From the NCBI GenBank assembly GCA_963742655.1, contig CAVUMM010000008.1, positions 311,707-375,706 of the forward strand: DNA of 64,000 nt. The letters run 5' to 3'. The notes beneath the pieces were generated by a model, which did not search any database, had not been told where the DNA came from, and saw only the letters and a list, made by a program, of their open reading frames with translations. Source of the stretch: an uncultured Candidatus Saccharibacteria bacterium (lineage in GTDB: Bacteria; Patescibacteriota; Saccharimonadia; Saccharimonadales; UBA4665). The translations under genes were made by a program, and so were the position numbers. Below are positions 1 through 64,000 of the stretch, in pieces. How positions within the stretch are numbered: the first letter of the stretch is position 1; each line of letters starts with the position of its first letter.

Positions 1-169
1 TCCTCTTGCCCAGCCAGTCATATTCAATATGTTATTTTGTCCTGATAAGTTGAAAATCATAATCTGCTCGAGAAAATTGCTTACTCAAGGTGTTCATCCA
101 TTCTGAAAAAAGATAAAGCAACGTAAGCATTATTTGCGTAGCTGATTTATTCTGCTTATAGTTACGTTT

Positions 170-1081
170 ATGGACAATGCGCTGGTTGCCGCCAAGCTTT
201 CTAAAAAATATCCGGGCACAAATGTTTACGCGCTTAAAGACTTAACGTTACAGGTGCGGTTTGGCGAAGTCTACGGCTTTTTAGGACCGAACGGGGCCGG
301 CAAGTCGACAACGATCAGAACATTGATGAATTTTATACAGCCCACAAGCGGCAGCGCAACGATCTTAGGGCTCGATATTGTTAAGGATTCAGTAAAAATC
401 AAGCGAGAAATCGGCTATCTTGCCGGGGACGGCGCGGTGTATCCTAAAATGACCGGCAGGCAGTTTTTAGACTATTTAGGCGAGCTGCGGGCGCCGGCTA
501 CCAAGTCTTACAAACAAGAACTTGCAAAACGATTGCAAGCGACCCTGGACAAACCGCTCGGCTCGCTTTCACGCGGCAACAGGCAAAAAATATCAATTAT
601 CCAGGCCTTCATGCACCAGCCAAGACTACTGATTTTAGACGAACCAAGCAGCGGCCTGGATCCGTTGATGCAGGAAGTATTCTACGAGCTCATTAACGAA
701 TCGAAGGCCCGCGGCGCGGCAATTTTTATGAGCAGCCACATTTTGGGCGAAGTCCAAAAAATTTGCGACAGGGTGGGCATCATTCGTGACGGCACATTGG
801 TCGCTGAGCGAAACATTGACGAAATGGCCAAAGAGGCCTCCCAAACTTTCGATGTAATATTTGAAGAAAACGCCCCGCTCGGCAAGTTAAGAAAACTTTC
901 TTGCGTGCAGAAAGCGGTAGAAAATAACGCGCGAAATGTGACGCTGCATGTTCGCGGTGATCTATCGCCTTTATTTGCCCTGCTGGCCCAACATACCGTT
1001 TCGAAAATCGACACCCGGACACTGGATCTGGAAGAAACATTCATGCATTACTATCAGCCGCGAGGAGGCAAGTATGTTTAG
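170..1081 (+). CDS. ABC transporter ATP-binding protein (ABC-2/NatA-like)
   Basis: 303-aa ORF; Walker A GPNGAGKST, ABC signature LSRGNRQK, Walker B LLILDEPSSGLD, H-loop SSHIL. Confidence 0.9.
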   Translation: MDNALVAAKLSKKYPGTNVYALKDLTLQVRFGEVYGFLGPNGAGKSTTIRTLMNFIQPTSGSATILGLDIVKDSVKIKREIGYLAGDGAVYPKMTGRQFLDYLGELRAPATKSYKQELAKRLQATLDKPLGSLSRGNRQKISIIQAFMHQPRLLILDEPSSGLDPLMQEVFYELINESKARGAAIFMSSHILGEVQKICDRVGIIRDGTLVAERNIDEMAKEASQTFDVIFEENAPLGKLRKLSCVQKAVENNARNVTLHVRGDLSPLFALLAQHTVSKIDTRTLDLEETFMHYYQPRGGKYV

Positions 1082-1865
1082 TATTTTTAAATGGACTTTG
1101 TGGCAACGCCGCTGGAGCATGCTCTGGTGGTGTATCGGTATTGCCAGCTTAGTAATATTGACCTTGGCTTTTTATCCGACTATTCATAACCAGGCGGCCC
1201 AATTAAACAAGAGTTTTGGCAGTTTGAATAGCAGCACGCTTGCGCTCTTCGGCGGTACAGATTTCTTTTCGCCGGTGGGTTATTTGAATAGCCAGTTAAT
1301 TTATTTGATGCTGCCGCTTCTTTTGATAATCTTGGGTGTCGGGCTTGGCAGCAGCCTGATCGGCCGCGAAGAAGCCGAAGGAACGATTGAATCGCTGCTA
1401 GCTCGGCCCGTATCGCGTTCCCATCTGCTTTTGGCTAAGGCTTTGGCAGGGGCTTTTATATTATTTACTGTAACGGGTATCGGGTCTATCGTCATAATTG
1501 TCTTGGCTAAAGCTGTGAATATCGGTATCCCTCTGTCAAATATCGCGGCCGCGTGTTTTGCCTGCTTTATGCTTGTACTCACTTTTAGCGCCGTCTCATT
1601 TTTATTGGCCGCGACTGGCCGGGGGCGCGGTGCGGCTCTTGGCATTACCGCGGTTTATGCCCTAGGAGGTTACATTATCGGCTCACTCGCCAAGACTGTG
1701 CATTGGCTCCAAAAGCCCAGCCTGATTTTTCCATACCATTACTACCAATCGGCCGATATCCTACGCGGCACAATTCATTGGTCTTCCATCGTATTCTTTG
1801 GTGTATTTACAGTGGCATGCATGATTTTGGCCTGGCTAAGCTTCCGGCAGCGGGATCTTGGATAA
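1074..1865 (+). CDS. ABC-2 type transporter permease
   Basis: ATG at 1074 preceded by GAGGAGG (1062-1068), overlaps the ATPase stop by 8 nt. About six hydrophobic helices. The track ORF start at 948 lies inside the ATPase gene and is probably an artefactual extension. Confidence 0.7.
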   Translation: MFSIFKWTLWQRRWSMLWWCIGIASLVILTLAFYPTIHNQAAQLNKSFGSLNSSTLALFGGTDFFSPVGYLNSQLIYLMLPLLLIILGVGLGSSLIGREEAEGTIESLLARPVSRSHLLLAKALAGAFILFTVTGIGSIVIIVLAKAVNIGIPLSNIAAACFACFMLVLTFSAVSFLLAATGRGRGAALGITAVYALGGYIIGSLAKTVHWLQKPSLIFPYHYYQSADILRGTIHWSSIVFFGVFTVACMILAWLSFRQRDLG

Positions 1866-1906
1866 ATACAAGGGCTTCAGCCCGAACTTTGAAGTGTTAG
1901 AATAAA

Positions 1907-2140
1907 ATGATGGTAAAGCTTTTAAAATATAAATTATTAGGTATATCAATTATTATATGGGTGCTTCAGCTACTTTATGTTGCTCTTGCGTTGAGTGTAG
2001 GAGTATTCATAGTTTTTCTAGCCGGATTAAATAACCGATCATCCCATTTGTTATTCCAAATCGTATTCGTGCTGGGCATAGTCGTAATAAACATACTATG
2101 GCGCGTCGGAATCAAAAAGCTAAAACCAGAATGGTTCTAA
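1907..2140 (+). CDS. small hypothetical membrane protein (77 aa)
   Basis: ORF with two long hydrophobic stretches; no family recognised. Confidence 0.35.
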   Translation: MMVKLLKYKLLGISIIIWVLQLLYVALALSVGVFIVFLAGLNNRSSHLLFQIVFVLGIVVINILWRVGIKKLKPEWF

Positions 2141-2299
2141 CTTCGCAACGGATACCCAGCCACAATTTAAAATCACCCCCGCTTTGATAACTATATGGGC
2201 GCATCAGAAGCAGTAATGGTATAAATGCGTTCCGGCGGCAGCCAAAGCCGGCCATTATAAGCGGTCTCTTCAGCATCTGGCTTTACACCTTACTATAGT

Positions 2300-4648
2300 T
2301 TGGATAGAATTGCTTTAATGGTTAAGCTTAGCATCCGTCAGAAAATTCTTGCTTTGGTATTGGCGGCCACGATTATACCATTCGCGCTTATCAATGTGTT
2401 TTGGGTAAACATCCAGCGACACACCCTTCTGGATAACGCCAAAGAAACGCAAATAGCTGCCACGAACAAAGATGCCGGAGCCACCAGCTTGTTTATCGAC
2501 GAAGAAGTGCAGCAGATGATTTTCCGGGCGCAGGACATGGCGGTGGACGCCGGTGAAAAAAGCAGTCACGATTTCGATCTTGATGTCCGGGCCTACATGC
2601 TCGAAGATAACAAGAACCTGGTAAGCGCCCAAAAGGTGTTCGTCAACGGGCAAGAACAGGTATCGCGGGACCAAAACGGCGAGCTGCCTTTGCAAAACGT
2701 CAGCGGCTCACCGGTTTTCCAGGCTCTTAAACGAGGAGCAAACCGCTATATCAGTTCGGCTAAACTCGATTCCAGCGGCGCGCCGCTGGTAACGCTTGGC
2801 GTAGCAATCCCGAAAAATATTGATCCGCCGGTTTTGGCCCAATTGGTTTACGATGACACGCGGCCGGCCAATTCTACGCTCGGCTTCAATGGCGCTCTGA
2901 TCACGCAATTGGATTTTCAAGTACTATGGACATCGATACTTTCACAGTCTGTTAACTCACCAGGCAGCGTCGCGTTCGTAGTGGACGGGAAGGGCGATGT
3001 CGTGGCTTATCCTAAGCAGTTAAGTTCCCGAGTCGCTGCCAATTTAAGCTCGACGCCGATAGTGGCTGATTATTTGCACCGTTTGAACTCTGCTGGCAGA
3101 GATGCGGATAATGCAGACCTGCGCGCCTCAATTCAGGCAAAATCTGAGAATGGTGTGAACGTACTGGCGACGTATCAAAATATCAAAGGAACCGACTGGG
3201 CGATAGTAGTGGAGGATCCCATCGCTAACGTATACAAGGGTATCAACCAAATAACCGAAATCGGGTTGATCATAGCGCTGCTAGCCTTCATCTTATTTGT
3301 TGTCATCAGTCTTTGGCTTAGCAAATATATTTCACGGCCAATCTTGCACATAGCCAATGTAGCCGGCCGCATCGGCCGGGGCGACTTCGACGCGCGCGTT
3401 GACGGCGGTCGCAGCGACGAGATCGGCACGCTCGGACAAAGCGTGAACGCCATGGGCCAAAATCTGAAAGTATCAGTGGGACAGATCGAGAACCAGCGGC
3501 GCCAGCTGGAAGCGATCCTGAATAACACCACGGACGCCATACTTTCGGTAGATGATCACGGAACTGTTTCGGTGGCCAACAACGTCGCTAATACATTCTT
3601 TGAATTTAACGATAAATCACTTTCCGGCCAGCACATCGGCGCCTTGATGCGATCGGTGCAATCCAATGCCGACCCGCTAAACTGGGACTTTTCAACTTTG
3701 AAACCCGGAGTACACGTGTTTACTGATCTTACTTACACCAGCCCGTCGCAAAAGACACGATATATAGATGTCGTGGTGTTTAAGATCGAAAGCTCCATAG
3801 CCGGCGCCGCGTCCAACCAGAGCATCGTGACGATCCATGATGAGACCAAGCGCCGGGAGTTGGACAATATGAAGGTTGATTTCGTTTCCATGGCAGCGCA
3901 CGAGTTGCGCACGCCCTTGTCCGCCGTTCAGGGTTATCTTGAGCTAGTATTAGATGGCGAACTTCAGTCTGCGCTTTCTGAAAAAGTGAATTATTACTTG
4001 AAGCATGCTCAGTCTAGTGCCGGCGAACTTGGGGCACTTATAAGCAACCTGTTGAATGTCACACGGCTGGAGCATGGCACGCTGCATATGCACATGGAAA
4101 AAGTCGATCTTGCGGCAAAAGCCGGAGAAACGGTCAAGAATTCGCAGTTTAACGCCGCAAACAAGAAGATCAACCTCAGTTACACTGGGCCCCAGAACGA
4201 GTGCTTTGTGGTTGCTGACGGGGCCACATTGCAGGAAGTACTGAACAATCTATTAGATAATGCCATTAAGTACACTCCCCAGGGCGGCAGCGTCAACCTC
4301 TCTTTCAACGAACAAGGTGGTAAAAATGTAGTCAAGGTCCGTGACACCGGTTGCGGAATCCCCGAGAGCGCGCTACCACATTTGTTTACGAAGTTTTACC
4401 GCGTACACAGCGGGCTCGAAACAGGCAGTGCCGGTACGGGCTTAGGCCTATATTTATCTAAGACTATCCTGGAAAGCTTCGACGGCACCATCACGGTGCA
4501 GTCGGTAGAGGGTATGGGATCGGAATTTACCGTCACGCTACCGTTATATAATGAAGCCAGGCTACAAGAATTAATAAGCTCTCAGGTCGATGATGGATTT
4601 AATAAAGGAGACAACCGTGGCTGGACTACAACGAATACTCCTCGTTGA
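2300..4648 (+). CDS. sensor histidine kinase (extracytoplasmic sensor, HAMP, PAS-like, HisKA, HATPase)
   Basis: 782-aa ORF (TTG 2300, in-frame ATG 2318). Two TM segments flank an extracytoplasmic region of about 280 aa. H-box SMAAHELRTPL, N-box LLDNAIKYT, G-boxes RDTGCGI and GTGLGL. Confidence 0.9.
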   Translation: MDRIALMVKLSIRQKILALVLAATIIPFALINVFWVNIQRHTLLDNAKETQIAATNKDAGATSLFIDEEVQQMIFRAQDMAVDAGEKSSHDFDLDVRAYMLEDNKNLVSAQKVFVNGQEQVSRDQNGELPLQNVSGSPVFQALKRGANRYISSAKLDSSGAPLVTLGVAIPKNIDPPVLAQLVYDDTRPANSTLGFNGALITQLDFQVLWTSILSQSVNSPGSVAFVVDGKGDVVAYPKQLSSRVAANLSSTPIVADYLHRLNSAGRDADNADLRASIQAKSENGVNVLATYQNIKGTDWAIVVEDPIANVYKGINQITEIGLIIALLAFILFVVISLWLSKYISRPILHIANVAGRIGRGDFDARVDGGRSDEIGTLGQSVNAMGQNLKVSVGQIENQRRQLEAILNNTTDAILSVDDHGTVSVANNVANTFFEFNDKSLSGQHIGALMRSVQSNADPLNWDFSTLKPGVHVFTDLTYTSPSQKTRYIDVVVFKIESSIAGAASNQSIVTIHDETKRRELDNMKVDFVSMAAHELRTPLSAVQGYLELVLDGELQSALSEKVNYYLKHAQSSAGELGALISNLLNVTRLEHGTLHMHMEKVDLAAKAGETVKNSQFNAANKKINLSYTGPQNECFVVADGATLQEVLNNLLDNAIKYTPQGGSVNLSFNEQGGKNVVKVRDTGCGIPESALPHLFTKFYRVHSGLETGSAGTGLGLYLSKTILESFDGTITVQSVEGMGSEFTVTLPLYNEARLQELISSQVDDGFNKGDNRGWTTTNTPR

Positions 4649-5060
4649 GGATAATGTAAGCTTGCAGGATATTTACACGCAGTATCTTAAGCACCGCGGA
4701 TACACGGTGGCCTCGGCTGTGGACGGCTACAAAGCCCTGGAAGCGGCCAAAGCATTTTCGCCGGAACTCGTTTTCCTGGATATCATGATGCCGGGTATGA
4801 ATGGCTTTGACGTGGCAAAAAAGTTGCGCAGCGATCCGCAATATAACTGCACCAGGGCCAGGATTGTACTGCTGTCCAACTTGGGGCGCGACAAAGTTCC
4901 GGCCGAGCTCAACCAAGTCGTAGACGGCTACGCGCTAAAAGCTGAAATACAGCTTTCTGACCTGATTAAAATCATCAACTCATTTACGCCGGCTTCACCA
5001 ACGGATTCATCGGCAAACCCGGCAAACGGAGGCGGAAGTCATAATGACCCTGCCGCTTAA
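4617..5060 (+). CDS. response regulator, receiver domain only
   Basis: ILLVEDN..., FLDIMMPGMNG, LLSNLG and K in GYALKAE fit a CheY-like receiver. GTG 4617 sits 6 nt after AGGAG (4606-4610); track ORF starts at ATG 4590. No DNA-binding domain, only a short low-complexity tail. Confidence 0.85.
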   Translation: MAGLQRILLVEDNVSLQDIYTQYLKHRGYTVASAVDGYKALEAAKAFSPELVFLDIMMPGMNGFDVAKKLRSDPQYNCTRARIVLLSNLGRDKVPAELNQVVDGYALKAEIQLSDLIKIINSFTPASPTDSSANPANGGGSHNDPAA

Positions 5061-5264
5061 TTAATTTGGATTACCTCAGCCTACTACTCCGGCTTCAACG
5101 ACAAGGCGGGGTTTCCCGGCATTCTGCAACCCCTTGATAATATCGTCGATCAAATTTTGGTTAATGCAGGCATACGACTGACTAAACAATAACCGGAATA
5201 AATTTCAAATTACGCGTAATACTGCCAGCTAAAATTTACCAAAAGTTAGTATTCGTGGCATAGT

Positions 5265-5822
5265 ATGCGTATGTTGCGAGATGTTTATGTTCCATCAGAT
5301 CTTCCGTCTTTGAATGTGGCGCCGGATATTCCCGCATCTGAAAAGATTCAGGTTATTACCGCGACGCCCGTTACTATATTCCATCACTCGGGTTTTGAAT
5401 TTGACTTACGGTTGCCTTATGTCAGAGATACGTCATTCGTGCACGGTCTTCCAAGTATGACAGGTTCATTGGCTTTGGAACATATAGATTTGGGTGACGA
5501 GAGGTTGTACGGCCATGGCATAGGCAGCCGGCTACTCAGGGCCGCAACCCGATATATTGTGGGGCTGAATGCAGGTGTGTCGTCGTTAACGGTTGACGAT
5601 CACCCGAGGCTTGGTGTGTTGAACACTTTTATCAGTGTATTTGGCACAGAAAGCGTCGAAGCACGAATCGGCGGCGTGACGTATGGCGGACGTGGTATCA
5701 CTACCTTAGATCAGATATTTGAAGAACATCCGGTTCAGGCCGGTGAGCCGTATTTATTGCGCTCCATAACTGCTTGTATAGATCCTGCGATTGCTATGTC
5801 CTGGGAAAATCCCGTGGAGTAA
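5265..5822 (+). CDS. hypothetical protein, weak GNAT acetyltransferase-like motif
   Basis: 185-aa ORF; HIDLGDERLYGHGIGSRLLRAA resembles GNAT motif A (R/Q-x-x-G-x-G/A); nothing else recognised. Confidence 0.4.
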   Translation: MRMLRDVYVPSDLPSLNVAPDIPASEKIQVITATPVTIFHHSGFEFDLRLPYVRDTSFVHGLPSMTGSLALEHIDLGDERLYGHGIGSRLLRAATRYIVGLNAGVSSLTVDDHPRLGVLNTFISVFGTESVEARIGGVTYGGRGITTLDQIFEEHPVQAGEPYLLRSITACIDPAIAMSWENPVE

Positions 5823-5992
5823 CTTCGGTTATTATACAAGTTCGCACAAATTAGCCCCATCACGAGCTCCAATGCCTTAAAAATTTTATCGGCAAAAAAG
5901 GGTGCTCTGTGCCAGACAATTTCAGCCGTGTATGCAACAGCTTTAACACTAGCAATTTTCCTTTTGTCCAGATAATGTTATTATCGGCTGCT

Positions 5993-6148
5993 ATGAAGTT
6001 TATTTTACTGGGAGTATTCGTCGCGTCCGTTGTGGCGCTGCCGATGTATATGCTGGACGCACTGGTAATGCCGGACCTGATGTCGATGAAACAGACATAC
6101 TCACAGGCAACCAACATAGCTGAGCAATCTGCTGCAGTGCAACATTAG
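5993..6148 (+). CDS. possible small hydrophobic peptide (51 aa)
   Basis: MKFILLGVFVASVVALPMYML... signal/TM-like N-terminus inside a gap that is otherwise non-coding; no homology support. Confidence 0.2.
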   Translation: MKFILLGVFVASVVALPMYMLDALVMPDLMSMKQTYSQATNIAEQSAAVQH

Positions 6149-6171
6149 TTTTATCCCGTATCAGTTGCGGC

Positions 6172-6459
6172 TCAATTTGACTTGGCGGCGTTGGAAGAAA
6201 ATGCGCTTCGTGATCTTCCGCCATTACCAGACACTGATTCCGAATCATCATCCGAAGACTCTTCCATGCGGGCTTTCGCGCGTTCGCGCATCTTGTCCTT
6301 CATGTCTTTCATTTTTTGATTTAAGATCTGACGGCTTTCCTGCCCGGCTTTTGGCGCAAACAGTATGCCTGCGGCAATTCCGGTGGCCAAACCAAATGTT
6401 ATTCCGGTTGTAAAAGCAACAAAAGCTATGCCCGGTGTTACATAGTTGACTCCATTCAT
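6172..6459 (-). CDS. YtxH domain-containing protein
   Basis: 95-aa ORF; N-terminal hydrophobic helix then GILFAPKAGQESRQILNQKMKDMKDKMRERAKA, typical of the YtxH family. Confidence 0.75.
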   Translation of the reverse strand: MNGVNYVTPGIAFVAFTTGITFGLATGIAAGILFAPKAGQESRQILNQKMKDMKDKMRERAKARMEESSDDDSESVSGNGGRSRSAFSSNAAKSN

Positions 6460-6609
6460 ACCGACCTCCTAAAATATTCGCATTATTGAACTTTCAATGT
6501 ATCACCAGAACAGTCATAGCGATGTAAAGTATTTTACCGTTGTCGATGCAGGCTGCTCGAGATTATGCATTAGCATGATAAAGTAGTTGTATTAATTCAG
6601 GAAAAAATC

Positions 6610-7143
6610 ATGCCGTTTATCAAAGGCAAAGTCGCACTGCGGGAAATTAATGCGAACAAGTGGGAATTGCTCCAGCCGATTGTGTACCAGGGCAGTCGAG
6701 AGGAATTCACAGTGCATACCGGATTTACGACGGATTTGGCATCCGTTCCGCGCATTTTCACATGGTTAGTACCGAGATACGGTGTGTATACCAAAGCCGC
6801 GATCGTGCATGATTTCCTGTGCGAAACAAAATCTATAAACAGGGCCGATGCCGACGGATTATTCCGGCGGATGATGCGCGAACTTGACGTGTCCTTCTTG
6901 CTCAGATGGATGATGTGGGCCGCCGTACGGGCAGGATCGAAACTGCGCGACGCAACATTTTCCGACGTAATTGCCTGGCTGCTTATAACCGTTCCGTCTG
7001 TTATTTTCCTGTTCGTGCCTGGTGTTGTACTGGCGATTTGGCTCCTAACGTTCTGTATTGTTGAATGGATTTGCTTCATTATTCTCAAACCTTTCAGCCA
7101 CAAGCAGGTCAACCGGCCGAAACTTACCCTTCGCCGTAGGTAA
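6610..7143 (+). CDS. DUF1353 domain-containing membrane protein
   Basis: GFTTDLASVPRIFTWLVPRYGVYTKAAIVHDFLC matches the DUF1353 core motif; C-terminal hydrophobic hairpin. Confidence 0.75.
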   Translation: MPFIKGKVALREINANKWELLQPIVYQGSREEFTVHTGFTTDLASVPRIFTWLVPRYGVYTKAAIVHDFLCETKSINRADADGLFRRMMRELDVSFLLRWMMWAAVRAGSKLRDATFSDVIAWLLITVPSVIFLFVPGVVLAIWLLTFCIVEWICFIILKPFSHKQVNRPKLTLRRR

Positions 7144-7148
7144 AACCG

Positions 7149-7355
7149 TGCTATAGTTAAGTACACATTAACAATTAAAAAATATACAGAGTGCAGGGAG
7201 AGATCTAGCTCGTCGATCTGCCGGCAACCTGTCCTACGAAGCTTTAGCTAAGGAGGATGTTGGTGCTCCGTCTAGCCCCGCCGAATGCGGGAAAAGATGT
7301 TTTTGATTTAGTAAAGACGTCCTTTCTCGCGATTTACGGCAGAAAGGATTTTTTA
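7149..7355 (+). promoter_or_regulatory. candidate SAM riboswitch (SAM-I / SAM-IV-like) with extended -10 promoter and a terminator / RBS-sequestering hairpin, leader of metK
   Basis: TGcTATAGT extended -10 at 7149-7157. Possible P1 pairing AAAAAUAU (7178-7185) with AUGUUUUU (7297-7304). AGAGUGCAGG...CUGCCGGCAACC and GGUGCU resemble the conserved SAM-I/IV core. Hairpin UCCUUUCU (7320-7327) / AGAAAGGA (7341-7348) followed by U6, ending 1 nt before the metK ATG. Confidence 0.55.
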
Positions 7356-8486
7356 ATGTCAAACGCACTGGACGATACCAGTATATTTACCAGCGAGTCG
7401 GTCTGCGCCGGCCATCCGGACAAAGTTTGTGACGCTATCAGCGACGCAATAGTCGACGCGGCGTTAGCCGAAGATCCGCATAGCCACTGCGGAATTGAAA
7501 CCGTGGCCGGTGCAAATCAGATCTGTCTGTTCGGCGAGATCAAAACGCACGCAAAGCTGGATTACGAAAAGATAGCCCGCGACAAAGTGCGTGAGCTGGG
7601 CTACACCAACCCGGCGTGGGGATTCAGTTATCAGGAATCGATGTTCTCTAACGCCATCCACGAACAGTCGCCGGAAATTGCCATGGGTGTCGACAACGAA
7701 GGGGCGGGAGACCAGGGAATGATGTTCGGATTCGCCTGCAACGATACGCCGGAGCTGATGCCGTTGCCGATCGCATTGGCGCACGCGCTGACCCGGCGTA
7801 TCGACGAGGCGCGCATCAAGGGCGAGCTAAAGTGGCTGCGCCCCGACGGCAAGGCGCAGGTCACGGTGCGATACGAGCACAATCAGCCAGCGGCTATCGA
7901 AAAGCTGGTGGCAGCCGTGGCGCACGACGAAAAAACGTCACCTGAGCAAGTGCGGGCAGATGTCATCAAGCATATATTCACACCGGTTCTCAAGCACTAC
8001 AAATTTGACTTGCCGGCCGACGAAAACATTGTCGTAAACGGCACCGGTTTGTGGCATATTCCGGGCCCGGAAAGCGATGCGGGACTGACAGGAAGAAAAA
8101 TCGTCGTTGATACGTATGGCGGATTCGCTCGCGTGGGCGGCGGGGCATTCAGTGGCAAGGAACCGAATAAAGTCGATCGCAGCGGCGCATATGCGGCCAG
8201 ATACATAGCTAAAAACATCGTAGCGGCCGGGTTAGCCGCAAAATGTGAAGTCGGTCTGGCATACGTCATAGGGCAGCCGAAACCGCTCATGCAGACTATT
8301 CAGGCATTCGGCACGGCTACGGTAACCGAAAAAGCATTGTACGATTTTAAAGACAAGCTGATTGATACGAGCGTTAAGGGGATAATCGATGCGCTTGATC
8401 TGTGCCGGCCGATATATAGTCAAACATCTGCGTACGGCCACTTTGGCAAATCAAACCTGCCGTGGGAAAAGGTAGTCTCGGTGTAG
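7356..8486 (+). CDS. metK: S-adenosylmethionine synthetase
   Basis: FTSESVCAGHPDKVCDAISDAIVDA, GAGDQGMMFGFA, GGGAFSGKEPNKVDRSGAY are classic MetK motifs. ATG 7356; the track ORF extension to 7257 covers the leader RNA. Confidence 0.95.
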   Translation: MSNALDDTSIFTSESVCAGHPDKVCDAISDAIVDAALAEDPHSHCGIETVAGANQICLFGEIKTHAKLDYEKIARDKVRELGYTNPAWGFSYQESMFSNAIHEQSPEIAMGVDNEGAGDQGMMFGFACNDTPELMPLPIALAHALTRRIDEARIKGELKWLRPDGKAQVTVRYEHNQPAAIEKLVAAVAHDEKTSPEQVRADVIKHIFTPVLKHYKFDLPADENIVVNGTGLWHIPGPESDAGLTGRKIVVDTYGGFARVGGGAFSGKEPNKVDRSGAYAARYIAKNIVAAGLAAKCEVGLAYVIGQPKPLMQTIQAFGTATVTEKALYDFKDKLIDTSVKGIIDALDLCRPIYSQTSAYGHFGKSNLPWEKVVSV

Positions 8487-8504
8487 GCTAATTTTAAACA
8501 AAAT

Positions 8505-8530
8505 AAAACTCCCATTTAAGCGGGAGTTTT
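8505..8530. terminator. bidirectional intrinsic terminator between convergent metK and pilin gene
   Basis: AAAACUCCC (8505-8513) pairs with GGGAGUUUU (8522-8530); A-run on one side and T-run on the other. Confidence 0.7.
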
Positions 8531-8550
8531 ATTTTGTGTGTACTACTTTG

Positions 8551-9276
8551 TTAGCGAGTCACACTGATGGTGGCGCCATCTTCGGCACTCGGAGCTGCAA
8601 TCGTAAATCGTCCATTGCTAGCTGAAATCGTATAACCTGTGGCGTACGAGCCGGAGCATGTTCCGCTTCCGGTCTTAGGGTCTACCGGCATAGCTGCCAA
8701 GAACGTCGGAACCACGTCGGCACACAAGTCAACATCATTTACGCCCGTCCAACTTCCAATGGTGCAGGTACCGGGAGGGCCATCAGCGGCACCGCTCGCA
8801 TTCGTTACTGCAAGTGTAGTTGACGTAATTGCTTCGACCGGATAAGTTCCATTATCAACTGATGCGCCACCCGTACAACCCGAAACCGTAACATTACCGG
8901 TTGCTGTAAGAATGTTGTTCGTCGCATCCAAGTTAAACGTTACGACGTTGGTCGCGAACGTGGCGCCCCCTGTCGTATCTGTTTGATCTGCAGGTACGGT
9001 GACCGAGGCGAGCGGAGTCGGGGTACTCGTGAGGTTGGCTACAGAAGCCGGCTCATTGCCATTGTTCGCCGATTCGTATTCGTAAATTGCATTCAAGATT
9101 TCCGAAACGTTCGATGAACGCTGCGTATTTCGTGTATCCTGGAAGTGTTTGTTTGGATTGATCGCGATCAAGGTAATAGCCAGCAGGATTGCCAGAATAC
9201 CTATAACGACCAGGAGCTCAATCAGCGTGAAACCGTTTTGCTCCTTTCGCCCGATGAATTTAGTATGCAGCTTCAT
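8551..9276 (-). CDS. type IV pilin (paralogue 1)
   Basis: Prepilin leader MKLHTKFIGRKEQNG then FTLIELLVVIGILAILLAITLIAI (Gly-1, Phe+1, Glu+5); four Cys in the C-terminal half; conserved tail TIAAPSAEDGATISVTR. Confidence 0.85.
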   Translation of the reverse strand: MKLHTKFIGRKEQNGFTLIELLVVIGILAILLAITLIAINPNKHFQDTRNTQRSSNVSEILNAIYEYESANNGNEPASVANLTSTPTPLASVTVPADQTDTTGGATFATNVVTFNLDATNNILTATGNVTVSGCTGGASVDNGTYPVEAITSTTLAVTNASGAADGPPGTCTIGSWTGVNDVDLCADVVPTFLAAMPVDPKTGSGTCSGSYATGYTISASNGRFTIAAPSAEDGATISVTR

Positions 9277-9314
9277 TTTAAATCGTCATCCTTTCTGCTT
9301 AATATTTTTAACTT

Positions 9315-10004
9315 TTATCGAGTTACGCTAATAGTCGCACCGTCTTCGGCGCTTGGAGCGGTGATTGTGTATCGATTACTGCTTTGTGAGATCGTGTAAC
9401 CGCTGTTATATGTACCGCTGCAGGCTGTGCCGACCGCCGTAGTCGGGTCCACTGGGATACCTGCGATGTATGTCGGAACCAAGTCTGCACATGGGTTGAT
9501 CACTGCCGTGAAGCTGCCCAATACGCAGGTCGCGTCAGTTGATACGCCGCTGGCATCCGTCACCACTATAGTTGTGTCGTCGCCGCTTGTTATGGGGAAA
9601 GTGCCGTTGTTGCCCGCATTAGTACAACTGGTTACCGTTACATTGCCCGAAGTTATCGTGTTCCCGGACGGAACCGTAAAGGTGACAGCGCCAGTTGCGA
9701 ATGTGGCGTCTGTGGCATTTTCATCAGCCTGATTGGCGATCGGTTTGGCTGTACCGGTTACGTTTGTCAACGAAGCCGGTGAGTTACCGTTGTTTGCCGA
9801 TTCATATTCATAAATGGCATTCAATATCTCTGAGACATTCGATGAACGCTGCGTATTTCGCGTGTCCTGGAAGTGCTTATTAGGATTGATCGCGATCAAC
9901 GTAATTGCAAGCAGGATTGCTAAAATACCAATCACCACCAACAGTTCAATGAGCGTGAACCCACCCTGATGTTTAAGATTTGTTATTTTTGTTTTTACTT
10001 TCAT
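9315..10004 (-). CDS. type IV pilin (paralogue 2)
   Basis: Leader MKVKTKITNLKHQGG then FTLIELLVV. First ~75 aa and last ~20 aa nearly identical to paralogues 1 and 3; central part differs. Confidence 0.85.
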   Translation of the reverse strand: MKVKTKITNLKHQGGFTLIELLVVIGILAILLAITLIAINPNKHFQDTRNTQRSSNVSEILNAIYEYESANNGNSPASLTNVTGTAKPIANQADENATDATFATGAVTFTVPSGNTITSGNVTVTSCTNAGNNGTFPITSGDDTTIVVTDASGVSTDATCVLGSFTAVINPCADLVPTYIAGIPVDPTTAVGTACSGTYNSGYTISQSSNRYTITAPSAEDGATISVTR

Positions 10005-10033
10005 TTAAGCTTTACCTTTTTAGTTATGCTGTT

Positions 10034-10062
10034 ATGATGCGGCATCGGAGTGTAAAAGTCAA
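10034..10062 (-). promoter_or_regulatory. candidate sigma70-type promoter of pilin paralogue 2
   Basis: Minus strand reads TTGACT (10062-10057), 17-nt spacer, CATCAT (10039-10034). The same module with the same spacing is repeated upstream of paralogue 3. Confidence 0.4.
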
Positions 10063-10092
10063 CATTTTTAGTCACCCCGATCACCAGGTTAT

Positions 10093-10124
10093 GCACACCG
10101 CCGCGTATCTATAGGGCGGTGTGC
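10093..10124 (-). terminator. 10-bp GC-rich hairpin after pilin paralogue 3 (terminator-like, no clear U-tract)
   Basis: GCACACCGCC (10093-10102) pairs with GGCGGTGTGC (10115-10124), 9 nt downstream of the pilin-3 stop. Confidence 0.4.
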
Positions 10125-10133
10125 CCGTTAAAG

Positions 10134-10844
10134 CTAACGGGTAACGCTAATGGTGGCGCCGTCTTCCGCACTCGGTGCGGCAATAGTATATCTGCTGCCA
10201 GTCGCAGATTTAGCGATGGTGTAGCCGGAGTCATACGCCGTTGTGCCTCCACCACATGGGGTCGTGCCGCCGGTCACTGTTCCGGTAGATGGATCGATAG
10301 GCAGATCTGCAATGTACGTAGACACGAGGTCCGAGCACATGTTTACTTTGGTGTCAATTTGACAAGTGGTATCACCCGCAGCGCCGCTGGCGTTTGTCGC
10401 GGTTATTGAAACACCGGTTCCGGCGGTCACTGGGAATTCGCCATTATTAGCCGCGGTAGTGCAGCCGCTGACGAGTACATTGCCAGATGTGACGCTGTTA
10501 CCGCTCAAACCTGTAAACGTTACATCCGGGCTTGAGAATGTCGTGTTAGTCGGCGATTGTGTGGCCGCTTTGCCGAGCGGCAATGCGTTCGTGCCCAAAT
10601 ACGTTAATGAAGGCGGCAGGTTTCCGGTATTCGCGGATTCATATTCATAAATAGCGTTCAATACTTCGCCGACATTCGATGAACGTTGCGTATTTCGCGC
10701 GTCCTGGAAATGCTTGTTCGGGTTGATAGCGATCAACGTAATGGCCAGAAGAATCGCTAATACACCGATCACGATCAAGAGCTCGACAAGCGTGAAACCC
10801 GACTCACTCGATGTTAATTTTTGTAATTTTGTTGGTAGTTTCAT
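10134..10844 (-). CDS. type IV pilin (paralogue 3)
   Basis: Leader MKLPTKLQKLTSSESG then FTLVELLIVIGVLAILLAITLIAI; conserved tail TIAAPSAEDGATISVTR. Confidence 0.85.
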   Translation of the reverse strand: MKLPTKLQKLTSSESGFTLVELLIVIGVLAILLAITLIAINPNKHFQDARNTQRSSNVGEVLNAIYEYESANTGNLPPSLTYLGTNALPLGKAATQSPTNTTFSSPDVTFTGLSGNSVTSGNVLVSGCTTAANNGEFPVTAGTGVSITATNASGAAGDTTCQIDTKVNMCSDLVSTYIADLPIDPSTGTVTGGTTPCGGGTTAYDSGYTIAKSATGSRYTIAAPSAEDGATISVTR

Positions 10845-10874
10845 GAAAGCGTTACCTTTTTAATTGTTAGGTTT

Positions 10875-10903
10875 ATGATGACTGGGCGAAGGTAAAAAGT
10901 CAA
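10875..10903 (-). promoter_or_regulatory. candidate sigma70-type promoter of pilin paralogue 3
   Basis: Minus strand reads TTGACT (10903-10898), 17-nt spacer, CATCAT (10880-10875); followed by the conserved AAAAAGGTAA ribosome-binding region. Confidence 0.4.
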
Positions 10904-10923
10904 TCACTCTTTAATTAAGTTTA

Positions 10924-11478
10924 TCAAACAGGCGTAATGGCGAGAAAGTCCGCAATCTGCTGCGTACCGGTGTCGTTTAAGTATCTTTCAATAGCTGCCG
11001 CCGGTTGAATAGCGGCATCTAGTTTAAATGCTTTCGTCGGTGTGACGGCAATAACTTTCCCGACACCAGCTTCGTGAAGTGCGTCAACGATCGATTCATA
11101 TATATGCGCATTGGTCGCATAGTGTTCAATTTGGTTATTGTCGACGATCTGCAGGCAGGCACGTTTCCCGGGTTCAAACGGCATGGAGTCAATGTATGAA
11201 TTTAAAGATTGCTGCAATACGCTTTTATCGAATTTTTCGCACTGGGACTGTTTGCTGAATACGACGCTATCATCAAGCACGATCAAAGCCCGTTTGCCTT
11301 TGACTCCGCGCGCGACGAAAAAATCACGCGCCGATCCAAAAAAAGCATTCGGATCGACAATCTCTAGATTTTGAAGAATTTCCGGCGGTATATTGAGTTT
11401 TGCGGGTGAAACGTCTTTGCCTGCAACTATAATATTATTGCGGCGGACGTAGATGATTATTTTTGGTTTTGCGAACAT
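10924..11478 (-). CDS. hypothetical cytoplasmic protein encoded in the pilus operon
   Basis: 184-aa ORF, start 1 nt after the upstream gene stop, no TM or signal peptide. Only a vague resemblance to the N-terminal half of PilM-type proteins. Confidence 0.6.
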   Translation of the reverse strand: MFAKPKIIIYVRRNNIIVAGKDVSPAKLNIPPEILQNLEIVDPNAFFGSARDFFVARGVKGKRALIVLDDSVVFSKQSQCEKFDKSVLQQSLNSYIDSMPFEPGKRACLQIVDNNQIEHYATNAHIYESIVDALHEAGVGKVIAVTPTKAFKLDAAIQPAAAIERYLNDTGTQQIADFLAITPV

Positions 11479-11479
11479 C

Positions 11480-11860
11480 CTACGGTGTCTCCGCCCAGCT
11501 GTTGAGCGTTAAACTATTAGAAGCATACGTTGCGGTGGCCGTCACGGTGCGCCGGTAATTGCCGACCGACCCGACCGACGAAATGGTCAGCGAGCCGGAA
11601 CCGCTTACGGTAATTGTAGCAGAACCGCTGCCGATAGACATCGTTTCACCGGTATAGCTCGGATTCCTTTCAAGTTGAATCATGGCATTTTCCACCCCAT
11701 CCTGCGCATACTCTAGCGCTAAGCTGCCGGATGAATAGCTATTGTTGGCTCGGATATTGATAATAGTGACTGCGACCGCGGCCAGCGTAATCGTCATGGC
11801 GATAACCATATATATAAGAAGCGCGACGAGAGTCTGGCCTGATGTGTTTAGTTTTTTCAC
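11480..11860 (-). CDS. pseudopilin-like protein (non-canonical, no Glu+5)
   Basis: MKKLNTSG then QTLVALLIYMVIAMTITLAAVAV hydrophobic helix and a small beta-rich domain; overlaps the upstream gene by 4 nt. Confidence 0.55.
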   Translation of the reverse strand: MKKLNTSGQTLVALLIYMVIAMTITLAAVAVTIINIRANNSYSSGSLALEYAQDGVENAMIQLERNPSYTGETMSIGSGSATITVSGSGSLTISSVGSVGNYRRTVTATATYASNSLTLNSWAETP

Positions 11861-12378
11861 TTTAGTTCCACCGTGTTCGTGTATGTTTGCGCACTATTCA
11901 CGCCATGGCCGGGCGTCAAACCGGTAACAGTAAAGCTATAGGTGATCGTGGGTTTGCCGCTCACGTTGCCGAGTTTTTGGAAGTTGAGGGCCGAAACTTT
12001 GACGGTGTTGTCGTTGAGATTGTCGGTGCCGGTACCGTCGGTAAATTGCAGGTTGTTGCCGCTGAGGGCGTAAGTATACGTCGTGCTGCTGATGGTCATC
12101 ACCAGCGTCGCTCCGCTGCCTCCGAGTGACGCGGGGGTCGTGACTGCCGTTGCCCGTGCGATATCGTAATTCAACCGCGCCATAATAAAGCGGCCATTGC
12201 CGGTTACGGCCGAATAATTCCTTGACAAATTCTGCTGGTCAACGGAGGCTGTAAAAATAGTCGTGAGCACCACGAGCATAATCGAAAGCAAACCCATGAC
12301 AACCAGGAGCTCTATCAACGTTGCGCCACGCTGTCCGTACGTACGTAATCTGGAAGGTAAGAGTAATATTTTTATCAT
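11857..12378 (-). CDS. minor (pseudo)pilin
   Basis: ATG at 12378 (ATGA overlap with the upstream stop at 12375). Leader ...TYGQRG then ATLIELLVVMGLLSIML. The track ORF extension to 12549 lies inside the upstream gene. Confidence 0.7.
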   Translation of the reverse strand: MIKILLLPSRLRTYGQRGATLIELLVVMGLLSIMLVVLTTIFTASVDQQNLSRNYSAVTGNGRFIMARLNYDIARATAVTTPASLGGSGATLVMTISSTTYTYALSGNNLQFTDGTGTDNLNDNTVKVSALNFQKLGNVSGKPTITYSFTVTGLTPGHGVNSAQTYTNTVELK

Positions 12379-14279
12379 GGCGAGTAATTTAGCGTTGTGT
12401 CGAGTATGAAGGGTTTTGAGGTGGCAAAGTTTGTCGTATTCAGTGTTGCTTTGTAGCGGAAATAGCGATAGTCTGCGTCTACCAACGGAATGGCGCCGGG
12501 GCTGGAATAGCGGGAAAACGGCGTACCGTCCGGCCCGATGTAATTCCATGTGGCGTTGTCGTTGTTGGCGGCGATTTGATAGGTAATGGTGGTATTCACC
12601 GGCATCGTGTTGGTGAAAGTAAAGTAATTGAAACCGGCCGCCGCACCGGCATTGAACGTCTGCGACGTGAATGTCCCGTTCCCACTCGTTCCGCCGGCAA
12701 CGGCTGATCCCTTCATGATGGTAAGTTCGGCAGTGTTTGACGTTGACGCTATATATGCAGTGTCATTAGCAACAAAAATGTTATCTGCCGTCGACTGAGT
12801 ATTTGAACCTTCCAGGGTCGGTGTAGATATTGTTGAAAGGTCTAGCACTGTAAATTGTCTCGCCGCCCGCGCGGTTGCCAGAAAAGCTTCGTACCCGTTA
12901 ACACTTACGCCATTCACGGCTCCTCCCACTTCGTAGGAGCCGACTTGACTTATGCTTGACAGGTTTGTAACATTTAAAATGAAAAATTCCGGTCCGCCGG
13001 TATTGTTTGCTTCGCCTAAATATACGTAATATCCATCGTAATAAATGTTATTGGCTGCAACGCCACCTGTGGTGGCAAAGGACCCGACAACTGTCGGGGT
13101 ACTTTTGTTGCTTATATCCACAACGGTGAGTTCGGCAGTAGTGTCTCCGGTAGCAAGGTAAGCGTAATTCCCGGAGACTTTGATTGAATTTACGGCACCG
13201 GCCATATTCAGCGATCCGGCAAGCGTTGGCGTTGAAGGATTACTTACATCCACGACATAAAATTCATCATTTCCATTGTTCGTGTTCAGCGCTTTTCCAA
13301 CGTAGGCGTAACCACCTGTTACATATACGCTATTAGCATTCGCAGCCCCGCCCAGGTTGAGTGTGCCAGCCTGCACGGGTGCGGCCGGGTTACTGACATT
13401 TACAACGGTTAATTCAGCAGTGTTGCTCGTGGATGCGATGTATGCAAAATTGCCAACCACGTATACGCTATTCAGTTGAACCGCAGGATTAAAAGTGCCA
13501 AGCAACGCGGGTGCGGCCGGGTTGGCGACATTGATGATGCTCATACTTGCGCCGTTTACGACATAGGCGCGATTTGTCGAAGTGTCGGTATAGACGTCGT
13601 TAGCATTGGTGTTGCCGGCGATATTAAGCGTACCGACCTGTATGGGGCTGACCCAGCTGACCCCATGGCCGGCGGCAGTTATTTGTACTTGCCCTCCACC
13701 CGTGGCCGAAGACGTGGTGTTATTAAGTGTTCCAGCACTGAAGTTAGCCTGCGTCGTTTGCAGCCAAGCGGCGTTGCTTTGCCAGCGCGAAAAGTATGCC
13801 TGGCTGGAAATTGAAGAACCAATCGGTTTTGTCCATGATACAGTCGCAGTAACCAACTTAGTATTAGGATCAATTGTGCCGCCGCTGCTTACGATTGTTC
13901 CGCTGCTGTCGCGTTGCACATCACTGATGACGATTTGCTGTGTAAAATTTCCGGACGTAGCAGAGCCGCTGGCAAGCGTCCAGGCATTAGCGCTTGTAAT
14001 CGGGTGATACGTCCCGTTCGTTGCAATGTTACTCCAGCCACTTTCGCGTACACTGCGAGTTTCTTCGGTAAGACTGCGCAGAAATCCCGAAGCGAGCGCT
14101 TGTTGCTGGGCCGCCGGTTTCGCAGCATTCGCGCTGATCAGGGCAGTCAATATAGCCGGCAGCATGATGCTGGTTATGCCGATAGCGACGAGGACTTCCA
14201 CCAACGAGGCGCCGCGCTGGTTTCGTGAATGCGGTTTTTGCCTGGTTAATTTTGCCTGTATATATCGGATGATTTTCAT
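12375..14279 (-). CDS. pseudopilin-like N-terminus fused to an LVIVD-repeat beta-propeller (candidate pilus-associated adhesin)
   Basis: 634 aa. Leader ...SRNQRG then ASLVEVLVAIGITSIML. About seven ~40-aa repeats of the type VNS[IV]xVxGNYAY[IL]Axxxxxx[EL]TVVD[VI]SNPxxPxxxG, the LVIVD repeat pattern. Distinct C-terminal ~110-aa domain. Confidence 0.8.
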   Translation of the reverse strand: MKIIRYIQAKLTRQKPHSRNQRGASLVEVLVAIGITSIMLPAILTALISANAAKPAAQQQALASGFLRSLTEETRSVRESGWSNIATNGTYHPITSANAWTLASGSATSGNFTQQIVISDVQRDSSGTIVSSGGTIDPNTKLVTATVSWTKPIGSSISSQAYFSRWQSNAAWLQTTQANFSAGTLNNTTSSATGGGQVQITAAGHGVSWVSPIQVGTLNIAGNTNANDVYTDTSTNRAYVVNGASMSIINVANPAAPALLGTFNPAVQLNSVYVVGNFAYIASTSNTAELTVVNVSNPAAPVQAGTLNLGGAANANSVYVTGGYAYVGKALNTNNGNDEFYVVDVSNPSTPTLAGSLNMAGAVNSIKVSGNYAYLATGDTTAELTVVDISNKSTPTVVGSFATTGGVAANNIYYDGYYVYLGEANNTGGPEFFILNVTNLSSISQVGSYEVGGAVNGVSVNGYEAFLATARAARQFTVLDLSTISTPTLEGSNTQSTADNIFVANDTAYIASTSNTAELTIMKGSAVAGGTSGNGTFTSQTFNAGAAAGFNYFTFTNTMPVNTTITYQIAANNDNATWNYIGPDGTPFSRYSSPGAIPLVDADYRYFRYKATLNTTNFATSKPFILDTTLNYSP

Positions 14280-14281
14280 GA

Positions 14282-14773
14282 CTAATTTATCGTGAGCGCT
14301 CCATAGCGCCCGACGCTAATAGTTTTTGATGTGCCGTTATCGGAAATAGTAATCGTATTGCTCCCGCCCGAAAATCCTGAAACCGCACCGTCACCCTTTT
14401 GGAAAAGCAAATTACTGCCCGGGAACGTCGTTGCAATGACAGCCGGGCTTATCGAAACGGTAAAATTATTCGTATCGGAACCGTTATAACTACTGCCGGC
14501 GTACAGGACGTATGAGCCGGATTGAACGTGTACGCCTTGCGGCTGTTGGCTGGTCGTACTGCCAATTCCGCCGGACATGGCGAGTAATTGTTGCCCCTTG
14601 ATGTCGCTCGTCAAAGTATCGGTTAATGATGATACCGACGCTGTTTGATGGACTTTACCTAAATTGATCGTAGCCAGCGCAAACAAAATAGCCGATACTC
14701 CAAGCACGACCATAATCTCAACAAGCGTAAAACCTGCCTGATTCGTTCGACGTTCGGCGAGTATTTGAAACAT
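14282..14773 (-). CDS. minor (pseudo)pilin
   Basis: Leader MFQILAERRTNQAG then FTLVEIMVVLGVSAILFALA. Confidence 0.75.
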   Translation of the reverse strand: MFQILAERRTNQAGFTLVEIMVVLGVSAILFALATINLGKVHQTASVSSLTDTLTSDIKGQQLLAMSGGIGSTTSQQPQGVHVQSGSYVLYAGSSYNGSDTNNFTVSISPAVIATTFPGSNLLFQKGDGAVSGFSGGSNTITISDNGTSKTISVGRYGALTIN

Positions 14774-14778
14774 AACTA

Positions 14779-15867
14779 TTACTGAGGAGGGCCGCCCGTC
14801 TGGGCTGTCGGCGAGTTTATTTGGCTGATCATTCCGTATACCGGCGCGATGACTGAAATCATGAGTGTGCCGACCATGATGCCAACGAACACGATCATGA
14901 CCGGCTCCACTATGCTGCCGATTACTTTCAGTGTAGACGCTACCTGTTCGTCAAAATAGTCGGCCAGGTTCTGCAACGCTTTTTCGAGCGTGCCCGTTTC
15001 CTCGGCAGTTTTGATGGAGCGCTCCATCATCGCCGGCACGACGCCTGCGGTCGAGCCCAGACTGGCGCCAAGCGGTTTACCGTTGGCGACGTCTATCCGC
15101 ATCTGGTGAACGATTGCCGCGATATCCTTTTTTTGGACCACTGGTTCGGAAAATTTTAACGCGTCGAGTATCGGCACCCCGGCACGCATCAGCAGTGCGA
15201 AACTGCGCATAAAACGCGCAAAATCAATGTTACGCCCGAGTCTATGTAGCATCGGCAACGACATGACCAAACGGAATATAACTTGCTTTTGAGTTTTGAA
15301 AAACACCACAAGCAGCACTACCGCCAAAATTAACCCGGCAACGACTTCGTACCAATGCGCCATAAAAAATGTCGACGCGGATAGCATTACCCTGGTTATT
15401 AAAGGCATGTTGATATCGAGTGAACGGAATACTTTCGATATGCGCGGCATCACAAAGGTAAGCACCAAAACGATTATCGCCAAAAATATTATCAAGACGA
15501 AGAACGGATATATCATCGTATTTCGTAGTTGCTCGCTGAAATTCGCATCTTTTTTGCCGGTGTCGACGATGTCCTGAAGTGTATTTTCCAGTGTGCCGCC
15601 GGCTTCTGCTGCCCGGATAAGGTTGATGGTAATCTCGTCGAACGTGCGCGGAAAGCGGCCAAGGATTTTAGCGAGTGACTCGCCGTTATACAGGCCTTTC
15701 CTGATGCTTTCCAGCATCTTTTTTACGTTACCTTTGGCATCTTTTTCTAATGATACGACCGCATCCAGGATCGGAATGCCGGATTTTAGCATCGTGGTCA
15801 TATCCGACAGTAAGCTTAACCTGTCTTTGCTTTTAAGTTTTATTTTCGAATTAGCCCGATTTTTCAT
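14779..15867 (-). CDS. pilC: type IV pilus platform protein PilC (GspF family)
   Basis: 362 aa; duplicated GspF-type cytoplasmic domains (LSLLSDMTTMLKSGIPILDAV and FARFMRSFALLMRAGVPILDAL) with three TM segments. Confidence 0.9.
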   Translation of the reverse strand: MKNRANSKIKLKSKDRLSLLSDMTTMLKSGIPILDAVVSLEKDAKGNVKKMLESIRKGLYNGESLAKILGRFPRTFDEITINLIRAAEAGGTLENTLQDIVDTGKKDANFSEQLRNTMIYPFFVLIIFLAIIVLVLTFVMPRISKVFRSLDINMPLITRVMLSASTFFMAHWYEVVAGLILAVVLLVVFFKTQKQVIFRLVMSLPMLHRLGRNIDFARFMRSFALLMRAGVPILDALKFSEPVVQKKDIAAIVHQMRIDVANGKPLGASLGSTAGVVPAMMERSIKTAEETGTLEKALQNLADYFDEQVASTLKVIGSIVEPVMIVFVGIMVGTLMISVIAPVYGMISQINSPTAQTGGPPQ

Positions 15868-15872
15868 GGCGA

Positions 15873-17564
15873 CTACAATTTCGTCACGCGCATTATTTCG
15901 GACAACGTGGTTTCGCCGGCAATTACTTTGTCGAGCCCATCATCGAGCATCGTTACCATGCCGTCGTGGATAGCCTGTTCAGCTAGTTTGTCGGTATCGA
16001 CTTTTTCACTTATCAGCTGGGCAAGTTTCGGCGTGATTTGCAGGACTTCGAATACGCCTAAACGTCCCTGGTATCCGGTGTTGTGGCAGGCGGTGCAGCC
16101 GTTGCCCTTGTAAACGCGGATGCCCGCCTTGTTGCCGAAGTGCTTCACGTACATGGCTTTGGTGATATTAGATAGCAAAACAGACTGGCTGGCATCACCG
16201 GCCCAGCCTTTTGCCGTGTGGGTCAGTTTGATGCTGACCTTACAGCGCTCGCAGATCTGGCGTACCAGGCGCTGTCCGATAACGATGTTCGTGGTCGACG
16301 CGACAAGAAAAGGCTCGATCCCCATATCAATCAGCCGGGGCAGGGTCGTTACGGCATCGTTGGTGTGCATGGTGCTGAGCACCATATGGCCGGTCATGGC
16401 GGCGTTGACGGCGATTGCCGCCGTTTCGTCATCGCGGATCTCGCCTACGAACAGCACGTCCGGATCCTGGCGCATAAGTGATCGCAGACCCGCTTCGAAC
16501 GTCAGGTTAGCTTTGGCATTTACCTGGATTTGGTTGATGCCTTCAAGTTCGTACTCGATCGGGTCTTCTATCGTTGCTATGTTGCGGTTGCGTGCGTTCA
16601 GGATTTTAAGTATCGCGTAAATTGATGTAGTTTTGCCTGAGCCGGTCGGGCCGGTTGACAGCACCATGCCGTATGGCCGGGTAAAGCCTTTACGAACCAG
16701 CTCCATATTGTCGGCGGTCATGCCAAGTTCGGTCAGATTGAATTGGTGGTTTTGTCGCGCCAGTACGCGCATGACAACTTTTTCGCCGGTCACCTGCGGG
16801 ACGATGCTGATACGCACTGCCAGGTCTTGATCGCGGACCCGCACCCGCATACGTCCGTCCTGCGGCCCCATATGCTCATCGGTACGAAGCCGCGCCATAA
16901 CTTTGAAACGGGCGACCATTTGATCGTGGTACGTTTTCGCAAAATAAGCTTCGTCGTGCAGTACACCATCGATACGGAATCGTATGACAGTGGCACCGCG
17001 CAGCGGCTCGACATGTATATCCGAAGCTTGGGCGTCAAACGCATAATCAAAAATACAATCCACGACTTTAGCGACCGGTGCCGCGCCGGTATTTTCACTT
17101 GGCAGCATCTCGTCTAACACATGCTGCAAGTTGCGCTTGTACAGGTGCAGGGCGGAATCAATGCCCGCGTCACTGGCAAACGAAACTTTGCTGGTTTTGG
17201 CGCCGGCCTTTTTGGCTAGCATATCGAACAGGTCGGTAGCGGCAGGTTGGGCCGTGGCAATATGCAGCGTGTCGACATCCAGCTGAAAAGCGACGGTTTG
17301 GAATCGTTTTGCAACCTCAGCAGGCAGCATTTGTAAAAGTTCGTCCGGAATATTTATCTTATTGAGTTCGACATAGGGCAATTTATAATGGTACGCAGAA
17401 ACTTCGCCAAGTTGTTCTTCGTTTAGTATTTCGTGGTCAAGCAATGCCTGCTGCAGGCTGGTTTTATCCTTCTGGGCGTAGCCTTTTGCAGAATCCAGTT
17501 TTTGTTCCGGCACGAGCTTAACGTGCTTGAGCACGTTCAGCAGCTCGTCGTCAGTCAGATTCAT
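15873..17564 (-). CDS. pilB: type IV pilus assembly ATPase PilB (GspE family)
   Basis: 563 aa; Walker A GPTGSGKTT, MRQDPDVLFVGEIRD, tetracysteine CERC...CTAC, N-terminal GspE-N domain. Confidence 0.95.
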   Translation of the reverse strand: MNLTDDELLNVLKHVKLVPEQKLDSAKGYAQKDKTSLQQALLDHEILNEEQLGEVSAYHYKLPYVELNKINIPDELLQMLPAEVAKRFQTVAFQLDVDTLHIATAQPAATDLFDMLAKKAGAKTSKVSFASDAGIDSALHLYKRNLQHVLDEMLPSENTGAAPVAKVVDCIFDYAFDAQASDIHVEPLRGATVIRFRIDGVLHDEAYFAKTYHDQMVARFKVMARLRTDEHMGPQDGRMRVRVRDQDLAVRISIVPQVTGEKVVMRVLARQNHQFNLTELGMTADNMELVRKGFTRPYGMVLSTGPTGSGKTTSIYAILKILNARNRNIATIEDPIEYELEGINQIQVNAKANLTFEAGLRSLMRQDPDVLFVGEIRDDETAAIAVNAAMTGHMVLSTMHTNDAVTTLPRLIDMGIEPFLVASTTNIVIGQRLVRQICERCKVSIKLTHTAKGWAGDASQSVLLSNITKAMYVKHFGNKAGIRVYKGNGCTACHNTGYQGRLGVFEVLQITPKLAQLISEKVDTDKLAEQAIHDGMVTMLDDGLDKVIAGETTLSEIMRVTKL

Positions 17565-17791
17565 AAGATATGCCCCGCTTGTGAACGTCCTATCGCAAAC
17601 GTCGGCACATTTTTTTGCAAGATTTTCATGCCACCCTTAAAACTTCTTTCGATTAGATATCCATAATTGTAGCAATACGCTCATGTTTTGCCAACGCCAT
17701 CGCTCGTATTTTCAAGGCATTCACATGTAAAACATGGCGTAATCGCAAGCTTTGGCATAGACTAATACGAGTAAGAATATCTTCTGAAATA

Positions 17792-18193
17792 ATGGACGAG
17801 ACTAAATATACTACTACAAACCTGAATAAGCGGATATTGCTGGCGGATGCTGACCAGTTCATCGCTGTAGCCTACAAAGACGGCGTTGAGCAGGCTGGTT
17901 ACGAGGCTATTGTCGCCAGCGATGGTCGCAAAGCATTGGACATTCTTAAATCCGAACACATGGATGCCGTAATTCTCGAACTGATCCTGCCGAAAGTGAA
18001 CGGCTTTGAAATCCTGCAGTTCATGCAAAAAAATAAAAAGCTCAAAAAAATTCCGGTAATCGTGCTTACAAGCCTCAGCCAGGCCAGTGACGAAGCCGAA
18101 GCCCGCAGCTACGGCGCGATCGATTTCATGGTCAAGTCAGAAACTTCAGTTGTGGATTTGATCGATCGGCTCAACGGACTTTTTTCAGCGTGA
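17792..18193 (+). CDS. stand-alone CheY-like response regulator
   Basis: 133 aa; RILLADAD, DAVILELILPKVNGFE, VIVLTS, K in DFMVKS; no output domain; transcribed divergently from pilB. Confidence 0.85.
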   Translation: MDETKYTTTNLNKRILLADADQFIAVAYKDGVEQAGYEAIVASDGRKALDILKSEHMDAVILELILPKVNGFEILQFMQKNKKLKKIPVIVLTSLSQASDEAEARSYGAIDFMVKSETSVVDLIDRLNGLFSA

Positions 18194-19456
18194 ACGGTGC
18201 GTCAATTTTCTAGATTTGGCCGAACGCCGTTTCGGCACGAATCGAAGATAGCTTTCGCGCTCGCCAAGCCAGAAACTCAAGACCATTAATACGACGGTGG
18301 CATAGGCCGGCCAGGCGAGCCAGAGCCACGAACCGCGCTGAGCAAAAAAGCTCCAAATGCCGTTCGGCTGGGCTGAACCGTTTGATGAGCCGGTTGATGC
18401 GCCGACAATTCCGTAAATACTGGTTGCGCCCGGTGATTTAATCAGGGCCGCCAGCTGAATAATTCTCACTGAACCCTCGGCGTCGACCGATCTAATAGTA
18501 ATCGGATAGTAACCGTTTCTGTTGTATACGTGCTGGATCCAGAATACCGGATCGACCTTAAAGATCAGCTTGGAATGCTGACCGTCTCCCCAGCTGATGT
18601 AGACCGTGTACGGCGGTACGCCGCCTTCCAGGTCGAGCGACCACTTAAACTGGCTGCCGGTCAAAAACGTCTGATAGTGAAAGTCTGCGGTAAGTAGCAG
18701 CGGCGGCTCGGTAGCACCGGAGCCGGATATAGTATAGCTGGTGCCGTTTGGCGATTGCACGGTGACGGGCGAGCCGGTTGTGCCGGTGACGGTTTTGCCC
18801 GGCTGCGATGGCTGTGTCGGCGGCGGCGAAGGCGGCGTGTACTTTATCGTAATAACCGGCGTGGTGGGGCCTGGGTCGTCGGTTTCGTTATAATCTTGAG
18901 CCCGCAATACGTTGGTACCGTCGTAACAGTTCATCTGGATGCTAAATTGGCCGCTATTGCACCAGGCGACGCCGCTGAATGTATTGTTATCGAATAACTT
19001 CACGTATGAATCAGCTGGACAGGTACCGTGTACGGTTTGGGCTGCCACAGTTACTGTTGCACCGTCGTCCGGTGCGGTTATGACGGCACCATCTACCAGC
19101 GGCGCGGCTGGCACCTTAGCTTTTACGGTGTACGATCCGGCCACTACCTTGAACGTCCAGCCGATAATTAACACGCCTGCACACAATACGAGCAGAACGC
19201 TAGCAGGGTGGAGGAGAATGCGTTTGTGTAATGGCCGAGCGGCACGGATGCGTTTTCTGGCGGTGAGTTTCGGCGTCTTACGACTGGGGGCCAGACGCTG
19301 CCCGCGAACTGCGGTCCGGTTTGTTTGCCGCCGGCGTGTCGTTTTGGACTGCTTCATGAAGCGATTTTTCTTTTTATCGTCAAGCCGCATCATAACACGG
19401 TTGTAACTGCGTTGTAAATTGATCACGCTCACCGCGTTCTGCAATATGTGTGGCAT
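18185..19456 (-). CDS. membrane protein with PKD-like domain and Arg/Lys-rich cytoplasmic N-terminus
   Basis: TM helices near both ends, Pro-rich linker PPSPPPTQPSQP, PKD-like WGDGQH...YNRNGYYPITIRSVDAEGS. True start uncertain (in-frame ATGs at 19393 and 19357). Confidence 0.6.
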   Translation of the reverse strand: MPHILQNAVSVINLQRSYNRVMMRLDDKKKNRFMKQSKTTRRRQTNRTAVRGQRLAPSRKTPKLTARKRIRAARPLHKRILLHPASVLLVLCAGVLIIGWTFKVVAGSYTVKAKVPAAPLVDGAVITAPDDGATVTVAAQTVHGTCPADSYVKLFDNNTFSGVAWCNSGQFSIQMNCYDGTNVLRAQDYNETDDPGPTTPVITIKYTPPSPPPTQPSQPGKTVTGTTGSPVTVQSPNGTSYTISGSGATEPPLLLTADFHYQTFLTGSQFKWSLDLEGGVPPYTVYISWGDGQHSKLIFKVDPVFWIQHVYNRNGYYPITIRSVDAEGSVRIIQLAALIKSPGATSIYGIVGASTGSSNGSAQPNGIWSFFAQRGSWLWLAWPAYATVVLMVLSFWLGERESYLRFVPKRRSAKSRKLTHRSR

Positions 19457-19466
19457 AATTTAAATC

Positions 19467-20039
19467 ATGACGCGTAATCGGAGGATGGTGCTGGGGAGCG
19501 TAGTCTTAGCGCTCATCGCTATCGTTGGCGGCGTAATGTTTGTTATGTCGCGATTGAACGCGCCACACCAAGGCGTGGTCCATGTTGGCGCCGTCATTCA
19601 ACCGAGCGCAACTTTTGATATGACGCCGAAGCCGGCGCAAGGCACGTATGTGACGTTTGCATATCCGGCGGGCTTGACGGTCGTTCCGAACAATCCGATC
19701 GTCAAACCGGTACTCGAACAGTTTAATTTCATACATCGCGATATTGAAACGTGGAATTTGGCGATCGCAGTACTTACTAACCCAGGTGACATCAGCACCA
19801 ACAATGCCTACCAATACCGCAAAACAAAACCATCTGAGTATAAAGAATCACAACTGACCGTCAACGGCCGGCAAGTGGTTATTATGACCGACACAAGCGT
19901 GGGTGGCTTTAGCGAAGTTGCTTTTTTGCAACACGGGCCCTACGGCGCGACGATTTCGCTTTATGGCGACGATCAGGCGGGTACGCAAGCGTTAGCGAAT
20001 ACTTTCCATATGATACTGAGCACTTGGAGCTGGAAATAG
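19467..20039 (+). CDS. hypothetical membrane-anchored protein
   Basis: 190-aa ORF with a single N-terminal TM helix; no family recognised. Confidence 0.5.
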   Translation: MTRNRRMVLGSVVLALIAIVGGVMFVMSRLNAPHQGVVHVGAVIQPSATFDMTPKPAQGTYVTFAYPAGLTVVPNNPIVKPVLEQFNFIHRDIETWNLAIAVLTNPGDISTNNAYQYRKTKPSEYKESQLTVNGRQVVIMTDTSVGGFSEVAFLQHGPYGATISLYGDDQAGTQALANTFHMILSTWSWK

Positions 20040-20045
20040 CTAGAG

Positions 20046-20074
20046 TTGCGAAATGCCGGCGGTCAAACTAGAAT
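20046..20074 (+). promoter_or_regulatory. candidate promoter TTGCGA-N17-TAGAAT, near-leaderless for the following gene
   Basis: TTGCGA 20046-20051, TAGAAT 20069-20074. ATG at 20084 is only 9 nt past the -10 and has no Shine-Dalgarno. Confidence 0.45.
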
Positions 20075-20083
20075 AAACTTGTC

Positions 20084-21109
20084 ATGGTTAAAGTCGGGCC
20101 GATTGTAGTGAGTCTGGGGACGCTTCTGTTCGCTTCGTTTTCTTCCAGCAGCACGTATCAATTAAATAGTTATAGTGTTGGGCCGGGCGGGACGAATAGT
20201 GCCGGATCGAGCACCTATAAATTGCAGGGGAGTACTGGCGAACAAGCTAACGGTTCAGCTGCCGGTTCGACTGATACGGCCGGCAATGGATCAGTTCAAA
20301 CAGAGCAGCTCAATGTGCCGCCAGCACCAACCCTCAGTAATGGCTCTGGTGCTTACTACAATAAATTGCAGTTGACCATCAATGTTGGCAACGATACTGC
20401 CAGCGATATCACCTTTGCGATTGCGGTGTCGACCGACAACTTTGTGACCACGAATTATGTTCAAGCGGACGGGACGCTCAATATTTCTCCAGTGTACCAG
20501 ACGTATGCGAGCTGGGGTGGCAGCAGCGGTTCCTTTATCACGGGACTCGCAGCAAGTACGACGTATAAAGCCAAAGTTGCGGCCAAGCAAGGCTTGTTTA
20601 CGAATACGGAATTTGGTGCCGTCGCGACTCAGAGCACCGCAGCCCCATCGATAACTTTTTCTGTATCGCCAAATTCGTTGACATTGAGTACCTTGTTGCC
20701 TGGAAGTGTTATTACGAGCTCAAACCTGGCGTTATCGCTCGATACGAACGGCGCGTCGGGAGGTGGTGTGTATGTTTCGGGCCTCAATACAGGATTAACT
20801 AGTCAGCGTGTTAGTTATACAATCCCCGCATTTTCTGGAAATCTTGCTTTACAGCCCCAAGGGTTCGGCGTGCAAGCTACCAGCCCCAGTCAATCCTCAG
20901 GCGGCCCTTTGAGTAGAGTGAGTCCGTTTGACGGTTCAGCTAACACCGTCGGCGCCGAATCAACAACGCCACAATCAATGCTTTCGTCACCCGCTGCAAT
21001 TGCGGGCGGCAGTGCCAATGCCAACGCCCAGGCCAAGGCTTCTTCAAACACGCCGGCCAGTCCTGATTACTCAGAGACATTGACATTCACTGCCGCAGCA
21101 AATTTCTGA
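20084..21109 (+). CDS. secreted surface protein P1: FN3-like domain plus WxL-like C-terminal domain
   Basis: Signal peptide; FN3-like segment PPAPT...GLAASTTYKAKVAAKQG. C-terminal ~170 aa similar to the next gene, ending DYSETLTFTAAANF. Confidence 0.7.
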   Translation: MVKVGPIVVSLGTLLFASFSSSSTYQLNSYSVGPGGTNSAGSSTYKLQGSTGEQANGSAAGSTDTAGNGSVQTEQLNVPPAPTLSNGSGAYYNKLQLTINVGNDTASDITFAIAVSTDNFVTTNYVQADGTLNISPVYQTYASWGGSSGSFITGLAASTTYKAKVAAKQGLFTNTEFGAVATQSTAAPSITFSVSPNSLTLSTLLPGSVITSSNLALSLDTNGASGGGVYVSGLNTGLTSQRVSYTIPAFSGNLALQPQGFGVQATSPSQSSGGPLSRVSPFDGSANTVGAESTTPQSMLSSPAAIAGGSANANAQAKASSNTPASPDYSETLTFTAAANF

Positions 21110-21232
21110 AAAATGTAAGATTTTTAACACACAAATCATTGCTTTGCTTATGTTTTTATAATAAGCTTATGTTATCCGAAAAGTAACAGCAGAAAATAAC
21201 AGTCATTAACTTTAAGCAGGAAAGTTCTGCAT

Positions 21233-22282
21233 ATGAAGCGTATAAAAGTAACAATTTCTAGAAAACTACAACTCGCACTCGTCTTGTTAGGCGTGGTGAC
21301 GGTCAATGTGGCATTTTTGCCGGTAGCATCGGCTGCAACATTTATGACGCATGCCACGGTCATGGAAACAAATATGAATACTTCCGGACAATCCGCACTG
21401 ATTGTAGCCTTTACGGCTGGTGCGGCTGACAGCGGCAACTTGGTTATCAACATGGGCACCGCGACTTCAGCCGTGTTGGCGGCGCCTGCAATATCGACGA
21501 CTTACAATGGGGTTGATTGTAAAACAATTACCGGCGCGGCTAATGACCTGCCAGGCACACTGTCTTCCTCGGGTAACTCAAATCCTACCATTACTGTTAC
21601 CGGCGTTACAGCATTAACAGCAGGACAATCGTACTGTGTTGTTGTGGGCTCTTTTGCGGCACAAACTGCAGTTACAAACGTGGCATCTTCGAATTCGTAC
21701 GCTGTCACCCTGACAGATGGAACAGACTCAGCTACGGTTGCGATTGACTTGATTGCAAACGATCAAGTTGTCGTGAACGCGACAGTGGCCCCGGCGTTTA
21801 CGTTGGCGCTCAGCGGAAACACTGATAACTTTACTGGCAACTTGTCATCAGGTTCTATTGCCACGACTACCGGTGTAACAGCGACGGTCAACACAAACGC
21901 TAAGACGGGCTGGTTCTTGTGGGGTTCAGATTCTAATACAGGCATTAAGTCGGCAACTCAGAACTACACAGTGCCTTCGCGAACACCAGGCACCAATGCT
22001 ACATTGACTAATGGAACAGAAGGATACCTTACGGGTCTGCCAGCTGGTGGCATTACGCAGGGGAGTGGCGCCGGTACGACGACTGCCACGACCGCCTATG
22101 CTTCATCCGGCTCTGGTAATGGAAGTGGATTGGATGGCACTCCCCGTCAGCTAGCCAGTAGCGATGGTACTGCCAATGGCGCGATTGTCACCGTAAAGGA
22201 ATTCGGCACGATTGCCGGCACTACCCCGGCTGCATCTGATTACAGTGATACAGTTACACTTGTCGGCGCGGGCAGTTTCTAG
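21233..22282 (+). CDS. secreted surface protein P2 with WxL-like C-terminal domain
   Basis: Signal peptide ending VASAATF; AGGAAAG RBS. C-terminal domain contains TGWFLWGS and ends DYSDTVTLVGAGSF. Confidence 0.7.
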   Translation: MKRIKVTISRKLQLALVLLGVVTVNVAFLPVASAATFMTHATVMETNMNTSGQSALIVAFTAGAADSGNLVINMGTATSAVLAAPAISTTYNGVDCKTITGAANDLPGTLSSSGNSNPTITVTGVTALTAGQSYCVVVGSFAAQTAVTNVASSNSYAVTLTDGTDSATVAIDLIANDQVVVNATVAPAFTLALSGNTDNFTGNLSSGSIATTTGVTATVNTNAKTGWFLWGSDSNTGIKSATQNYTVPSRTPGTNATLTNGTEGYLTGLPAGGITQGSGAGTTTATTAYASSGSGNGSGLDGTPRQLASSDGTANGAIVTVKEFGTIAGTTPAASDYSDTVTLVGAGSF

Positions 22283-22295
22283 GATAATTACATAC

Positions 22296-23351
22296 ATGTT
22301 GCGGTTCGTGAAACCGGCTTTGGTAGCTGGTGGGGTTGGATTAATATTGGCGGCGGCCGTTGTCGGCGCGATTCGCCCGGCTAGTGCGGCATCAAGCACC
22401 GGCTCTGTGTTGACGACTTCGCCCGTCGCCATAGATCTTGCGGCATCGCCCGGATCGAAAGCCACCACCACACTGCAGGTCCAGAACAACGGCACCAAAT
22501 CAGTCACGATAGATGTTGAATTAGAGAAGTTCAAGGCCAACGGCGAGAGCGGGCAGGCACAGATTTACAAGCCGTCTTCTGATGACCCGTCAGTGTCGTG
22601 GGTGCATTTTTCCCGGACTTCTTTTACGGCAGATCCAGGCGTTTGGAATTCCGTAACTATGACAGTCGAGCTGCCTATCAGTGCAGCCTACGGCTATTAC
22701 TATGCGGTTTTGTTTGAGCCGCAAATTACAACCGTTGGCAGTACCCACAATAAAGTAAAAGGCGCCAACGCCATCTTTGTACTGTTAAATGCGCAAGTCG
22801 CCAATGAAAATAATGTATTGCAGGTTAAGAGCTTTAGTTCGGACAAATCGTTATACCAGTACCTTCCTGCGAGTTTTAGCATGACGACGCATAATAGCGG
22901 CAATATTTATACCGCACCAAAGGGCGAAGTATTTATCAGCCGAACCAAAAACGGCCCAGCCATTGCAACGCTCGATATCAATCCCGGGCAGGGCAATGTA
23001 CTGCCAGGCACCAGTCGTATTTTCCAGGTAACCTGGAAGGATGGCTTTCCCGTGTATCAGGTCAAACGCGTTGACGGGCAAATTGTGTCTGATAAAAATG
23101 GCAAACCCGAGCAGACCTTGCACTGGAATGGCAACGTATCCAAGTTCCGATTTGGAAAATACTATGCTCGCTTGGTACTAGTGTACAGCCAAGACGGAAA
23201 AGATGTCCCTGTTACTGCACAAGTATCATTTTGGGTAGTGCCATGGACCGTAGTTGTCATTCTGATCGTGATCTTGATACTCATTGTATTTGGCATTTGG
23301 GCGGTGCTAAAGGACACCAATAAAGCTGTCCGATGGTTCCGCAAATCGTAA
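22296..23351 (+). CDS. membrane-anchored Ig-like surface protein P3 (DUF916/DUF3324-like topology)
   Basis: ATG 22296. Signal peptide, two beta-rich halves (DLAASPGSKATTTLQVQNNG..., SWVHFSRTSFTADPG...YGYYYAVLF, VLPGTSRIFQV), C-terminal TM helix and KAVRWFRKS tail. Confidence 0.7.
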   Translation: MLRFVKPALVAGGVGLILAAAVVGAIRPASAASSTGSVLTTSPVAIDLAASPGSKATTTLQVQNNGTKSVTIDVELEKFKANGESGQAQIYKPSSDDPSVSWVHFSRTSFTADPGVWNSVTMTVELPISAAYGYYYAVLFEPQITTVGSTHNKVKGANAIFVLLNAQVANENNVLQVKSFSSDKSLYQYLPASFSMTTHNSGNIYTAPKGEVFISRTKNGPAIATLDINPGQGNVLPGTSRIFQVTWKDGFPVYQVKRVDGQIVSDKNGKPEQTLHWNGNVSKFRFGKYYARLVLVYSQDGKDVPVTAQVSFWVVPWTVVVILIVILILIVFGIWAVLKDTNKAVRWFRKS

Positions 23352-24349
23352 GGCGTGTCTGTTTACTGACAGCTGCGTTATGTTGTCTGCTGCCAGCTGT
23401 CATTGCCGGCGCCAAGAGCCAGGCACCGAGCACGCAGCCGCAGCCCCAGGGGATTACTGTTTCACCTGCGATAGAGCAATTAACGTTGCACCAAAACCAA
23501 TCGGTAGCTACGTTCCCGACAACGGTGACAAATCATACGGGTTCCACGGTGCTCATCACGGTCAAAGCAAGGGACTTCACAGCATCAAGCGATGGCAAAA
23601 GATTGACGTTTATTGGCAATACAGAATCTTCATCCAAGCCACATGGTTTAAGTAATTCTCTAAAAATGAGCCCGAGCCAAGCCACGCTTGCACCGGGCGC
23701 AAACCAAAAAGTACTCGTTGCGGTGAGTAACGCCACCAATTTGGCGCCAGGCGGGCACTATGCGGCATTAATATATATGGCCCGCGGCGTCAATCAAAAG
23801 CAGAAAAACACGGTAGCGATTCGCGAGGCAGTGTCGTGTCTGGTTTTTGTAAATACTTACGGTGGGGGCACGCAAACGACTACCCTTTCTGTCCCTTCCA
23901 TGAGCGGGCTGGTGACGAGCTTGCCGAAAAATATAAATGTTGTGCTGACGAATTCGGGTAACACGCCAACGGTGCCGCGCGGGTACGTGCAAATAATTAA
24001 TTCGAAGTCGATGCTGTTAGCGCAAAACCAATTAAATGTTGATTCGAGCATGATTCTGCCGGGTAGTACTCGACTGTTTCCGATTTCTCTAGTAACGGTC
24101 GGTGATCATGCATGGTATGGTGTGTACCATCTAAAAATCTTTTACCGACACGACGGGCAGAAAAATTTTAATGTGTACGACAAAAAGCTGCTGCTCGTAA
24201 GCGCTCAACTCATTATTTCCGCTTGCATATTAGTGGTTGTCTTAATTGCAGTCGCAGTATGGTTGTTTAAGCTCCGCGCTAAGCCAAAATTAAAACCCGA
24301 ATCAAAACCGACAGTCCCCAAAAAATCAGTTCGTATCGAGGTGAAATAG
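23333..24349 (+). CDS. membrane-anchored Ig-like surface protein P4, paralogue of P3
   Basis: Same layout as P3: signal peptide, ITVSPAIEQLTLHQNQSVATFPTTVTNHTG..., ILPGSTRLFPI, C-terminal TM and Lys-rich tail. Overlaps the P3 end by 19 nt. Confidence 0.7.
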   Translation: MVPQIVRRVCLLTAALCCLLPAVIAGAKSQAPSTQPQPQGITVSPAIEQLTLHQNQSVATFPTTVTNHTGSTVLITVKARDFTASSDGKRLTFIGNTESSSKPHGLSNSLKMSPSQATLAPGANQKVLVAVSNATNLAPGGHYAALIYMARGVNQKQKNTVAIREAVSCLVFVNTYGGGTQTTTLSVPSMSGLVTSLPKNINVVLTNSGNTPTVPRGYVQIINSKSMLLAQNQLNVDSSMILPGSTRLFPISLVTVGDHAWYGVYHLKIFYRHDGQKNFNVYDKKLLLVSAQLIISACILVVVLIAVAVWLFKLRAKPKLKPESKPTVPKKSVRIEVK

Positions 24350-24393
24350 CACCAGCCCACGCCGCATTGCCCAAATAGTATAATATAAGGTAC

Positions 24394-25086
24394 ATGTTGG
24401 CAAAGAAGTCTCGGACAGGGCGGTTGGTGACTGAATATTTTCACGCCCACGGCGAGCAGCGATTATTGCGCAAAAGCGAGCAGATACCTAGCAATGATCT
24501 TATTAATTGCATATTTTTGGTGGAGAGCGGCTTTGTGACGGCGGGTCTTGGGGGTGAACGTTCGCCCACGCGAGCACAGTATATCTATGGCCCGGGCGAC
24601 TTGTTGCAGCTGCAACATCTGGTTGCCAAGAGTCGTCTTGATATCGAATACTACGCCCTGTCTCCGGCTGCAGTGTATAAACTCCCCGCCGAACTGTTGG
24701 TCGAAGCGATTGGTCGCCAAAAAGATTTGGCCAACGATTTGCTGCGTTTGACCATTTTACAAAGCGAACTGCAAGCCAAACGGATCGAGAATTTAAGCTA
24801 CCGATTTGCGAGCGATAAGTTGATATACCGCATCCTGCATTTAGCGGAACGTTTTGGGGTGATGAGAGAGGAATCGGTGTATATACAAATACCGATTACG
24901 CATCGGGAGCTCGGCATGTTTATAAATATGGCACGCGAAAGCGTATCGAGAGAGATGCAAAAGCTGATCGACAAAGACCTCATTAAATACGAACGGCAAC
25001 GTATTACTATCCTCGAGCCCGAGCAGCTGATTGCTGCCCTGCACGAGACGATACGGACAGACTGGCGAAGCATATTGTCTGCCTGA
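24394..25086 (+). CDS. Crp/Fnr family transcriptional regulator
   Basis: 230 aa; N-terminal cNMP-binding-like beta-roll, C-terminal HTH THRELGMFINMARESVSREMQKL. Confidence 0.85.
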   Translation: MLAKKSRTGRLVTEYFHAHGEQRLLRKSEQIPSNDLINCIFLVESGFVTAGLGGERSPTRAQYIYGPGDLLQLQHLVAKSRLDIEYYALSPAAVYKLPAELLVEAIGRQKDLANDLLRLTILQSELQAKRIENLSYRFASDKLIYRILHLAERFGVMREESVYIQIPITHRELGMFINMARESVSREMQKLIDKDLIKYERQRITILEPEQLIAALHETIRTDWRSILSA

Positions 25087-25130
25087 ATTCGCTACATTAC
25101 TGGTGTGAAAAGGGCGGCGGCCGAGTGAGC

Positions 25131-25144
25131 GTGATGGCAATCAC
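25131..25144. promoter_or_regulatory. palindrome GTGAT-N4-ATCAC, candidate Crp/Fnr-type operator
   Basis: 5-bp inverted arms with a 4-nt spacer (FNR-like geometry), centred about 32 bp upstream of a TAAAAT -10 box (25169-25174). That puts it near -42 of the predicted start site; AGGAG RBS at 25194-25198. Confidence 0.35.
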
Positions 25145-25205
25145 CAAGCTATCAACGCGATAACAGGCTAAAATATAGACACAAGCGATTTGTAGGAGCG
25201 CAGCA

Positions 25206-27119
25206 ATGAGAGTTATGGAAAATAGGCATCGCCTCTTGGGGTTGTTAACTTTGAGTTGCTTGTTCATGCCCTTCTTAATGCCCGCGTCCGCTCAGGCTGC
25301 CGCGGGCATTAATCCCGAAATAAACTTCCAGGGCAAGGTTGTGCAATCGGACGGCACCAACATTACGGACGGGTCGCATAATATGGAATTCAAAATCTAC
25401 TCGGGTGATAGTTGCGACCCGACTACCGGGTCAAGCTGTACGCTCGATTGGACGGGCGACTGGCTGGTGTCGGCGTCGCATCCGGTTGACTTTGTGAGCG
25501 GCACGTTTCAGGCTGATCTTGGTTCGGTCACATCTTTTGGCGGAAGTGTTGACTGGAATAGTTATCCCCTTTATTTATCGTTGCAGGTCGGGGATTTGTC
25601 TTCATGTACGATCAGCACTTCGTTTCAGGCGGATTGCGGCGGGGATGGCGAGATGAAGCCGTATATATTGTTGACGGCGACACCCTACGCGCTGAATGCC
25701 GGCGAACTTGACGGGCTGTCATCATCGGCTTACGGACAGCTGGCGCTTGATCAAACGCGCACTGGAACGTATGCCATCCAAAATACATCAAGTGCTGCGT
25801 TCGCTGTGCAGAGTGCCGGCGGCGCTAACACCACGCTTGCCGTTGATACCGGCAACGGATACGTAGGCATCGGCACGCCAACGCCTGGCGCTAATCTTGA
25901 TATTAAAAATGCCGGTTCTGGCACGGCGGTGAATGTAGAGGCCGATACACCTCCAACTGCGAATATGGTGAGCATTTCGAACGCCGGGCAGGCCGTCGCC
26001 ACCGATAATGTGAATGACTTGGCGGTCAATTTTGCCGGGGGCAACTCAAATGGGGAATCGGCCGGAGTAAGGATTGATTATGCGCCGGGCAGCACGAGCG
26101 GCGGCACTTGGGACGGTCTTCACGTTGTGGCAAATGCGACCGGCCCAGGCAGCGGTGTCACTAGCTACGGTGTAAAGGTTGATGGCCCAACAAGTCCGGG
26201 CGGCGGCACACAGGAAGGAGTAAAAATTACTACCGGTTTCGACATCGGCCTTGATATTGACTCCGGTGGCATCCAGTTGGCCGATATGTCTTCATCTCCC
26301 GCCGCTCCAGCGGCCAACGAATTGAAAGTTTACGCCAGAAGTATTTCCGGCAGGTCAATGTTGTCCGAGCAAGGGCCGAGCGGCGTGGCTTATGCGCTTC
26401 AGCCAAGCTTGTTCCAGCAAAATGTCGTGCTTGTAACCGGCGGCGCCAATACCAACAACGGCCAATATACGACTATCGGATCGAATGTTAACGCTTCCGG
26501 TACGCTGACATCCCAAAACGGCAGTAGTTCGGAGGCGCTCGGCAATACCAGCCGAATCGCGACCGGCACGACAGCCAATACGGTCGCCGGCTTTTATACT
26601 AAAAACGTGTATTACCTGGGGTCGACTGCCAACGGCGCTGATGGATTTTTCTACTTTGCCAGAATGAATTTGAACGGCCAGGCGATCGGTAATTACAAAA
26701 GCGGCACCACCGGTTCGCGCATTTTTATGGGTATGTGCGGCGCGACGTATACGAATTGCGGTTCTTCGGACTCGCCGACAACATCAAACGCGGCCGGCTT
26801 TCAATTTTCCGGTGCTCGCGGCGATAACGACTTTCAATTCCTGACCTGCAACGCTTCGGCCTGTAGTGTGGTCGATACGGGAGTCGCGATTAACAACTCG
26901 AGCACGTTTGATTTTTATGCGTACACGCCGCCGCAAGGCACGACGATTTACTGGCGTATAGACGATGTGACGAACGGAACGGCGCCTGTCGAGGGAAATA
27001 CGGCGACGGATTTGCCCGCCGGCAGCGGGGCAATGAATGCGGGTATGACTATCACGAATCTTTCGGCTGCGAACCGTTTCCTGTATTTCCAGCGCATGTA
27101 TCTTGAGACTGATCGGTAA
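25206..27119 (+). CDS. large secreted fibre-like surface protein F1
   Basis: 637 aa; signal peptide ending ASAQAAAG. N-terminal ~150-aa module shared with the 27970 gene (INxxxxFxGK, DGTxNMEFKIY, CGGDGEM, LTATPYAxNA, LDGxxSS); Gly/Thr/Ala-rich middle; distinct C-terminal domain. Confidence 0.75.
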   Translation: MRVMENRHRLLGLLTLSCLFMPFLMPASAQAAAGINPEINFQGKVVQSDGTNITDGSHNMEFKIYSGDSCDPTTGSSCTLDWTGDWLVSASHPVDFVSGTFQADLGSVTSFGGSVDWNSYPLYLSLQVGDLSSCTISTSFQADCGGDGEMKPYILLTATPYALNAGELDGLSSSAYGQLALDQTRTGTYAIQNTSSAAFAVQSAGGANTTLAVDTGNGYVGIGTPTPGANLDIKNAGSGTAVNVEADTPPTANMVSISNAGQAVATDNVNDLAVNFAGGNSNGESAGVRIDYAPGSTSGGTWDGLHVVANATGPGSGVTSYGVKVDGPTSPGGGTQEGVKITTGFDIGLDIDSGGIQLADMSSSPAAPAANELKVYARSISGRSMLSEQGPSGVAYALQPSLFQQNVVLVTGGANTNNGQYTTIGSNVNASGTLTSQNGSSSEALGNTSRIATGTTANTVAGFYTKNVYYLGSTANGADGFFYFARMNLNGQAIGNYKSGTTGSRIFMGMCGATYTNCGSSDSPTTSNAAGFQFSGARGDNDFQFLTCNASACSVVDTGVAINNSSTFDFYAYTPPQGTTIYWRIDDVTNGTAPVEGNTATDLPAGSGAMNAGMTITNLSAANRFLYFQRMYLETDR

Positions 27120-27132
27120 GCATAAACTTTGC

Positions 27133-27870
27133 ATGAACAATCTTCCTTCACGTCGTACCATCTCAGAAGTTAATCGGATATCGCGCCCTGTCAGAAAAAA
27201 CATTGGCCAACAGAAAGCGCCGACAATCGCTGACAGGCGTCGTCTAATATCGATTTGGAAAAATCCGCTGGTGCTGTGCCTATTGTCGGTCGCACTGACG
27301 TTGCTAGTGGTGGGTGCGATTGTACATTTCCGTCAACATCGCGCCCCCGAGACTCAGCTTAAGCAGGTTCTTGGCGAAGTCGGGCAAATAATGTACCTTC
27401 CAAATAACGAGACACCGACTCTGGCTACGGTCAGTGATCAGTCAAAATTGCAAGGAACGCTGAAATCCGTCGCGAAAACAGGCGATGATGTATTGGTTTA
27501 TCAACGTCACGGTGAAGTAATTGTCTACCGTCCGTCGGCGCACAAAATCGCAGCTGTGGAACCGCTGCTGATCGGCAATCAGCCGAACGCTGCATTAACG
27601 TCGACAGTGGCGATCCTGAACGGGTCCGGCAGTGACGCGGAATTGCAGAAATTCGTCACTTCGTTATATCAGGAGTATCCGAACGTCAAACTAGTATACA
27701 AAGCGAATGCACCACGGCTTTTTCCGAAAACGATCGTCTTTGCCAAGCAGCTTAACGACCCGGTAGCCGATGAAGTCGCCAAAGGGCTCTCTATCCAGTC
27801 GGGACAAGCTCCGCTTGGAGTCGCAAATGGCTTGGCTGACCTCACCTTTATCATCGGCCAGGATTTTTAG
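27133..27870 (+). CDS. membrane-anchored LytR_C (LytR/CpsA/Psr C-terminal) domain protein
   Basis: ATG 27133; basic N-terminus, one TM. C-terminal VAILNGSGSDAELQKF...ANAPRLFPKTIVF...DLTFIIGQDF fits the LytR_C pattern. Confidence 0.7.
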   Translation: MNNLPSRRTISEVNRISRPVRKNIGQQKAPTIADRRRLISIWKNPLVLCLLSVALTLLVVGAIVHFRQHRAPETQLKQVLGEVGQIMYLPNNETPTLATVSDQSKLQGTLKSVAKTGDDVLVYQRHGEVIVYRPSAHKIAAVEPLLIGNQPNAALTSTVAILNGSGSDAELQKFVTSLYQEYPNVKLVYKANAPRLFPKTIVFAKQLNDPVADEVAKGLSIQSGQAPLGVANGLADLTFIIGQDF

Positions 27871-27909
27871 GTAGTAAAATCTACTTCAGTTTAATCAAGA
27901 GAAGTTATA

Positions 27910-27935
27910 TTGACATGAGCATTATCGTGTATAAT
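27910..27935 (+). promoter_or_regulatory. possible promoter of the 960-aa surface protein gene
   Basis: TTGACA 27910-27915 and TGTATAAT (extended -10) ending at 27935, but the spacer is only 14 nt, so this is uncertain. Confidence 0.3.
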
Positions 27936-27969
27936 TTGATAGGAAGCATAAGCGGGAGCACATGTCTTA

Positions 27970-30852
27970 ATGGACCTACACGTCAGAGATCGTCTGGGGC
28001 TACTCAGTATGTTCCAGTTGTTCGTCGCCCGCGGCGGTTTTGTCGAACGCAAAAGCTTGCGCGGATTATTGGTAGACGCAATCATATTTTCACTCACCGT
28101 TCTGTTCACCTTGGTTATATACCAAGCGGTGGTGTGGGTGTTACTTAACTGGAGCAGTATATCGGTATTTGCTCATCAGTATGCGCAGATGGGCTTTGTG
28201 CTCGGACTGGTGTTTGTCGTAACGTTGGTTGTTTGCGGAATTGCGACCACTGGGGTCACGCGGGCCGCGGCGGGCATTAATCAGCAATTGAGTTTTGAAG
28301 GGAAGATCGTCGACTCCGGTGGCCAGAATATCCCCGATGGTACATACAATATGGAGTTTAAAATTTACCAGGATGGCAACAGCTCCGGGTCGGGTAGCAC
28401 CCTGAAATGGACCGAAGATCACCTGATTGGCGGCACGGGCGGCGTGACGTTCACCAGCGGTACGTTCCAGGTAAATCTCGGCGCGGTGAATCCATTTGGC
28501 GCGAGCGTGGACTGGAATCAAGACACATTATGGCTATCGCTGCAAGTCGGCAACACCAGTTCGTGCAGTATCTCGACAAACTTCCACACCGATTGTAGCG
28601 GGGATGGTGAGATGACGCCCTTTATTCGTTTGACAGCGACACCATATGCCATGAACGCCGACAAATTGGATGGGATTGATTCGAGCGGCTTTGTGCAGCT
28701 CAACGCGACACAATCCGGCAACATCAACATTGGCAGCGGGACCGTTACCTCCGGCGCAATTAACGGTATTAGTATTGGCAGCACGGTTCAGCCTTCGTCG
28801 GCCGGCGGACTGACGGTTCAGGCCAATGGCGCGAATGCGCTCACGCTGACGGGAGGTGCGGCTTCAACCTGGTCGACGACATCGGGCTTACTCACCGTGC
28901 AAGGCGGAGGTGGTGTAACGGTCGCCTCGGCTAACGGCACAACGAGCTCTGCCATACAAGTCCATAGTGGTAATGCTTCCGCTGGCGCCGCCGGCAACGT
29001 CACAATCGATACAGGAACCTTTACGAGTGGTACGCCGACGGTTAATATCGGCAACGCTAACGCGGCGGCAATTACTATCGGCAACACTACTTCAGCCACA
29101 GCTACCCTTGTTCAGGGCGGCGCAACCGGTGGCGTGTCCGTACAAACCGGTTCGGGCGGGACTGTGTCAATTAGCACGACCGCCCAAAACGGAACAGTGA
29201 CGATCGGTACGACAGCAACCAACACGGGCAACACCCAGACTATCAATGTCGGTGATCTCAATGCTGCCGGCACTACCAATGTTAATGTCGGGACTGGTGC
29301 ATCAGCAACGGCCGGCACGACAACTGTCTTGGGCAAAACAGCCGTGACTATTACGGCAGGCGGTGCTTCAACGTGGAGTACTAGTTCTGGGTTACTCACT
29401 GTCCAGGGTGCAACCGGCGTAAATGTTGCGTCCACTGCGGGGACGACAAGCTCTGCCGTTTCGTTGCAAAGCGGCAACGCTTCCGCAGGCGCATCCGGCA
29501 ATGCAACGCTTGATACTGGTAGTTTCACGAGCGGCACACCAACCGTGAACGTTGGCCACACCAACGCCGCGGCAATTAACGTCGGCAACACTACTGCAGC
29601 AACCGCAACCCTCATTCAGGGCGGCGGCACAGGCGGTGTCGGAATCCAAACCGGCTCGGGCGGCACAGTCTCGATTGGTACGACCGCCCAGAACGGCACG
29701 GTGACGATTGGCACGACAGCGACCAACACAGGGAACACGCAGACAATAAACGTTGGCGATCTTAACGCGGCCGGCACTACCAACGTTAATATTGGCACGG
29801 GTGCTTCGGCAACGGCCGGCACGACTACGGTTTTGGGCAAAACAGCAGTGACCATTACAGCCGGCGGCGCTTCGACATGGTCTACGACAGCTGGCGCACT
29901 CACGCTCACATCGGCGGCAGCTTCAACCTGGAGTACAAGTGCCGGTAATTTAACTTTGCAGGCTGGTTCCGGCACGGTAAGCTTTGGTTCAAGCACTGCA
30001 TTGACGGCCACGGCTGGAATTGCGCTTAGCTCCGGCGGCGCTAACGCTCTTGCGCTTGACACTGGTGGCGGCGCAGCCATCAACGTTGGTGGCACAAATG
30101 CCACATCCATCGTTCTGGGCGGCAACACGTCGGCTACAATCACCGAAAAAGTCGCCAATTCTTCCGCCACTGCCTACACGCTCCAAACAGCAGGCGGCAC
30201 CAGCTTGCTCGTAGCAAACACGACCAGCAGCATCTTGTATGTGGGCGGTTCTGCTACGGCGACCACGCCGATCCTGCTCGTATTTGGCCAGAAGACTGCC
30301 ACCGGCGATCCTGCGGGAGTCAATGGAGCCGAATACTATAATTCGGCCAATAACAAATTCCGCTGCGAACAAGGCGGTATCTGGTCTGATTGCATCAGTG
30401 GTTTCAACACTCTTACCAAGACTGCCGACCAGCCATCAACAGTTAACACAACCACAATGGAAGCTGATAATACGTTGTTTTTCGCGATGAACGCCAATAC
30501 AACCTATGTCATTAACGCGTGGATTCCTATCGACGACTCCAACACGGGGGCTGACGAGCAATACACATTCGTTACTCCGGCTGGTGCTGCACTTAACCTT
30601 GCGACGTTGCGTTCTAGCGTTGTTGCAGGGACGGCTAATATAACTTGCAATATCATTGCATCAGCACAGGCTTGCCAGGACACAGGTACAACTGTAAATA
30701 GTGCCATTGACTACATACAAGTCCAGGGGTTCGTGCGCAACGGCGCCACCGCGGGGAACCTACAATTTGAGTTTGCCCAACGAGTTTCAACAAATGCCGC
30801 CTTCCCGGTCATCAAAAAGGGCGCAACTTTGACGTGGCATCAAAGTAATTAG
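27970..30852 (+). CDS. giant repeat-containing fibre-like surface protein F2
   Basis: 960-aa ORF. Possible alternative start ATG 28189, giving a signal peptide MGFVLGLVFVVTLVVCGIATTGVTRAAAG. Shares the N-terminal module with F1; 168-aa tandem repeats; unique C-terminal domain. Confidence 0.75.
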   Translation: MDLHVRDRLGLLSMFQLFVARGGFVERKSLRGLLVDAIIFSLTVLFTLVIYQAVVWVLLNWSSISVFAHQYAQMGFVLGLVFVVTLVVCGIATTGVTRAAAGINQQLSFEGKIVDSGGQNIPDGTYNMEFKIYQDGNSSGSGSTLKWTEDHLIGGTGGVTFTSGTFQVNLGAVNPFGASVDWNQDTLWLSLQVGNTSSCSISTNFHTDCSGDGEMTPFIRLTATPYAMNADKLDGIDSSGFVQLNATQSGNINIGSGTVTSGAINGISIGSTVQPSSAGGLTVQANGANALTLTGGAASTWSTTSGLLTVQGGGGVTVASANGTTSSAIQVHSGNASAGAAGNVTIDTGTFTSGTPTVNIGNANAAAITIGNTTSATATLVQGGATGGVSVQTGSGGTVSISTTAQNGTVTIGTTATNTGNTQTINVGDLNAAGTTNVNVGTGASATAGTTTVLGKTAVTITAGGASTWSTSSGLLTVQGATGVNVASTAGTTSSAVSLQSGNASAGASGNATLDTGSFTSGTPTVNVGHTNAAAINVGNTTAATATLIQGGGTGGVGIQTGSGGTVSIGTTAQNGTVTIGTTATNTGNTQTINVGDLNAAGTTNVNIGTGASATAGTTTVLGKTAVTITAGGASTWSTTAGALTLTSAAASTWSTSAGNLTLQAGSGTVSFGSSTALTATAGIALSSGGANALALDTGGGAAINVGGTNATSIVLGGNTSATITEKVANSSATAYTLQTAGGTSLLVANTTSSILYVGGSATATTPILLVFGQKTATGDPAGVNGAEYYNSANNKFRCEQGGIWSDCISGFNTLTKTADQPSTVNTTTMEADNTLFFAMNANTTYVINAWIPIDDSNTGADEQYTFVTPAGAALNLATLRSSVVAGTANITCNIIASAQACQDTGTTVNSAIDYIQVQGFVRNGATAGNLQFEFAQRVSTNAAFPVIKKGATLTWHQSN
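28846..29853 (+). repeat. in-frame tandem repeat, 2 x 504 nt (168 aa), plus a partial third copy to about 29900
   Basis: Trp of the ASTWST motif recurs at residues 301, 469 and 637 (period 168 aa). A 68-aa block (TAQNGTVTIGTTATNTGNTQTINVGDLNAAGTTNVN.GTGASATAGTTTVLGKTAVTITAGGASTWST) is identical except for one V/I. Confidence 0.9.
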
Positions 30853-30863
30853 AGTTACTGTGG

Positions 30864-31811
30864 CTATTGCTGGACGACGTAGTTGTAGACTTCCTTGGAG
30901 ATTTGGGCGATGAAGTTGCTGGCCTGGGGGTCGGGCAGTCCGATCATGGCGCAGATGATGTATGGGCGGCGGGGAACATATACAATGCCGCAGTCGCTTT
31001 CAGCCCAAGACAAATTGTTGACCCCGTTTTTATGGGCGACTTTGACGCTTTTTGGCAGATCTTTGGTAAGCCGGTTTTTTTCGGTTGACTTGGTGAGGTA
31101 GCCCAAAAGTTCATCGGAGTCGGTTTTGTTCAGGAATGACGCGAAATATAAACTTTTGAGTACGGATGAATACGACCTGGCATTGATAACCGCCTGGCCA
31201 TTTTGCAAATCCTGGTCGATATCGAGCCCCGCCAGGGACTGCTCGCTGTAATTCAGCAGGCCATTAGAGTGGTCGAACATCACATGCGCGGCTGTGTCGT
31301 CCGACTGTTCGAGAGCCGCCTGCGCCGCCTGACGCAACGTGACCTTAAAGCCCGGGCCGCGCTGATACCAATTGCCGTAGCCTCCGTCGAGCTCGTTGGC
31401 CGTAACCGTTACCGGCTTGCTTAGATTCAGTCGGCCCAGTTCAGCTGCTTTGTAGACATTCATAGCCAGAGCTGTTTTGATGAGGGACGCGGCTACCAGG
31501 TTAGTGTCGGCTCCGATTCGGATATTGGTTCCATCGGGCAAGTATTCAAAATAAAAACTGCTTTTGGTGCCTTTTGGCAATTGATCGAAGTCGTTCTTCA
31601 ACTGATTGCGCAAAGCGACAAAGTTGATCAGGATATCATTTGAATTATCATCCAAAACGCTCCGTGCCAGCAGGGGATATTTGTCTGTCAGCAGTTTGGG
31701 GGATGCTGCGCTGCTTTGATGTGCGTTGTAGGCGGACCAGCCCAAATTAACAAGCAATAACACTGCGCAAGCGGTAAGTGCTATTTGATTAACACGAGTA
31801 AGCCTTGCCAT
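30864..31811 (-). CDS. class A beta-lactamase-like serine hydrolase
   Basis: ATG 31811 followed by a TM/signal segment; SxxK as ASLIKT, SDN-like SDD, KTG-like HKNG. Confidence 0.65.
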   Translation of the reverse strand: MARLTRVNQIALTACAVLLLVNLGWSAYNAHQSSAASPKLLTDKYPLLARSVLDDNSNDILINFVALRNQLKNDFDQLPKGTKSSFYFEYLPDGTNIRIGADTNLVAASLIKTALAMNVYKAAELGRLNLSKPVTVTANELDGGYGNWYQRGPGFKVTLRQAAQAALEQSDDTAAHVMFDHSNGLLNYSEQSLAGLDIDQDLQNGQAVINARSYSSVLKSLYFASFLNKTDSDELLGYLTKSTEKNRLTKDLPKSVKVAHKNGVNNLSWAESDCGIVYVPRRPYIICAMIGLPDPQASNFIAQISKEVYNYVVQQ

Positions 31812-31906
31812 TAGTGATTCATATTGTAGGTTACCGCGGCATAAGCGGCAAGCCAATCGATAACTCTCTAATGCCGCCCGGACCGCTATACTGATATACT
31901 GGTTTG

Positions 31907-32524
31907 ATGCGACAAATCATCCTTGCCAGCACATCGCCGCGGCGCAAGGAATTGCTAAGCAGAATGGGTGTGACGTTCACCGTGGTACCGAGCAATTTTG
32001 ATGAACATCTGGATGATTCCAGGGCTCCTTTCGCAGTTGCCCAGGAATTGGCGCGTGGCAAGGCTATGGCCGTGGCGAAGCTCTATCCAGATGCAATCGT
32101 TATTGGCTCGGATTTAGTTTTAGCTGTCGACGGCCATCAACTTGGTAATGCATTTAGTCGTACGGAAGCAGATGCTATGCTTACTTTGGTGACCAAATAT
32201 CCGAACCAAATATGCAATGCCGTCTGCGTTATTTGTCTCGACGAACAAATTGAGGTGGTCGAAGTTACAAAATCAGTGGTTTACCTCAAGCCATATAATA
32301 AGCGGTCGATTGAAGCGTATCTCCAGACTGGAGATTATCTCGGGAAAGCCGGTGGATATGGAGTCCAGACTCCCGCGGCTGGCCCGCTCATCGATCATAT
32401 TGAAGGTGACTTTGATGCCGTTGTCGGTCTGCCGACGAAAAAGCTCTCTAAAATACTCAACAAGCTAGGCGTTCCGGCACATCCGGCGGATTATCCTCCG
32501 CCACCGGGCCTGATTGTTATTTAG
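31907..32524 (+). CDS. maf: Maf-like nucleoside triphosphate pyrophosphatase
   Basis: IILASTSPRRKELLSRMGVTF..., KAGGYGVQ, DFDAVVGLP are Maf family motifs. Confidence 0.9.
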   Translation: MRQIILASTSPRRKELLSRMGVTFTVVPSNFDEHLDDSRAPFAVAQELARGKAMAVAKLYPDAIVIGSDLVLAVDGHQLGNAFSRTEADAMLTLVTKYPNQICNAVCVICLDEQIEVVEVTKSVVYLKPYNKRSIEAYLQTGDYLGKAGGYGVQTPAAGPLIDHIEGDFDAVVGLPTKKLSKILNKLGVPAHPADYPPPPGLIVI

Positions 32525-32526
32525 GA

Positions 32527-33084
32527 TTACTTAGTGCCGACGATGCCAACGAGCTTGGTTTGCGCGGTTATGTGGCCTTGGATGGCTTGCTCAAGCGATT
32601 TACGGTCTGAACCGGCTGGGAGATCAAGCTTTTTATCGAGTGCGTACAAATCAAATATGTAACGATGAGTCCCTGATGGCGGGCAGGGGCCGCCGTAGCC
32701 GGTATTACCAAAGCTAGTCGTGCCTTGAGTCGCGCTATCAGGCACTTTTCCTTCGTCAAATGATTGAGTATTTGGATTGATATTCCAAACAGTCCAGTGT
32801 AGCCAATCCCCGTTCGGCGCGTCCGGGTCGTGCAGGACGAGTGCCAAGCTTGCTGCATTATGAGGAACCCCGCCGATGGTGAGCGGCGGGCTGATGTTTT
32901 TTCCTTTGCAGGTATATAATTCGGGAATTTCGCCGTTTTCGGCAAATGCCGGACTGTCGAGTTTGAATTGGCTGTCCGGTTGCATGGTAACCTCCGTGGG
33001 TGCTTTGACTGTTCGTGTAATGACGAACACTGTCGCTATTAACGCGATCAGTATGAATCCGGCAATAATCGCAGATTTTTTCAT
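32527..33084 (-). CDS. YbhB/YbcL (PEBP) family protein with signal/TM anchor
   Basis: YTCKGKNISPPL, LVLHDPDAP, GYGGPCPPSGTHRYIFDLYALD. Confidence 0.85.
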   Translation of the reverse strand: MKKSAIIAGFILIALIATVFVITRTVKAPTEVTMQPDSQFKLDSPAFAENGEIPELYTCKGKNISPPLTIGGVPHNAASLALVLHDPDAPNGDWLHWTVWNINPNTQSFDEGKVPDSATQGTTSFGNTGYGGPCPPSGTHRYIFDLYALDKKLDLPAGSDRKSLEQAIQGHITAQTKLVGIVGTK

Positions 33085-33099
33085 ACCTCTACCATTCCA

Positions 33100-34308
33100 T
33101 CATGCTTTTTCCTGATTGTCTGTAAAGAATTTGATATCGCTTAATTCCGGCGGCATGAATCCGGCTTCGTGACGAAAGCCGGACTGCCACTCATAATCCT
33201 TCTGATAGCCAAGGTCTTTCATTAATTTTGTGGACGCATTGCGCAAGTGCAGCGGCACTGGCAAGTCGGGATTGTCGCGTACCGCGGACTGGGCGGCCGA
33301 CATGGCGTTGGCGATTCCGCGCGATTTTTTAGTTTTGGCCAAAACAGTTGCGCAATGGTACAGATTATATTGGCATTCCGGCATGCCGATGCGCTCTACA
33401 GCCTGAAACGTGGCAACGGCAAGGTTCAGTGCGGCGGAAGCTGCTAGGCCGACGTCCTCGCTGGCAAAAATCACCATCCGCCGGGCGATGAACTTGGGAT
33501 CTTCGCCAGCTTGCAAGATTCGTGCCAAATAATAGAGCGCGGCCGTAGCGTCGGACCCGCGCATCGATTTGATAAACGCGCTGATAAGGTTGTAATGGTT
33601 TTCGCCGGCCTTGTCATAACCGGGCACACGCTTCTGTGCGGCCGTTTCGACGATTGCCGCCGTAATCGTTCCTTTGGCAAGCTGCAGCGCAAGCTCCAGG
33701 TTGCCGAGCGCAACTCGGGCGTCGCCGCCAGACAGTTCGGCCAGCAGATCAACGCTTTTGGCCGGCAAACGTTTGGCCGCCAGTTTTTCAGCCTTGGCCG
33801 CCAGTTTAATAATTTTGATGACGTCTGCTTTGGTGAGCGGCTCCAGCACCAGCACCCGTGAGCGTGAAAGTAAAGGGTTGATGACTTCAAAGCTGGGGTT
33901 TTCAGTCGTAGCGCCAATCAGCACGATCGTGCCATCTTCTACATACGGCAAAAAAGCATCCTGCTGCGCCTTATTGAATCGATGAATTTCGTCCACGAAC
34001 AAAATGGTGCGCATGCCTAATCGATGGTTGGCCTGGGCCTGTTTGACGACATCGGTCACATCGGCCTTTTTGGCTGTCACTGCGCTTAGCTCGATAAACT
34101 CGGCGTCCGTTTCCTGGGCGATAATTCGTGCTAAGGTAGTCTTGCCGCTGCCCGGCGGCCCCCACAATATCAAACTGGTCGGCTGCTGTTTGGAAATGAT
34201 TTCACGGATAATCTTACCGGCGCCGACCAAGTGTTCCTGCCCGACAATGTCGCCGAGTTTCATCGGCCGCATTCGTTCGGCGAGGGGTCTGGTGTCCGGC
34301 AAACTCAT
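33100..34308 (-). CDS. rarA: replication-associated recombination protein A (AAA ATPase)
   Basis: LILWGPPGSGKTTLARI, ILFVDEIHRFNKAQQDAFLP, GATTENPSFE, and the MgsA C-terminal region. Confidence 0.9.
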   Translation of the reverse strand: MSLPDTRPLAERMRPMKLGDIVGQEHLVGAGKIIREIISKQQPTSLILWGPPGSGKTTLARIIAQETDAEFIELSAVTAKKADVTDVVKQAQANHRLGMRTILFVDEIHRFNKAQQDAFLPYVEDGTIVLIGATTENPSFEVINPLLSRSRVLVLEPLTKADVIKIIKLAAKAEKLAAKRLPAKSVDLLAELSGGDARVALGNLELALQLAKGTITAAIVETAAQKRVPGYDKAGENHYNLISAFIKSMRGSDATAALYYLARILQAGEDPKFIARRMVIFASEDVGLAASAALNLAVATFQAVERIGMPECQYNLYHCATVLAKTKKSRGIANAMSAAQSAVRDNPDLPVPLHLRNASTKLMKDLGYQKDYEWQSGFRHEAGFMPPELSDIKFFTDNQEKA

Positions 34309-34341
34309 AAGAGTTATTGTAGCATCGCCCTTTAAAGCAGT

Positions 34342-36021
34342 TTATAGATAAGTTGAAGAGACGGGAACAGAATCGCTGTCTTTGGTCAGGCTGCGAAGCG
34401 ACAAATCGCCCAAACGACTGTAGATTGACGTTCCGCTGCTTCCAGCCATCATTGCTTCGATACGAGCTGTATGGTGCGTAAGTATCGATGCTTGGCTTGG
34501 TCTGTTGGCTAAACTTCTCCAGAGTGGATGTAAAATATTCATAAACTTTACAAGTCGCGTGTGGTCAACCAAATTGAATTGATTCAGGGCTTCAAGTATG
34601 CTGAGCCGAGCATCAACTTCCGAAGCGGCGTCCCGCCACGGCCGCGGTGCGAGTAGTTCCGAGACATGCTCTCTGACCTCATCCGCGCCGTACAGAGCTG
34701 CGGGTCCGGATTCCGGCCGCGCTTGCAACCATGATTGTAAGTCCCTGGCGTTTTGCAGGTAAGACTGCAGCGTAGCGTCTTGGCCGGGATCGTAAACCCG
34801 CCTGTCAGCGTTAGTGCTTTGGTGCAGCGCCATCCAAAATGCAGTTGGATTAAATGCGTCTTCACCGCCGGCATCGGCACAGGTGGATTCGTATAACGCG
34901 TGAATTTTCCTGGGAATATCGATTCTGTCGATGGTCAACAAATCATCCAAATCGGCTGGGCTATGTATTTCCGGATTACGGTGCCACAATACCAGTCGGA
35001 AAAGCTCCGGTTTTGCCCAACGAAGCGTTTGCAAGACAGCACTCGAACGCACACTGTCCCAGTCCGCATGCTCGACTGCTCGGCGGAATGACTCATCAGC
35101 ACGCGAGTCATCGGCTATAGCCAGTATAGCCGCGGCTTCCAGTCTTTCGGGGCGATATATTGCTCTCGATCGCATTTGCCTTAAGTGTTTTCTTTCCGCA
35201 TCGGTAATCGCTTGAGCATTAGCTTTATATACGAGAAGACGCCTGTCGTCTTGCAGGCTGGCATATTCCCAAAAACCGGCTTGTCCGCAAATATCGGCAA
35301 AAATAACGCGTTCGCCCTCCGCCGCTTGATCAAATATAAATATATCGTTCTCACTCATTCCCTCGACGATACCCGGGATGGCCATAAAGCCAACCCCGAA
35401 TTTCGGATAGGCTTCACGCATCATTCTTTTCATTCGCAAATTGCGTGATCCCGGGTTGGCAATCCCTGATCCAACCATTCCAACTGCGATTTCCGCGTTC
35501 AGGCGTGCCAGATTTAACTTGATAGTTTCGGCCATTTCCTGAGTCGAATTGGCTTGTTCGGGCTCCAAAGATCCAATGTTTTTCCACCACCAATCCAGCA
35601 CCATACTTTTTGAAAACGTTGTCAACGCCTTGGGTTGACGAGCTTGTAAGATCCTTACTTTCATTAATAGATGGCACTGATCAACCAACGTCGTGTGGCG
35701 CAATGCCATTTCGGCTAAATCAGCATCGTCAATGCGGATCGCGTGATCGACGAGCCAGCAATTCAAAGCGGCAAAGTTTGCATATCGTTCGGGTTCATTT
35801 GGCGCAGCTTGCTCGTAAAAGCCGCGAGCATCAGTCAGGGCATCATGAGCCGCGGCACTGTCCTCAGTCTGTTCAAGTTGCCGATCAAACCATGCGAGAA
35901 TGCGTTCATGGGCAGCCATGCTTGCTTCCGGCTGAGACATCGGATCGTTTTCCATATAAGTTATCGTACGATGCTTTATTGTAAAAAACAAAAATATGTC
36001 GAAGAAAGTAATATAAATCAT
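34342..36021 (-). CDS. large hypothetical protein, no recognisable domain
   Basis: 559-aa ORF (likely start ATG 35955 or 35940); no TM or signal; directly upstream of rarA on the same strand. Confidence 0.6.
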   Translation of the reverse strand: MIYITFFDIFLFFTIKHRTITYMENDPMSQPEASMAAHERILAWFDRQLEQTEDSAAAHDALTDARGFYEQAAPNEPERYANFAALNCWLVDHAIRIDDADLAEMALRHTTLVDQCHLLMKVRILQARQPKALTTFSKSMVLDWWWKNIGSLEPEQANSTQEMAETIKLNLARLNAEIAVGMVGSGIANPGSRNLRMKRMMREAYPKFGVGFMAIPGIVEGMSENDIFIFDQAAEGERVIFADICGQAGFWEYASLQDDRRLLVYKANAQAITDAERKHLRQMRSRAIYRPERLEAAAILAIADDSRADESFRRAVEHADWDSVRSSAVLQTLRWAKPELFRLVLWHRNPEIHSPADLDDLLTIDRIDIPRKIHALYESTCADAGGEDAFNPTAFWMALHQSTNADRRVYDPGQDATLQSYLQNARDLQSWLQARPESGPAALYGADEVREHVSELLAPRPWRDAASEVDARLSILEALNQFNLVDHTRLVKFMNILHPLWRSLANRPSQASILTHHTARIEAMMAGSSGTSIYSRLGDLSLRSLTKDSDSVPVSSTYL

Positions 36022-36055
36022 TTCATTTCATGCAGAAGCATAGCTGCTGTGTATA

Positions 36056-37123
36056 TTGTGTATCTTAAGTAGCTTAAGAGGTATGTCGCCTGTTATTATT
36101 CAGGGTATGATCATGCAGCGTTCGGGCTTCCGGCCTTTTAGATTGTCGTTGCTCATTACGATCCTCGGCCTGGCAGGCGTGGGCTTTGGCATGGGCCTGG
36201 ACGCGGCTCTGGTGGCATTAATCCTTATCGCTGTCGAAATAACATTCAGTTTCGATAACGCAATTATCAATGCGAAAGTACTGAACCGGCTTTCGGTGTT
36301 TTGGCATAAACTTTTTCTGACGGTCGGCGTGGTTATCGCCATTTTTGGTATGCGGATATTGTTCCCGATCGTCATAGTCGCGGCGGCAGCGAATCTTAGT
36401 ATTAGCAACGTACTTCATTTGGCACTGCATGATCCGAATCTGTACGCGGAAAAGCTTAACCAGGCGCACGTCAGTATCGCGGCTTTCGGCGGAGCGTTTT
36501 TGTTGACGCTCGCGCTGCAATTTTTTCTGGACGGCAACCGTGAAGAGCTGTGGTTGGAGCGTCTCGAGCGTGCGCTGCATAATCTGTCCAAAGTATGGCT
36601 GGCGCCGCCGCTGGCGTTCATCGCCGTCCTGATAGTTGCATTTCTGCCGGCAAATCAACATCAACACGAAACACTTGTCGCGGGCACATTCGGAGTCGCG
36701 GTCTACAGCGCTATGCAGCTATTGAACTTCGCAGTTAGCCGAGTACAGCGGGCAAGTGAGCGGTCCGATGGGGTTCAGCATGGCGTGGCTGCGTTGATAT
36801 TGTTCATTTATTTGCAGATTCTGGATGCCAGTTTTTCGTTCGACAGTGTCATCGGCGCGTTTGCCATTACGGACAAAATCGTGCTAATCGCAGTCGGCCT
36901 GGGCATCGGGGCGCTGTGGGTACGTTCATTAACCGTGTACATCGTGCAGGAGAAAGTGTTGAGCACCTATAAATATCTCGACCACGGCGCGCATTATGCC
37001 ATTCTGGTGTTGGCCGTCATTCTGTTGATAAGCGTCATCGTCAATGTGCCGGATATGATTGCCGGCGTGATGGGGTTGGCGATTATCGGCGCGTCACTCG
37101 CGGCGTCAAAAAAAGCTGTCTAG
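36056..37123 (+). CDS. TerC-related / DUF475-like integral membrane protein
   Basis: Polytopic membrane protein with duplicated motif EITFSFDNAIINA and LDASFSFDSVIGA; start ambiguous (36083, 36107 or 36113 also possible). Confidence 0.65.
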   Translation: MCILSSLRGMSPVIIQGMIMQRSGFRPFRLSLLITILGLAGVGFGMGLDAALVALILIAVEITFSFDNAIINAKVLNRLSVFWHKLFLTVGVVIAIFGMRILFPIVIVAAAANLSISNVLHLALHDPNLYAEKLNQAHVSIAAFGGAFLLTLALQFFLDGNREELWLERLERALHNLSKVWLAPPLAFIAVLIVAFLPANQHQHETLVAGTFGVAVYSAMQLLNFAVSRVQRASERSDGVQHGVAALILFIYLQILDASFSFDSVIGAFAITDKIVLIAVGLGIGALWVRSLTVYIVQEKVLSTYKYLDHGAHYAILVLAVILLISVIVNVPDMIAGVMGLAIIGASLAASKKAV

Positions 37124-37149
37124 CGCATTTACTTTATATAATAGATGAA

Positions 37150-37956
37150 ATGAACCAACGCTTGAGTATTTTTTGGCACCGTACCCTGAGGCGCCCATAC
37201 CGGCTTAAAATTTCCATCGACCAGGGGCAGGGAACTTCGGTCTTGTTGTTGCATGGGTTGGGGTCATCTGGCTCAACATGGCACCATCTTGCTACTTTAC
37301 TCGAACACGTTCCAGCCCGTTTGATTGCATTTGACTTGCTTGGCTTTGGCGCATCACCAAATCCTTCGTGGTCAGATTATTCGGTTGATGACCATGCCAG
37401 AGCCGTTATCGCTAGCCTTAATAAATCTCATATAAAGCAACCGGTCGTGTTAGTTGGGCATTCCATGGGCTGTCTGGTCGCCGTGCATATCGCACGCCTG
37501 AAGCCCAAACTTGTTAAGAAACTTATTCTATACGAAATGCCGCTGTATGAAGGTTTGCCGGACACCCGCCGTTACCGCTGGCAGCGTGATTTGTACTACA
37601 AGATGTACGCGCGTGTGTTGCGGCATCCAAACTATAGCACCGCCAATGCACGTGTCATTCAAAAGATTGCGGCCCAGTTGGCGGGGTTTGCCATTACGCC
37701 GGAAACCTGGCACCCGTTCGTACGCAGCCTGGAAAATACTATCATGAAGCAGACGACGTTGGTGGATCTTAAGCGTTTGAACGTGCCAACCGAAATTATT
37801 TACGGGTCACTAGATGTGGTCGTAATCCGTGGTAAGCCAAAACAGATTTTCGGCGACCAGACCCCGCATATAAAAACTCATATCATTACCGACACGCACG
37901 GAGTGTCGCCGCGAGCCAGCAAATATCTGGCAAAACGAATCCAACAGGGGCTTTAA
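37150..37956 (+). CDS. alpha/beta hydrolase
   Basis: LLLHGLGSS, nucleophile elbow GHSMG, C-terminal His in DTHGV. Confidence 0.8.
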   Translation: MNQRLSIFWHRTLRRPYRLKISIDQGQGTSVLLLHGLGSSGSTWHHLATLLEHVPARLIAFDLLGFGASPNPSWSDYSVDDHARAVIASLNKSHIKQPVVLVGHSMGCLVAVHIARLKPKLVKKLILYEMPLYEGLPDTRRYRWQRDLYYKMYARVLRHPNYSTANARVIQKIAAQLAGFAITPETWHPFVRSLENTIMKQTTLVDLKRLNVPTEIIYGSLDVVVIRGKPKQIFGDQTPHIKTHIITDTHGVSPRASKYLAKRIQQGL

Positions 37957-37985
37957 GAGCAAATAGTACAAATAAGGGCATGCAT

Positions 37986-38909
37986 CTAAATTTGTCCGGC
38001 TTCGGCCATCGAATTCACGACGCCACTCCAAAACATTTTTGCATGGCCTTGCGTCATGAGCAGCGGGCAGCCAATTCGTGGACCGGGCATTTCTGCGGGA
38101 ACTGCACCGATTGTCCCGAACGTTTCATCCGGAAAATCTTCAACCCGGTGTAATAGTCTGATTTTGCCATTGTCGAGCGTCCTATAAATATCTGTTCTAA
38201 TGTCGCCGGCACGTATCGTAAAAGTATGACGATGGCCAGCGTACCCTTCACCTAAATAACCACCGGCAAACATTTCTAGCATACTAAGCTCTAATCCGGA
38301 GACACTAATTATCGGATTTGTGCTGTCGGAAATGTTGGCAACCTTTTCGCGTCCTGTAAATCCCCCTGCCTCAGCATGTCTGTTCATGCCTAATGCTAAA
38401 CGAATGCTTTGCGTGGCGGCATTTTGAGCGTCACCCCTTAATCCATCCATGAAGCCTTGCTGAATTCCCATAGAGTGCATGCGTACAGCCCACAGTCCAA
38501 GCAAAGTGTTAATATTTCGATCTTGAACGTTTTCGACAGGCCCGATTATCCTAAGCATGCTGTCCCACAATGTATCAGACCATGTTGCTTGCAGATCATG
38601 CCATGTACTTCTATCTCTAGCTGTGGCTTCGCGAGGTTGATTATTCCTATAACGTACTAGTCTCGGCACCCCATTACTCATGGGCTCGTCGAATGTTGCT
38701 TCGATAACGCGTGCTACAAATTTCCCAAAGTGACCATACAATTCAGATTTTTGAGAAGCTGCAAGCTCCACTACAGATCTGGATCGAGGCGGTGCAGCTA
38801 AAGCTTGCTGCATCCAAAGAACATCGGGTTGGCGTCCCAAAAAAGCAGCGGGTACGCTGCTGATTTGCACGGCTTCACGGCGTGCAATCGAACTTTGTGG
38901 ACGTGACAT
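37986..38909 (-). CDS. hypothetical protein, no recognisable domain
   Basis: ORF 37986-38972 in the track; ATG 38909 (MSRPQSS...) preferred; no TM or signal. Confidence 0.55.
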   Translation of the reverse strand: MSRPQSSIARREAVQISSVPAAFLGRQPDVLWMQQALAAPPRSRSVVELAASQKSELYGHFGKFVARVIEATFDEPMSNGVPRLVRYRNNQPREATARDRSTWHDLQATWSDTLWDSMLRIIGPVENVQDRNINTLLGLWAVRMHSMGIQQGFMDGLRGDAQNAATQSIRLALGMNRHAEAGGFTGREKVANISDSTNPIISVSGLELSMLEMFAGGYLGEGYAGHRHTFTIRAGDIRTDIYRTLDNGKIRLLHRVEDFPDETFGTIGAVPAEMPGPRIGCPLLMTQGHAKMFWSGVVNSMAEAGQI

Positions 38910-38986
38910 TATTGATATTATAAAACAAAAATGCACATAAGCTTTAAAATTTACTATGTGGATTAACGGCATATGCCCAAAAATAC

Positions 38987-39081
38987 TTGCAAATTAATTT
39001 GCGCAAGCATAAGCTATTAGTGGGAAGTGTGAGGCTTCCTGATGACCCAGGTCTCAAACCCTGGGTCTTTAGGTTTCTTGG
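38987..39081 (+). promoter_or_regulatory. candidate promoter, operator palindrome and terminator-like leader hairpin upstream of the L,D-transpeptidase gene
   Basis: TTGCAA (38987-38992), 17-nt spacer, TAAGCT (39010-39015). Perfect 14-bp palindrome GCAAATTAATTTGC (38989-39002). Hairpin GGAAG/CUUCC (39023-39039). 8-bp stem GACCCAGG/CCUGGGUC (39044-39067) followed by UUUAGGUUUCUU. Confidence 0.35.
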
Positions 39082-39150
39082 AATCGTATAAATCGTCCTG
39101 AAAGAGCAGCCTAGCGGCGAATCACTGATTTTCGGTATACTACTCATACT

Positions 39151-39864
39151 ATGCGACTAAAACGACAACCAGCCCGCCGGATATACGTGCATCACGCGCA
39201 TTACGCATCGGCGGCCAAGCCGACCGGCCAGAGAACCCGACGTTGGCTTGATAAAAAACTGCTGGTTGCTGCAATATTGGTCGTGATAGTCTTGGGTGGC
39301 ATTGCTTTTATCAAACTAACACGTGCGTCATCGCCGGCTTCTGACAAAACAATAGGCACTACGGCAGCGAAATCAGAATCAAATCAATCAGCCTCGAATC
39401 CCGCCCCAGTGCCGAAAAAAACCGCGTCAGCCGTAAATTATTGCCAAGCTAACACATTGCAGAATCTTATCGTCGTAAGTATTGGCAAACGCCACCTGTG
39501 GGCCTGCCAAACCACCAGAACGGTCTACGATTCCGCGGTTGTGACCGGCATGGAAAATTTGCCGGCCGATCTGACACCCACCGGCACGTATCATATATAT
39601 AGCAAGCAGACGAAGCTTTACTTGAATGGCTCGGACAGCACGGGCAGCTGGCACGATTATGTGTATTACTGGATGCCGTTTCTAAGCAATCAATACGGCG
39701 TGTACGGCTTTCACGATGCGACCTGGCGCAAACCCGGAGACTTTGGCAATATCAGCCCGTACACGTCAAACGCCTCGCATGGTTGTGTCGAAACGCCGCT
39801 GGCCACGGCTAAATGGTTATACAATTGGGCGCCGGTCGGCACTGCGGTGTCAATACAGAGTTAA
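39151..39864 (+). CDS. L,D-transpeptidase (YkuD domain), membrane-anchored
   Basis: N-terminal TM; GTYHIYSK..., YGFHDATWR, catalytic SHGCVE motif. Confidence 0.85.
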   Translation: MRLKRQPARRIYVHHAHYASAAKPTGQRTRRWLDKKLLVAAILVVIVLGGIAFIKLTRASSPASDKTIGTTAAKSESNQSASNPAPVPKKTASAVNYCQANTLQNLIVVSIGKRHLWACQTTRTVYDSAVVTGMENLPADLTPTGTYHIYSKQTKLYLNGSDSTGSWHDYVYYWMPFLSNQYGVYGFHDATWRKPGDFGNISPYTSNASHGCVETPLATAKWLYNWAPVGTAVSIQS

Positions 39865-39891
39865 GCGTTAGAATCTGATACACTGATACTT

Positions 39892-40974
39892 ATGATTTTT
39901 GCGGTGATTTTTTTGGTGCTTGTTGTGTTGCTGTTGGTTGCTTTTATTATTTGGCTGAACCATCAGGCGCCAAAGCAGGATACTGGTTCAGCTTTGCTTC
40001 TCAAAGAAGACCTGACGAAAATCAGCGATGACATCACTAAACTTAAAGATGGACTGAACACGCAGATCACCGAGCGCATGGACAAAAATCAGGAACTGAT
40101 GCGCGAAAGTATCATGAAGCAGTTCACGGCCAGCAGCCGGCTTATCACCGAGGTGACAGAACGGCTGACCAAACTCGACGAAACCAACAAACGGGTGGTA
40201 AACGTCGCCGACGAGCTGAAAGTCCTGCAAAACGTCCTGCAAAACCCCAAACAACGCGGCGTGCTTGGTGAATATTACTTAAGCCAGGTGCTGGAGAACG
40301 TATTGCCGCCGGACCGGTTCAAACTGCAGTACAAATTCCGGAACGGCGAGATCGCCGACGCGGTGATAGTGCTGGAAAAAGGTAAATTATTGCCGGTGGA
40401 TTCCAAATTCAGCCTCGAGAATTACAATCGCCTTCTGGAGGCCACAGACAAACTGGCGCGCGAAGAACTGGCCAAGGACTTCAAAAACGATCTGAAAAAA
40501 CGCATCGACGAAACAGCCAAATATATCCGGCCGAGTGAAAGCACGATGGACTACGCTTTCATGTTCATTCCTTCCGAGGCGATTTATTACGATTTGCTGG
40601 TAAACAAAGTCGGTTTGACCAATACGAGTGCGCGTGATCTGATCGAATACGCGTTCCGCGAAAAAAATGTGATTATCGTAAGCCCCACGACGTTCATGGC
40701 GTACTTGCAAACGGTTTTGCAAGGTTTGCGCGGCCTGCAAATCGAAGAACAAGCTAAGGAAATCCAGCAGAGAGTCGGCGAACTCGGCCGGCACATCGTG
40801 ACGTACGAAGGTTTGATGCAAAAACTCGGCGGAAGCTTAGGCACGACAGTAAATCATTTCAATAATGCCCATAAAGAACTGAAAAAAGTCGACAAAGACG
40901 TGGTTCGCATAGCAAGCAAAGCGGCCAACGTCGAACCGATAGCATTAGATAAGCCAAGTCTTGATGAAAGCTAA
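39892..40974 (+). CDS. rmuC: DNA recombination protein RmuC
   Basis: N-terminal TM, coiled coil, NPKQRGVLGEYYL, LPVDSKFSLENY, MFIPSEAIY. Confidence 0.9.
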   Translation: MIFAVIFLVLVVLLLVAFIIWLNHQAPKQDTGSALLLKEDLTKISDDITKLKDGLNTQITERMDKNQELMRESIMKQFTASSRLITEVTERLTKLDETNKRVVNVADELKVLQNVLQNPKQRGVLGEYYLSQVLENVLPPDRFKLQYKFRNGEIADAVIVLEKGKLLPVDSKFSLENYNRLLEATDKLAREELAKDFKNDLKKRIDETAKYIRPSESTMDYAFMFIPSEAIYYDLLVNKVGLTNTSARDLIEYAFREKNVIIVSPTTFMAYLQTVLQGLRGLQIEEQAKEIQQRVGELGRHIVTYEGLMQKLGGSLGTTVNHFNNAHKELKKVDKDVVRIASKAANVEPIALDKPSLDES

Positions 40975-40981
40975 TTCAGGA

Positions 40982-42301
40982 TTATTTTTTGAGTAAATCA
41001 ATCGCCAGCGCGGCGGTCCATGAGAAATTGCGTGCGCCGAGCGGGTCACCCGTTTCGGGGTTGTAGTATTCGCTGAAGCCGTGTTGTGTGACGAGCTCGA
41101 GCGAGCCTTCGACCAGCGCGGCGGCGTGGTCTTTGAATCCGTAGCGTTTAAGCCCATCGGCGATCAGCCAGTTCATATTGAACCACACCGGGCCCTGCCA
41201 ATAGCGGTTGGCGTCGAACCATGGCGAATTAAGCGGGGCGCTGGGAATCGGATAGGCTGGTCCGAAAACATGTTCATTTTCGATACTTTTGACGAGCAGT
41301 GCAGCCCGTTCTTGGCTGATGCTGCCGGCATACAGCGGCATCAGTGATTCGATGCTTGACTCTTTAAGCAGCCGGTGCGTGACAAAATCGCGTGCGTAAT
41401 ATTGTTCAGTGTATGGATCCCATAATTCCTCAAGCGTCTTGGGCGTGAGATTGATGTTGTCGAGTAATTCTTCGGGAATCTCTATACGCAAAGTTTTGGC
41501 GATGTGCTGCAAGTGTTCATTCGCGCGGATCAGGATGCAGTTGTACGCCAAATCTTCGATCGCAAATAGCGAATGATCCAAGATTTTGTTGATATTATAA
41601 GCCTTGCGACGCAACCGACGTTGCACGTCATAAAGAGCGAGCGCTTCGATATTCGTCGGACGCTGCTCGGCCGGCACGAAGCGCGTATCCCGACGCAATC
41701 GGCCGACTATAAATTCCATGTGGCTGGCTCGTACCAGTCGGATCCACCACGGCAGCAAATGATCGTTGAGCTCGCCGATCCATGGCGGAGTATTATCGAG
41801 TCCGGTTTCCCACGGGTGAATTTGCAGCACCAATCCTTCGTGGTGCGGGTCGCGTTCAGCGTACAGCCATTCGTGATAGGCCAGCAGGTTGGGCCACACT
41901 TGACGATACCAACTTCGTTTTTCGTGTAAAGGCAGTTTTTCGCCGATACGCACGATGGCTTCGGCCAGCATTGGCGGCTGCGAGATGCCGCTGGTCGAAA
42001 CATCATCCGGCGAATACGGGCTGATCCAGCTATCCCAAACGCCGTGGTACATCCGCTGCTTTTTGCCAGGAGTAAAGATGATATGCGGCAGCATTCCGTT
42101 TGTCCACTGGCCGCGCAGCAAGCTTAATATTTCAATTTTCGCCCGCTCAATATCAAGATGACGCAGCCCGATTGCAATAAAACAGCTGTCCCACAACCAT
42201 TGATGCGGGTATAGCCCGTGTGCTGGGATAGTGAATAGGCCGCGGTCGTTATCTTGAAGTACGGCTTTGGCCTGCTCGACCAGCTCAGACGAATCGCTCA
42301 T
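40982..42301 (-). CDS. six-hairpin glycoside hydrolase, GH63-like (glucosyl/mannosylglycerate hydrolase type)
   Basis: LWDSCFIAIGL, SQPPMLA, HPWETGLDNTPPW, GPVWFNMNWLIADGL, FSEYYNPETGDPLGARNFSWTAAL. Confidence 0.7.
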   Translation of the reverse strand: MSDSSELVEQAKAVLQDNDRGLFTIPAHGLYPHQWLWDSCFIAIGLRHLDIERAKIEILSLLRGQWTNGMLPHIIFTPGKKQRMYHGVWDSWISPYSPDDVSTSGISQPPMLAEAIVRIGEKLPLHEKRSWYRQVWPNLLAYHEWLYAERDPHHEGLVLQIHPWETGLDNTPPWIGELNDHLLPWWIRLVRASHMEFIVGRLRRDTRFVPAEQRPTNIEALALYDVQRRLRRKAYNINKILDHSLFAIEDLAYNCILIRANEHLQHIAKTLRIEIPEELLDNINLTPKTLEELWDPYTEQYYARDFVTHRLLKESSIESLMPLYAGSISQERAALLVKSIENEHVFGPAYPIPSAPLNSPWFDANRYWQGPVWFNMNWLIADGLKRYGFKDHAAALVEGSLELVTQHGFSEYYNPETGDPLGARNFSWTAALAIDLLKK

Positions 42302-42359
42302 GCTTGTAAGTATAACGCAAATTCGCCGTTCTTTTTCAATAAGTCCGACGCCCTAAACG

Positions 42360-42902
42360 TTAATTGATGATGTAATCCCAGCCCGGCTTCCAATTCTTCG
42401 TATTACGCCAATCTTCGGCAATAGCTTGCGGCCATGTTTTGCCTTTCAGAATAACGTCAAGTGCGAGTTGCGGCGCTTCATGAGCGACTATAGCTATGTG
42501 TTTATCTGGATAATTTTTATACAAAATTTCGCAAAAAGATTCCATGCGTTTTTGGACATCGACATATGATTCACCATTAGGAAACGGTTCATGAATGCAA
42601 GTCACCATCATTTGGTCTTTGACAGACTTCAGGCCGCCGTTAATATCGCCATAATTTGCTTCGCGAAGCCGATTGTCTTGAATCACTTTTACACCATTGC
42701 CAAATATGAGCTTCGCTGATGTAATCGCGCGCGTCAGGTCCGAGCAAAAAATCGCGTCAAAGCTACGGTCTTTAAGGAGCTTCCCAAGCTCAATGCTCTG
42801 CTTGCGTCCAAGCTCCGACAATTCGCCGGGTAGCCAGCCGGTCGCTAAATCTCGCTCGTTATCTGTTGTCGTACCATGAACGAAGTAAGTAATTGAGACC
42901 AT
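42360..42902 (-). CDS. histidine phosphatase family protein (phosphoglycerate mutase-like)
   Basis: ATG 42902. ITYFVHGTTTDNE (VHG where RHG is usual), FCSDLTRA, EANYGD, VAHEAP. Confidence 0.7.
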   Translation of the reverse strand: MVSITYFVHGTTTDNERDLATGWLPGELSELGRKQSIELGKLLKDRSFDAIFCSDLTRAITSAKLIFGNGVKVIQDNRLREANYGDINGGLKSVKDQMMVTCIHEPFPNGESYVDVQKRMESFCEILYKNYPDKHIAIVAHEAPQLALDVILKGKTWPQAIAEDWRNTKNWKPGWDYIIN

Positions 42903-42903
42903 A

Positions 42904-43401
42904 TCAACGGTAGTTTTTAAAATCCAGCGGATAATCAAAATCCTGGCTTTTCAAAAACTGAATCACGCTTTGTAAGTCGTCTTTGCTGCCGCTCATGACT
43001 CGTACGGCATCACCTTGGATTTGAGTCTTAATTTTTGGAAATTCGTCTCGTAAGAGCTTGATGATTTGCTTGGCTTTGTCTTGATCTATTCCTTGCTTAA
43101 AAGGAACCTCTTTTGTAACTTTTAAATTGCTAGCTACTAGCTCCTTGCTACTATCTACTATTTTTTGGCTTTGTCCCCGAGCTGCTAACTTCTTGCGGAC
43201 AATGTCCAGGATGGCATCGACCTGCCAGTCGCTATTGCCGGTAATCTTTAGTCCTGTTTTGTCCGGATTCAGCCACTCAACAGCGGCCGGCGTACCTTTG
43301 AAATCATAACGATTAGCAAGTTCGCGCTCCGTCTGATCGAACACATTGTTCATTTCCGCCCGGTCATATTCACTGACAATATCGAAAGAAAAATTCGCCA
43401 T
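42904..43401 (-). CDS. yajQ: YajQ family nucleotide-binding protein
   Basis: ATG 43401; MANFSFDIVSEYDRAEMNNVFDQTERELANRYDFKG is the typical YajQ N-terminus. Confidence 0.85.
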   Translation of the reverse strand: MANFSFDIVSEYDRAEMNNVFDQTERELANRYDFKGTPAAVEWLNPDKTGLKITGNSDWQVDAILDIVRKKLAARGQSQKIVDSSKELVASNLKVTKEVPFKQGIDQDKAKQIIKLLRDEFPKIKTQIQGDAVRVMSGSKDDLQSVIQFLKSQDFDYPLDFKNYR

Positions 43402-43502
43402 AAATATATTGTAACGCAATGAGGCGTATCAATGTGTCTAGTATCGCGGATGATAGTCATTTTTTACAAAGAGTAAGCATTTATGGTTAAATAGAAAGTA
43501 TC

Positions 43503-43838
43503 ATGGCGGGGTTTGGAGGTGGCGAGTCTTTCGCGTTCGGTAGTAGGGTGTTCGCCCAGGTGGAGGTATTGGCGATCGATGGCCTATGGAGACCGATCCC
43601 GGATTTCGGATTCTATGGCACGGTTGTCGGAGGGCCGTTGCAGCAGTATCGCACCGGCCCCGGTGTCAATGTATTGCCAGACGAAGCTCCTTCTCGTAAA
43701 AATTACGCGCCAATCGCCCCCAGCTATATAACAGGGGATACTTTTGAAAACGTAAACTCAGGTGACGCGACGGTATTATGTAGATTCGTACTCAAGAGAT
43801 TGATAGAGGACGACTATTCCGCGGTTGAAGGCTGGTGA
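43503..43838 (+). CDS. possible small hypothetical protein (111 aa)
   Basis: ORF with a coding-like codon pattern (G-rich first positions) but a weak RBS and no homology recognised. Confidence 0.3.
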   Translation: MAGFGGGESFAFGSRVFAQVEVLAIDGLWRPIPDFGFYGTVVGGPLQQYRTGPGVNVLPDEAPSRKNYAPIAPSYITGDTFENVNSGDATVLCRFVLKRLIEDDYSAVEGW

Positions 43839-43902
43839 GCACATAAAATGCGCAATAATGATTTCGTGAGCTTCAAATCTGGCCTGAACAGGTTGCTATA
43901 CT

Positions 43903-44952
43903 ATGAGGACAAGTATGAATTATTCCAATCCACGCGTGGCTGAGGTTGCGGAATTGTTGAAAACCCGGTTTGCGCAGCTCGAAAACAAATCCGACATATT
44001 GAAAGCGGTTGAGCTTAAGGCGCTCTATGCGGAAATTCCAACTTTGCCAGCGGAGCAACGTGCAGGATTTGGGCAGGAGATCAATGCATTACGGGCCGAA
44101 ATAGAGCAGATGGTAGCGGCGCAAACGAATCAAGCCCAAGCTTTGCTGCCGATTGACGTAACAGCGCCGTTTGATATCAATGTGCCAGCTGACGAACGGC
44201 CGAAACTACTATCAAGCGAGTTTGGCAGCAAACATCCGCTGACGACAGAAATCGAAACTATTTCGGACATTTTTTACCGTATGGGTTTTGCGATTGAATC
44301 CTCGCGAGAAATTGACGATGGATACCATATGTTCGACAGCCTGAATTTCCCTAAAGATCATCCGGCACGCGACGATTACGATACATTTATGACGACCGAA
44401 GGTTTGATCGCACCGGCTCACACCAGCACGATGCAAAATCGTATGTTGAGGAAATATAAATCGAATCTTGATAATGGCCGGCCGATAGCCGTGCTCGTAC
44501 CGGACAGGGTTTTTCGCAATGAAGACTTGGACGCCCGTCACGAGCACACGTTTTACCAGCACGAAGGCATCTACGTCGACCGCGGTATGCACGCCGGTAA
44601 TCTGATGGCGACGCTCAAGACATTCTTAAGCGCGTATTACCAAAAAGAACTTGATGTCAAAACGCAGCCGTTTTACTTTCCGTTTACCGAACCAAGCTTC
44701 GAGTTCGCCATGTCGTGTCCGTTCTGCGATAAAAAAGGCTGCCACATCTGCAGCCAGACCGGTTGGATCGAATTGCTGGGCTGCGGCATGATTCATCCGA
44801 ACGTATTGAAAATGGCCGGCATCGACCCAAAAGAATACACCGGATTTGCCTGGGGCGGCGGCGTGGAACGCCTGGTGATGATGAAATACGGTATCGAGGA
44901 CATCCGCCATTTCGAATCTGCCAGCTTAAGCTTCCTGAGGCAGTTCGCATGA
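43903..44952 (+). CDS. pheS: phenylalanine--tRNA ligase alpha subunit
   Basis: HPLT, FPKDHPARD, RNEDLDARHEHTFYQHEG, GFAWGGGVERL class II motifs; GAGGA RBS. Confidence 0.95.
   Translation: MRTSMNYSNPRVAEVAELLKTRFAQLENKSDILKAVELKALYAEIPTLPAEQRAGFGQEINALRAEIEQMVAAQTNQAQALLPIDVTAPFDINVPADERPKLLSSEFGSKHPLTTEIETISDIFYRMGFAIESSREIDDGYHMFDSLNFPKDHPARDDYDTFMTTEGLIAPAHTSTMQNRMLRKYKSNLDNGRPIAVLVPDRVFRNEDLDARHEHTFYQHEGIYVDRGMHAGNLMATLKTFLSAYYQKELDVKTQPFYFPFTEPSFEFAMSCPFCDKKGCHICSQTGWIELLGCGMIHPNVLKMAGIDPKEYTGFAWGGGVERLVMMKYGIEDIRHFESASLSFLRQFA
44935..44952 (+). repeat. 18-nt junction repeat, copy A (CTGAGGCAGTTCGCATGA)
   Basis: 17 of 18 nt identical to 45357-45374; includes the pheS stop and the overlapping ATG of the next gene. 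Confidence 0.9.
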
Positions 44953-45374
44953 TTTCTACGCAACAAAAAATCTTGGATTTCTTGAATCAGCACGACGACT
45001 GCGTGATGGCAACGACCAATGAGCAAGGGCAGGCCGAAGCGGCGGTTGTCGGCTATTCCGCGAATTCTCAACTGGAGCTAACGGTTGGCACATCCAAAAA
45101 AACCAGAAAATATCAGAACATTTTGCATGAGCCGCATGTCGCAATCGTTGTTGGTTTTAATGGTGAGATAACTGTCCAATATGAAGGCTTTGCCCGCGAA
45201 CTTGGCGGCGAGGAACTTCGTGAACGTCAGAGGCTTCACTTCGAAAAAATCCCCAGCGTCGAACATTTTAAAAACGACCCGGACCAAGTCTATTTCTCAA
45301 TCAGCCCGACGTGGGTTCGCTACACCGATTACACGCAAGAACCGGCCACCGAAGAACTGAGGCAGTTCGTATGA
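44949..45374 (+). CDS. pyridoxamine 5'-phosphate oxidase-like FMN-binding protein
   Basis: ATGA overlap with the pheS stop; 141 aa; LDFLNQHDDCVMATTNEQGQAEAAVVGY... fits the split-barrel general stress protein 26-like pattern. Confidence 0.7.
   Translation: MISTQQKILDFLNQHDDCVMATTNEQGQAEAAVVGYSANSQLELTVGTSKKTRKYQNILHEPHVAIVVGFNGEITVQYEGFARELGGEELRERQRLHFEKIPSVEHFKNDPDQVYFSISPTWVRYTDYTQEPATEELRQFV
45357..45374 (+). repeat. 18-nt junction repeat, copy B (CTGAGGCAGTTCGTATGA)
   Basis: Counterpart of 44935-44952, 422 nt downstream, again spanning a stop/start ATGA overlap. Confidence 0.9.
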
Positions 45375-45712
45375 AGCAAGTCGGCGATATCACAATTAAA
45401 GAATTACGGCAAATGTCCGGGAAGATGTTCGGAGATTTCGTGAAGGCCGTTGTCGATATAGAAAAGAAACTGGTTGTCGTTGATGCTGAAATGCACTACG
45501 ACGAGGAGCAATTTTTGCTAGAGCGCGGATCGAAGCAAGCTAATCTTTGGGGTATAAATTTATATCCATCCGTATTCGGGAAGCAGGAGTTTATTGAATA
45601 TGACTCGATGATTAATATCCGTCCGAATCATGGCAATCCATCGCGTGACGTCGAAAGCACCGGAGTCAGGCAAAAGATAGAGGAGATTATTGCTGGAGTT
45701 GTCCATGAGTAA
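45371..45712 (+). CDS. small hypothetical protein (113 aa)
   Basis: ATGA overlap with the upstream stop; no family assigned with confidence. Confidence 0.6.
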   Translation: MKQVGDITIKELRQMSGKMFGDFVKAVVDIEKKLVVVDAEMHYDEEQFLLERGSKQANLWGINLYPSVFGKQEFIEYDSMINIRPNHGNPSRDVESTGVRQKIEEIIAGVVHE

Positions 45713-46034
45713 TTATAAGATTGATCGAAAACGCTGGTTAAATATGAGTATATTTGAACAGATGGGGAACATCGGATCAGAAGTAGGTCGCTCAATCAAT
45801 GCATGGAACTCTGGCAATAATGAACGGTTTAACGGCGCATTAATTAGGGCCCTGGACTTGTTTGACGCGACAACAGAAGCGCTTATCGTAAAAAAATCGC
45901 CAAGAGTCAGGGAGGTCTTGATTGCGCGTGAGCAATTTCTGAATTTGTTTTTTGGCAACGCTCCTGTTGATGATGACAAGAAAATTGAAAAATACTTTAC
46001 GCAGTATGCCGTTGCTGCGAGGTTGCATCGATGA
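45705..46034 (+). CDS. small hypothetical helical protein (109 aa)
   Basis: ATG 45705 overlaps the upstream gene by 8 nt; NIGSEVGRS... loosely reminiscent of four-helix-bundle proteins, unverified. Confidence 0.55.
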   Translation: MSNYKIDRKRWLNMSIFEQMGNIGSEVGRSINAWNSGNNERFNGALIRALDLFDATTEALIVKKSPRVREVLIAREQFLNLFFGNAPVDDDKKIEKYFTQYAVAARLHR

Positions 46035-46360
46035 AAAGTTTAGACGCATTGCAAGCAAGGGCGCTTGAAATTCTTGTATTGTACAACGATTTGAATCAAA
46101 AGCAGCGCGGCAGAGTTTGGTCTGCAAAAGATCATGCCTTGGGATTTGTTGGCGATGTGGGAGATTTGATGAAATTGGTTGCTGCTAAAGAAGGCGTGCG
46201 CAGTGGCGTCGATATTGACAGCCGGTTAGGGCACGAACTGGCCGACTGCCTGTGGTCAATCTTTGTGCTTGCAAATCATTACGATATCGAACTGGAAAAG
46301 GAATTTGACCGCACTATGAGCTATCTCGAAAAGAGTGTTACTAAGGAGTTGGCCGCATGA
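46031..46360 (+). CDS. MazG-like nucleotide pyrophosphohydrolase (small single-domain type)
   Basis: ATGA overlaps at both ends; GDVGDLMKL...GHELADCLWSIFVLANHYDIELEKEF fits the MazG helical core. Confidence 0.7.
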   Translation: MKSLDALQARALEILVLYNDLNQKQRGRVWSAKDHALGFVGDVGDLMKLVAAKEGVRSGVDIDSRLGHELADCLWSIFVLANHYDIELEKEFDRTMSYLEKSVTKELAA

Positions 46361-48939
46361 AAATCAGCGTAAATACTATCAAATTCATGAACCGGCGTTA
46401 CGGATGTGCTGGCGATCCGGCACCGGATGGCGTTTACAAATTGGCCGAAAAAATCGGCGCGCAACTCGGAGCGATCGAGGAAATTATTGACATCGGATCA
46501 AAGTACGAGGGAACTCTAATCGTCAAGATTGTCTCGATTGTGGATCATCCAAATGCTGACCGGCTGCATGTCTGCATGGTTGACGACGACGGCAAATTCA
46601 AGGATGTCGAGCGTGATGAAAACGGTCATGTGCAAATCGTTTGCGGCGCGCCGAATTTGTATGAAGGCATGCTAGCCGCATGGTTGCCGCCTGGGACGGT
46701 TGTGCCGAGTACTGTCGATAAGGATCCATTCACACTTGAAGCGCGGCCGATTCGCGGCGTGGTGAGTAATGGCATGATGGCCAGCGCCAGAGAGCTCGGA
46801 CTGGGCGACGATCACGAAGGAATTTTGGATATCGATAAAGAGGCCGCGCCCGGCAGTTCGTTTCCCGAGCTGTATGAACTGGCCGGCGACAAAGTGCTTG
46901 ATATCGAAAACAAAATGTTCACCCACCGTCCCGACTGCTTCGGTTTTCTTGGAGTGGCTCGCGAATTAGCCGGCATCCAACAACAGCCGTTCAAAAGCCC
47001 GGCCTGGTACAATCTAAATCCTGAATTTCCGGGCGTTGATTCTGAGGAACTTAAGCTCGAAGTTAAAAACGAGCTGCCAGAACTCGTGCCACGTTTCACG
47101 GCAATCACGCTGCATAACGTCAAAGTCGGCCCAAGTCCGGTTTGGCTTCAGTTGGAGCTTGCCAAAGTTGGCCAGCGCCCCATTAACAATATCGTCGACT
47201 ACACCAACTTCTTCATGCTTGAAAGCGGCCAACCTTTGCATGCCTACGATTACGACAAAGTTAAATCCCAAGATAATGGCGCGGACCATGCGACGCTTGT
47301 CGTTCGAAAACCTATCGACGGCGAAAAACTCATGTTGCTCAACGGCAAGGAAATTTCGCCGCGTAAAGACGCCATCATGATTGCCACCCGTGACAAATCA
47401 ATCGGGCTTGGCGGTGTGGTGGGCGGCAGCGATACGGAAGTCGACGAAAATACCGCGAACATCATTATCGAATGCGCGAACTTTGATATGTATTCCATTC
47501 GCCGAACAAGCATGGAACATGGCTTATTCACTGATGCGGTGACACGTTTTACGAAAGGCCAAAGCCCGTTGCAGAATTTAGCGGTGCTTGCCAAGATTGT
47601 TGACGAAATCCGCAGGTATGCCGGCGGCATAGTAGCAAGTGCGGCAATTGACGATAATCATTTGCCGGATGATGTGCTGGAACGAGGTTCGTTACATCCG
47701 CCAGTTAGCGTTTCGAGTGATTTTATCAATGCCCGGCTCGGCTTGAAGCTATCCGTTGAGGAAATTACACAATTGCTCGAGAACGTCGAATTCAAGGTGG
47801 ATCAAGAGCCAAGTGAGAATACCCAACTACCAACTACCAGCCACCAACTGCTAATCAAAGCCCCGTTCTGGCGCACCGACATTGAAATCCCGGAAGATGT
47901 TGTGGAAGAAGTCGGCCGGTTGTATGGCTACGATCATCTGCCGCTTGATTTGCCCAAGCGGGACATAACGCCGGCGACGAAGGACCCGATGCTGGAGTTG
48001 AAGACTCAAATTCGAAACTTGCTCAGCAGGGTTGGCGCCAATGAAGTGCTGACCTATAGTTTCGTGCACGGTAATCTGCTGGACAGAGTCGGCCAGGATA
48101 AATCACGGGCGTATCAGCTGGCAAATGCGCTTAGTCCCGATCTGCAGTACTATCGTCTGAGTCTCACGCCAAGCCTTCTTGAAAAAGTGCATCCTAATAT
48201 AAAGGCAGGTTTCAGTGAATTCGCGTTATTCGAAATCGGGAAAGTTCATCAAAAAGAGTCAACAGATGACGAAGGATTGCCGACTGAATTCGAACGAATT
48301 GCTTGCATGATCGCGGCAGGCAGCAAAGCGGCGAGGAATTATGCCGGAGCGCCGTATTTTCAGGCAAAGAAATATCTTACGAATTTGCTGAAAGCATTTG
48401 GATTAGATTCGTCCGTTACTTTCGAGCCACTCGACGAACGCGATACTGACCAAGCTGCTACGTATTATGAATCCGGAAGGGCTGCGACGGTAAAAGTCGA
48501 CAATATCGTTATCGGAAGAATTGGCGAGTATAAGGCGTCGGTGCGACGGACACTTAAATTACCCGATTTCTGTGCCGGATTCGAGCTGGGGTTAGCTCCG
48601 CTATTAGATAAGCTATCTCGCAGCCCGCATTACACATCGTTGCCGCGTTTTCCTAAAGTCGCACAAGATATTACGCTTAAAGTTGACGCTGGTCTGGACT
48701 ACGCCGAGCTGTTCGAATTTATAAACGAGAAACTCTCTGAAAATCCGGTTAATGATACATTCGTCCAGCTCGAGCCGCTCGACATATTCCAAAAAGCCGA
48801 CGATCTAACGCATAAACAAATGACGTTCAGGTTCACCGTGGCAAGCTATCAGCGAACACTTACCGATGCCGAGGTAGCTAAATTACTCGATCAGGTAGCA
48901 GCGGCCGCTGAAGAAAAATTCGGAGCCGAAAGGATTTAA
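46357..48939 (+). CDS. pheT: phenylalanine--tRNA ligase beta subunit
   Basis: 860 aa; tRNA-binding domain (HPNADRLHVCMVD, VCGAPN), B3/4, B5 and FDX-ACB-like regions in the standard order. Confidence 0.95.
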   Translation: MKISVNTIKFMNRRYGCAGDPAPDGVYKLAEKIGAQLGAIEEIIDIGSKYEGTLIVKIVSIVDHPNADRLHVCMVDDDGKFKDVERDENGHVQIVCGAPNLYEGMLAAWLPPGTVVPSTVDKDPFTLEARPIRGVVSNGMMASARELGLGDDHEGILDIDKEAAPGSSFPELYELAGDKVLDIENKMFTHRPDCFGFLGVARELAGIQQQPFKSPAWYNLNPEFPGVDSEELKLEVKNELPELVPRFTAITLHNVKVGPSPVWLQLELAKVGQRPINNIVDYTNFFMLESGQPLHAYDYDKVKSQDNGADHATLVVRKPIDGEKLMLLNGKEISPRKDAIMIATRDKSIGLGGVVGGSDTEVDENTANIIIECANFDMYSIRRTSMEHGLFTDAVTRFTKGQSPLQNLAVLAKIVDEIRRYAGGIVASAAIDDNHLPDDVLERGSLHPPVSVSSDFINARLGLKLSVEEITQLLENVEFKVDQEPSENTQLPTTSHQLLIKAPFWRTDIEIPEDVVEEVGRLYGYDHLPLDLPKRDITPATKDPMLELKTQIRNLLSRVGANEVLTYSFVHGNLLDRVGQDKSRAYQLANALSPDLQYYRLSLTPSLLEKVHPNIKAGFSEFALFEIGKVHQKESTDDEGLPTEFERIACMIAAGSKAARNYAGAPYFQAKKYLTNLLKAFGLDSSVTFEPLDERDTDQAATYYESGRAATVKVDNIVIGRIGEYKASVRRTLKLPDFCAGFELGLAPLLDKLSRSPHYTSLPRFPKVAQDITLKVDAGLDYAELFEFINEKLSENPVNDTFVQLEPLDIFQKADDLTHKQMTFRFTVASYQRTLTDAEVAKLLDQVAAAAEEKFGAERI

Positions 48940-48961
48940 AATCAGACGTTATCTAATAGCA

Positions 48962-50683
48962 TTGATTATTCCGCTTGCACTTGCGGGAAGCATAGCTGTT
49001 TCCGGTTCGGCTTTTGCAGACGTCAATGATTTTACCGTCACGAATTTCAACGCAGATTACTATTTGAGCAATGCGGATCCGCAGGGCCGCATGGAAGTTG
49101 TCGAACAAATCAAAGTAAACTACTCCGACAATAATCACGGCATATTACGTGCCATTCCAGCTTCGTATAAAGGCCACCCGATGAATATTCATGTCGAAAG
49201 TGTCAGCTCGACCTCCGGTGCGCCGGCTGCCTATAAAATCAGTAGCAGCAACGGCAATGAAGTCTTAAAAATCGGCAATCCCAACCAGACGGTAACGGGA
49301 ACACAAGCGTACACAATCAAATATTCGGAGCAAAATGTCATCACTTTTTACAATGACCATGATGAATTGTATTGGGATGTCAACGGCGACCAATGGGACC
49401 AACCGTTTTTGGCTGTGCAAGCGACATTGCATCTGCCAGCGGGTCTCAGACTTGCATCTCAGCGTCCGAAATGTTTCGTCGGCAGCTTTGGCTCAACATC
49501 TCAACAATGCCAGATAGTCGTAAGCCCGCAGACCATCAATACGACCGCATTCAACTTGCAATCGCAATCAACTCTCACGTTCGTGGTCGGATTCCAAAAA
49601 GGCTACTTTCATCCGATGACATGGACAGACTGGCTGCATGATTACGCGGTGCCTATATTAGAATTTTTTGTGCCTTTCTTATTGCTGTCAGGTGGCGGAT
49701 TCGTTTGGTGGTTCAAGCGCGGGCGTGATGCCAAGGGGCGCGGTACGATAATTCCGGAATACGATGCGCCGGATGGATTGAAGCCGATAGAAGTCGGCGC
49801 GCTGATTGATTTTGTAGTGGATAATCGCGACTTGACGGCCACTATCATAGACTTGGCAATCCGAAAGTACATTCGAATTATCGAATCGGAAGACAAAAGG
49901 CTGCTCGTTATGAAAAAGAAAGCATACACCTTGGAATTGCTTAATGCGGATTGGAGCGCGCTCAACCACTGGGAAGTTGATATTTTGAACGGGTTGTTTG
50001 GATCAGGCAGCAAAATCGGTGATCAAATTGACGTTGCCGCACTGGCAACAAAACTGTCATCGGTTGCAAAAAACGCAAAGCAATCTGTCGGAGTTTCATT
50101 AACGGATCGCGGTTATTTTGTGTCAAACCCATCGAGACGTGTGACGTTATCAATTTCTGTCATCGTCCTATTCATATGGCTGTTTCTTTCGTTCTCGAAC
50201 GGGTTGGCGGGTTGGCTTGTGGCCGGACTTGCTTTGGGTTTTATCGTGTTTTCGATCTTTTATCATTTGTTGCCGGCGCGTACGGCGAAAGGTGTGACGG
50301 CGAAGGAGCATATCCTTGGACTGAAGATGTATATGGAAGTCGCCGAAAAAGCTCGCATTGCTAAATTACAAAGCCCGGATGCCCCGTACGCAGAAAAATC
50401 AGACGCACCGCAACAAACCGTTGATCTGTTTGAAAAACTGCTGCCCTTCGCCATAGTGCTGAAAGTTGAGCAACAGTGGGCCAAAAAATTCGAAGGTATA
50501 TATAAGGCGCCACCCGATTGGTATTCGGGAAACTTCGCGACCTTCAATGCGGTATACCTCGCCAGTTCGCTGAATAGCGGTTTTGCGCCCGCAGTCGGCA
50601 GTAGCTTTAACGCGCCGCGCAGTTCGGGTGGCAGCGGTTTTGCCGGCGGCGGTGGCGGAGGAGGAGGCGGTGGCGGTTGGTAA
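48962..50683 (+). CDS. DUF2207 domain-containing membrane protein
   Basis: Signal peptide; N-terminal VNDFTVTNFNADYYL...MEVVEQIKVNYSDNNHGILRAIP; internal TM helices; C-terminal Gly run ending GGGGW, typical of the family. Confidence 0.75.
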   Translation: MIIPLALAGSIAVSGSAFADVNDFTVTNFNADYYLSNADPQGRMEVVEQIKVNYSDNNHGILRAIPASYKGHPMNIHVESVSSTSGAPAAYKISSSNGNEVLKIGNPNQTVTGTQAYTIKYSEQNVITFYNDHDELYWDVNGDQWDQPFLAVQATLHLPAGLRLASQRPKCFVGSFGSTSQQCQIVVSPQTINTTAFNLQSQSTLTFVVGFQKGYFHPMTWTDWLHDYAVPILEFFVPFLLLSGGGFVWWFKRGRDAKGRGTIIPEYDAPDGLKPIEVGALIDFVVDNRDLTATIIDLAIRKYIRIIESEDKRLLVMKKKAYTLELLNADWSALNHWEVDILNGLFGSGSKIGDQIDVAALATKLSSVAKNAKQSVGVSLTDRGYFVSNPSRRVTLSISVIVLFIWLFLSFSNGLAGWLVAGLALGFIVFSIFYHLLPARTAKGVTAKEHILGLKMYMEVAEKARIAKLQSPDAPYAEKSDAPQQTVDLFEKLLPFAIVLKVEQQWAKKFEGIYKAPPDWYSGNFATFNAVYLASSLNSGFAPAVGSSFNAPRSSGGSGFAGGGGGGGGGGGW

Positions 50684-50709
50684 TGCGCTAAAAATATAAG
50701 CAGTTTGTT

Positions 50710-50739
50710 TTGACAAAATCAGCAATTTCGGGGTAGAAT
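50710..50739 (+). promoter_or_regulatory. candidate promoter TTGACA-N18-TAGAAT driving a leaderless guaB transcript
   Basis: TTGACA 50710-50715, TAGAAT 50734-50739. The guaB ATG at 50745 is only 5 nt past the -10 and has no Shine-Dalgarno. Confidence 0.45.
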
Positions 50740-50744
50740 CATAT

Positions 50745-51881
50745 ATGGACACACAATTAACTACAGCGTTAACGTTTGATGATGTCTTATTACGGCCCCG
50801 CTATGCGGGGTTTTCTCGTAATGAGATACAGTTATCAACTCAATTAACAAAAAATATCAAACTACAGTCGCCACTCGTTTCGGCGCCGATGGATACAGTA
50901 ACAGAATCTGTGTTGGCGATTGCGCTTGCCAAAGCCGGCGGAATCGGATTTATACATCGAAACCTGGCGATTGACGAACAGGCTGCGGAAGTAAAAAAAG
51001 TAAAGGATGCCGGATCGCTGGTAGGCGCGGCCGTTGGATCCAGCCCGGGTTTTGAAGCGCGCGTTGAAAAACTTGTCGAAGCCGGCGCAGATGTGATAAT
51101 CGTAGATTCGGCACACGGCCACGCCAAGCAGGTGATAGAAACGACCAAGTATATCAAAGATCATTACAAAGTAGACGTAATCGCCGGCAATGTCGCTACG
51201 AGCGACGGAGCGCAGGCGTTGGTAGATGCCGGTGCTGACGCGATTCGTGTGGGCATGGGCCCCGGCGCAATTTGCACGACGCGATTAGTCTCCGGCATGG
51301 GAGTGCCGCAGCTAACCGCATTGTTCGACACCAGCAAAGCTGCTAAACCTGCCGGCATGCCCGTTATCGCGGACGGCGGTATTAAATACTCGGGTGATAT
51401 CGTAAAAGCCTTGGCGGCTGGTGCGTCAACAGTCATGATGGGACGCAAATTTGCCGAGACGACGGAATCACCGGGCGAAGTCACTTATCTCAAACCAGAA
51501 GATGTTCCGGCCCGGTTCAAGAGCATCATTAACGGTGCTGAAAACTATGCATTCAAATCCTATCGGGGCATGGGTTCGATCGGAGCGATGAAACACGGCA
51601 TGGATATAAGCTCCGAGGATGAGTTCCACGGCAAAAGTTATTCGCAAAAGGACGTGCTGGTTGCCGAAGGAGTGGAAGGTTTGGTGCCGACCACCGGATC
51701 GGTAGCTGACTTTGTCGCCCAGATGATCGGGGGCGTAAAATCCGGTTTTTATTATGTAGGCGCTAAAACCATTGCAGAATTATGGGATACGGCTCAATTC
51801 GTGCAAATAACCCAGGCCTCGTTGACCGAAAGCCACCCGCACGACTTATTCGTAACTAACGGCGGAGGAAATTACAATTGA
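50745..51881 (+). CDS. guaB: IMP dehydrogenase lacking the CBS (Bateman) subdomain
   Basis: 378 aa; [10 protein letters not shown], catalytic loop [23 protein letters not shown]-terminal [21 protein letters not shown] joins directly where the CBS pair normally sits. Confidence 0.9.
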
Positions 51882-52034
51882 ACTCATTTCATGCGTCACG
51901 TCTGTTAAGTGAAAACCATCCTGGCGAGTATGATGTATCCGTTCTCTTGAGGAAGCGTACCTATTGGTACACTGACGAACGAAACAGAAGCAGCATGCCG
52001 TCGGGATGGTTTGAAGCTGGACGGGAGGTGTGAA

Positions 52035-53573
52035 GTGAGTTCATCAGTGGAAACTCTCGTCATACTCGATTACGGCTCACAATACACGCAATTAATAGCC
52101 AGGCTGGCACGCGAGCTTGGTGTTTACAGTGAGATTCTGTCGCCCGAAACTTCTCTGGACGAAATCAAAAAATATAAACCGCTTGGGTTAGTGTTGTCAG
52201 GCGGCCCGAGTTCGGTTTTTGACGAGGACGCACCGCAAGTTGACGAAGCCGTTTTTGAACTCGATATCCCAATTTTAGGTGTTTGTTACGGTATGCAGCT
52301 GATCGCCCAAGCTTTTGGCGGGACGGTTGAAGATTCTGATATTCGTGAATATGGTCGGGCAACTATCAGTGTTGAAGCTCCGAGCAAACTCATTGCGAAA
52401 GACTGCGACGGCAGCACGGTGTGGATGAGTCACGGCACCCACGTGTCGAAGCTTCCGCCGGCGTTTACGTTGGTTGCCAAAAGCGGTTCGTTGATCGCGG
52501 CCATGGAAAATGGCGACAAAAACATTTTTGGCATCCAGTTCCATCTGGAGGTTGCCCAGAGCGAACACGGCAACGAAATGCTCGGTAATTTCCTTGGCTT
52601 ATGCGGGTTTAAGCGCGATTGGCAGCCAGAATCGCTGATTGACACCCAAATCTCCGCTATTCGTGAAACGGTGGGTAACGGTAATGTGATTTGCGCTTTG
52701 TCGGGCGGAGTTGACTCATCGGTTGCCGCGACGCTGGTTGACCGCGCCATTGGCGAACAGCAGACATGCATATTCGTGGACACTGGGCTGCTTCGGAAAA
52801 ACGAATACGAAGAAGTACTGGATATGTACAAAGATCTTGGATTGAATATCAAGCCGATCCGCGCCGCTGAACGCTTCTACGCCAAGTTGGCGGGTGTGAC
52901 CGATCCAGAACGAAAACGCAAAATTATCGGCGCCGAGTTCATCGCCATTTTTGAAGAGGAGGCCAAGAAAGTCGAGAATGCTAAATTCCTGGTGCAGGGA
53001 ACGCTGTACCCAGACGCGATAACTTCGAAGTCGATCAAAGGCCCGTCCGCGACCATCAAGTCACATCATAACGTCGGCGGTTTGCCGGAAAAAATGGGGC
53101 TCAAGCTCATAGAACCGCTACGGGAGTTATTTAAGGACGAAGTTCGTTTGCTCGGGGCCGCGCTCGGACTGTCGGATGCAATTGTCAAACGCCAGGCATT
53201 CCCGGGGCCGGGTCTTGGCGTGCGTGTAGTCGGTGAAATTACCGAAGAACGCGTCAGAATTTTACAGGAAGCCGACGCGATTGTGCGTGAAGAAATCGAA
53301 AAATTGCCGGAAGTGCGCAAGCAGCTATACCAATATTTTGCAGTTTTATTGCCAGTTAAATCAGTCGGTGTAATGGGCGACGGACGCACTTACGAAAGCG
53401 CCGCGGTGGTCAAAGCATTTACATCCCGGGACGTTATGACCGCCGACTGGGCACGTTTGCCCTATGATTTGCTTGCCAAAATATCCAGCCGTATCGTCAG
53501 CGAGGTCCGCGGCATCAACCGCGTCGTCTACGAAATAACCACCAAACCCCCAGCCACCATCGAGTGGGAATAA
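52035..53573 (+). CDS. guaA: GMP synthase (glutamine-hydrolysing)
   Basis: GTG 52035, 6 nt after GGGAGG. GATase LGVCYGMQL; ATP-PPase SGGVDSSV; C-terminal dimerisation region ending EWE. Confidence 0.95.
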   Translation: MSSSVETLVILDYGSQYTQLIARLARELGVYSEILSPETSLDEIKKYKPLGLVLSGGPSSVFDEDAPQVDEAVFELDIPILGVCYGMQLIAQAFGGTVEDSDIREYGRATISVEAPSKLIAKDCDGSTVWMSHGTHVSKLPPAFTLVAKSGSLIAAMENGDKNIFGIQFHLEVAQSEHGNEMLGNFLGLCGFKRDWQPESLIDTQISAIRETVGNGNVICALSGGVDSSVAATLVDRAIGEQQTCIFVDTGLLRKNEYEEVLDMYKDLGLNIKPIRAAERFYAKLAGVTDPERKRKIIGAEFIAIFEEEAKKVENAKFLVQGTLYPDAITSKSIKGPSATIKSHHNVGGLPEKMGLKLIEPLRELFKDEVRLLGAALGLSDAIVKRQAFPGPGLGVRVVGEITEERVRILQEADAIVREEIEKLPEVRKQLYQYFAVLLPVKSVGVMGDGRTYESAAVVKAFTSRDVMTADWARLPYDLLAKISSRIVSEVRGINRVVYEITTKPPATIEWE

Positions 53574-53615
53574 TCTGCAAAAACAATGCCTTAAAAGGCC
53601 AGACCTTTTACAAAG

Positions 53616-53924
53616 TCATTGATTTTGTCGCTGGTTATTAATCGCACGCATGCAGAGCGTAGAGCTGGAAACTTTGTAGAAGCCGTTTGAAATACTAAGT
53701 GAGCAATATGAATTGCATTTTTCGTTCGGGCAGCAGATAACAACTACATTTCCCGGTTGGACGCTTGTAATCATTTCCTGTGCCAGTACCAGATCCCCTA
53801 TGGCTACTTCGTCAAATGCACGGCTGTTTAAACGGCTTGTTACGTCTTCACGGCACGGAATGGCAACTGTTTCCTGTACAGGTGGCTCAGTCGCAAGAAC
53901 ATTTGGTCGATCGCCCATACCCAC
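53616..53924 (-). CDS. hypothetical protein (102 aa)
   Basis: Isolated ORF; no convincing family. Confidence 0.3.
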   Translation of the reverse strand: MGMGDRPNVLATEPPVQETVAIPCREDVTSRLNSRAFDEVAIGDLVLAQEMITSVQPGNVVVICCPNEKCNSYCSLSISNGFYKVSSSTLCMRAINNQRQNQ

Positions 53925-54041
53925 CTCCCAAAAAATACTGTATAAGCTTAGGCATGGGTATGCTGTGATATGAATTATATGATTATTTAATTATCGTGCT
54001 ATAAGAGTATATTCGGAGCACGTATTGAATGAAACGCTAAT

Positions 54042-54887
54042 TCAGCCGCTTAACCTAATCAAGATTGCGCCGGCGGTAGCTAGTGCTACGGCGGCAATTT
54101 TGACCCAGACTTGTTCTTTTTCTTTCAGGAAAATATGTTCACCGACTAGTGTGACAACCAGAAACGCTTCTATAATCACCAGCACGCTCGTGGCTTCACC
54201 TAATGAAAGGCTCTTATTAAGTGCGAGATTGGCAAATGCTCCTAGTGCACATGCGAATGTTAGCATCTTGCCGTCTTCTTTGTAGATTCTTTTGATTCGT
54301 GCGCGAGCGTTCGGCATCAATGCCAAGTTGATTAAAGCAGGTAATAAAAAAGTCGGGTAGAATGTCAGACTTGCAGGGCTGAAATATGTCAGCAAATATT
54401 TGAACAATATAATAACGGCTGCGTTGAATAAAGTTGCAGACACTACATAAGCGACACCTGTAAGCGATTTTGGGCGTCTGATATTGTGAATGATCACGAC
54501 GCCTGCGCTAGTCGCAAGAAGCGTCCCAAGTAATTTATCCCACGAAAAAGGAGTGCCTAAAAATATGACACTCAACATAAAAATCCAAACGAGTTTAAAT
54601 TTTAACAATGCGCCCGATAATGAAGCCTCTAGATAATTAAATGTTTTGAACATCAATAAGTTGTTACAGACAATCAATATCCCGACCAGGGCTGCGAGCA
54701 ACCACGGCGTAAGCGTATGCGGAATTTTTGGGTTCGCCAGCATAAAAGGGAAACTGACAATCGCACCGATCAAGCTGAAATAAAACGAAAATGCCCAAGC
54801 ATCTTTACCGCCGCGCAGGACATGCCTGGAAATCAGTGACTCGCCGGTAAACATCACACCGGAAAGGAACGCGAAGAATAACCACAT
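54042..54887 (-). CDS. EamA/DMT family transporter
   Basis: 281 aa, about ten hydrophobic helices in two similar halves. Confidence 0.8.
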   Translation of the reverse strand: MWLFFAFLSGVMFTGESLISRHVLRGGKDAWAFSFYFSLIGAIVSFPFMLANPKIPHTLTPWLLAALVGILIVCNNLLMFKTFNYLEASLSGALLKFKLVWIFMLSVIFLGTPFSWDKLLGTLLATSAGVVIIHNIRRPKSLTGVAYVVSATLFNAAVIILFKYLLTYFSPASLTFYPTFLLPALINLALMPNARARIKRIYKEDGKMLTFACALGAFANLALNKSLSLGEATSVLVIIEAFLVVTLVGEHIFLKEKEQVWVKIAAVALATAGAILIRLSG

Positions 54888-54999
54888 TTGATTAGCGTAC
54901 GTTTCAATCAGTTGATTTGCAATAGGCCCAAATTTTAAAATATAAACGTGTTGTCATTGGCGTTATAATTAGTGTTGTCATATATTGTGGAGGGAAAAT

Positions 55000-55539
55000 A
55001 TGCCTAATTTTTGGACGGGACTGGGCAGAATGATGTCGGGCAAACCTATTTATGATCCGAACGATCCTGATATACAGAACGCGCAATCTTCTGAAAATTT
55101 TGATGCAATTGATGCCGGGCAGCAATCAGTAAATGCCGCACAGCCTTTACCGCAAATTAGAAAAGGCGATGAAAGCACGTTTCCGGTGCTCCAGGTCAGG
55201 CGCATCGACAATCGTTTCAACGGTGATAATGTGCAGATCTATTTACGGATTTATAATGCATCACGCATGCAATTGTGGCTGCACAGTATACATATTTTCG
55301 GGACCGAACAACGATTTAATGACGATCTTCAGCCGGGCGAAGAACGCCAATATCCGGTATACAACGGTCATCATATGAAGGATAAGCATGACCATAATGC
55401 GAAAATTAAATACCGGACCATGGACGGCGATTATTTCGAGATTGAGTATGAATTGAAATTCAGGTATCACTCGGAATCGGAGTCGTTTGAATGTTATGAA
55501 ATGCACCAGCACCATGCCGTTCGCGACATTTACGGGTGA
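55000..55539 (+). CDS. hypothetical protein
   Basis: ATG 55000, 5 nt after GGAGGG; 179 aa, His-rich C-terminal half; no family recognised. Confidence 0.55.
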   Translation: MPNFWTGLGRMMSGKPIYDPNDPDIQNAQSSENFDAIDAGQQSVNAAQPLPQIRKGDESTFPVLQVRRIDNRFNGDNVQIYLRIYNASRMQLWLHSIHIFGTEQRFNDDLQPGEERQYPVYNGHHMKDKHDHNAKIKYRTMDGDYFEIEYELKFRYHSESESFECYEMHQHHAVRDIYG

Positions 55540-55598
55540 TTAGCAGTGGCTTTTAATTAGCTTTTTGATTACTCGGATTCACTTTATAATAGACTCTT

Positions 55599-57375
55599 AT
55601 GCGAGACATTTGGCGGATTATTCGATTCACTTCGAGTTTAAAACGATATTACATTTTAATAACGATTTTTACGTTGCTTCTGGCGGCGATGAGCCAGTTC
55701 GTGCCGCTTTTGACCAAAGCTGCGATCGATACCATAACTGACGGCGTTAAAAGCGGAAATCCGGAAGTAGGACGGGTCGCGTTTTATGCATTTTTGATTT
55801 TTCTAACCGATATCGGCCAGACATTCTTCAGTAATATCAGCGGCTTTTGGGGAGATATGCTTGCAATCAAGCTTAAAAAACTCATGAGCAGCCGATATTA
55901 CGAACACATCATGAAGTTGCCGCAGCGGTATTTCGACGTTGAATTGACGGGTACGATCATCAATCGGATGAACCGCGGCATTCAGGACATCGGTGATTTC
56001 GTGCAGATGTTCTCTAATAATTTTTTGCAGTTTATTTTCAGCACGATATTCACGCTCGCTATAGTCGCGCATTACGCTCCGCCGGTGGCTATAATGCTCG
56101 GCCTGTTATATCCGGTATTTATCGGGCTGACAGCCAGGACGAGTTCCAAATGGCAGCGCTACCAAAAAGAAATCAATGAAGATTTAGATATAGCAAGCGG
56201 CCGGTTCGCCGAAAGCGTGGGCCAGGTAAAAGTCGTCAAGAGCTTCATGCAGGAAGTTCGCGAGCTGAAATATTTTGATCACAAATTGCAGCATGCAGTC
56301 ACAGTTGTCGAGCCGCAAAGCAAATACTGGCACCGGCAGGACAATATTCGGCGTTGCGTGCTTGCCGTGATTTTCTTCGGGGTTTTCATGTATGTTTTTG
56401 TGGAAACGGCTCGCGGCGTATATACGATAAGTACCATGGTATTGCTTATACAATATGCGGCGCTCATCCGAATCCCGATTTTCAGTATCAGTTTCTTGGT
56501 TGACAGGACACAGCGCGCTATCGCCAACAGCAGAGATTACTTTGCTGTTATGGACGAAGTACCTGAACAGCTTGATATGCCCGGAGCTCGAAAGATTAAT
56601 GTTGCGAGCGGCAGTATAGTATTCGATAACGTTTGTTTCGCCTATGATAAGAAAAACGTTTTAAACGGTTTGAGCTTCAGTATCGCGCCAGATAGTAAGG
56701 TGGCATTAGTCGGTGAAAGCGGCGAAGGCAAAACCACGATTACAAATCTGCTTTTGCGCCTTTACGATCCGAATTCGGGTGTGATATTGATTGATGGACA
56801 AGATGTCACCCATGTTACACAAGCCAGTTTGCGTAAAAATATCGGCGTAGTATTCCAGGAGCCGGCATTGTTCAGCGGTACGGTCCGCGAAAATATCAGT
56901 TACGCTCGGCCGACCGCTAACGAAAAGGAAGTCATTGCCGCAGCTAAAGCGGCCAACGCGCATGAATTTATCAGCAAGTTCGAGAAAGGCTACGACACGG
57001 AGATAGGCGAGCGTGGCCTCAAACTCTCCGGCGGACAGAAACAACGCATCGCCATCGCCCGCGCTGCTCAAAGACGCGCCCATCCTGATACTGGACGAAG
57101 CGACGTCCAGTCTCGACAGTAAAAGCGAAAGGATGGTCCAGGAGGCTCTCGAACACCTGATGAAAGGCCGGACCACGCTCATCATCGCCCATCGTTTAAG
57201 CACCATCCAGAGCGTCGACCAGATCGTGACATTGAGAAATGGCAAAGTTGATGAAATCGGCACCCCAGCCAGTCTGGCCAAGTCGGGCGGAATTTATGCC
57301 GAACTGCTTAAGCTTCAGCAGGGCCACACAGAAGCTAACCAAAAGAAGCTGAAACAATACGAAATTGCCGGCTAG
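55599..57375 (+). pseudogene. MsbA-like ABC exporter (TMD-NBD fusion) interrupted by a 1-nt frameshift
   Basis: ORF 55599-57122 carries six TM helices, Walker A GESGEGKTT and signature [14 protein letters not shown]. Walker [13 protein letters not shown] and the H-loop IAHRL continue in the +1 frame (ORF 57013-57375). One base appears to be missing in the CGCGC run near 57060-57064. Confidence 0.8.
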
Positions 57376-57408
57376 CCAAAACGCTGTCTGTCCACGTATA
57401 ATGATGAG

Positions 57409-57849
57409 ATGCGAAAGGCAGTGCGGGTAATTGTTGTTAAAGACGATGCGTTGCTGGTGATGCATCGTAACAAATTCGGGCAGCAATACTATACGCTCGT
57501 AGGCGGCGCGATAAAACCGAATGAATCACCCTTAATGGCAATCGATCGTGAGGTTCGCGAAGAAACAAGCTTACTGGTAACCAACCCGCGATTTGTTTTT
57601 ATGGAAGAAGCCGGCGAACCATACGGCACGCAATACGTATACTTATGCGAATACACCGGGGGTGACGCTATGCTTGATCCAGATTCAGACGAAGCTAAGA
57701 TTCACGCGCTTGGAAGCAATTTATATACGCCGACTTGGCTGCCGGTCAGGGAACTACCGAATGTACCGTTTGTTTCAGGGTCGCTGCAAAATGCGATTAT
57801 TCACGGATTGCTGCACGGCTTTCCTGATAAGCCAATGCTACTAATGTAA
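57409..57849 (+). CDS. NUDIX hydrolase
   Basis: NUDIX box GGAIKPNESPLMAIDREVREETSL. Confidence 0.85.
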   Translation: MRKAVRVIVVKDDALLVMHRNKFGQQYYTLVGGAIKPNESPLMAIDREVREETSLLVTNPRFVFMEEAGEPYGTQYVYLCEYTGGDAMLDPDSDEAKIHALGSNLYTPTWLPVRELPNVPFVSGSLQNAIIHGLLHGFPDKPMLLM

Positions 57850-57873
57850 TGTCAAAGAGGAGTTCTAAAAGAG

Positions 57874-58413
57874 ATGTCAACAACCCGTAAACGTGATCGT
57901 ATCATTGCGCTCGGTATAGCACTGTTTTTCTTTGCGCTGGCTTCGGCTTTCAGCGTGCTGGTAATTGTGCAGATGGTTACGTCAAAGCATAACACACAAG
58001 ATTCTTCCACTAGCAAATCAACCACTACTCCGAAAAAGACGCTGGCGGGAACGAAGTTGACCAACTTCACGCCAGTCAGCCAAGTCAATCAACTTAAAAG
58101 TACCGACGTAAAAGTTGGCTCAGGAACTGCCGTTAAAGCAGGTGATACCGTTACGGTAATGTATACAGGTGCTGTGGCAAGCTCTGGCACAATTTTCCAG
58201 AGCACGCAAGACAGTGGGCAACCGGCATCGTTGAGCCTGAACAGTGTAATCAAGGGATGGCAGCAAGGTATTCCGGGTATGAAAGTTGGCGGATCGCGGC
58301 AGCTGCTGATACCGGCCGACGAAGCATATGGCGCCAATCCGCCGCAGGGATCCGGAATTCCGGCTAACGCGCCATTGGTATTTGATATTACACTCCTAAA
58401 AATCGGCAGCTAG
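57874..58413 (+). CDS. FKBP-type peptidyl-prolyl cis-trans isomerase, membrane-anchored
   Basis: N-terminal TM; GDTVTVMYTG, VIKGWQQGIPGMKVGGSRQLLIPADEAYG, LVFDITLLKI. Confidence 0.9.
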   Translation: MSTTRKRDRIIALGIALFFFALASAFSVLVIVQMVTSKHNTQDSSTSKSTTTPKKTLAGTKLTNFTPVSQVNQLKSTDVKVGSGTAVKAGDTVTVMYTGAVASSGTIFQSTQDSGQPASLSLNSVIKGWQQGIPGMKVGGSRQLLIPADEAYGANPPQGSGIPANAPLVFDITLLKIGS

Positions 58414-58532
58414 TGGCGTAAAAAACACAATATATAGCGTATTGCATTTTATTCAGACACCATATAAAATTAATCTTACGCTTAACCAAAACGTAAAAAC
58501 CAAAAATAAGAGCCAAAATAAGAGGGGGCAAC

Positions 58533-58781
58533 ATGGTAAAAAACATTGTAATCTTCACTACCAATACATGCGCGTACTGCGGAATGGTGAAGAAGTTTCT
58601 TGGCATGAAAGGCTTAACATACGAAATCGTCAACCTGGACGAGCAGCCCGAACGCCAAGCCGAAGCCCTCGCGCTTAGCGGCGCGCTGACAGTGCCCGTG
58701 ACAGTCGTGACAAGGCATGATGACAGCCGTGAAGTAGTGGTCGGTTACAATCTCGCCAAACTCGCGCCTGCCGTAGCGTAG
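58533..58781 (+). CDS. glutaredoxin-like protein (NrdH/YruB type)
   Basis: 82 aa; IVIFTTNTCAYCGMVKKFL with CxxC, TVPV motif; GAGGGGG RBS. Confidence 0.8.
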   Translation: MVKNIVIFTTNTCAYCGMVKKFLGMKGLTYEIVNLDEQPERQAEALALSGALTVPVTVVTRHDDSREVVVGYNLAKLAPAVA

Positions 58782-58800
58782 TTAAAATCAGCATAAGCGC

Positions 58801-60267
58801 CTAGCTGATATAGCCATAACCGGATCGCTGCCGCTCTGCGGCAACATGACTACGGTTTGTTCGTGGATCCTTTGAGATGGCTGCCAGTTTGCTGCTTGCC
58901 GGATCTGGCGATCTATGTTCCAAATCCTCAAGATGCCGTCGAATAGTGTCTGGTTTCCAGCCGAGTGACTGCATACGTAACACATAATCACCAACAGTCG
59001 GGCCGGGGACTCTGGTGAGATCGCGCCACTGGCCGGAAAGTGCTTCAATGTAAACCATTTGTTTACGCAGATTCGGTGCTTGCCGAAGCGGAATTTCGTC
59101 CGAAGCCGCAACACGCAATAAAGCCGGATCCATAGCGTACAAAATGCGCTGGAACGCGATCGGCAACTCAGTTAAATCACTGGTATCGAGTTGCGGCAAT
59201 AGTTGATCGCCGACCAACCCTTCGTAATGGTTCAGCTGCTTTGTAAGTTCGTTGGCAACATGAATTATCGTGCCAAACGGCAAATCTCGCGCGGCAGGCA
59301 CGCCTTTGACTTGGAAGCCCTTGCCTGGGCTTAGCCTCTCAAATGCTCCGATGAGTTGCTCTGCGATCACGTTGCCACCGTTAGCCTGATCCTGAACAAA
59401 ATTTAATATAGTTGACTGGATAGTTTGCAATGCTTCGCTTCCAGATGCAGGCAAACCTTTTTGGAATCCCAATGTGAAATGGCTGATCAATATTAATGCA
59501 CTTCGTGAAATATAACGTTCGCCTGTACTATGGCGCTGCCTGGTCGAATTCCTGTTTTCGCCAAAATTAGGATAGCCCAGCTCGTGCAGGCGGTCTCGGA
59601 TGCGTAAGCTGGCTACACGGTCGGCGGTGCCTTCCGCTGAAATCCTCAGAAGGGCGGCTGAAAGTTGTCTTGCGATCGTTCCGGCCAAGTCAGGTGATTC
59701 AATTGCACTCTGAATATCAAGCAAATGTACGATCGGCGGTAGCGCAAGTGATGCGATATCGTCAGGATTTGCACTGCCGTCGCTAGGGTCGGTCACGATA
59801 TCAGTTGATCGATGTATTATTTTACCGGCAACTTCCGGCGGCTTGATATTGTCTTCGGCGTGAACCGAATGTCGGTATAGATAATCAAAAACGTCAACGA
59901 GCGTAATAAAATCATCCGGGTTGATGACTTGTCCAAAAAGCTCGCCGTAAGTTCGCCAATACAGACTTTCAAATTCGCGGGCAGTGTATTCTTCCAGCAT
60001 TGCCGACTGAAATTCCTGAAAGCCCGGATAATCCGCAGGATTTGCCGACGTTATATATTTTGGATCTTGAAACGGTGAAGTGATATAACTAGGCGGTTCT
60101 GCTCCTATCCAAACTCTTTGCGTGGCAATCCCATACATGCTGTCGGGGTCTGAAAGCTGATGCCGTTTGCGGGCCGGTAATTCTGCCTCGAGTACGTGAG
60201 CAATTATCGCGTCCACAGATTCCGATACGATTAAAGCGTTTGGTGATTCAGGCATCTCTCCGGTCAT
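58801..60267 (-). CDS. large hypothetical protein, no recognisable domain
   Basis: 488-aa ORF, no TM or signal; start lies ~54 nt from the IS element's end. Confidence 0.6.
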   Translation of the reverse strand: MTGEMPESPNALIVSESVDAIIAHVLEAELPARKRHQLSDPDSMYGIATQRVWIGAEPPSYITSPFQDPKYITSANPADYPGFQEFQSAMLEEYTAREFESLYWRTYGELFGQVINPDDFITLVDVFDYLYRHSVHAEDNIKPPEVAGKIIHRSTDIVTDPSDGSANPDDIASLALPPIVHLLDIQSAIESPDLAGTIARQLSAALLRISAEGTADRVASLRIRDRLHELGYPNFGENRNSTRQRHSTGERYISRSALILISHFTLGFQKGLPASGSEALQTIQSTILNFVQDQANGGNVIAEQLIGAFERLSPGKGFQVKGVPAARDLPFGTIIHVANELTKQLNHYEGLVGDQLLPQLDTSDLTELPIAFQRILYAMDPALLRVAASDEIPLRQAPNLRKQMVYIEALSGQWRDLTRVPGPTVGDYVLRMQSLGWKPDTIRRHLEDLEHRSPDPASSKLAAISKDPRTNRSHVAAERQRSGYGYIS

Positions 60268-60306
60268 TAATATATTAAATAATAGTTATAAATAAATATA
60301 AATAGT

Positions 60307-60320
60307 AAGTTCAGCGAGAT
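60307..60320. repeat. 14-bp direct repeat AAGTTCAGCGAGAT flanking the IS (left copy)
   Basis: Identical 14-mer at 61369-61382, immediately outside the inverted repeats. Confidence 0.85.
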
Positions 60321-61368
60321 AGGTCGGGCTCCTAAACATATAGGACACTAGTGTCAAGTGTAGCATTCTCGTAGCCAGGAATACCTTGCAGGTATGCCAC
60401 GGGCGTCAGCATGCGGAGCATGCTGTGCGGCCGGTAAAAGTTGTAATCCAGACAATCCTCAACAAGGAAGGTTTGCAGCTCGGCTTTCTGGTGCGAGTTG
60501 GTAGTCAATCTCTTGTACCGGTCTTTGTCGACGCCGTGGGAGCGCTCAATCCGTCCATTGAGATGGGGACTGCGGGATGGTATCCGACCATGCTGGATGC
60601 CATGCGCTTCGAGCCAGCGCGTCACCGGCGAGACGGTCGTTGTTTTGGCCCGCGACAGTTGGTCGTAGACAAACTCCATACCATTGTCAGTCTGGATGCT
60701 CCGAAACGAGAACGCCGGAGCGAAAAAGCGGACGGCATGCTCCAGGAAGTCTACTGTGTAGGCGGGGTTAACGCCCGGGTATAGCCGCTTGTACTTAATC
60801 CGAGTGGCACAGTCGACAATGTCGTACTGGTAGGCGGCACGCTTCCAATGTTTGACGTCCAGCTGACCTTTTTCGCCGGGTGCATATGCGTAGTCGCTCA
60901 GGCGGCGTTGGACACGCCGCTTGCGCGGCTTGGGCTCGGTGACACCAGCTCTGCGCAGGACATTACCGACACCATGGCGGGACACTGTTACGCTGTAGTC
61001 TCGTGCAAGGACAACCGCTAGCTTGGCCTCGCCGTAGCCTAAACCAAGCCGGAGTTGCAGGATGAGGCTTGTCGTTGTCTCGTCCATGTCCTGCGCGTGA
61101 CTGTGGGGCGTCCGAGGCAGATCGTAGAGGCTGGTGAGCTTTTTGCCGTCCTCCAGCCACCGTTTGTGCCAGTAGTAGTATTCACTTCTTGCAATACCGT
61201 AATGCTTACAGGCTGCAGACACGCTGCCGAGTTCCTCGGCAGCTCGAAACCAGGCTAAACGGATACGGGCTCCGTATACCTGGAGCTGTTTTCCAGTCAT
61301 ATGTCGTGTTCTCACTTTCACTCCTTTCTAGTTTAGTGAAAGTGTCCAAGATGTATGGGAGCCGGATA
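60321..61368 (-). mobile_element. IS481-family insertion sequence (1048 bp)
   Basis: Single DDE transposase gene. Imperfect ~28-bp terminal inverted repeats: AGGTCGGGCTCCTAAACATATAGGACACT against the reverse complement of AGTGTCCAAGATGTATGGGAGCCGGATA. Flanked by 14-bp direct repeats. Confidence 0.8.
60332..61321 (-). CDS. IS481-family transposase (HTH plus rve/DDE integrase core)
   Basis: HYGIARSEYYYWHKRW HTH region, LDVKHW, IQTDNGMEF, RIERSH, YNFYRPHSML. GTG 61321 or ATG 61300. Confidence 0.85.
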   Translation of the reverse strand: MKVRTRHMTGKQLQVYGARIRLAWFRAAEELGSVSAACKHYGIARSEYYYWHKRWLEDGKKLTSLYDLPRTPHSHAQDMDETTTSLILQLRLGLGYGEAKLAVVLARDYSVTVSRHGVGNVLRRAGVTEPKPRKRRVQRRLSDYAYAPGEKGQLDVKHWKRAAYQYDIVDCATRIKYKRLYPGVNPAYTVDFLEHAVRFFAPAFSFRSIQTDNGMEFVYDQLSRAKTTTVSPVTRWLEAHGIQHGRIPSRSPHLNGRIERSHGVDKDRYKRLTTNSHQKAELQTFLVEDCLDYNFYRPHSMLRMLTPVAYLQGIPGYENATLDTSVLYV

Positions 61369-61382
61369 AAGTTCAGCGAGAT
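61369..61382. repeat. 14-bp direct repeat AAGTTCAGCGAGAT flanking the IS (right copy)
   Basis: Identical to 60307-60320. Confidence 0.85.
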
Positions 61383-61493
61383 TACTGCCTCGGTTAACCT
61401 CAATCCAGCCGTCCCATACGCAAATTTACGCCGCATATAGATTAAAGAGAATCGTGGTAGAATAGCGTAAGAATTTATTGAAACAGAGGGGTT

Positions 61494-62483
61494 ATGACTG
61501 AGAAAAAAGTACACGATGTGGTGATGGTAGGCGCAGGGCCGGCCGCTTTGAGTGCGGCGATTTATACGACGCGTGAGGATATTGGCACGTTATTGTTCGA
61601 GCGCGGCGTGGTTGGCGGATTGGCGGCTGTGACCGATTGGGTAGATAATTATCCGGGGTTTCCGAAAGGTATACAGGGGCTTGAACTGGCCGAAGGATTG
61701 CGCGGCCAGGCTGAAAGATTTGGAGCAGTCATTGAGTTGGGCGAAGTAACAAAGATTGTCAATGAAGGTGACGTAAAGAAGCTAGAGACTACCAGCGGCG
61801 ATATCTACGCCAAGACGATATTGGTGGCCACCGGCAGCGATTACAAAAAAATCGGCGTACCGGGCGAGCAGGAATATTACGCGCGCGGCGTGCATTACTG
61901 CGCGACCTGCGATGGCGCTTTCTATCGTGATAAGCGGCTGGTCGTGGTTGGCGGCGGCAATTCGGCGGTGCAGGAAAGCCTGTTTTTAACACGCTTTGCA
62001 AGCCATATTGACATATTGGTGCGTAGCTCTGTGAAGGCTTCTGATGTGTTGCAGCAAGACCTGGACGAAGCGGTCAAGGCCGGCAAAATTACCGTGCATC
62101 TGCAAACTTCTACCGATGAAATTGTCGGCGAAGATAACAAGGTCGTTAAGGTTACCGGCACAGACAAAACGAAAAACGCCAAAGTTGAATTTCCGACCGA
62201 TGGCGTGTTCGTGTTCGTGGGCTTAAAGCCGAATACTGAATTTTTGCAAGCCTCTGGCATCGAACTTGATCCGATAGGACTGGTCAAAACCAATGAGCAC
62301 CTGCAAACCAGCATGCCCGGTGTATTCGCGGCGGGCGATGTCCGTTCCGGCGCGACTATGCAGATTGCCACGGCTGTCGGCGAAGGCGCCACGGCTGCCC
62401 TTATCATTCGTGAATATCTCGAGGGCAAGTTGGTGCCAAAAACCGAAGCCGACGAAGAAGTAGCTCCAGTAGCGGCAGCCTAA
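61494..62483 (+). CDS. trxB: thioredoxin-disulfide reductase
   Basis: GAGPAALSAAIY, redox-active CATCDG, GGGNSAVQE, GVFAAGDV. AGAGGGG RBS; TGgTAGAAT extended -10 at 61455-61463. Confidence 0.95.
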   Translation: MTEKKVHDVVMVGAGPAALSAAIYTTREDIGTLLFERGVVGGLAAVTDWVDNYPGFPKGIQGLELAEGLRGQAERFGAVIELGEVTKIVNEGDVKKLETTSGDIYAKTILVATGSDYKKIGVPGEQEYYARGVHYCATCDGAFYRDKRLVVVGGGNSAVQESLFLTRFASHIDILVRSSVKASDVLQQDLDEAVKAGKITVHLQTSTDEIVGEDNKVVKVTGTDKTKNAKVEFPTDGVFVFVGLKPNTEFLQASGIELDPIGLVKTNEHLQTSMPGVFAAGDVRSGATMQIATAVGEGATAALIIREYLEGKLVPKTEADEEVAPVAAA

Positions 62484-62487
62484 AGTA

Positions 62488-63180
62488 TTAGTAGCCAGGG
62501 AAGTAATCAAGTAACAGTTGGCGGCGAGCAATGCCGGCAGCCAGTAAATCATTGTATAGCGGTTCGATAAAACTTTGCGGCCCGGCAAGGTAAATAAGCT
62601 TATTTTCTACTGGGCCGATGATTGCTAAAAGCCTGTTGACATCAAGCCGCCCTGTTTCGCCATGCCAATTTTTATTCGGCCGCGATAGGATGGGAAAATA
62701 TGCGAGCGGATAATCCTGAAAAAACTCGGTAAACAGAAAATCGTCAGGTGTGCTGGCGCTATAGATTAGTGTAATGTCTCTTTTTTCGCCGCGTGTTGTC
62801 AGCCATTTAATCATGCTTACATACGGAGTGCTGCCGATTCCGGCTGCCACGAAAACGAGCGGTATGGACATGTCTTTTGGCAGCACGAAATCTCCCATCG
62901 GCGTCGCAAAACTGACCGCATCGCCGATTACCAGCCGCCTTAACGCTCGTTTGAATGAGCTTCCATTAGCCGCAAAATTTATCGTGAGTTCGATATAAGG
63001 CTCGTCAGGCGTGCTGGTGATGGAAAACTCACGGCTGTCACCTCTTTCGTCAACATCCGGATGTGGAATATGAATCTCGACGAATTGCCCAGGCTCAAAC
63101 CATAGCGGTTGTTCCGGCTTGAACTTGAATACCGAGATATTCGATGCCAACTTCTCGATACCGACAAGCACTGCCCGCAT
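62488..63180 (-). CDS. ferredoxin-NADP reductase-like FAD/NAD(P)-binding oxidoreductase
   Basis: 230 aa; FAD-binding REFSITS (RxYS type), NAD-binding LVFVAAGIGSTP. Confidence 0.75.
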   Translation of the reverse strand: MRAVLVGIEKLASNISVFKFKPEQPLWFEPGQFVEIHIPHPDVDERGDSREFSITSTPDEPYIELTINFAANGSSFKRALRRLVIGDAVSFATPMGDFVLPKDMSIPLVFVAAGIGSTPYVSMIKWLTTRGEKRDITLIYSASTPDDFLFTEFFQDYPLAYFPILSRPNKNWHGETGRLDVNRLLAIIGPVENKLIYLAGPQSFIEPLYNDLLAAGIARRQLLLDYFPGY

Positions 63181-63246
63181 TTAATTTCCCCTTCCCATGG
63201 AATTTCAGTATAACTTATCTGGTTTTGATTTCACCAACCTGGAGGT

Positions 63247-63957
63247 TCAGGTTCCTTTACGCCATTTCGCAGACACGAATATTTCCGGGTGCCTGGTGCA
63301 GAAATGCAGATCCGGATAGAGCTTTCGAAGAAACGGCGCACTATAATTCATAATTCTTTCGGCTAATTTTCCGTTATAAACGTACACGTACACTTCCAGA
63401 TTGTAATGTTTTGCCAAGTAATAGGTAAGCGGATTCAATAACCAGAAATTTATGCCGATACCGGTAGCCTGGATATGATGAGCCGTCTGCACGATGTCGA
63501 TGGGTGCAAGATATTCAAGCGCGTAGATAGGTATATTTGGCAAAACTCGCCGGACTTGACGAAGTTCATCAGGGATAAATGATGCCACACTGGCGTTGGT
63601 TTGCGGGTGACGGCCCAGAACCAACAGTAATTCATCAACGCAGCCACGCTCTTTGATTTCTATTATAACCGGTACATTACCTATCGTATCGAGAGCTTGA
63701 TCAAGGCTCAGAAATTTTTCGCCATTGTTGAGCTCGATGGCCTGCAACTCGGCGAGCGTTTTTTCGCTTACTTTTACATGATTGGCGGCAACTCGGCCTG
63801 TCGTGGGATCGTGGACGACCACTAGTTTGTCGTCTGCTGTCAGATGCACGTCAATTTCGATAATATCAACGCCGTGCTTTATTGCAGCAAGCAGACTGGC
63901 TTGGCTGTTTTCGAGTTCGAGCCCGGCTGCACCGCGGTGCCCGATTATTTTCGTCAT
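63247..63957 (-). CDS. glycerophosphodiester phosphodiesterase family protein
   Basis: IIGHRGAAGLELENS, IIEIDVHLTADDKLVVVHD, IEIK motifs. Confidence 0.85.
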   Translation of the reverse strand: MTKIIGHRGAAGLELENSQASLLAAIKHGVDIIEIDVHLTADDKLVVVHDPTTGRVAANHVKVSEKTLAELQAIELNNGEKFLSLDQALDTIGNVPVIIEIKERGCVDELLLVLGRHPQTNASVASFIPDELRQVRRVLPNIPIYALEYLAPIDIVQTAHHIQATGIGINFWLLNPLTYYLAKHYNLEVYVYVYNGKLAERIMNYSAPFLRKLYPDLHFCTRHPEIFVSAKWRKGT

Positions 63958-64000
63958 CTTGCGTATAAGTGTACACCAGGAAAAGAGTTTTTACATTTTC

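Follow-up and report, generated by a model that had tools for sequence, protein, structure and literature searches.

A probable modular minor pilin carrying an LVIVD beta-propeller in a type IV pilus operon of an uncultured Saccharibacteria bacterium

The pilus locus and its minor-pilin cassette

The window, by which we mean the whole 64-kb stretch of DNA analyzed here, carries on its minus strand a set of type IV pilus genes in which the gene for a 634-aa protein has pilB-pilC on its upstream side and three major-pilin genes on its downstream side (Table 1). Four minor-pilin genes directly follow pilB-pilC and are translationally coupled, the 634-aa gene being the second; the stop codon of minor pilin 1 lies 2 nt before its ATG, and its own stop overlaps the start of minor pilin 3 in an ATGA. 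The first-pass annotation had pointed to three neighboring pseudopilin genes, and the 634-aa gene does sit among three such genes, in a group that adjoins pilB and pilC. No match to Pfam was found for the fourth, 126-aa pilin-like protein, which has Ala at +5; its N-terminal pattern, G↓QT(L/I)(V/I)A (the arrow separates positions -1 and +1), recurs in five other loci (L001, L004, L005, L028, and L030).

Table 1. Features of the pilus locus, in positions of the 64-kb window, listed in the direction of transcription
Feature	Position	Strand	Basis
PilB assembly ATPase	15873-17564	(-)	Pfam T2SSE, 2.5e-124
PilC platform protein	14779-15867	(-)	Pfam T2SSF, 1e-45
Minor pilin 1, 163 aa, G↓FTLVE, GspH/FimT/ComGD-like	14282..14773	(-)	Pfam N_methyl, 6e-8; weak NCBIfam ComGD and GspH
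Probable modular minor pilin, 634 aa (pilin module and beta-sandwich with nested LVIVD propeller)	12375..14279	(-)	ORF, Pfam, AF2
Leader peptide, aa 1-23, basic, Gly23 at -1	14211..14279	(-)	Sequence; G23 conservation; predicted cleavage after G23
Alpha-1 helix, aa 24-80 (ASLVEVLVAIGITSIMLPAIL…), Glu28 at +5	14040..14210	(-)	Pfam N_methyl, aa 19-40; AF2 helix 26-80
Pilin-module beta-sheet, aa 81-166	13782..14039	(-)	AF2 strands 89-164, pLDDT 82-96; invariant columns; ~160-aa relatives end here
First beta-sandwich strands, aa 167-205, N-terminal of the propeller insertion	13665..13781	(-)	AF2; 293-aa relatives
Seven-bladed LVIVD beta-propeller, aa 206-527	12699..13664	(-)	Pfam, repeat register, AF2, Foldseek
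Rest of beta-sandwich head, aa 528-634 (~107 aa)	12378..12698	(-)	AF2 strands 534-633; matches C-terminus of 293-aa relatives
Stop codon of the 634-aa gene	12375-12377	(-)	
Minor pilin 3, 173 aa, start MIKILLL…, G↓ATLIE, J/PilW position	11857..12378	(-)	N_methyl; 173-aa gene also called on another contig
Pilin-like protein 4, 126 aa, SG↓QTLVA, Ala at +5, K/PilX position	11480..11860	(-)	Sequence
Conserved 184-aa protein (p184), between minor- and major-pilin genes	10924..11478	(-)	Position kept in L001-L006 and L030
Three tandem major-pilin paralogues, 241/229/236 aa, G↓FTLIE	8551..10844	(-)	N_methyl and TIGR02532

The 634-aa gene thus stands at the second (V/I) slot of an H-I-J-K-like cassette whose last member lacks Glu5. 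Like the GspH-I-J-K and FimU-PilV-PilW-PilX sets, this cassette consists of four consecutive, translationally coupled pilin-like genes, the last without Glu5, as is known for GspK; the two differ in that HMM matches here are far below the family cutoffs and the 126-aa fourth protein is much smaller than GspK or PilX. Its position and missing Glu5 suggest that the 126-aa protein may have a K-like role. For the 634-aa protein itself, the PilV model TIGR02523 matched weakly over aa 21 to 110 (E = 0.0016, 18.9 bits against a cutoff of 52.2), the GspI model (TIGR01707) did not match, and several of its homologues bear "PilV" labels at JGI.

The order RR, PilB, PilC, H-like pilin, 634-aa gene, J-like pilin, pilin without Glu5, p184, and major pilins is collinear in further Saccharibacteria loci (L001 to L006 and L028 to L031), with similar gene orders in remoter CPR loci; the locus scan was queried with 10 close sequences and is biased towards close relatives. 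The 184-aa protein matched nothing in Pfam or NCBIfam. PilT, PilM/N/O, and PilD are absent from the 64-kb window that holds PilB and PilC, and a search of every ORF in the window for the PilD-like GxGDxK motif found no prepilin peptidase gene.

Domain architecture of the 634-aa protein

From the sequence, the first-pass annotation had described a prepilin-like start with Glu at +5, a minor-pilin-sized region of ~140 aa, and about seven LVIVD repeats of ~40 aa folding as a beta-propeller covalently joined to the pilin-like part. All of these elements were recovered in the present analysis, with Pfam placing N_methyl and LVIVD in one polypeptide and the AlphaFold2 (AF2) model agreeing. A homologue search returned 603 homologues, the closest of which, together with the closest loci, place the protein in Saccharibacteria, and the conservation figures given below refer to an alignment of 51 full-length ones.

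The protein begins MKIIRYIQAKLTRQKPHSRNQRG↓ASLVEVLVAIGITSIML (…SRNQRG↓A; …NQRG↓ASLVE), with Gly23 at -1 and Glu28 at +5, the latter followed by ~20 hydrophobic residues that make up the N-terminal half of alpha-1. Pfam N_methyl (PF07963, IPR012902) covers aa 19 to 40 with a score marginally above the cutoff (22.1 versus 21.2 bits). Gly23 and Glu28 are at least 90% conserved in the alignment, and outside Gly-1 the leader is not conserved. Residue +1 is Ala, where Phe is usual in prepilins. Cleavage after Gly23 by a prepilin peptidase is predicted from these features. In the AF2 model, the ~143-aa pilin module combines a 55-residue helix (aa 26 to 80) with an antiparallel sheet (aa 89 to 164) at pLDDT values of 80 to 96, and seven of its residues are invariant (W82, G89, W100, R123, G134, D137, and W149). 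Foldseek comparison of the N-terminal module alone with the PDB gave no significant match to a solved pilin (best E = 0.12), and we therefore assign the pilin fold tentatively, from motif, topology, and synteny. Sequence profiles built from the complete alignment and from N- and C-terminal alignments recovered little from the PDB: Geobacter pilins matched weakly (E of ~0.02 to 0.05), and then only in their hydrophobic N-terminal helix.

The propeller matches Pfam LVIVD (PF08309; E = 1e-33, 114.9 bits against a cutoff of 20.2), and it is also detected by Pfam Beta_propel (E = 5e-7). Repeats start at aa 227, 268, 314, 362, 408, 454, and ~498, a register that agrees with the repeat region given earlier (nt ~12720 to 13607, or aa 225 to 520). 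The full-length AF2 model has a mean pLDDT of 88.2, mostly >90 in the propeller, where it forms seven blades of four strands each (28 strands, aa 226 to 527) with a closure strand at aa 206 to 218. Foldseek matched the model to seven-bladed propellers in the PDB with TM-scores of 0.6 to 0.75 and an rmsd of ~3.5 Å over ~340 columns. Of the domains, the propeller varies most; Y280 is its sole invariant residue among the 51 homologues, and the other positions kept are Gly, Ala, Tyr, and Glu of the repeat core. The alignment holds no conserved His/Asp/Cys cluster in this domain, which is more in keeping with a scaffold for binding than with catalysis.

Propeller insertion and mosaic history of the family

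The ~110-aa C-terminal region had been taken at first for a separate domain. A beta domain is indeed present at aa 528 to 634, but its reading as an independent add-on is contradicted by relatives of 293 aa, in which it is the second half of a beta-sandwich. These ~293-aa proteins occupy the equivalent operon position and lack the propeller, such that aa ~203 runs straight into aa ~534. Since aa 167 to 205 and the C-terminal domain are contiguous in the propeller-less relatives, the propeller is nested within the sandwich, and from these alignments we regard it as an insertion into the sandwich head. Residues 167 to 205 reach pLDDT values of 80 to 90 only in the full-length model and fall below 50 when modeled in isolation. 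The family as a whole forms a series of increasing size, with relatives of ~160 aa that consist of the pilin module alone, of ~293 aa with pilin and sandwich, of ~620 aa with pilin, sandwich, and propeller, and of ~940 aa with two propellers.

The C-terminal part of the sandwich carries GPDG and RYFRYKA motifs and a terminal NYSP; G582 and Y632 are invariant in the 51 homologues, and P583, D584, and G585 are at least 90% conserved. Pfam searches of this domain and of the 293-aa relatives gave only subthreshold matches, to F5/8 type C (discoidin, PF00754) and LtfC-like families. The former was seen, at E = 0.0058 or weaker, in the C-terminal domain of 7 homologues out of 20 and also in one 293-aa relative (16.9 bits against a cutoff of 28.2), and it did not match the 634-aa protein itself.

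Comparison with individual relatives shows that head and pilin module have separate histories. Two relatives (P0030 and P0041) share 70 to 90% identity with the 634-aa protein over aa 21 to 170 and only 20 to 45% past aa ~180, a pattern seen in the closest genome with the change at aa ~170, whereas two others (P0005 and P0006) show the opposite pattern, with the head the more similar part. The head appears to be exchanged between lineages, which would change binding specificity. A profile search of 1.84 billion representatives was swamped by giant multi-LVIVD proteins and gave no clean family count; judged by eye, its top 150 entries include ~55 single-propeller and ~25 double-propeller proteins of pilin type. 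The same search showed that LVIVD propellers are very common in nonpilin surface proteins, including giant ones of 3,000 to 6,900 aa.

Predicted role and relation to known pilins

We think it probable that the 634-aa protein belongs to a type IV pilus of Saccharibacteria (CPR) as a modular minor pilin and displays, at the tip of that pilus, a head for binding that can be exchanged. It would be cleaved after Gly23 by a prepilin peptidase from another part of the genome, and its pilin module would join the other three minor pilins of the H-I-J-K-like set, the fourth without Glu5, in a complex that primes assembly on PilC. This complex would then reach the tip as PilB adds major pilins beneath it. 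Since the priming complex would end up at the tip, propeller and sandwich would be displayed distally, where they could bind a ligand on the surface of a partner or host cell. The subunit at the I position does not form the very top of the GspIJK complex as it is known, and a tip location for the binding head would therefore depend on its projection. With this proviso, a tip-adhesin reading of the protein is reasonable.

In its function the 634-aa protein would be a cis-fused analogue of PilY1. The PilY1/PilC adhesins of Pseudomonas aeruginosa, Neisseria, and Myxococcus xanthus likewise place a seven-bladed propeller at the pilus tip, in association with the four core minor pilins, and their variable regions decide what is bound. 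PilY1, however, is not a pilin but a separate protein docking onto the minor pilins, and its propeller is of another family (PF05567/IPR008707), while the propeller described here is covalently joined to a pilin module with its own prepilin N-terminus. Membership in the PilY1/PilC family was considered and rejected, as the protein has no PF05567 match at E ≤ 0.1 and no PilY1 chain is found among its 50 best Foldseek matches.

We know of no study of LVIVD pilins. Modular pilins are an established class. Raynaud et al. 2021 (PMC8179133) describe two that act as adhesins in Streptococcus sanguinis, PilB and PilC, which carry a vWA and a lectin module, respectively. The 634-aa protein falls under the definition of that study, a pilin module with a domain not specific to type IV pili. 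It resembles the S. sanguinis proteins in joining an N_methyl pilin module to a bulky domain of this kind, in its predicted tip display and adhesion, and in belonging to an organism without a secretin-gated outer membrane; it differs in that its propeller is nested inside a beta-sandwich, whereas the S. sanguinis modules are terminal domains joined through a short loop. A second comparison is offered by PilX2 (TM7x_02980) of the T4P-2 pilus of the Saccharibacteria member Nanosynbacter lyticus TM7x, also a minor pilin with a seven-bladed propeller, the deletion of which approximately halves host binding and for which those authors propose a tip adhesin (PMC11623550, PMC12206443). By its description the propeller of PilX2 is of the RCC1 type, and the protein reportedly lacks the predicted PilD signal, in contrast to the LVIVD repeats, Gly-1, and Glu+5 seen here. 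Judging by the order of locus tags, PilX2 is also encoded beside the major pilin, in the fourth (X/K) slot, whereas the 634-aa gene is second (V/I). With no RCC1 Pfam match and another cassette position, we rejected assignment of the 634-aa protein to a PilX2-type pilin, on comparison with the published description of PilX2. Another pilin of TM7x, PilX1 (TM7x_00475), has a jelly-roll head.

Three other explanations were weighed against a tip-displayed modular minor pilin. We consider it unlikely that the protein belongs to a short pseudopilus or competence-type filament, assembled with the minor pilins, in which the head would serve in DNA capture or cargo passage near the cell surface rather than in attachment to a partner. 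Such a filament would agree with a window that encodes PilB and PilC without PilT, PilM/N/O, or PilD, with the weak ComGD and GspH matches of minor pilin 1, and with DNA binding by modular minor pilins such as ComZ (PMC8179133). However, three major-pilin paralogues of ~230 aa in the same operon suggest a real filament, head exchange and the high variability of the propeller point to an external ligand that itself varies more than they do to DNA, and the TM7x pilus with a propeller-bearing pilin made no contribution to competence (PMC11623550).

That the N-terminus is an uncleaved signal anchor, making this an ordinary membrane-tethered LVIVD surface protein inside a pilus operon, we find improbable. 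Against it, Gly-1 and Glu+5 are retained while the leader varies, the module that follows the helix is conserved with its seven invariant residues and occurs standalone as ~160-aa pilin-sized proteins, and the gene keeps a fixed, translationally coupled slot in the minor-pilin cassette. These observations outweigh for us the abundance of LVIVD propellers on nonpilin surface proteins, Ala at +1, the marginal N_methyl score, the structure search that returned no pilin-fold match, and the finding of the TM7x authors that SignalP gave no PilD signals for the large pilins of that organism (PMC11623550). It is equally doubtful that the propeller is an enzyme, for instance a lyase or hydrolase that attacks the envelope of the host or the cell's own wall from a pilus or membrane anchor. 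A seven-bladed phosphotriesterase among the Foldseek matches (5hrm, E = 3e-10) and the peptidase modules among known modular pilins (PMC8179133) might suggest such an activity. Against it, the propeller shows no conservation of catalytic-type residues (the 51 homologues share neither an invariant His/Asp/Cys cluster nor one resembling a metal site), the best fold matches are nonenzymatic WD40-type scaffolds, and the protein matches no Pfam enzyme family.

Building on the modular minor pilin, we tentatively raise a broader possibility, that sandwich and nested LVIVD propeller together form a portable cassette by which CPR pili recognize a host, exchanged horizontally, fused in cis to the PilV/I-position pilin, and replacing a PilY1-type docking adhesin. 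It would be gained, lost, duplicated, or swapped at a fixed breakpoint near aa ~165 to 205, which would change the host or surface to which the cell attaches. Should this be true, the host range of uncultured Patescibacteria could be predicted from their head sequences. Type IV pili are the leading candidates for the structures with which ultrasmall CPR/Patescibacteria recognize and hold their hosts, and the 634-aa family provides a concrete, widespread, and probably tip-displayed candidate head domain. The family is also well suited to experiments, as it offers natural variants with zero, one, or two propellers in one operon slot, heads swapped among close relatives, and clear domain boundaries for recombinant expression.

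The novelty of the fusion is modest, and that implied by the first-pass annotation was overstated: Dataset S1 of Raynaud et al. 2021 lists IPR012902-IPR013211 (N_methyl-LVIVD) architectures, including CPR proteins, one of them from Ca. Falkowbacteria (PMC8179133), and a propeller pilin is known from TM7x (PMC11623550). IPR013211 is LVIVD (PMC10210494), a repeat that Raynaud et al. termed a "motif of unknown function" (PMC8179133). The protein leaves the present view of type IV pili unchanged, since both modular pilins and pilins with a propeller have been described before. What is new here is the propeller insertion series and the mosaic, neither of which, like the operon position of LVIVD pilins, is described in the 2021 study. 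LVIVD repeats were previously recognized in cell surface proteins with a predicted beta-propeller (PF08309; Adindla et al. 2004, PMC2447325), and the repeat family is the same; the AF2 model now backs that predicted propeller. Most LVIVD surface proteins are large and nonpilin, with many propellers, whereas the 634-aa protein has a single propeller grafted into a pilin.

Operon and cassette position

The gene for the 634-aa propeller pilin lies within a tight minus-strand operon with gene junctions that include one 2-nt gap and one ATGA overlap. The operon order is collinear in the Saccharibacteria pilus loci L001 to L006 and still recognizable in more distant CPR loci. The minor-pilin cassette follows the H-I-J-K logic of the core minor pilins (GspH-I-J-K/FimU-PilV-PilW-PilX), with a final member that lacks Glu5, as is established for GspK. 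The 634-aa gene sits in the I/PilV position, which agrees with a weak match to the PilV HMM (E = 0.0016, under the cutoff) and with the "PilV" labels that JGI attaches to several of its homologs.

Features of the pilus locus and its surroundings (window positions) and modeled segments of the 634-aa pilin (residues); a slash follows the Gly at -1
Feature	Location	Strand	Remark
PilB	15873-17564	-	
PilC	14779-15867	-	
163-aa pilin, G/FTLVE	14282-14773	-	Weak GspH/ComGD-like matches
634-aa propeller pilin	12375-14279	-	
173-aa pilin, G/ATLIE	11857-12378	-	
126-aa pilin-like protein, G/QTLVA	11480-11860	-	Ala, not Glu, at +5
Conserved 184-aa protein	10924-11478	-	No Pfam or NCBIfam match
Three major pilins, ~230 aa, G/FTLIE	8551-10844	-	
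Stand-alone CheY-like receiver	17792-18193	+	Pfam Response_reg, 2.8e-18
423-aa membrane protein	18185-19456	-	Weak Ig/PKD-like matches
Run of large proteins, 190-960 aa	19467-30852	+	Mostly no Pfam match; first few syntenic in L004
782-aa dCache-HAMP-PAS histidine kinase and 156-aa ORF	2300-5060	+	
55-residue helix	aa 26-80		AlphaFold2 model
Antiparallel sheet	aa 89-164		AlphaFold2 model
Short strands	aa 170-200		AlphaFold2 model
Closure strand	aa 206-218		AlphaFold2 model
Seven four-stranded blades	aa 226-527		AlphaFold2 model
C-terminal beta domain	aa 534-633		AlphaFold2 model

Several neighboring features were also recorded. The 184-aa protein has no membrane segment, and in related loci its gene always separates the fourth minor pilin gene from those for the major pilins. 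The tandem major-pilin paralogs (241, 229, and 236 aa; one to five copies in related loci) are near-identical over their N-terminal ~60 aa and identical in the C-terminal APSAEDGATISVTR, and their differing middles may represent pilus surface variation. The CheY-like receiver gene, divergent from pilB and likewise found beside it in L002, L004 to L006, L019 to L021, L028, and L029, may regulate the pilus, and the membrane protein and large proteins that follow may form another surface structure adjoining the operon. The histidine kinase overlaps the start of the downstream 156-aa ORF, whose sequence resembles a response regulator; these two genes seem to have no connection with the pilus locus.

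Architecture of the propeller-bearing pilin

The 634-aa protein begins with MKIIRYIQAKLTRQKPHSRNQRG/ASLVEVLVAIGITSIMLPAIL, a basic leader with Gly at -1 and Glu at +5 followed by a hydrophobic stretch, and its sequence thus shows the marks of a class III (prepilin) signal peptide; the Pfam N_methyl model matches narrowly above its cutoff (22.1 versus 21.2 bits). Pfam also detects LVIVD (E = 1e-33) and Beta_propel (5e-7), and the repeat units start at aa 227, 268, 314, 362, 408, 454, and ~498, in agreement with the roughly seven LVIVD-type repeats that the first-pass annotation had placed at nt 12720 to 13607. An AlphaFold2 model built on 51 homologs (mean pLDDT, 88.2) contains seven blades, and Foldseek searches of the PDB returned seven-bladed propellers such as TLE1, Sec12, beta-TrCP, and BamB (target TM-scores of ~0.55 to 0.75), the closest of which (TLE1, Sec12, and beta-TrCP) have an rmsd of ~3.5 Å over ~340 columns. 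The annotation had joined a prepilin N-terminus to a seven-bladed propeller and had named an LVIVD HMM search and full-protein structure prediction as checks, both of which give the propeller; with Pfam, repeat register, AlphaFold2, and Foldseek in accord, its description is correct far beyond chance, and its structural reading of a real, well-defined feature is essentially right. The "separate C-terminal domain" that it described does exist as a beta domain but is not separate, forming instead the second half of a beta-sandwich in which the propeller is nested. This sandwich gave F5/8 type C (discoidin) matches, all of them below threshold.

Insertion and mosaic history of the head

We searched with aa 1 to 175 alone and recovered ~293-aa proteins with a pilin module 51 to 63% identical and no LVIVD repeats, whose first ~200 residues match aa 20 to 203 and whose last ~100 match aa 534 to 634 at 39 to 53% identity. 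Within the operon their genes take precisely the place of the 634-aa gene, in loci with PilB 69 to 70% identical to that of the window, as close as in many propeller-bearing loci. Other relatives comprise the pilin module only (~160 aa), have two tandem propellers (~940 aa), or carry an extra segment of ~210 aa inserted between pilin module and propeller (~840 aa; P0032, P0034, and P0042). The propeller has therefore been inserted into a minor pilin of two parts, a pilin module plus a beta-sandwich head; in line with this, aa 167 to 222 are modeled confidently in the full-length context only.

One propeller-less counterpart lies in a Saccharibacteria-like pilus operon (L028; ERZ25039522 contig_23123) with flanking genes for an IS (rve) transposase and a sortase. 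The contig, at 1,901,429 bp, is large for a CPR genome and reflects either an unusually large genome or a chimeric assembly.

The most similar operon, L004, encodes a PilB, J-like pilin, and fourth pilin with 82, 76, and 78% identity, respectively. Its propeller pilin (P0030) and a further homolog (P0041) are 70 to 90% identical over aa 21 to 170 and 20 to 45% identical from aa ~180 on, whereas two others (P0005 and P0006) have the opposite pattern, with 43 to 63% across aa 21 to 130, the greater part of the pilin module, and mostly 55 to 77% in the propeller and sandwich. The break in identity falls where pilin module and head meet, which indicates either exchange of the head between lineages or its much faster divergence. 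Such a mosaic pattern is typical of receptor-binding modules.

Known systems, proposed role, and distribution

The 634-aa protein is a modular type IV pilin. This class is well established: Raynaud et al. list IPR012902-IPR013211 architectures with varying copy numbers in their Dataset S1, and their text mentions a Ca. Falkowbacteria protein of 860 aa in which this "motif of unknown function" occurs 12 times (PMC8179133). IPR013211 is the LVIVD repeat (PMC10210494), the sole description of which is computational and dates from 2004, as repeats of surface proteins (PMC2447325). N_methyl-LVIVD pilins have been catalogued earlier and never characterized; newly added here are their constant place at position I of a conserved CPR minor-pilin cassette, the series of nested insertions with no, one, or two propellers, and the head exchange (or much faster head divergence) between lineages. 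The family would hold no surprise for pilus specialists and offers a useful test case for host recognition by episymbiotic bacteria.

In TM7x, deletion of the minor pilin PilX2, which carries a seven-bladed propeller that is described as RCC1-type, cuts host binding by half (PMC11623550). By locus tags PilX2 adjoins the major pilin (PMC12206443 supplement), whereas the 634-aa protein is second in its cassette and has an LVIVD propeller; compared by description and locus tags, the two therefore look analogous rather than orthologous. PilY1 would be the functional analog; membership in its family was rejected, as the 634-aa protein has no PF05567 match and no PilY1 among its top fold matches and is itself a pilin.

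Taking architecture, operon position, insertion series, and mosaicism as observed, and modeling cleavage, assembly, tip display, and binding on established T4P/T2SS biology, we favor a modular minor pilin that probably presents its propeller and sandwich at the pilus tip. A peptidase encoded elsewhere would cleave after Gly23, the 634-aa pilin and the three adjoining minor pilins would form a priming complex on PilC, and polymerization of major pilins by PilB would extrude this complex to the tip, with propeller and sandwich displayed as a ligand-binding head. A search of the 64-kb window found no prepilin peptidase motif. No secretin-gated outer membrane is known in CPR cells, and the ~50-kDa head should therefore meet no channel-size limit. 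The modular pilins of monoderm S. sanguinis provide a precedent (PMC8179133).

The operon might instead build a short pseudopilus or serve competence, which we consider unlikely. An enzymatic head is very unlikely: across the 51 aligned homologs the conserved propeller residues are repeat-core Gly/Ala/Tyr/Glu, with no invariant His/Asp/Cys cluster in the propeller. The propeller is the most variable part, with a mean majority fraction of 0.51, versus 0.66 to 0.67 in the pilin module, the most conserved part. An uncleaved signal anchor is equally improbable: at least 90% of these homologs keep Gly-1 and Glu+5, whereas the leader itself is not conserved.

Full-length homologs of this tip-pilin candidate are numerous (~600 to 660 aa; 33 to 64% identity), and where a source is named, it is Saccharimonadales, Curtiss-, Levy-, Gottesman-, or Nomurabacteria, or Parcubacteria. 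A profile search of 1.84 billion representatives gave 15,957 proteins at E ≤ 1e-30 and was dominated by giant proteins of 3000 to 6900 aa, in which as many as 18 LVIVD-propeller stretches occur (P0121 to P0264). LVIVD pilins encoded in operons of the CPR-style order pilB-pilC-minor pilin-major pilin also occur in MAGs labeled Pseudomonadales, Bdellovibrionales, or Gammaproteobacteria (L008, L009, L015, L020, and L021), with a 1277-aa version in L020; either these taxonomic labels may be in error or the family may reach beyond the CPR.

Follow-up and report, generated by a model that had tools for sequence, protein, structure and literature searches.

The four genes at positions 20084–24349 of the window (the whole 64,000-nucleotide stretch analysed here) are, with a probability that we put at about three in four, the core genes of a Pam-type pilus operon in a CPR bacterium of the Saccharimonadia. 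In this core, P1–P4 most likely represent two pilins and two membrane-anchored assembly chaperones; in the same reading the neighbouring PamR gene acts together with the block, and ORF190 probably joins it functionally. A Pam-type pilus has already been described in CPR, and the new part is that the chaperones P3 and P4 are distantly related to the WxL-interacting protein (WxLIP) of Firmicutes, belonging to the same remote superfamily. The block is not a WxL/Csc system, the identity proposed in a preliminary description of this DNA. The features of the locus are given in Table 1.

Table 1. Features of the putative pilus locus and its flanks (positions in the window).
Feature	Position	Strand	Basis or remark
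PamR homologue	18185..19456	-	NCBIfam NF058578 CPR_pilus_PamR
ORF190, small conserved protein	19467..20039	+	directly upstream of P1; N-terminal signal-anchor
P1, candidate tip or minor pilin	20084..21109	+	PamT-like N-terminus; CTD homologous to P2 CTD
P2, candidate major (shaft) pilin	21233..22282	+	PamB-like architecture, AF2 model
P2 inter-domain linker, proposed donor strand	21758..21796	+	residues 176–188, NDQVVVNATVAPA
P3, membrane-anchored two-Ig-domain chaperone-like protein	22296..23351	+	PamC/PamD type; remote WxLIP homologue
P3 residues 143–166, proposed F1-G1-loop/G1-type donor element	22722..22793	+	AF2 and conservation
P4, second membrane-anchored chaperone-like paralogue	23333..24349	+	nearest to WxLIP
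Crp/Fnr-family transcription regulator	24394..25086	+	PF13545 HTH_Crp_2, E 1.6e-14
Fibre-like secreted protein	25206..27119	+	frequent downstream neighbour

All four ORFs were found on the forward strand with operon-like spacing: 123 nt lie between P1 and P2, 13 nt between P2 and P3, and P3 and P4 overlap by 19 nt. The ATG of P3 at 22296 is backed by full-length homologues and by the 351-aa gene call of the database. A hydrophobic signal-like segment is present at the N-terminus of each protein, in line with the earlier prediction of export, while a strong C-terminal transmembrane (TM) segment followed by a Lys/Arg tail was found only in P3 (residues 304–342) and P4 (283–318). Thus ORFs, segments and alignments agree with the four co-directional genes, the topology and the paralogy first described. 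A P3 relative is encoded in 300 GTDB species genomes. Among the 79 species-level CPR loci fetched, 63 contained all four families and 59 kept the exact order P1, P2, P3, P4, as the preliminary description had expected; the loci departing from it were mostly truncated at contig ends. Given these 300 genomes and 59 ordered loci, the block is real, far beyond chance. P1 (counted in 51 complete loci) and P4 are single-copy throughout, and P2 occurs in 1–3 copies per locus. In homologue searches the family was found in CPR only, and a P3 homologue without pilins also occurs (locus L011). No additional pilin-like or chaperone-like ORFs were found in the window.

The NCBIfam models for PamR and PamT both match the locus, with scores under their equivalog cutoffs. 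The PamR homologue adjoins the block and is transcribed divergently from it; the match has an E-value of 2.4e-51 and 174 bits against an equivalog cutoff of 300, and covers model positions 37–288 of 297. The protein carries a hydrophobic C-terminal segment (377–398) and a basic tail, and PamR lies within 10 kb in 20 of the 79 related loci. PamR is RbmA-like and has been proposed to be the pilus terminator and membrane anchor. The PamT model (NF058579) matches P1 at residues 8–74 with an E-value of 1.1e-7, spanning only the N-terminal ~67 residues, signal peptide included; 40 of 59 P1-family members match it, and they match no other NCBIfam family. P2, P3 and P4 gave no match to the Pam models in NCBIfam, and their likeness to Pam proteins was judged by the published descriptions.

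The Pam donor-strand pilus (structures 25PZ and 25QA) was described in Candidatus Mycosynbacter amalyticus. Cryo-EM showed that its pilins form filaments, conservation in PamA/PamB is reported to be highest in the donated linker and at the CTD site, and the chaperone role of PamC/D is a prediction (Troman et al., bioRxiv 10.64898/2026.03.03.709456). The locus studied here comes from the same lineage and has the adjoining PamR homologue and the PamT-like N-terminal segment of P1. Like the described proteins, P2 is a two-domain pilin-type protein with a conserved linker and CTD and with an NTD sandwich as in PamB, and P3 and P4, as PamC and PamD, are paralogues with two Ig-like domains and a C-terminal TM helix; there is no usher, and a fibre-like protein is encoded nearby. 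The differences concern the gene order (ORF190-P1-P2-P3-P4 with two pilin genes, against PamC..B..R-D-E-A-T in M. amalyticus, as inferred from the preprint accessions), the length of P1 (341 aa, including an additional fn3-like domain, where the PamT model has 241 positions) and the single conserved Cys pair of P2 against three in PamB. The earlier statement that no such system was known in CPR is outdated, since the locus matches the Pam operon and NCBIfam holds models for PamR and PamT.

Ser, Thr, Gly and Ala are indeed abundant in P1 and P2 (S/A/T/G of 16/12/12/11% in P1; T/A/G/S of 17/14/12/10% in P2). The shared C-terminal domain reaching the last residue was also confirmed: residues 180–341 of P1 align with 179–349 of P2 (25% identity, E 3e-4), and hhalign gives Prob 99.5% and E 3e-23 at the family level. 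In both proteins the last element is a conserved beta-strand closing with Phe, and neither a TM segment nor a basic tail is present there. P1 consists of a signal peptide, a PamT-like part (~23–78), an fn3-like middle (~79–174; weak fn3 or Pur_ac_phosph_N matches in 11 family members) and a C-terminal pilin domain (~192–341); its linker residues are polar or small, and their conservation reaches only the 53rd percentile. The AF2 model of P2 (pLDDT 91.7), whose 304 homologues are all from CPR, comprises an NTD beta-sandwich of ~10 strands (39–172), a coil (173–188) and a CTD (189–349) extending to the last residue. The C-terminal strand is the highest conservation peak, with F349 invariant. The linker, unstructured in the monomer model, is the third-highest (92nd percentile) and has the family pattern D-Q-[IV]-x-V-x-A-x-V-P-P, in which positions i, i+2, i+4 and i+6 are hydrophobic; it is proposed as a candidate donor strand.

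P3 and P4 are 27% identical over 256 aa (E 1e-8), and their families align with an hhalign Prob of 99.9% (E 7e-34). In the AF2 model of P3 (pLDDT 85.7), domain 1 (38–166) and domain 2 (175–314) are followed by a TM helix (317–349). Since this C-terminal helix is followed by a positive tail, the two Ig-like domains would sit outside the membrane. The best PDB matches of P3 in Foldseek were the pilus chaperones CsuC (9.7e-11) and CfaA (2e-9), together with EcpB and YadV (up to 5e-7), and the model also matched the WxLIP crystal structures 9i25_C (6.3e-9) and 9i1y, at E-values of 6–9e-9. The fold of P3 and P4 is that of pilus chaperones and WxLIP. Residues 147–154 of P3 have a pLDDT below 50 and are followed by the last strand of domain 1 (158–165, NAIFVLLN), which has alternating hydrophobic residues and in which N158, A159 and L163 are invariant or nearly so. 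The paralogous P4 segment, REAVSCLVFV, is aligned by hhalign with NEYSYVVALL of WxLIP, where DUF916 ends. We infer that P3 residues 143–166 include a putative donor element of the F1-G1-loop/G1 type.

The homology to WxLIP, which consists of DUF916 (PF06030), DUF3324 (PF11797) and a TM helix, was evaluated against a reference alignment of 54 sequences. The P4 family aligned with it over 232 columns (hhalign Prob 98.0%, E 1.7e-13) covering both ectodomains, with the TM helix outside. The ectodomain alone gave 94% (E 1.2e-7), as did domain 1 against DUF916 (E 1.4e-7), while cross-domain controls were at most 1.2% and reversed ones at most 4%. For P3, the Prob was 40–63%. Individually, 47 of 67 P4 orthologues match PF06030 WxLIP_PGBD (best E 1.7e-6), and the P3 and P4 of the window itself stay under the Pfam thresholds. 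P4 is the paralogue nearest to WxLIP, and the suggested resemblance to DUF916/DUF3324 extends beyond topology.

This part of the Csc-like identity stood, but its other part, that P1 and P2 are WxL-domain proteins, did not. None of 70 P2-family and 59 P1-family members matched Pfam WxL (PF13731) at E<=1, hhalign against real WxL domains gave Prob 0.1–0.2%, the level of reversed controls, and no WxL chain was among the top 50 structural matches of P2. All strings quoted in the preliminary description are present, TGWFLWGS at residues 225–232 of P2 (nt 21905–21928) and SWVHFSRTSFTADPG, YGYYYAVLF and VLPGTSRIFQV in P3. The GWxL string of P2, considered as a WxL motif, agrees in four residues by coincidence, and its conservation is limited to P2.

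Among the flanking genes, ORF190 has a hydrophobic segment at residues 5–32; tblastn located it upstream of P1 in 33 of the 79 loci, and an HMM detected 57 such ORFs. It had no match in Pfam or NCBIfam and matched the P2 NTD weakly (hhalign Prob 30%); it is possibly an accessory component. The Crp/Fnr-family gene directly 3' of P4 possibly encodes a regulator of the block. Of the 79 loci, 16 carry a fibre gene 3' of the block, and the fibre-like protein of the window weakly matches the Bdellovibrio MAT fibre N-domain. A tail-fibre-like protein has been named as a central node of pam neighbourhoods (bioRxiv 10.64898/2026.03.03.709456).

It should be noted that the locus resembles chaperone-usher pili, both archaic (Csu) and alternative (CFA/I, Ecp), in the structural matches of P3, in the proposed assembly by donor-strand complementation and exchange and in the conserved extreme C-terminus of the subunit. 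In contrast to those systems, there is neither an usher nor an outer membrane, the chaperones are membrane-anchored instead of soluble, and the two-domain subunits would have their donor strand inside the chain, not at the N-terminus. Moreover, similarity to PapD-type chaperones or Fim-type pilins was absent at the sequence level: hhalign gave at most 1.3% against the chaperones and at most 11%, on 5 columns, against the pilins, and there were no matches to PF00345 or PF02753.

A non-filamentous complex like that of the WxL/Csc clusters of Lactobacillales and Bacillales (PDB 9i1y, 9i25), whose hosts are Firmicutes and not CPR bacteria, in which P3 and P4 would permanently hold monomeric P1 and P2 by strand insertion, is unlikely, even though it is the strongest competitor. 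The topology of P3/P4 is identical to that of their remote WxLIP homologues, the secreted partners likewise precede the anchored protein, and the role proposed for WxLIP is to bind its partner and keep it stable instead of passing it on. On the other hand, P1 and P2 have no detectable WxL domain, no small LPXTG protein was found in the window (its absence had already been noted), and through the PamR homologue and the PamT-like segment the locus is linked to a system whose filaments were seen by cryo-EM. A monomeric adhesin would have no use for a conserved linker with alternating hydrophobic residues such as that of P2; two-domain partners with a putative donor-strand linker imply that P1/P2 polymerise, a behaviour not proposed for WxL proteins.

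Still less probable is a set of unrelated Ig-fold adhesins, with P1/P2 of the MSCRAMM-like 'dock, lock and latch' or S-layer type and generic P3/P4 co-located by operon history and without an assembly role. The top PDB matches of P2 are generic two-Ig adhesins (ClfA, SdrG, CNA-type) and integrin legs, with no pilins (E 2e-6 to 1e-4), and weak fn3_5 and CARDB matches occur in the P3/P4 family; but the TM-scores of these P2 matches are only 0.17–0.25, and the strict synteny, the chaperone and WxLIP matches and the presence of PamR and PamT would be left unexplained. Covalent polymerisation of P1/P2 by a sortase, as in Gram-positive-type pili, would suit the monoderm-type envelope and Ig-fold subunits of this composition, yet it is essentially refuted by the absence of an LPXTG-like sorting signal from P1/P2 and from the rest of the window, by the C-terminus of P1/P2 and by the lack of a Pfam Sortase match among 18 window proteins scanned.

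Based on the Pam-type reading, we suggest the following assembly pathway. After Sec export, P3 and P4 would bind P2 and P1 by their C-terminal pilin domains, which we assume to be Ig folds short of one strand; the end of the first chaperone domain would supply that strand (donor-strand complementation). The same kind of mechanism is predicted by AF2 in the WxL literature, where a WxLIP strand inserts into WxL and completes the beta-sandwich, and this favours the Pam-type reading. P2 would then polymerise into a thin linear fibre by donor-strand exchange, the linker (~178–186) replacing the chaperone strand in the CTD of the neighbour. P1, with its PamT-like N-terminus, fn3-like domain and poorly conserved polar linker, may be the strand-accepting tip subunit, and termination of the fibre and its attachment to the membrane would fall to PamR. 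An usher would be unnecessary because there is no outer membrane. The kinship of the chaperones with WxLIP represents a cross-phylum link absent from the Pam preprint (bioRxiv 10.64898/2026.03.03.709456). Contact with a host or prey would be the task of this fibre, by analogy with M. amalyticus.

The four genes P1–P4 lie on the forward strand and are separated by 123 nt (P1/P2), 13 nt (P2/P3) and a 19-nt overlap (P3/P4); given these short spacings, they look like one operon. The promoter and terminator scan was uninformative: it returned one weak sigma-70-like site just 5′ of P1 (20046–20074) and terminator counts no higher than in shuffled sequence. All four products carry an export signal in the form of a hydrophobic, signal-like N-terminal segment, and Ser, Thr, Gly and Ala are abundant in P1 and P2. 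Among the four, only P3 (304–342) and P4 (283–318) possess a strong C-terminal TM segment with a Lys/Arg tail, by which they are anchored in the membrane with the positive side inside. A C-terminal domain (CTD) extending to the very end of the protein is common to P1 and P2 (25% identity over 175 aa, E 3e-4; between the two families, hhalign gave Prob 99.5%, E 3e-23). P3 is a paralogue of P4 (27% identity over 256 aa, E 1e-8; Prob 99.9% between the families), and the window holds no additional members of either family. The four co-directional ORFs, their topology, both paralogous pairs and the sequence strings quoted in the preliminary description were all recovered from the sequence.

The locus most probably belongs, as a divergent representative, to the Pam pilus system, which has itself already been reported in a preprint and is partly represented in NCBIfam. 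In Ca. Mycosynbacter amalyticus, the pilins PamA and PamB were solved by cryo-EM and assemble by donor-strand exchange, while the PapD/FimC-like chaperones PamC and PamD with C-terminal TM helices, the tip subunit PamT and the RbmA-like anchor PamR were predicted from AlphaFold and Foldseek (bioRxiv 10.64898/2026.03.03.709456). The NCBIfam models for PamR and PamT stem from the same preprint, in whose AF3 models PamT is paired with PamD and PamB with PamC.

In Pfam, nothing significant was found for P1–P4, with no WxL, DUF916 or DUF3324 match at E ≤ 1. The divergent gene adjoining the block upstream matched the PamR model NF058578 over nearly its full length (E 2.4e-51, 174 bits); since the equivalog cutoff is 300, we regard it as a PamR homologue and not as a certified equivalog. 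Its product has a TM segment at 377–398. Residues 8–74 of P1, its N-terminal part only, matched the PamT model NF058579 at 31.5 bits (cutoff 240), and PamT was the sole NCBIfam family matched by P1 orthologues (40 of 59). Compared with PamT, P1 has one extra domain. Members of the P2, P3 and P4 families matched no Pam model in NCBIfam. The PamR homologue, the two-domain P2 and the two anchored chaperone-like proteins correspond to Pam component by component, the Pam proteins being compared through their description and the NCBIfam models. The gene order here differs from that of M. amalyticus, and there are fewer pilin genes.

The AF2 model of P2 (pLDDT 91.7) comprises an N-terminal sandwich (39–172), an unstructured linker (173–188) and the CTD (189–349). 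The three highest conservation peaks of the P2 family fall in the C-terminal strand, the CTD core and the linker (178–189, 92nd percentile). The linker follows the pattern D-Q-[IV]-x-V-x-A-x-V-P-P, with hydrophobic residues at alternate positions, and the terminal Phe of the extreme C-terminal strand is invariant. Conservation in PamA and PamB is distributed likewise (bioRxiv 10.64898/2026.03.03.709456), and P2 also has the domain layout described for PamB. The linker of P1 is made up of polar or small residues and is of average conservation (53rd percentile), which fits a putative tip subunit that would accept but not donate a strand. The 50 best PDB matches of P2 (Foldseek) were generic two-Ig adhesins, with no WxL chain among them, and hhalign gave no signal between P1 or P2 and E. 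coli Fim-type pilins.

The AF2 model of P3 (pLDDT 85.7) consists of two beta-sandwich domains and a TM helix, and has a chaperone/WxLIP fold. Its best PDB matches were the chaperone CsuC (9.7e-11), CfaA, EcpB and YadV, and also RbmA. Thus, the fold of P3 matches that of chaperones from chaperone–usher pili. However, the chaperone is soluble and periplasmic in those systems, whereas P3 and P4 are membrane-anchored. No usher-like gene was found in the block or among the neighbours scanned, and neither P3, P4 nor their orthologues matched the PapD families PF00345 and PF02753. In hhalign, P3, P4 and WxLIP (the WxL-interacting protein of WxL/Csc clusters, with DUF916, DUF3324 and a TM helix) stayed at control level (≤1.5%) against a profile of seven E. 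coli PapD-type chaperones, all classical, without archaic or alternative ones. Two chaperone-like proteins with a C-terminal TM helix are what PamC and PamD are predicted to provide in the Pam system.

A WxL/Csc-like surface complex, as proposed in the preliminary description, has to be judged separately for the two pairs of proteins. The WxL domain assigned to P1 and P2 found no support. PF13731 (WxL) was matched at E ≤ 1 by 0 of 59 P1 and 0 of 70 P2 family members (0/129 in all), and our own WxL HMM gave control-level scores. Against nine real WxL domains, hhalign returned a Prob of 0.1–0.2%, equal to that of reversed controls, whether full-length proteins or CTDs were compared and in both local and global modes. 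The identification of P1 and P2 as WxL proteins was therefore rejected, and at the level of sequence, homology between their CTD and WxL is not detectable. The setting differs as well: the real clusters that were fetched carry a small Gram_pos_anchor protein, whereas the window contains no LPXTG-like ORF, and WxL/Csc clusters have Firmicute hosts, whereas the P1–P4 homologues are all from CPR bacteria. On the other side, P3 and P4 do have the domain order and topology of WxLIP at the level of remote homology. The P3 model matched the Enterococcus faecium WxLIP crystal structures 9i25_C ("bound to long WxL") and 9i1y with E 6–9e-9 (Foldseek). These PDB entries, released in January 2026, show WxLIP with a long WxL protein bound (9i25) and alone (9i1y); no accompanying paper was found in the literature searched.

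For sequence comparison, tryptic peptides of EfmWxLIP3 listed in the PMC10599100 supplement were used as seeds to collect 92 DUF916+DUF3324 proteins, and three WxL clusters (Enterococcus, Carnobacterium and Peribacillus) were fetched in full. The P4 family aligned to WxLIP with hhalign at 98.0% (E 1.7e-13) over 232 columns that span both ectodomains and not the TM helix. The P4 and WxLIP ectodomains alone gave a Prob of 94% (E 1.2e-7), P4 domain 1 and DUF916 94% (E 1.4e-7), P4 domain 2 and DUF3324 37.5% (E 3.5e-4), and merged P3+P4 98.2% (E 5.4e-14). The P3 family alone reached 40–63% (E 2.9e-4 to 7e-5). Among the controls, cross-domain pairs did not exceed 1.2% and reversed sequences 4%, and PamR, which also has two Ig-like domains and a TM segment, scored 1.1%. 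PF06030 (DUF916) was matched by 47 of 67 P4 and 9 of 68 P3 orthologues (best E 1.7e-6), but the window's own P3 and P4 matched neither PF06030 nor PF11797 (DUF3324) at E ≤ 1. Our Enterococcus-biased WxLIP HMM, run against 2,553 ORFs of CPR loci, retrieved just two to three P4 orthologues and one noise-level P1 match at E < 0.01, which indicates that the relation is remote. The signal lies mainly in profile–profile comparison and in Pfam's broader model. The earlier claim of DUF916/DUF3324-like proteins thus stands as remote homology and not as a Pfam-level assignment for P3 and P4 themselves.

At the level of the chaperones, the homology that links CPR Pam-type operons to Firmicute WxL clusters is well supported and, within the limits of the literature searched, appears to be unreported. 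The Pam preprint contains no mention of WxL, DUF916 or archaic chaperones (bioRxiv 10.64898/2026.03.03.709456), the WxLIP paper never mentions chaperones, and no paper linking WxL to chaperones or donor strands was found in the literature searched.

Database searches returned 237 homologues of P3 and 304 of P2, all from Saccharimonadales or Patescibacteria sources and almost devoid of Pfam annotation. When one genome was scanned for each GTDB species, P3 relatives appeared in 300 genomes; M. amalyticus is not among the best 80 of these. In all, 79 loci were fetched and searched with the window's proteins by tblastn. All four families were present in 63 of the 79 loci and the exact order P1, P2, P3, P4 in 59, the exceptions being mostly loci cut by contig ends. 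In the 51 complete loci, P1 and P4 always occur once, P2 one to three times and P3 once or twice. Copy-number coupling of P2 and P3 as a sign of cognate pilin–chaperone pairs was rejected (Spearman rho −0.08, p 0.57). A tandem P2-P3-P2-P3-P2 arrangement in one locus (L006, CAWCCP010000005.1, 8881–14428) suggests that pilin and chaperone were duplicated as a unit in that genome, although the copy numbers are uncorrelated across complete loci. The P3 family is not always bound to the four-gene block: in L011/L001 (OY970151.1, 10001–11098), a lone P3 homologue (53% identity) follows genes for a response regulator and a Cache-domain sensor protein, with no pilin or P4 gene within 10 kb. The CPR-type block was also seen on contigs titled Terrimonas, Limnocylindria or Bdellovibrionales at NCBI (L046, L049, L052, L053, L055, L063, L065, L071, L073, L074, L077 and L079), which are probably mis-binned or mislabelled CPR contigs. 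Other contigs are labelled Moraniibacteriota, and the block may extend beyond Saccharimonadia.

Features of the P1–P4 locus and its neighbourhood
Feature	Position	Strand	Remarks
Type IV pilus cluster, complete	8551–17564	-	directly upstream; PilB, PilC/T2SSF, six ORFs with prepilin N-methylation motifs
634-aa protein	12375–14279	-	LVIVD beta-propeller repeats, prepilin N-methylation motif
PilC/T2SSF	14779–15867	-	
PilB	15873–17564	-	
Stand-alone response regulator	17792–18193	+	convergent, 9-nt overlap with 3′ end of PamR gene
PamR homologue	18185–19456	-	
ORF190, 190 aa	19467–20039	+	N-terminal signal-anchor; immediately 5′ of P1
P1	20084–21109	+	candidate tip pilin
P2	21233–22282	+	candidate shaft pilin
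P3	22296–23351	+	chaperone-like
P4	23333–24349	+	chaperone-like
Crp/Fnr-family regulator	24394–25086	+	44 nt after P4
Fibre-like secreted protein, 637 aa	25206–27119	+	weak match to Bdellovibrio mosaic adhesive trimer fibre N-domain
Fibre-like secreted protein, 960 aa	27970–30852	+	long internal Gly/Thr/Ser/Ala-rich repeats

In the adjacent type IV pilus cluster, the LVIVD-repeat protein is a possible tip adhesin. PilB together with a response regulator was also found upstream of P1–P4 in L054, L055, L071, L077 and L079, and PilB alone in the contig-cut L057; with PilB upstream in several loci, the Pam-type and type IV pilus loci seem to be repeatedly linked. ORF190, which occurs upstream of P1 in 33 of the 79 loci by tblastn (57 ORFs by HMM), had no family match and showed a weak profile likeness to the N-terminal domain of P2 (Prob 30%), and could be a hitherto undescribed accessory pilus protein. 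The two fibre-like proteins are clearly homologous over their N-terminal ~150 aa. In 16 of the 79 loci the block is followed by a fibre gene, in agreement with the "tail fibre-like" node of the neighbourhood network in the Pam preprint (bioRxiv 10.64898/2026.03.03.709456). The response regulator and the Crp/Fnr-family protein are candidate regulators of the pilus genes.

Based on the conserved alternating-hydrophobic linker of the two-domain P2, the anchored chaperone-like P3 and P4 and the adjoining PamR homologue, we suggest the following pathway of assembly. P3 and P4 would complete the CTDs of P1 and P2, taken as strand-deficient. The putative donor element is made up of a low-confidence loop and the conserved strand that closes domain 1 (P3 residues 143–166). 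The P4 counterpart of this segment aligns in hhalign to the end of DUF916, which may contain the WxLIP hairpin that AF2 in the WxLIP paper predicted to insert into WxL; this correspondence is presumptive. P2 would polymerise as the linker of each following subunit takes the place of the chaperone strand, P1 would cap the fibre tip, and PamR would terminate and anchor the fibre. By analogy with the published Pam models, the partners might be P1 and P4 on the one hand and P2 and P3 on the other.

CPR bacteria are obligate episymbionts, and their attachment to hosts is poorly understood. The Pam core emerges here as a tightly conserved four-gene module that encodes a tip-like pilin, a shaft pilin and two chaperones with membrane anchors. 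It is present in hundreds of Saccharimonadia-type species, frequently near type IV pilus genes and fibre proteins. It was less expected that the chaperones show detectable homology to WxLIP of enterococci, lactobacilli and listeriae, to which they are nearer in sequence than to the Gram-negative PapD-type. Pam pili and Firmicute WxL/Csc clusters could both descend from a single ancient monoderm system, with strand-deficient secreted subunits completed in each by an anchored two-Ig chaperone (PamC/D-like and equivalent to WxLIP); we put the chance of this at roughly one in three. If it is true, donor-strand complementation and exchange may be the way in which WxL proteins are handled and perhaps polymerised, and the Pam "chaperones" may double as stable anchors. 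The poorly understood WxL clusters gain a testable model in chaperone-type strand complementation, and the results suggest that bacteria lacking an outer membrane have long and widely assembled surface fibres by means of membrane-anchored chaperone systems that need no usher.
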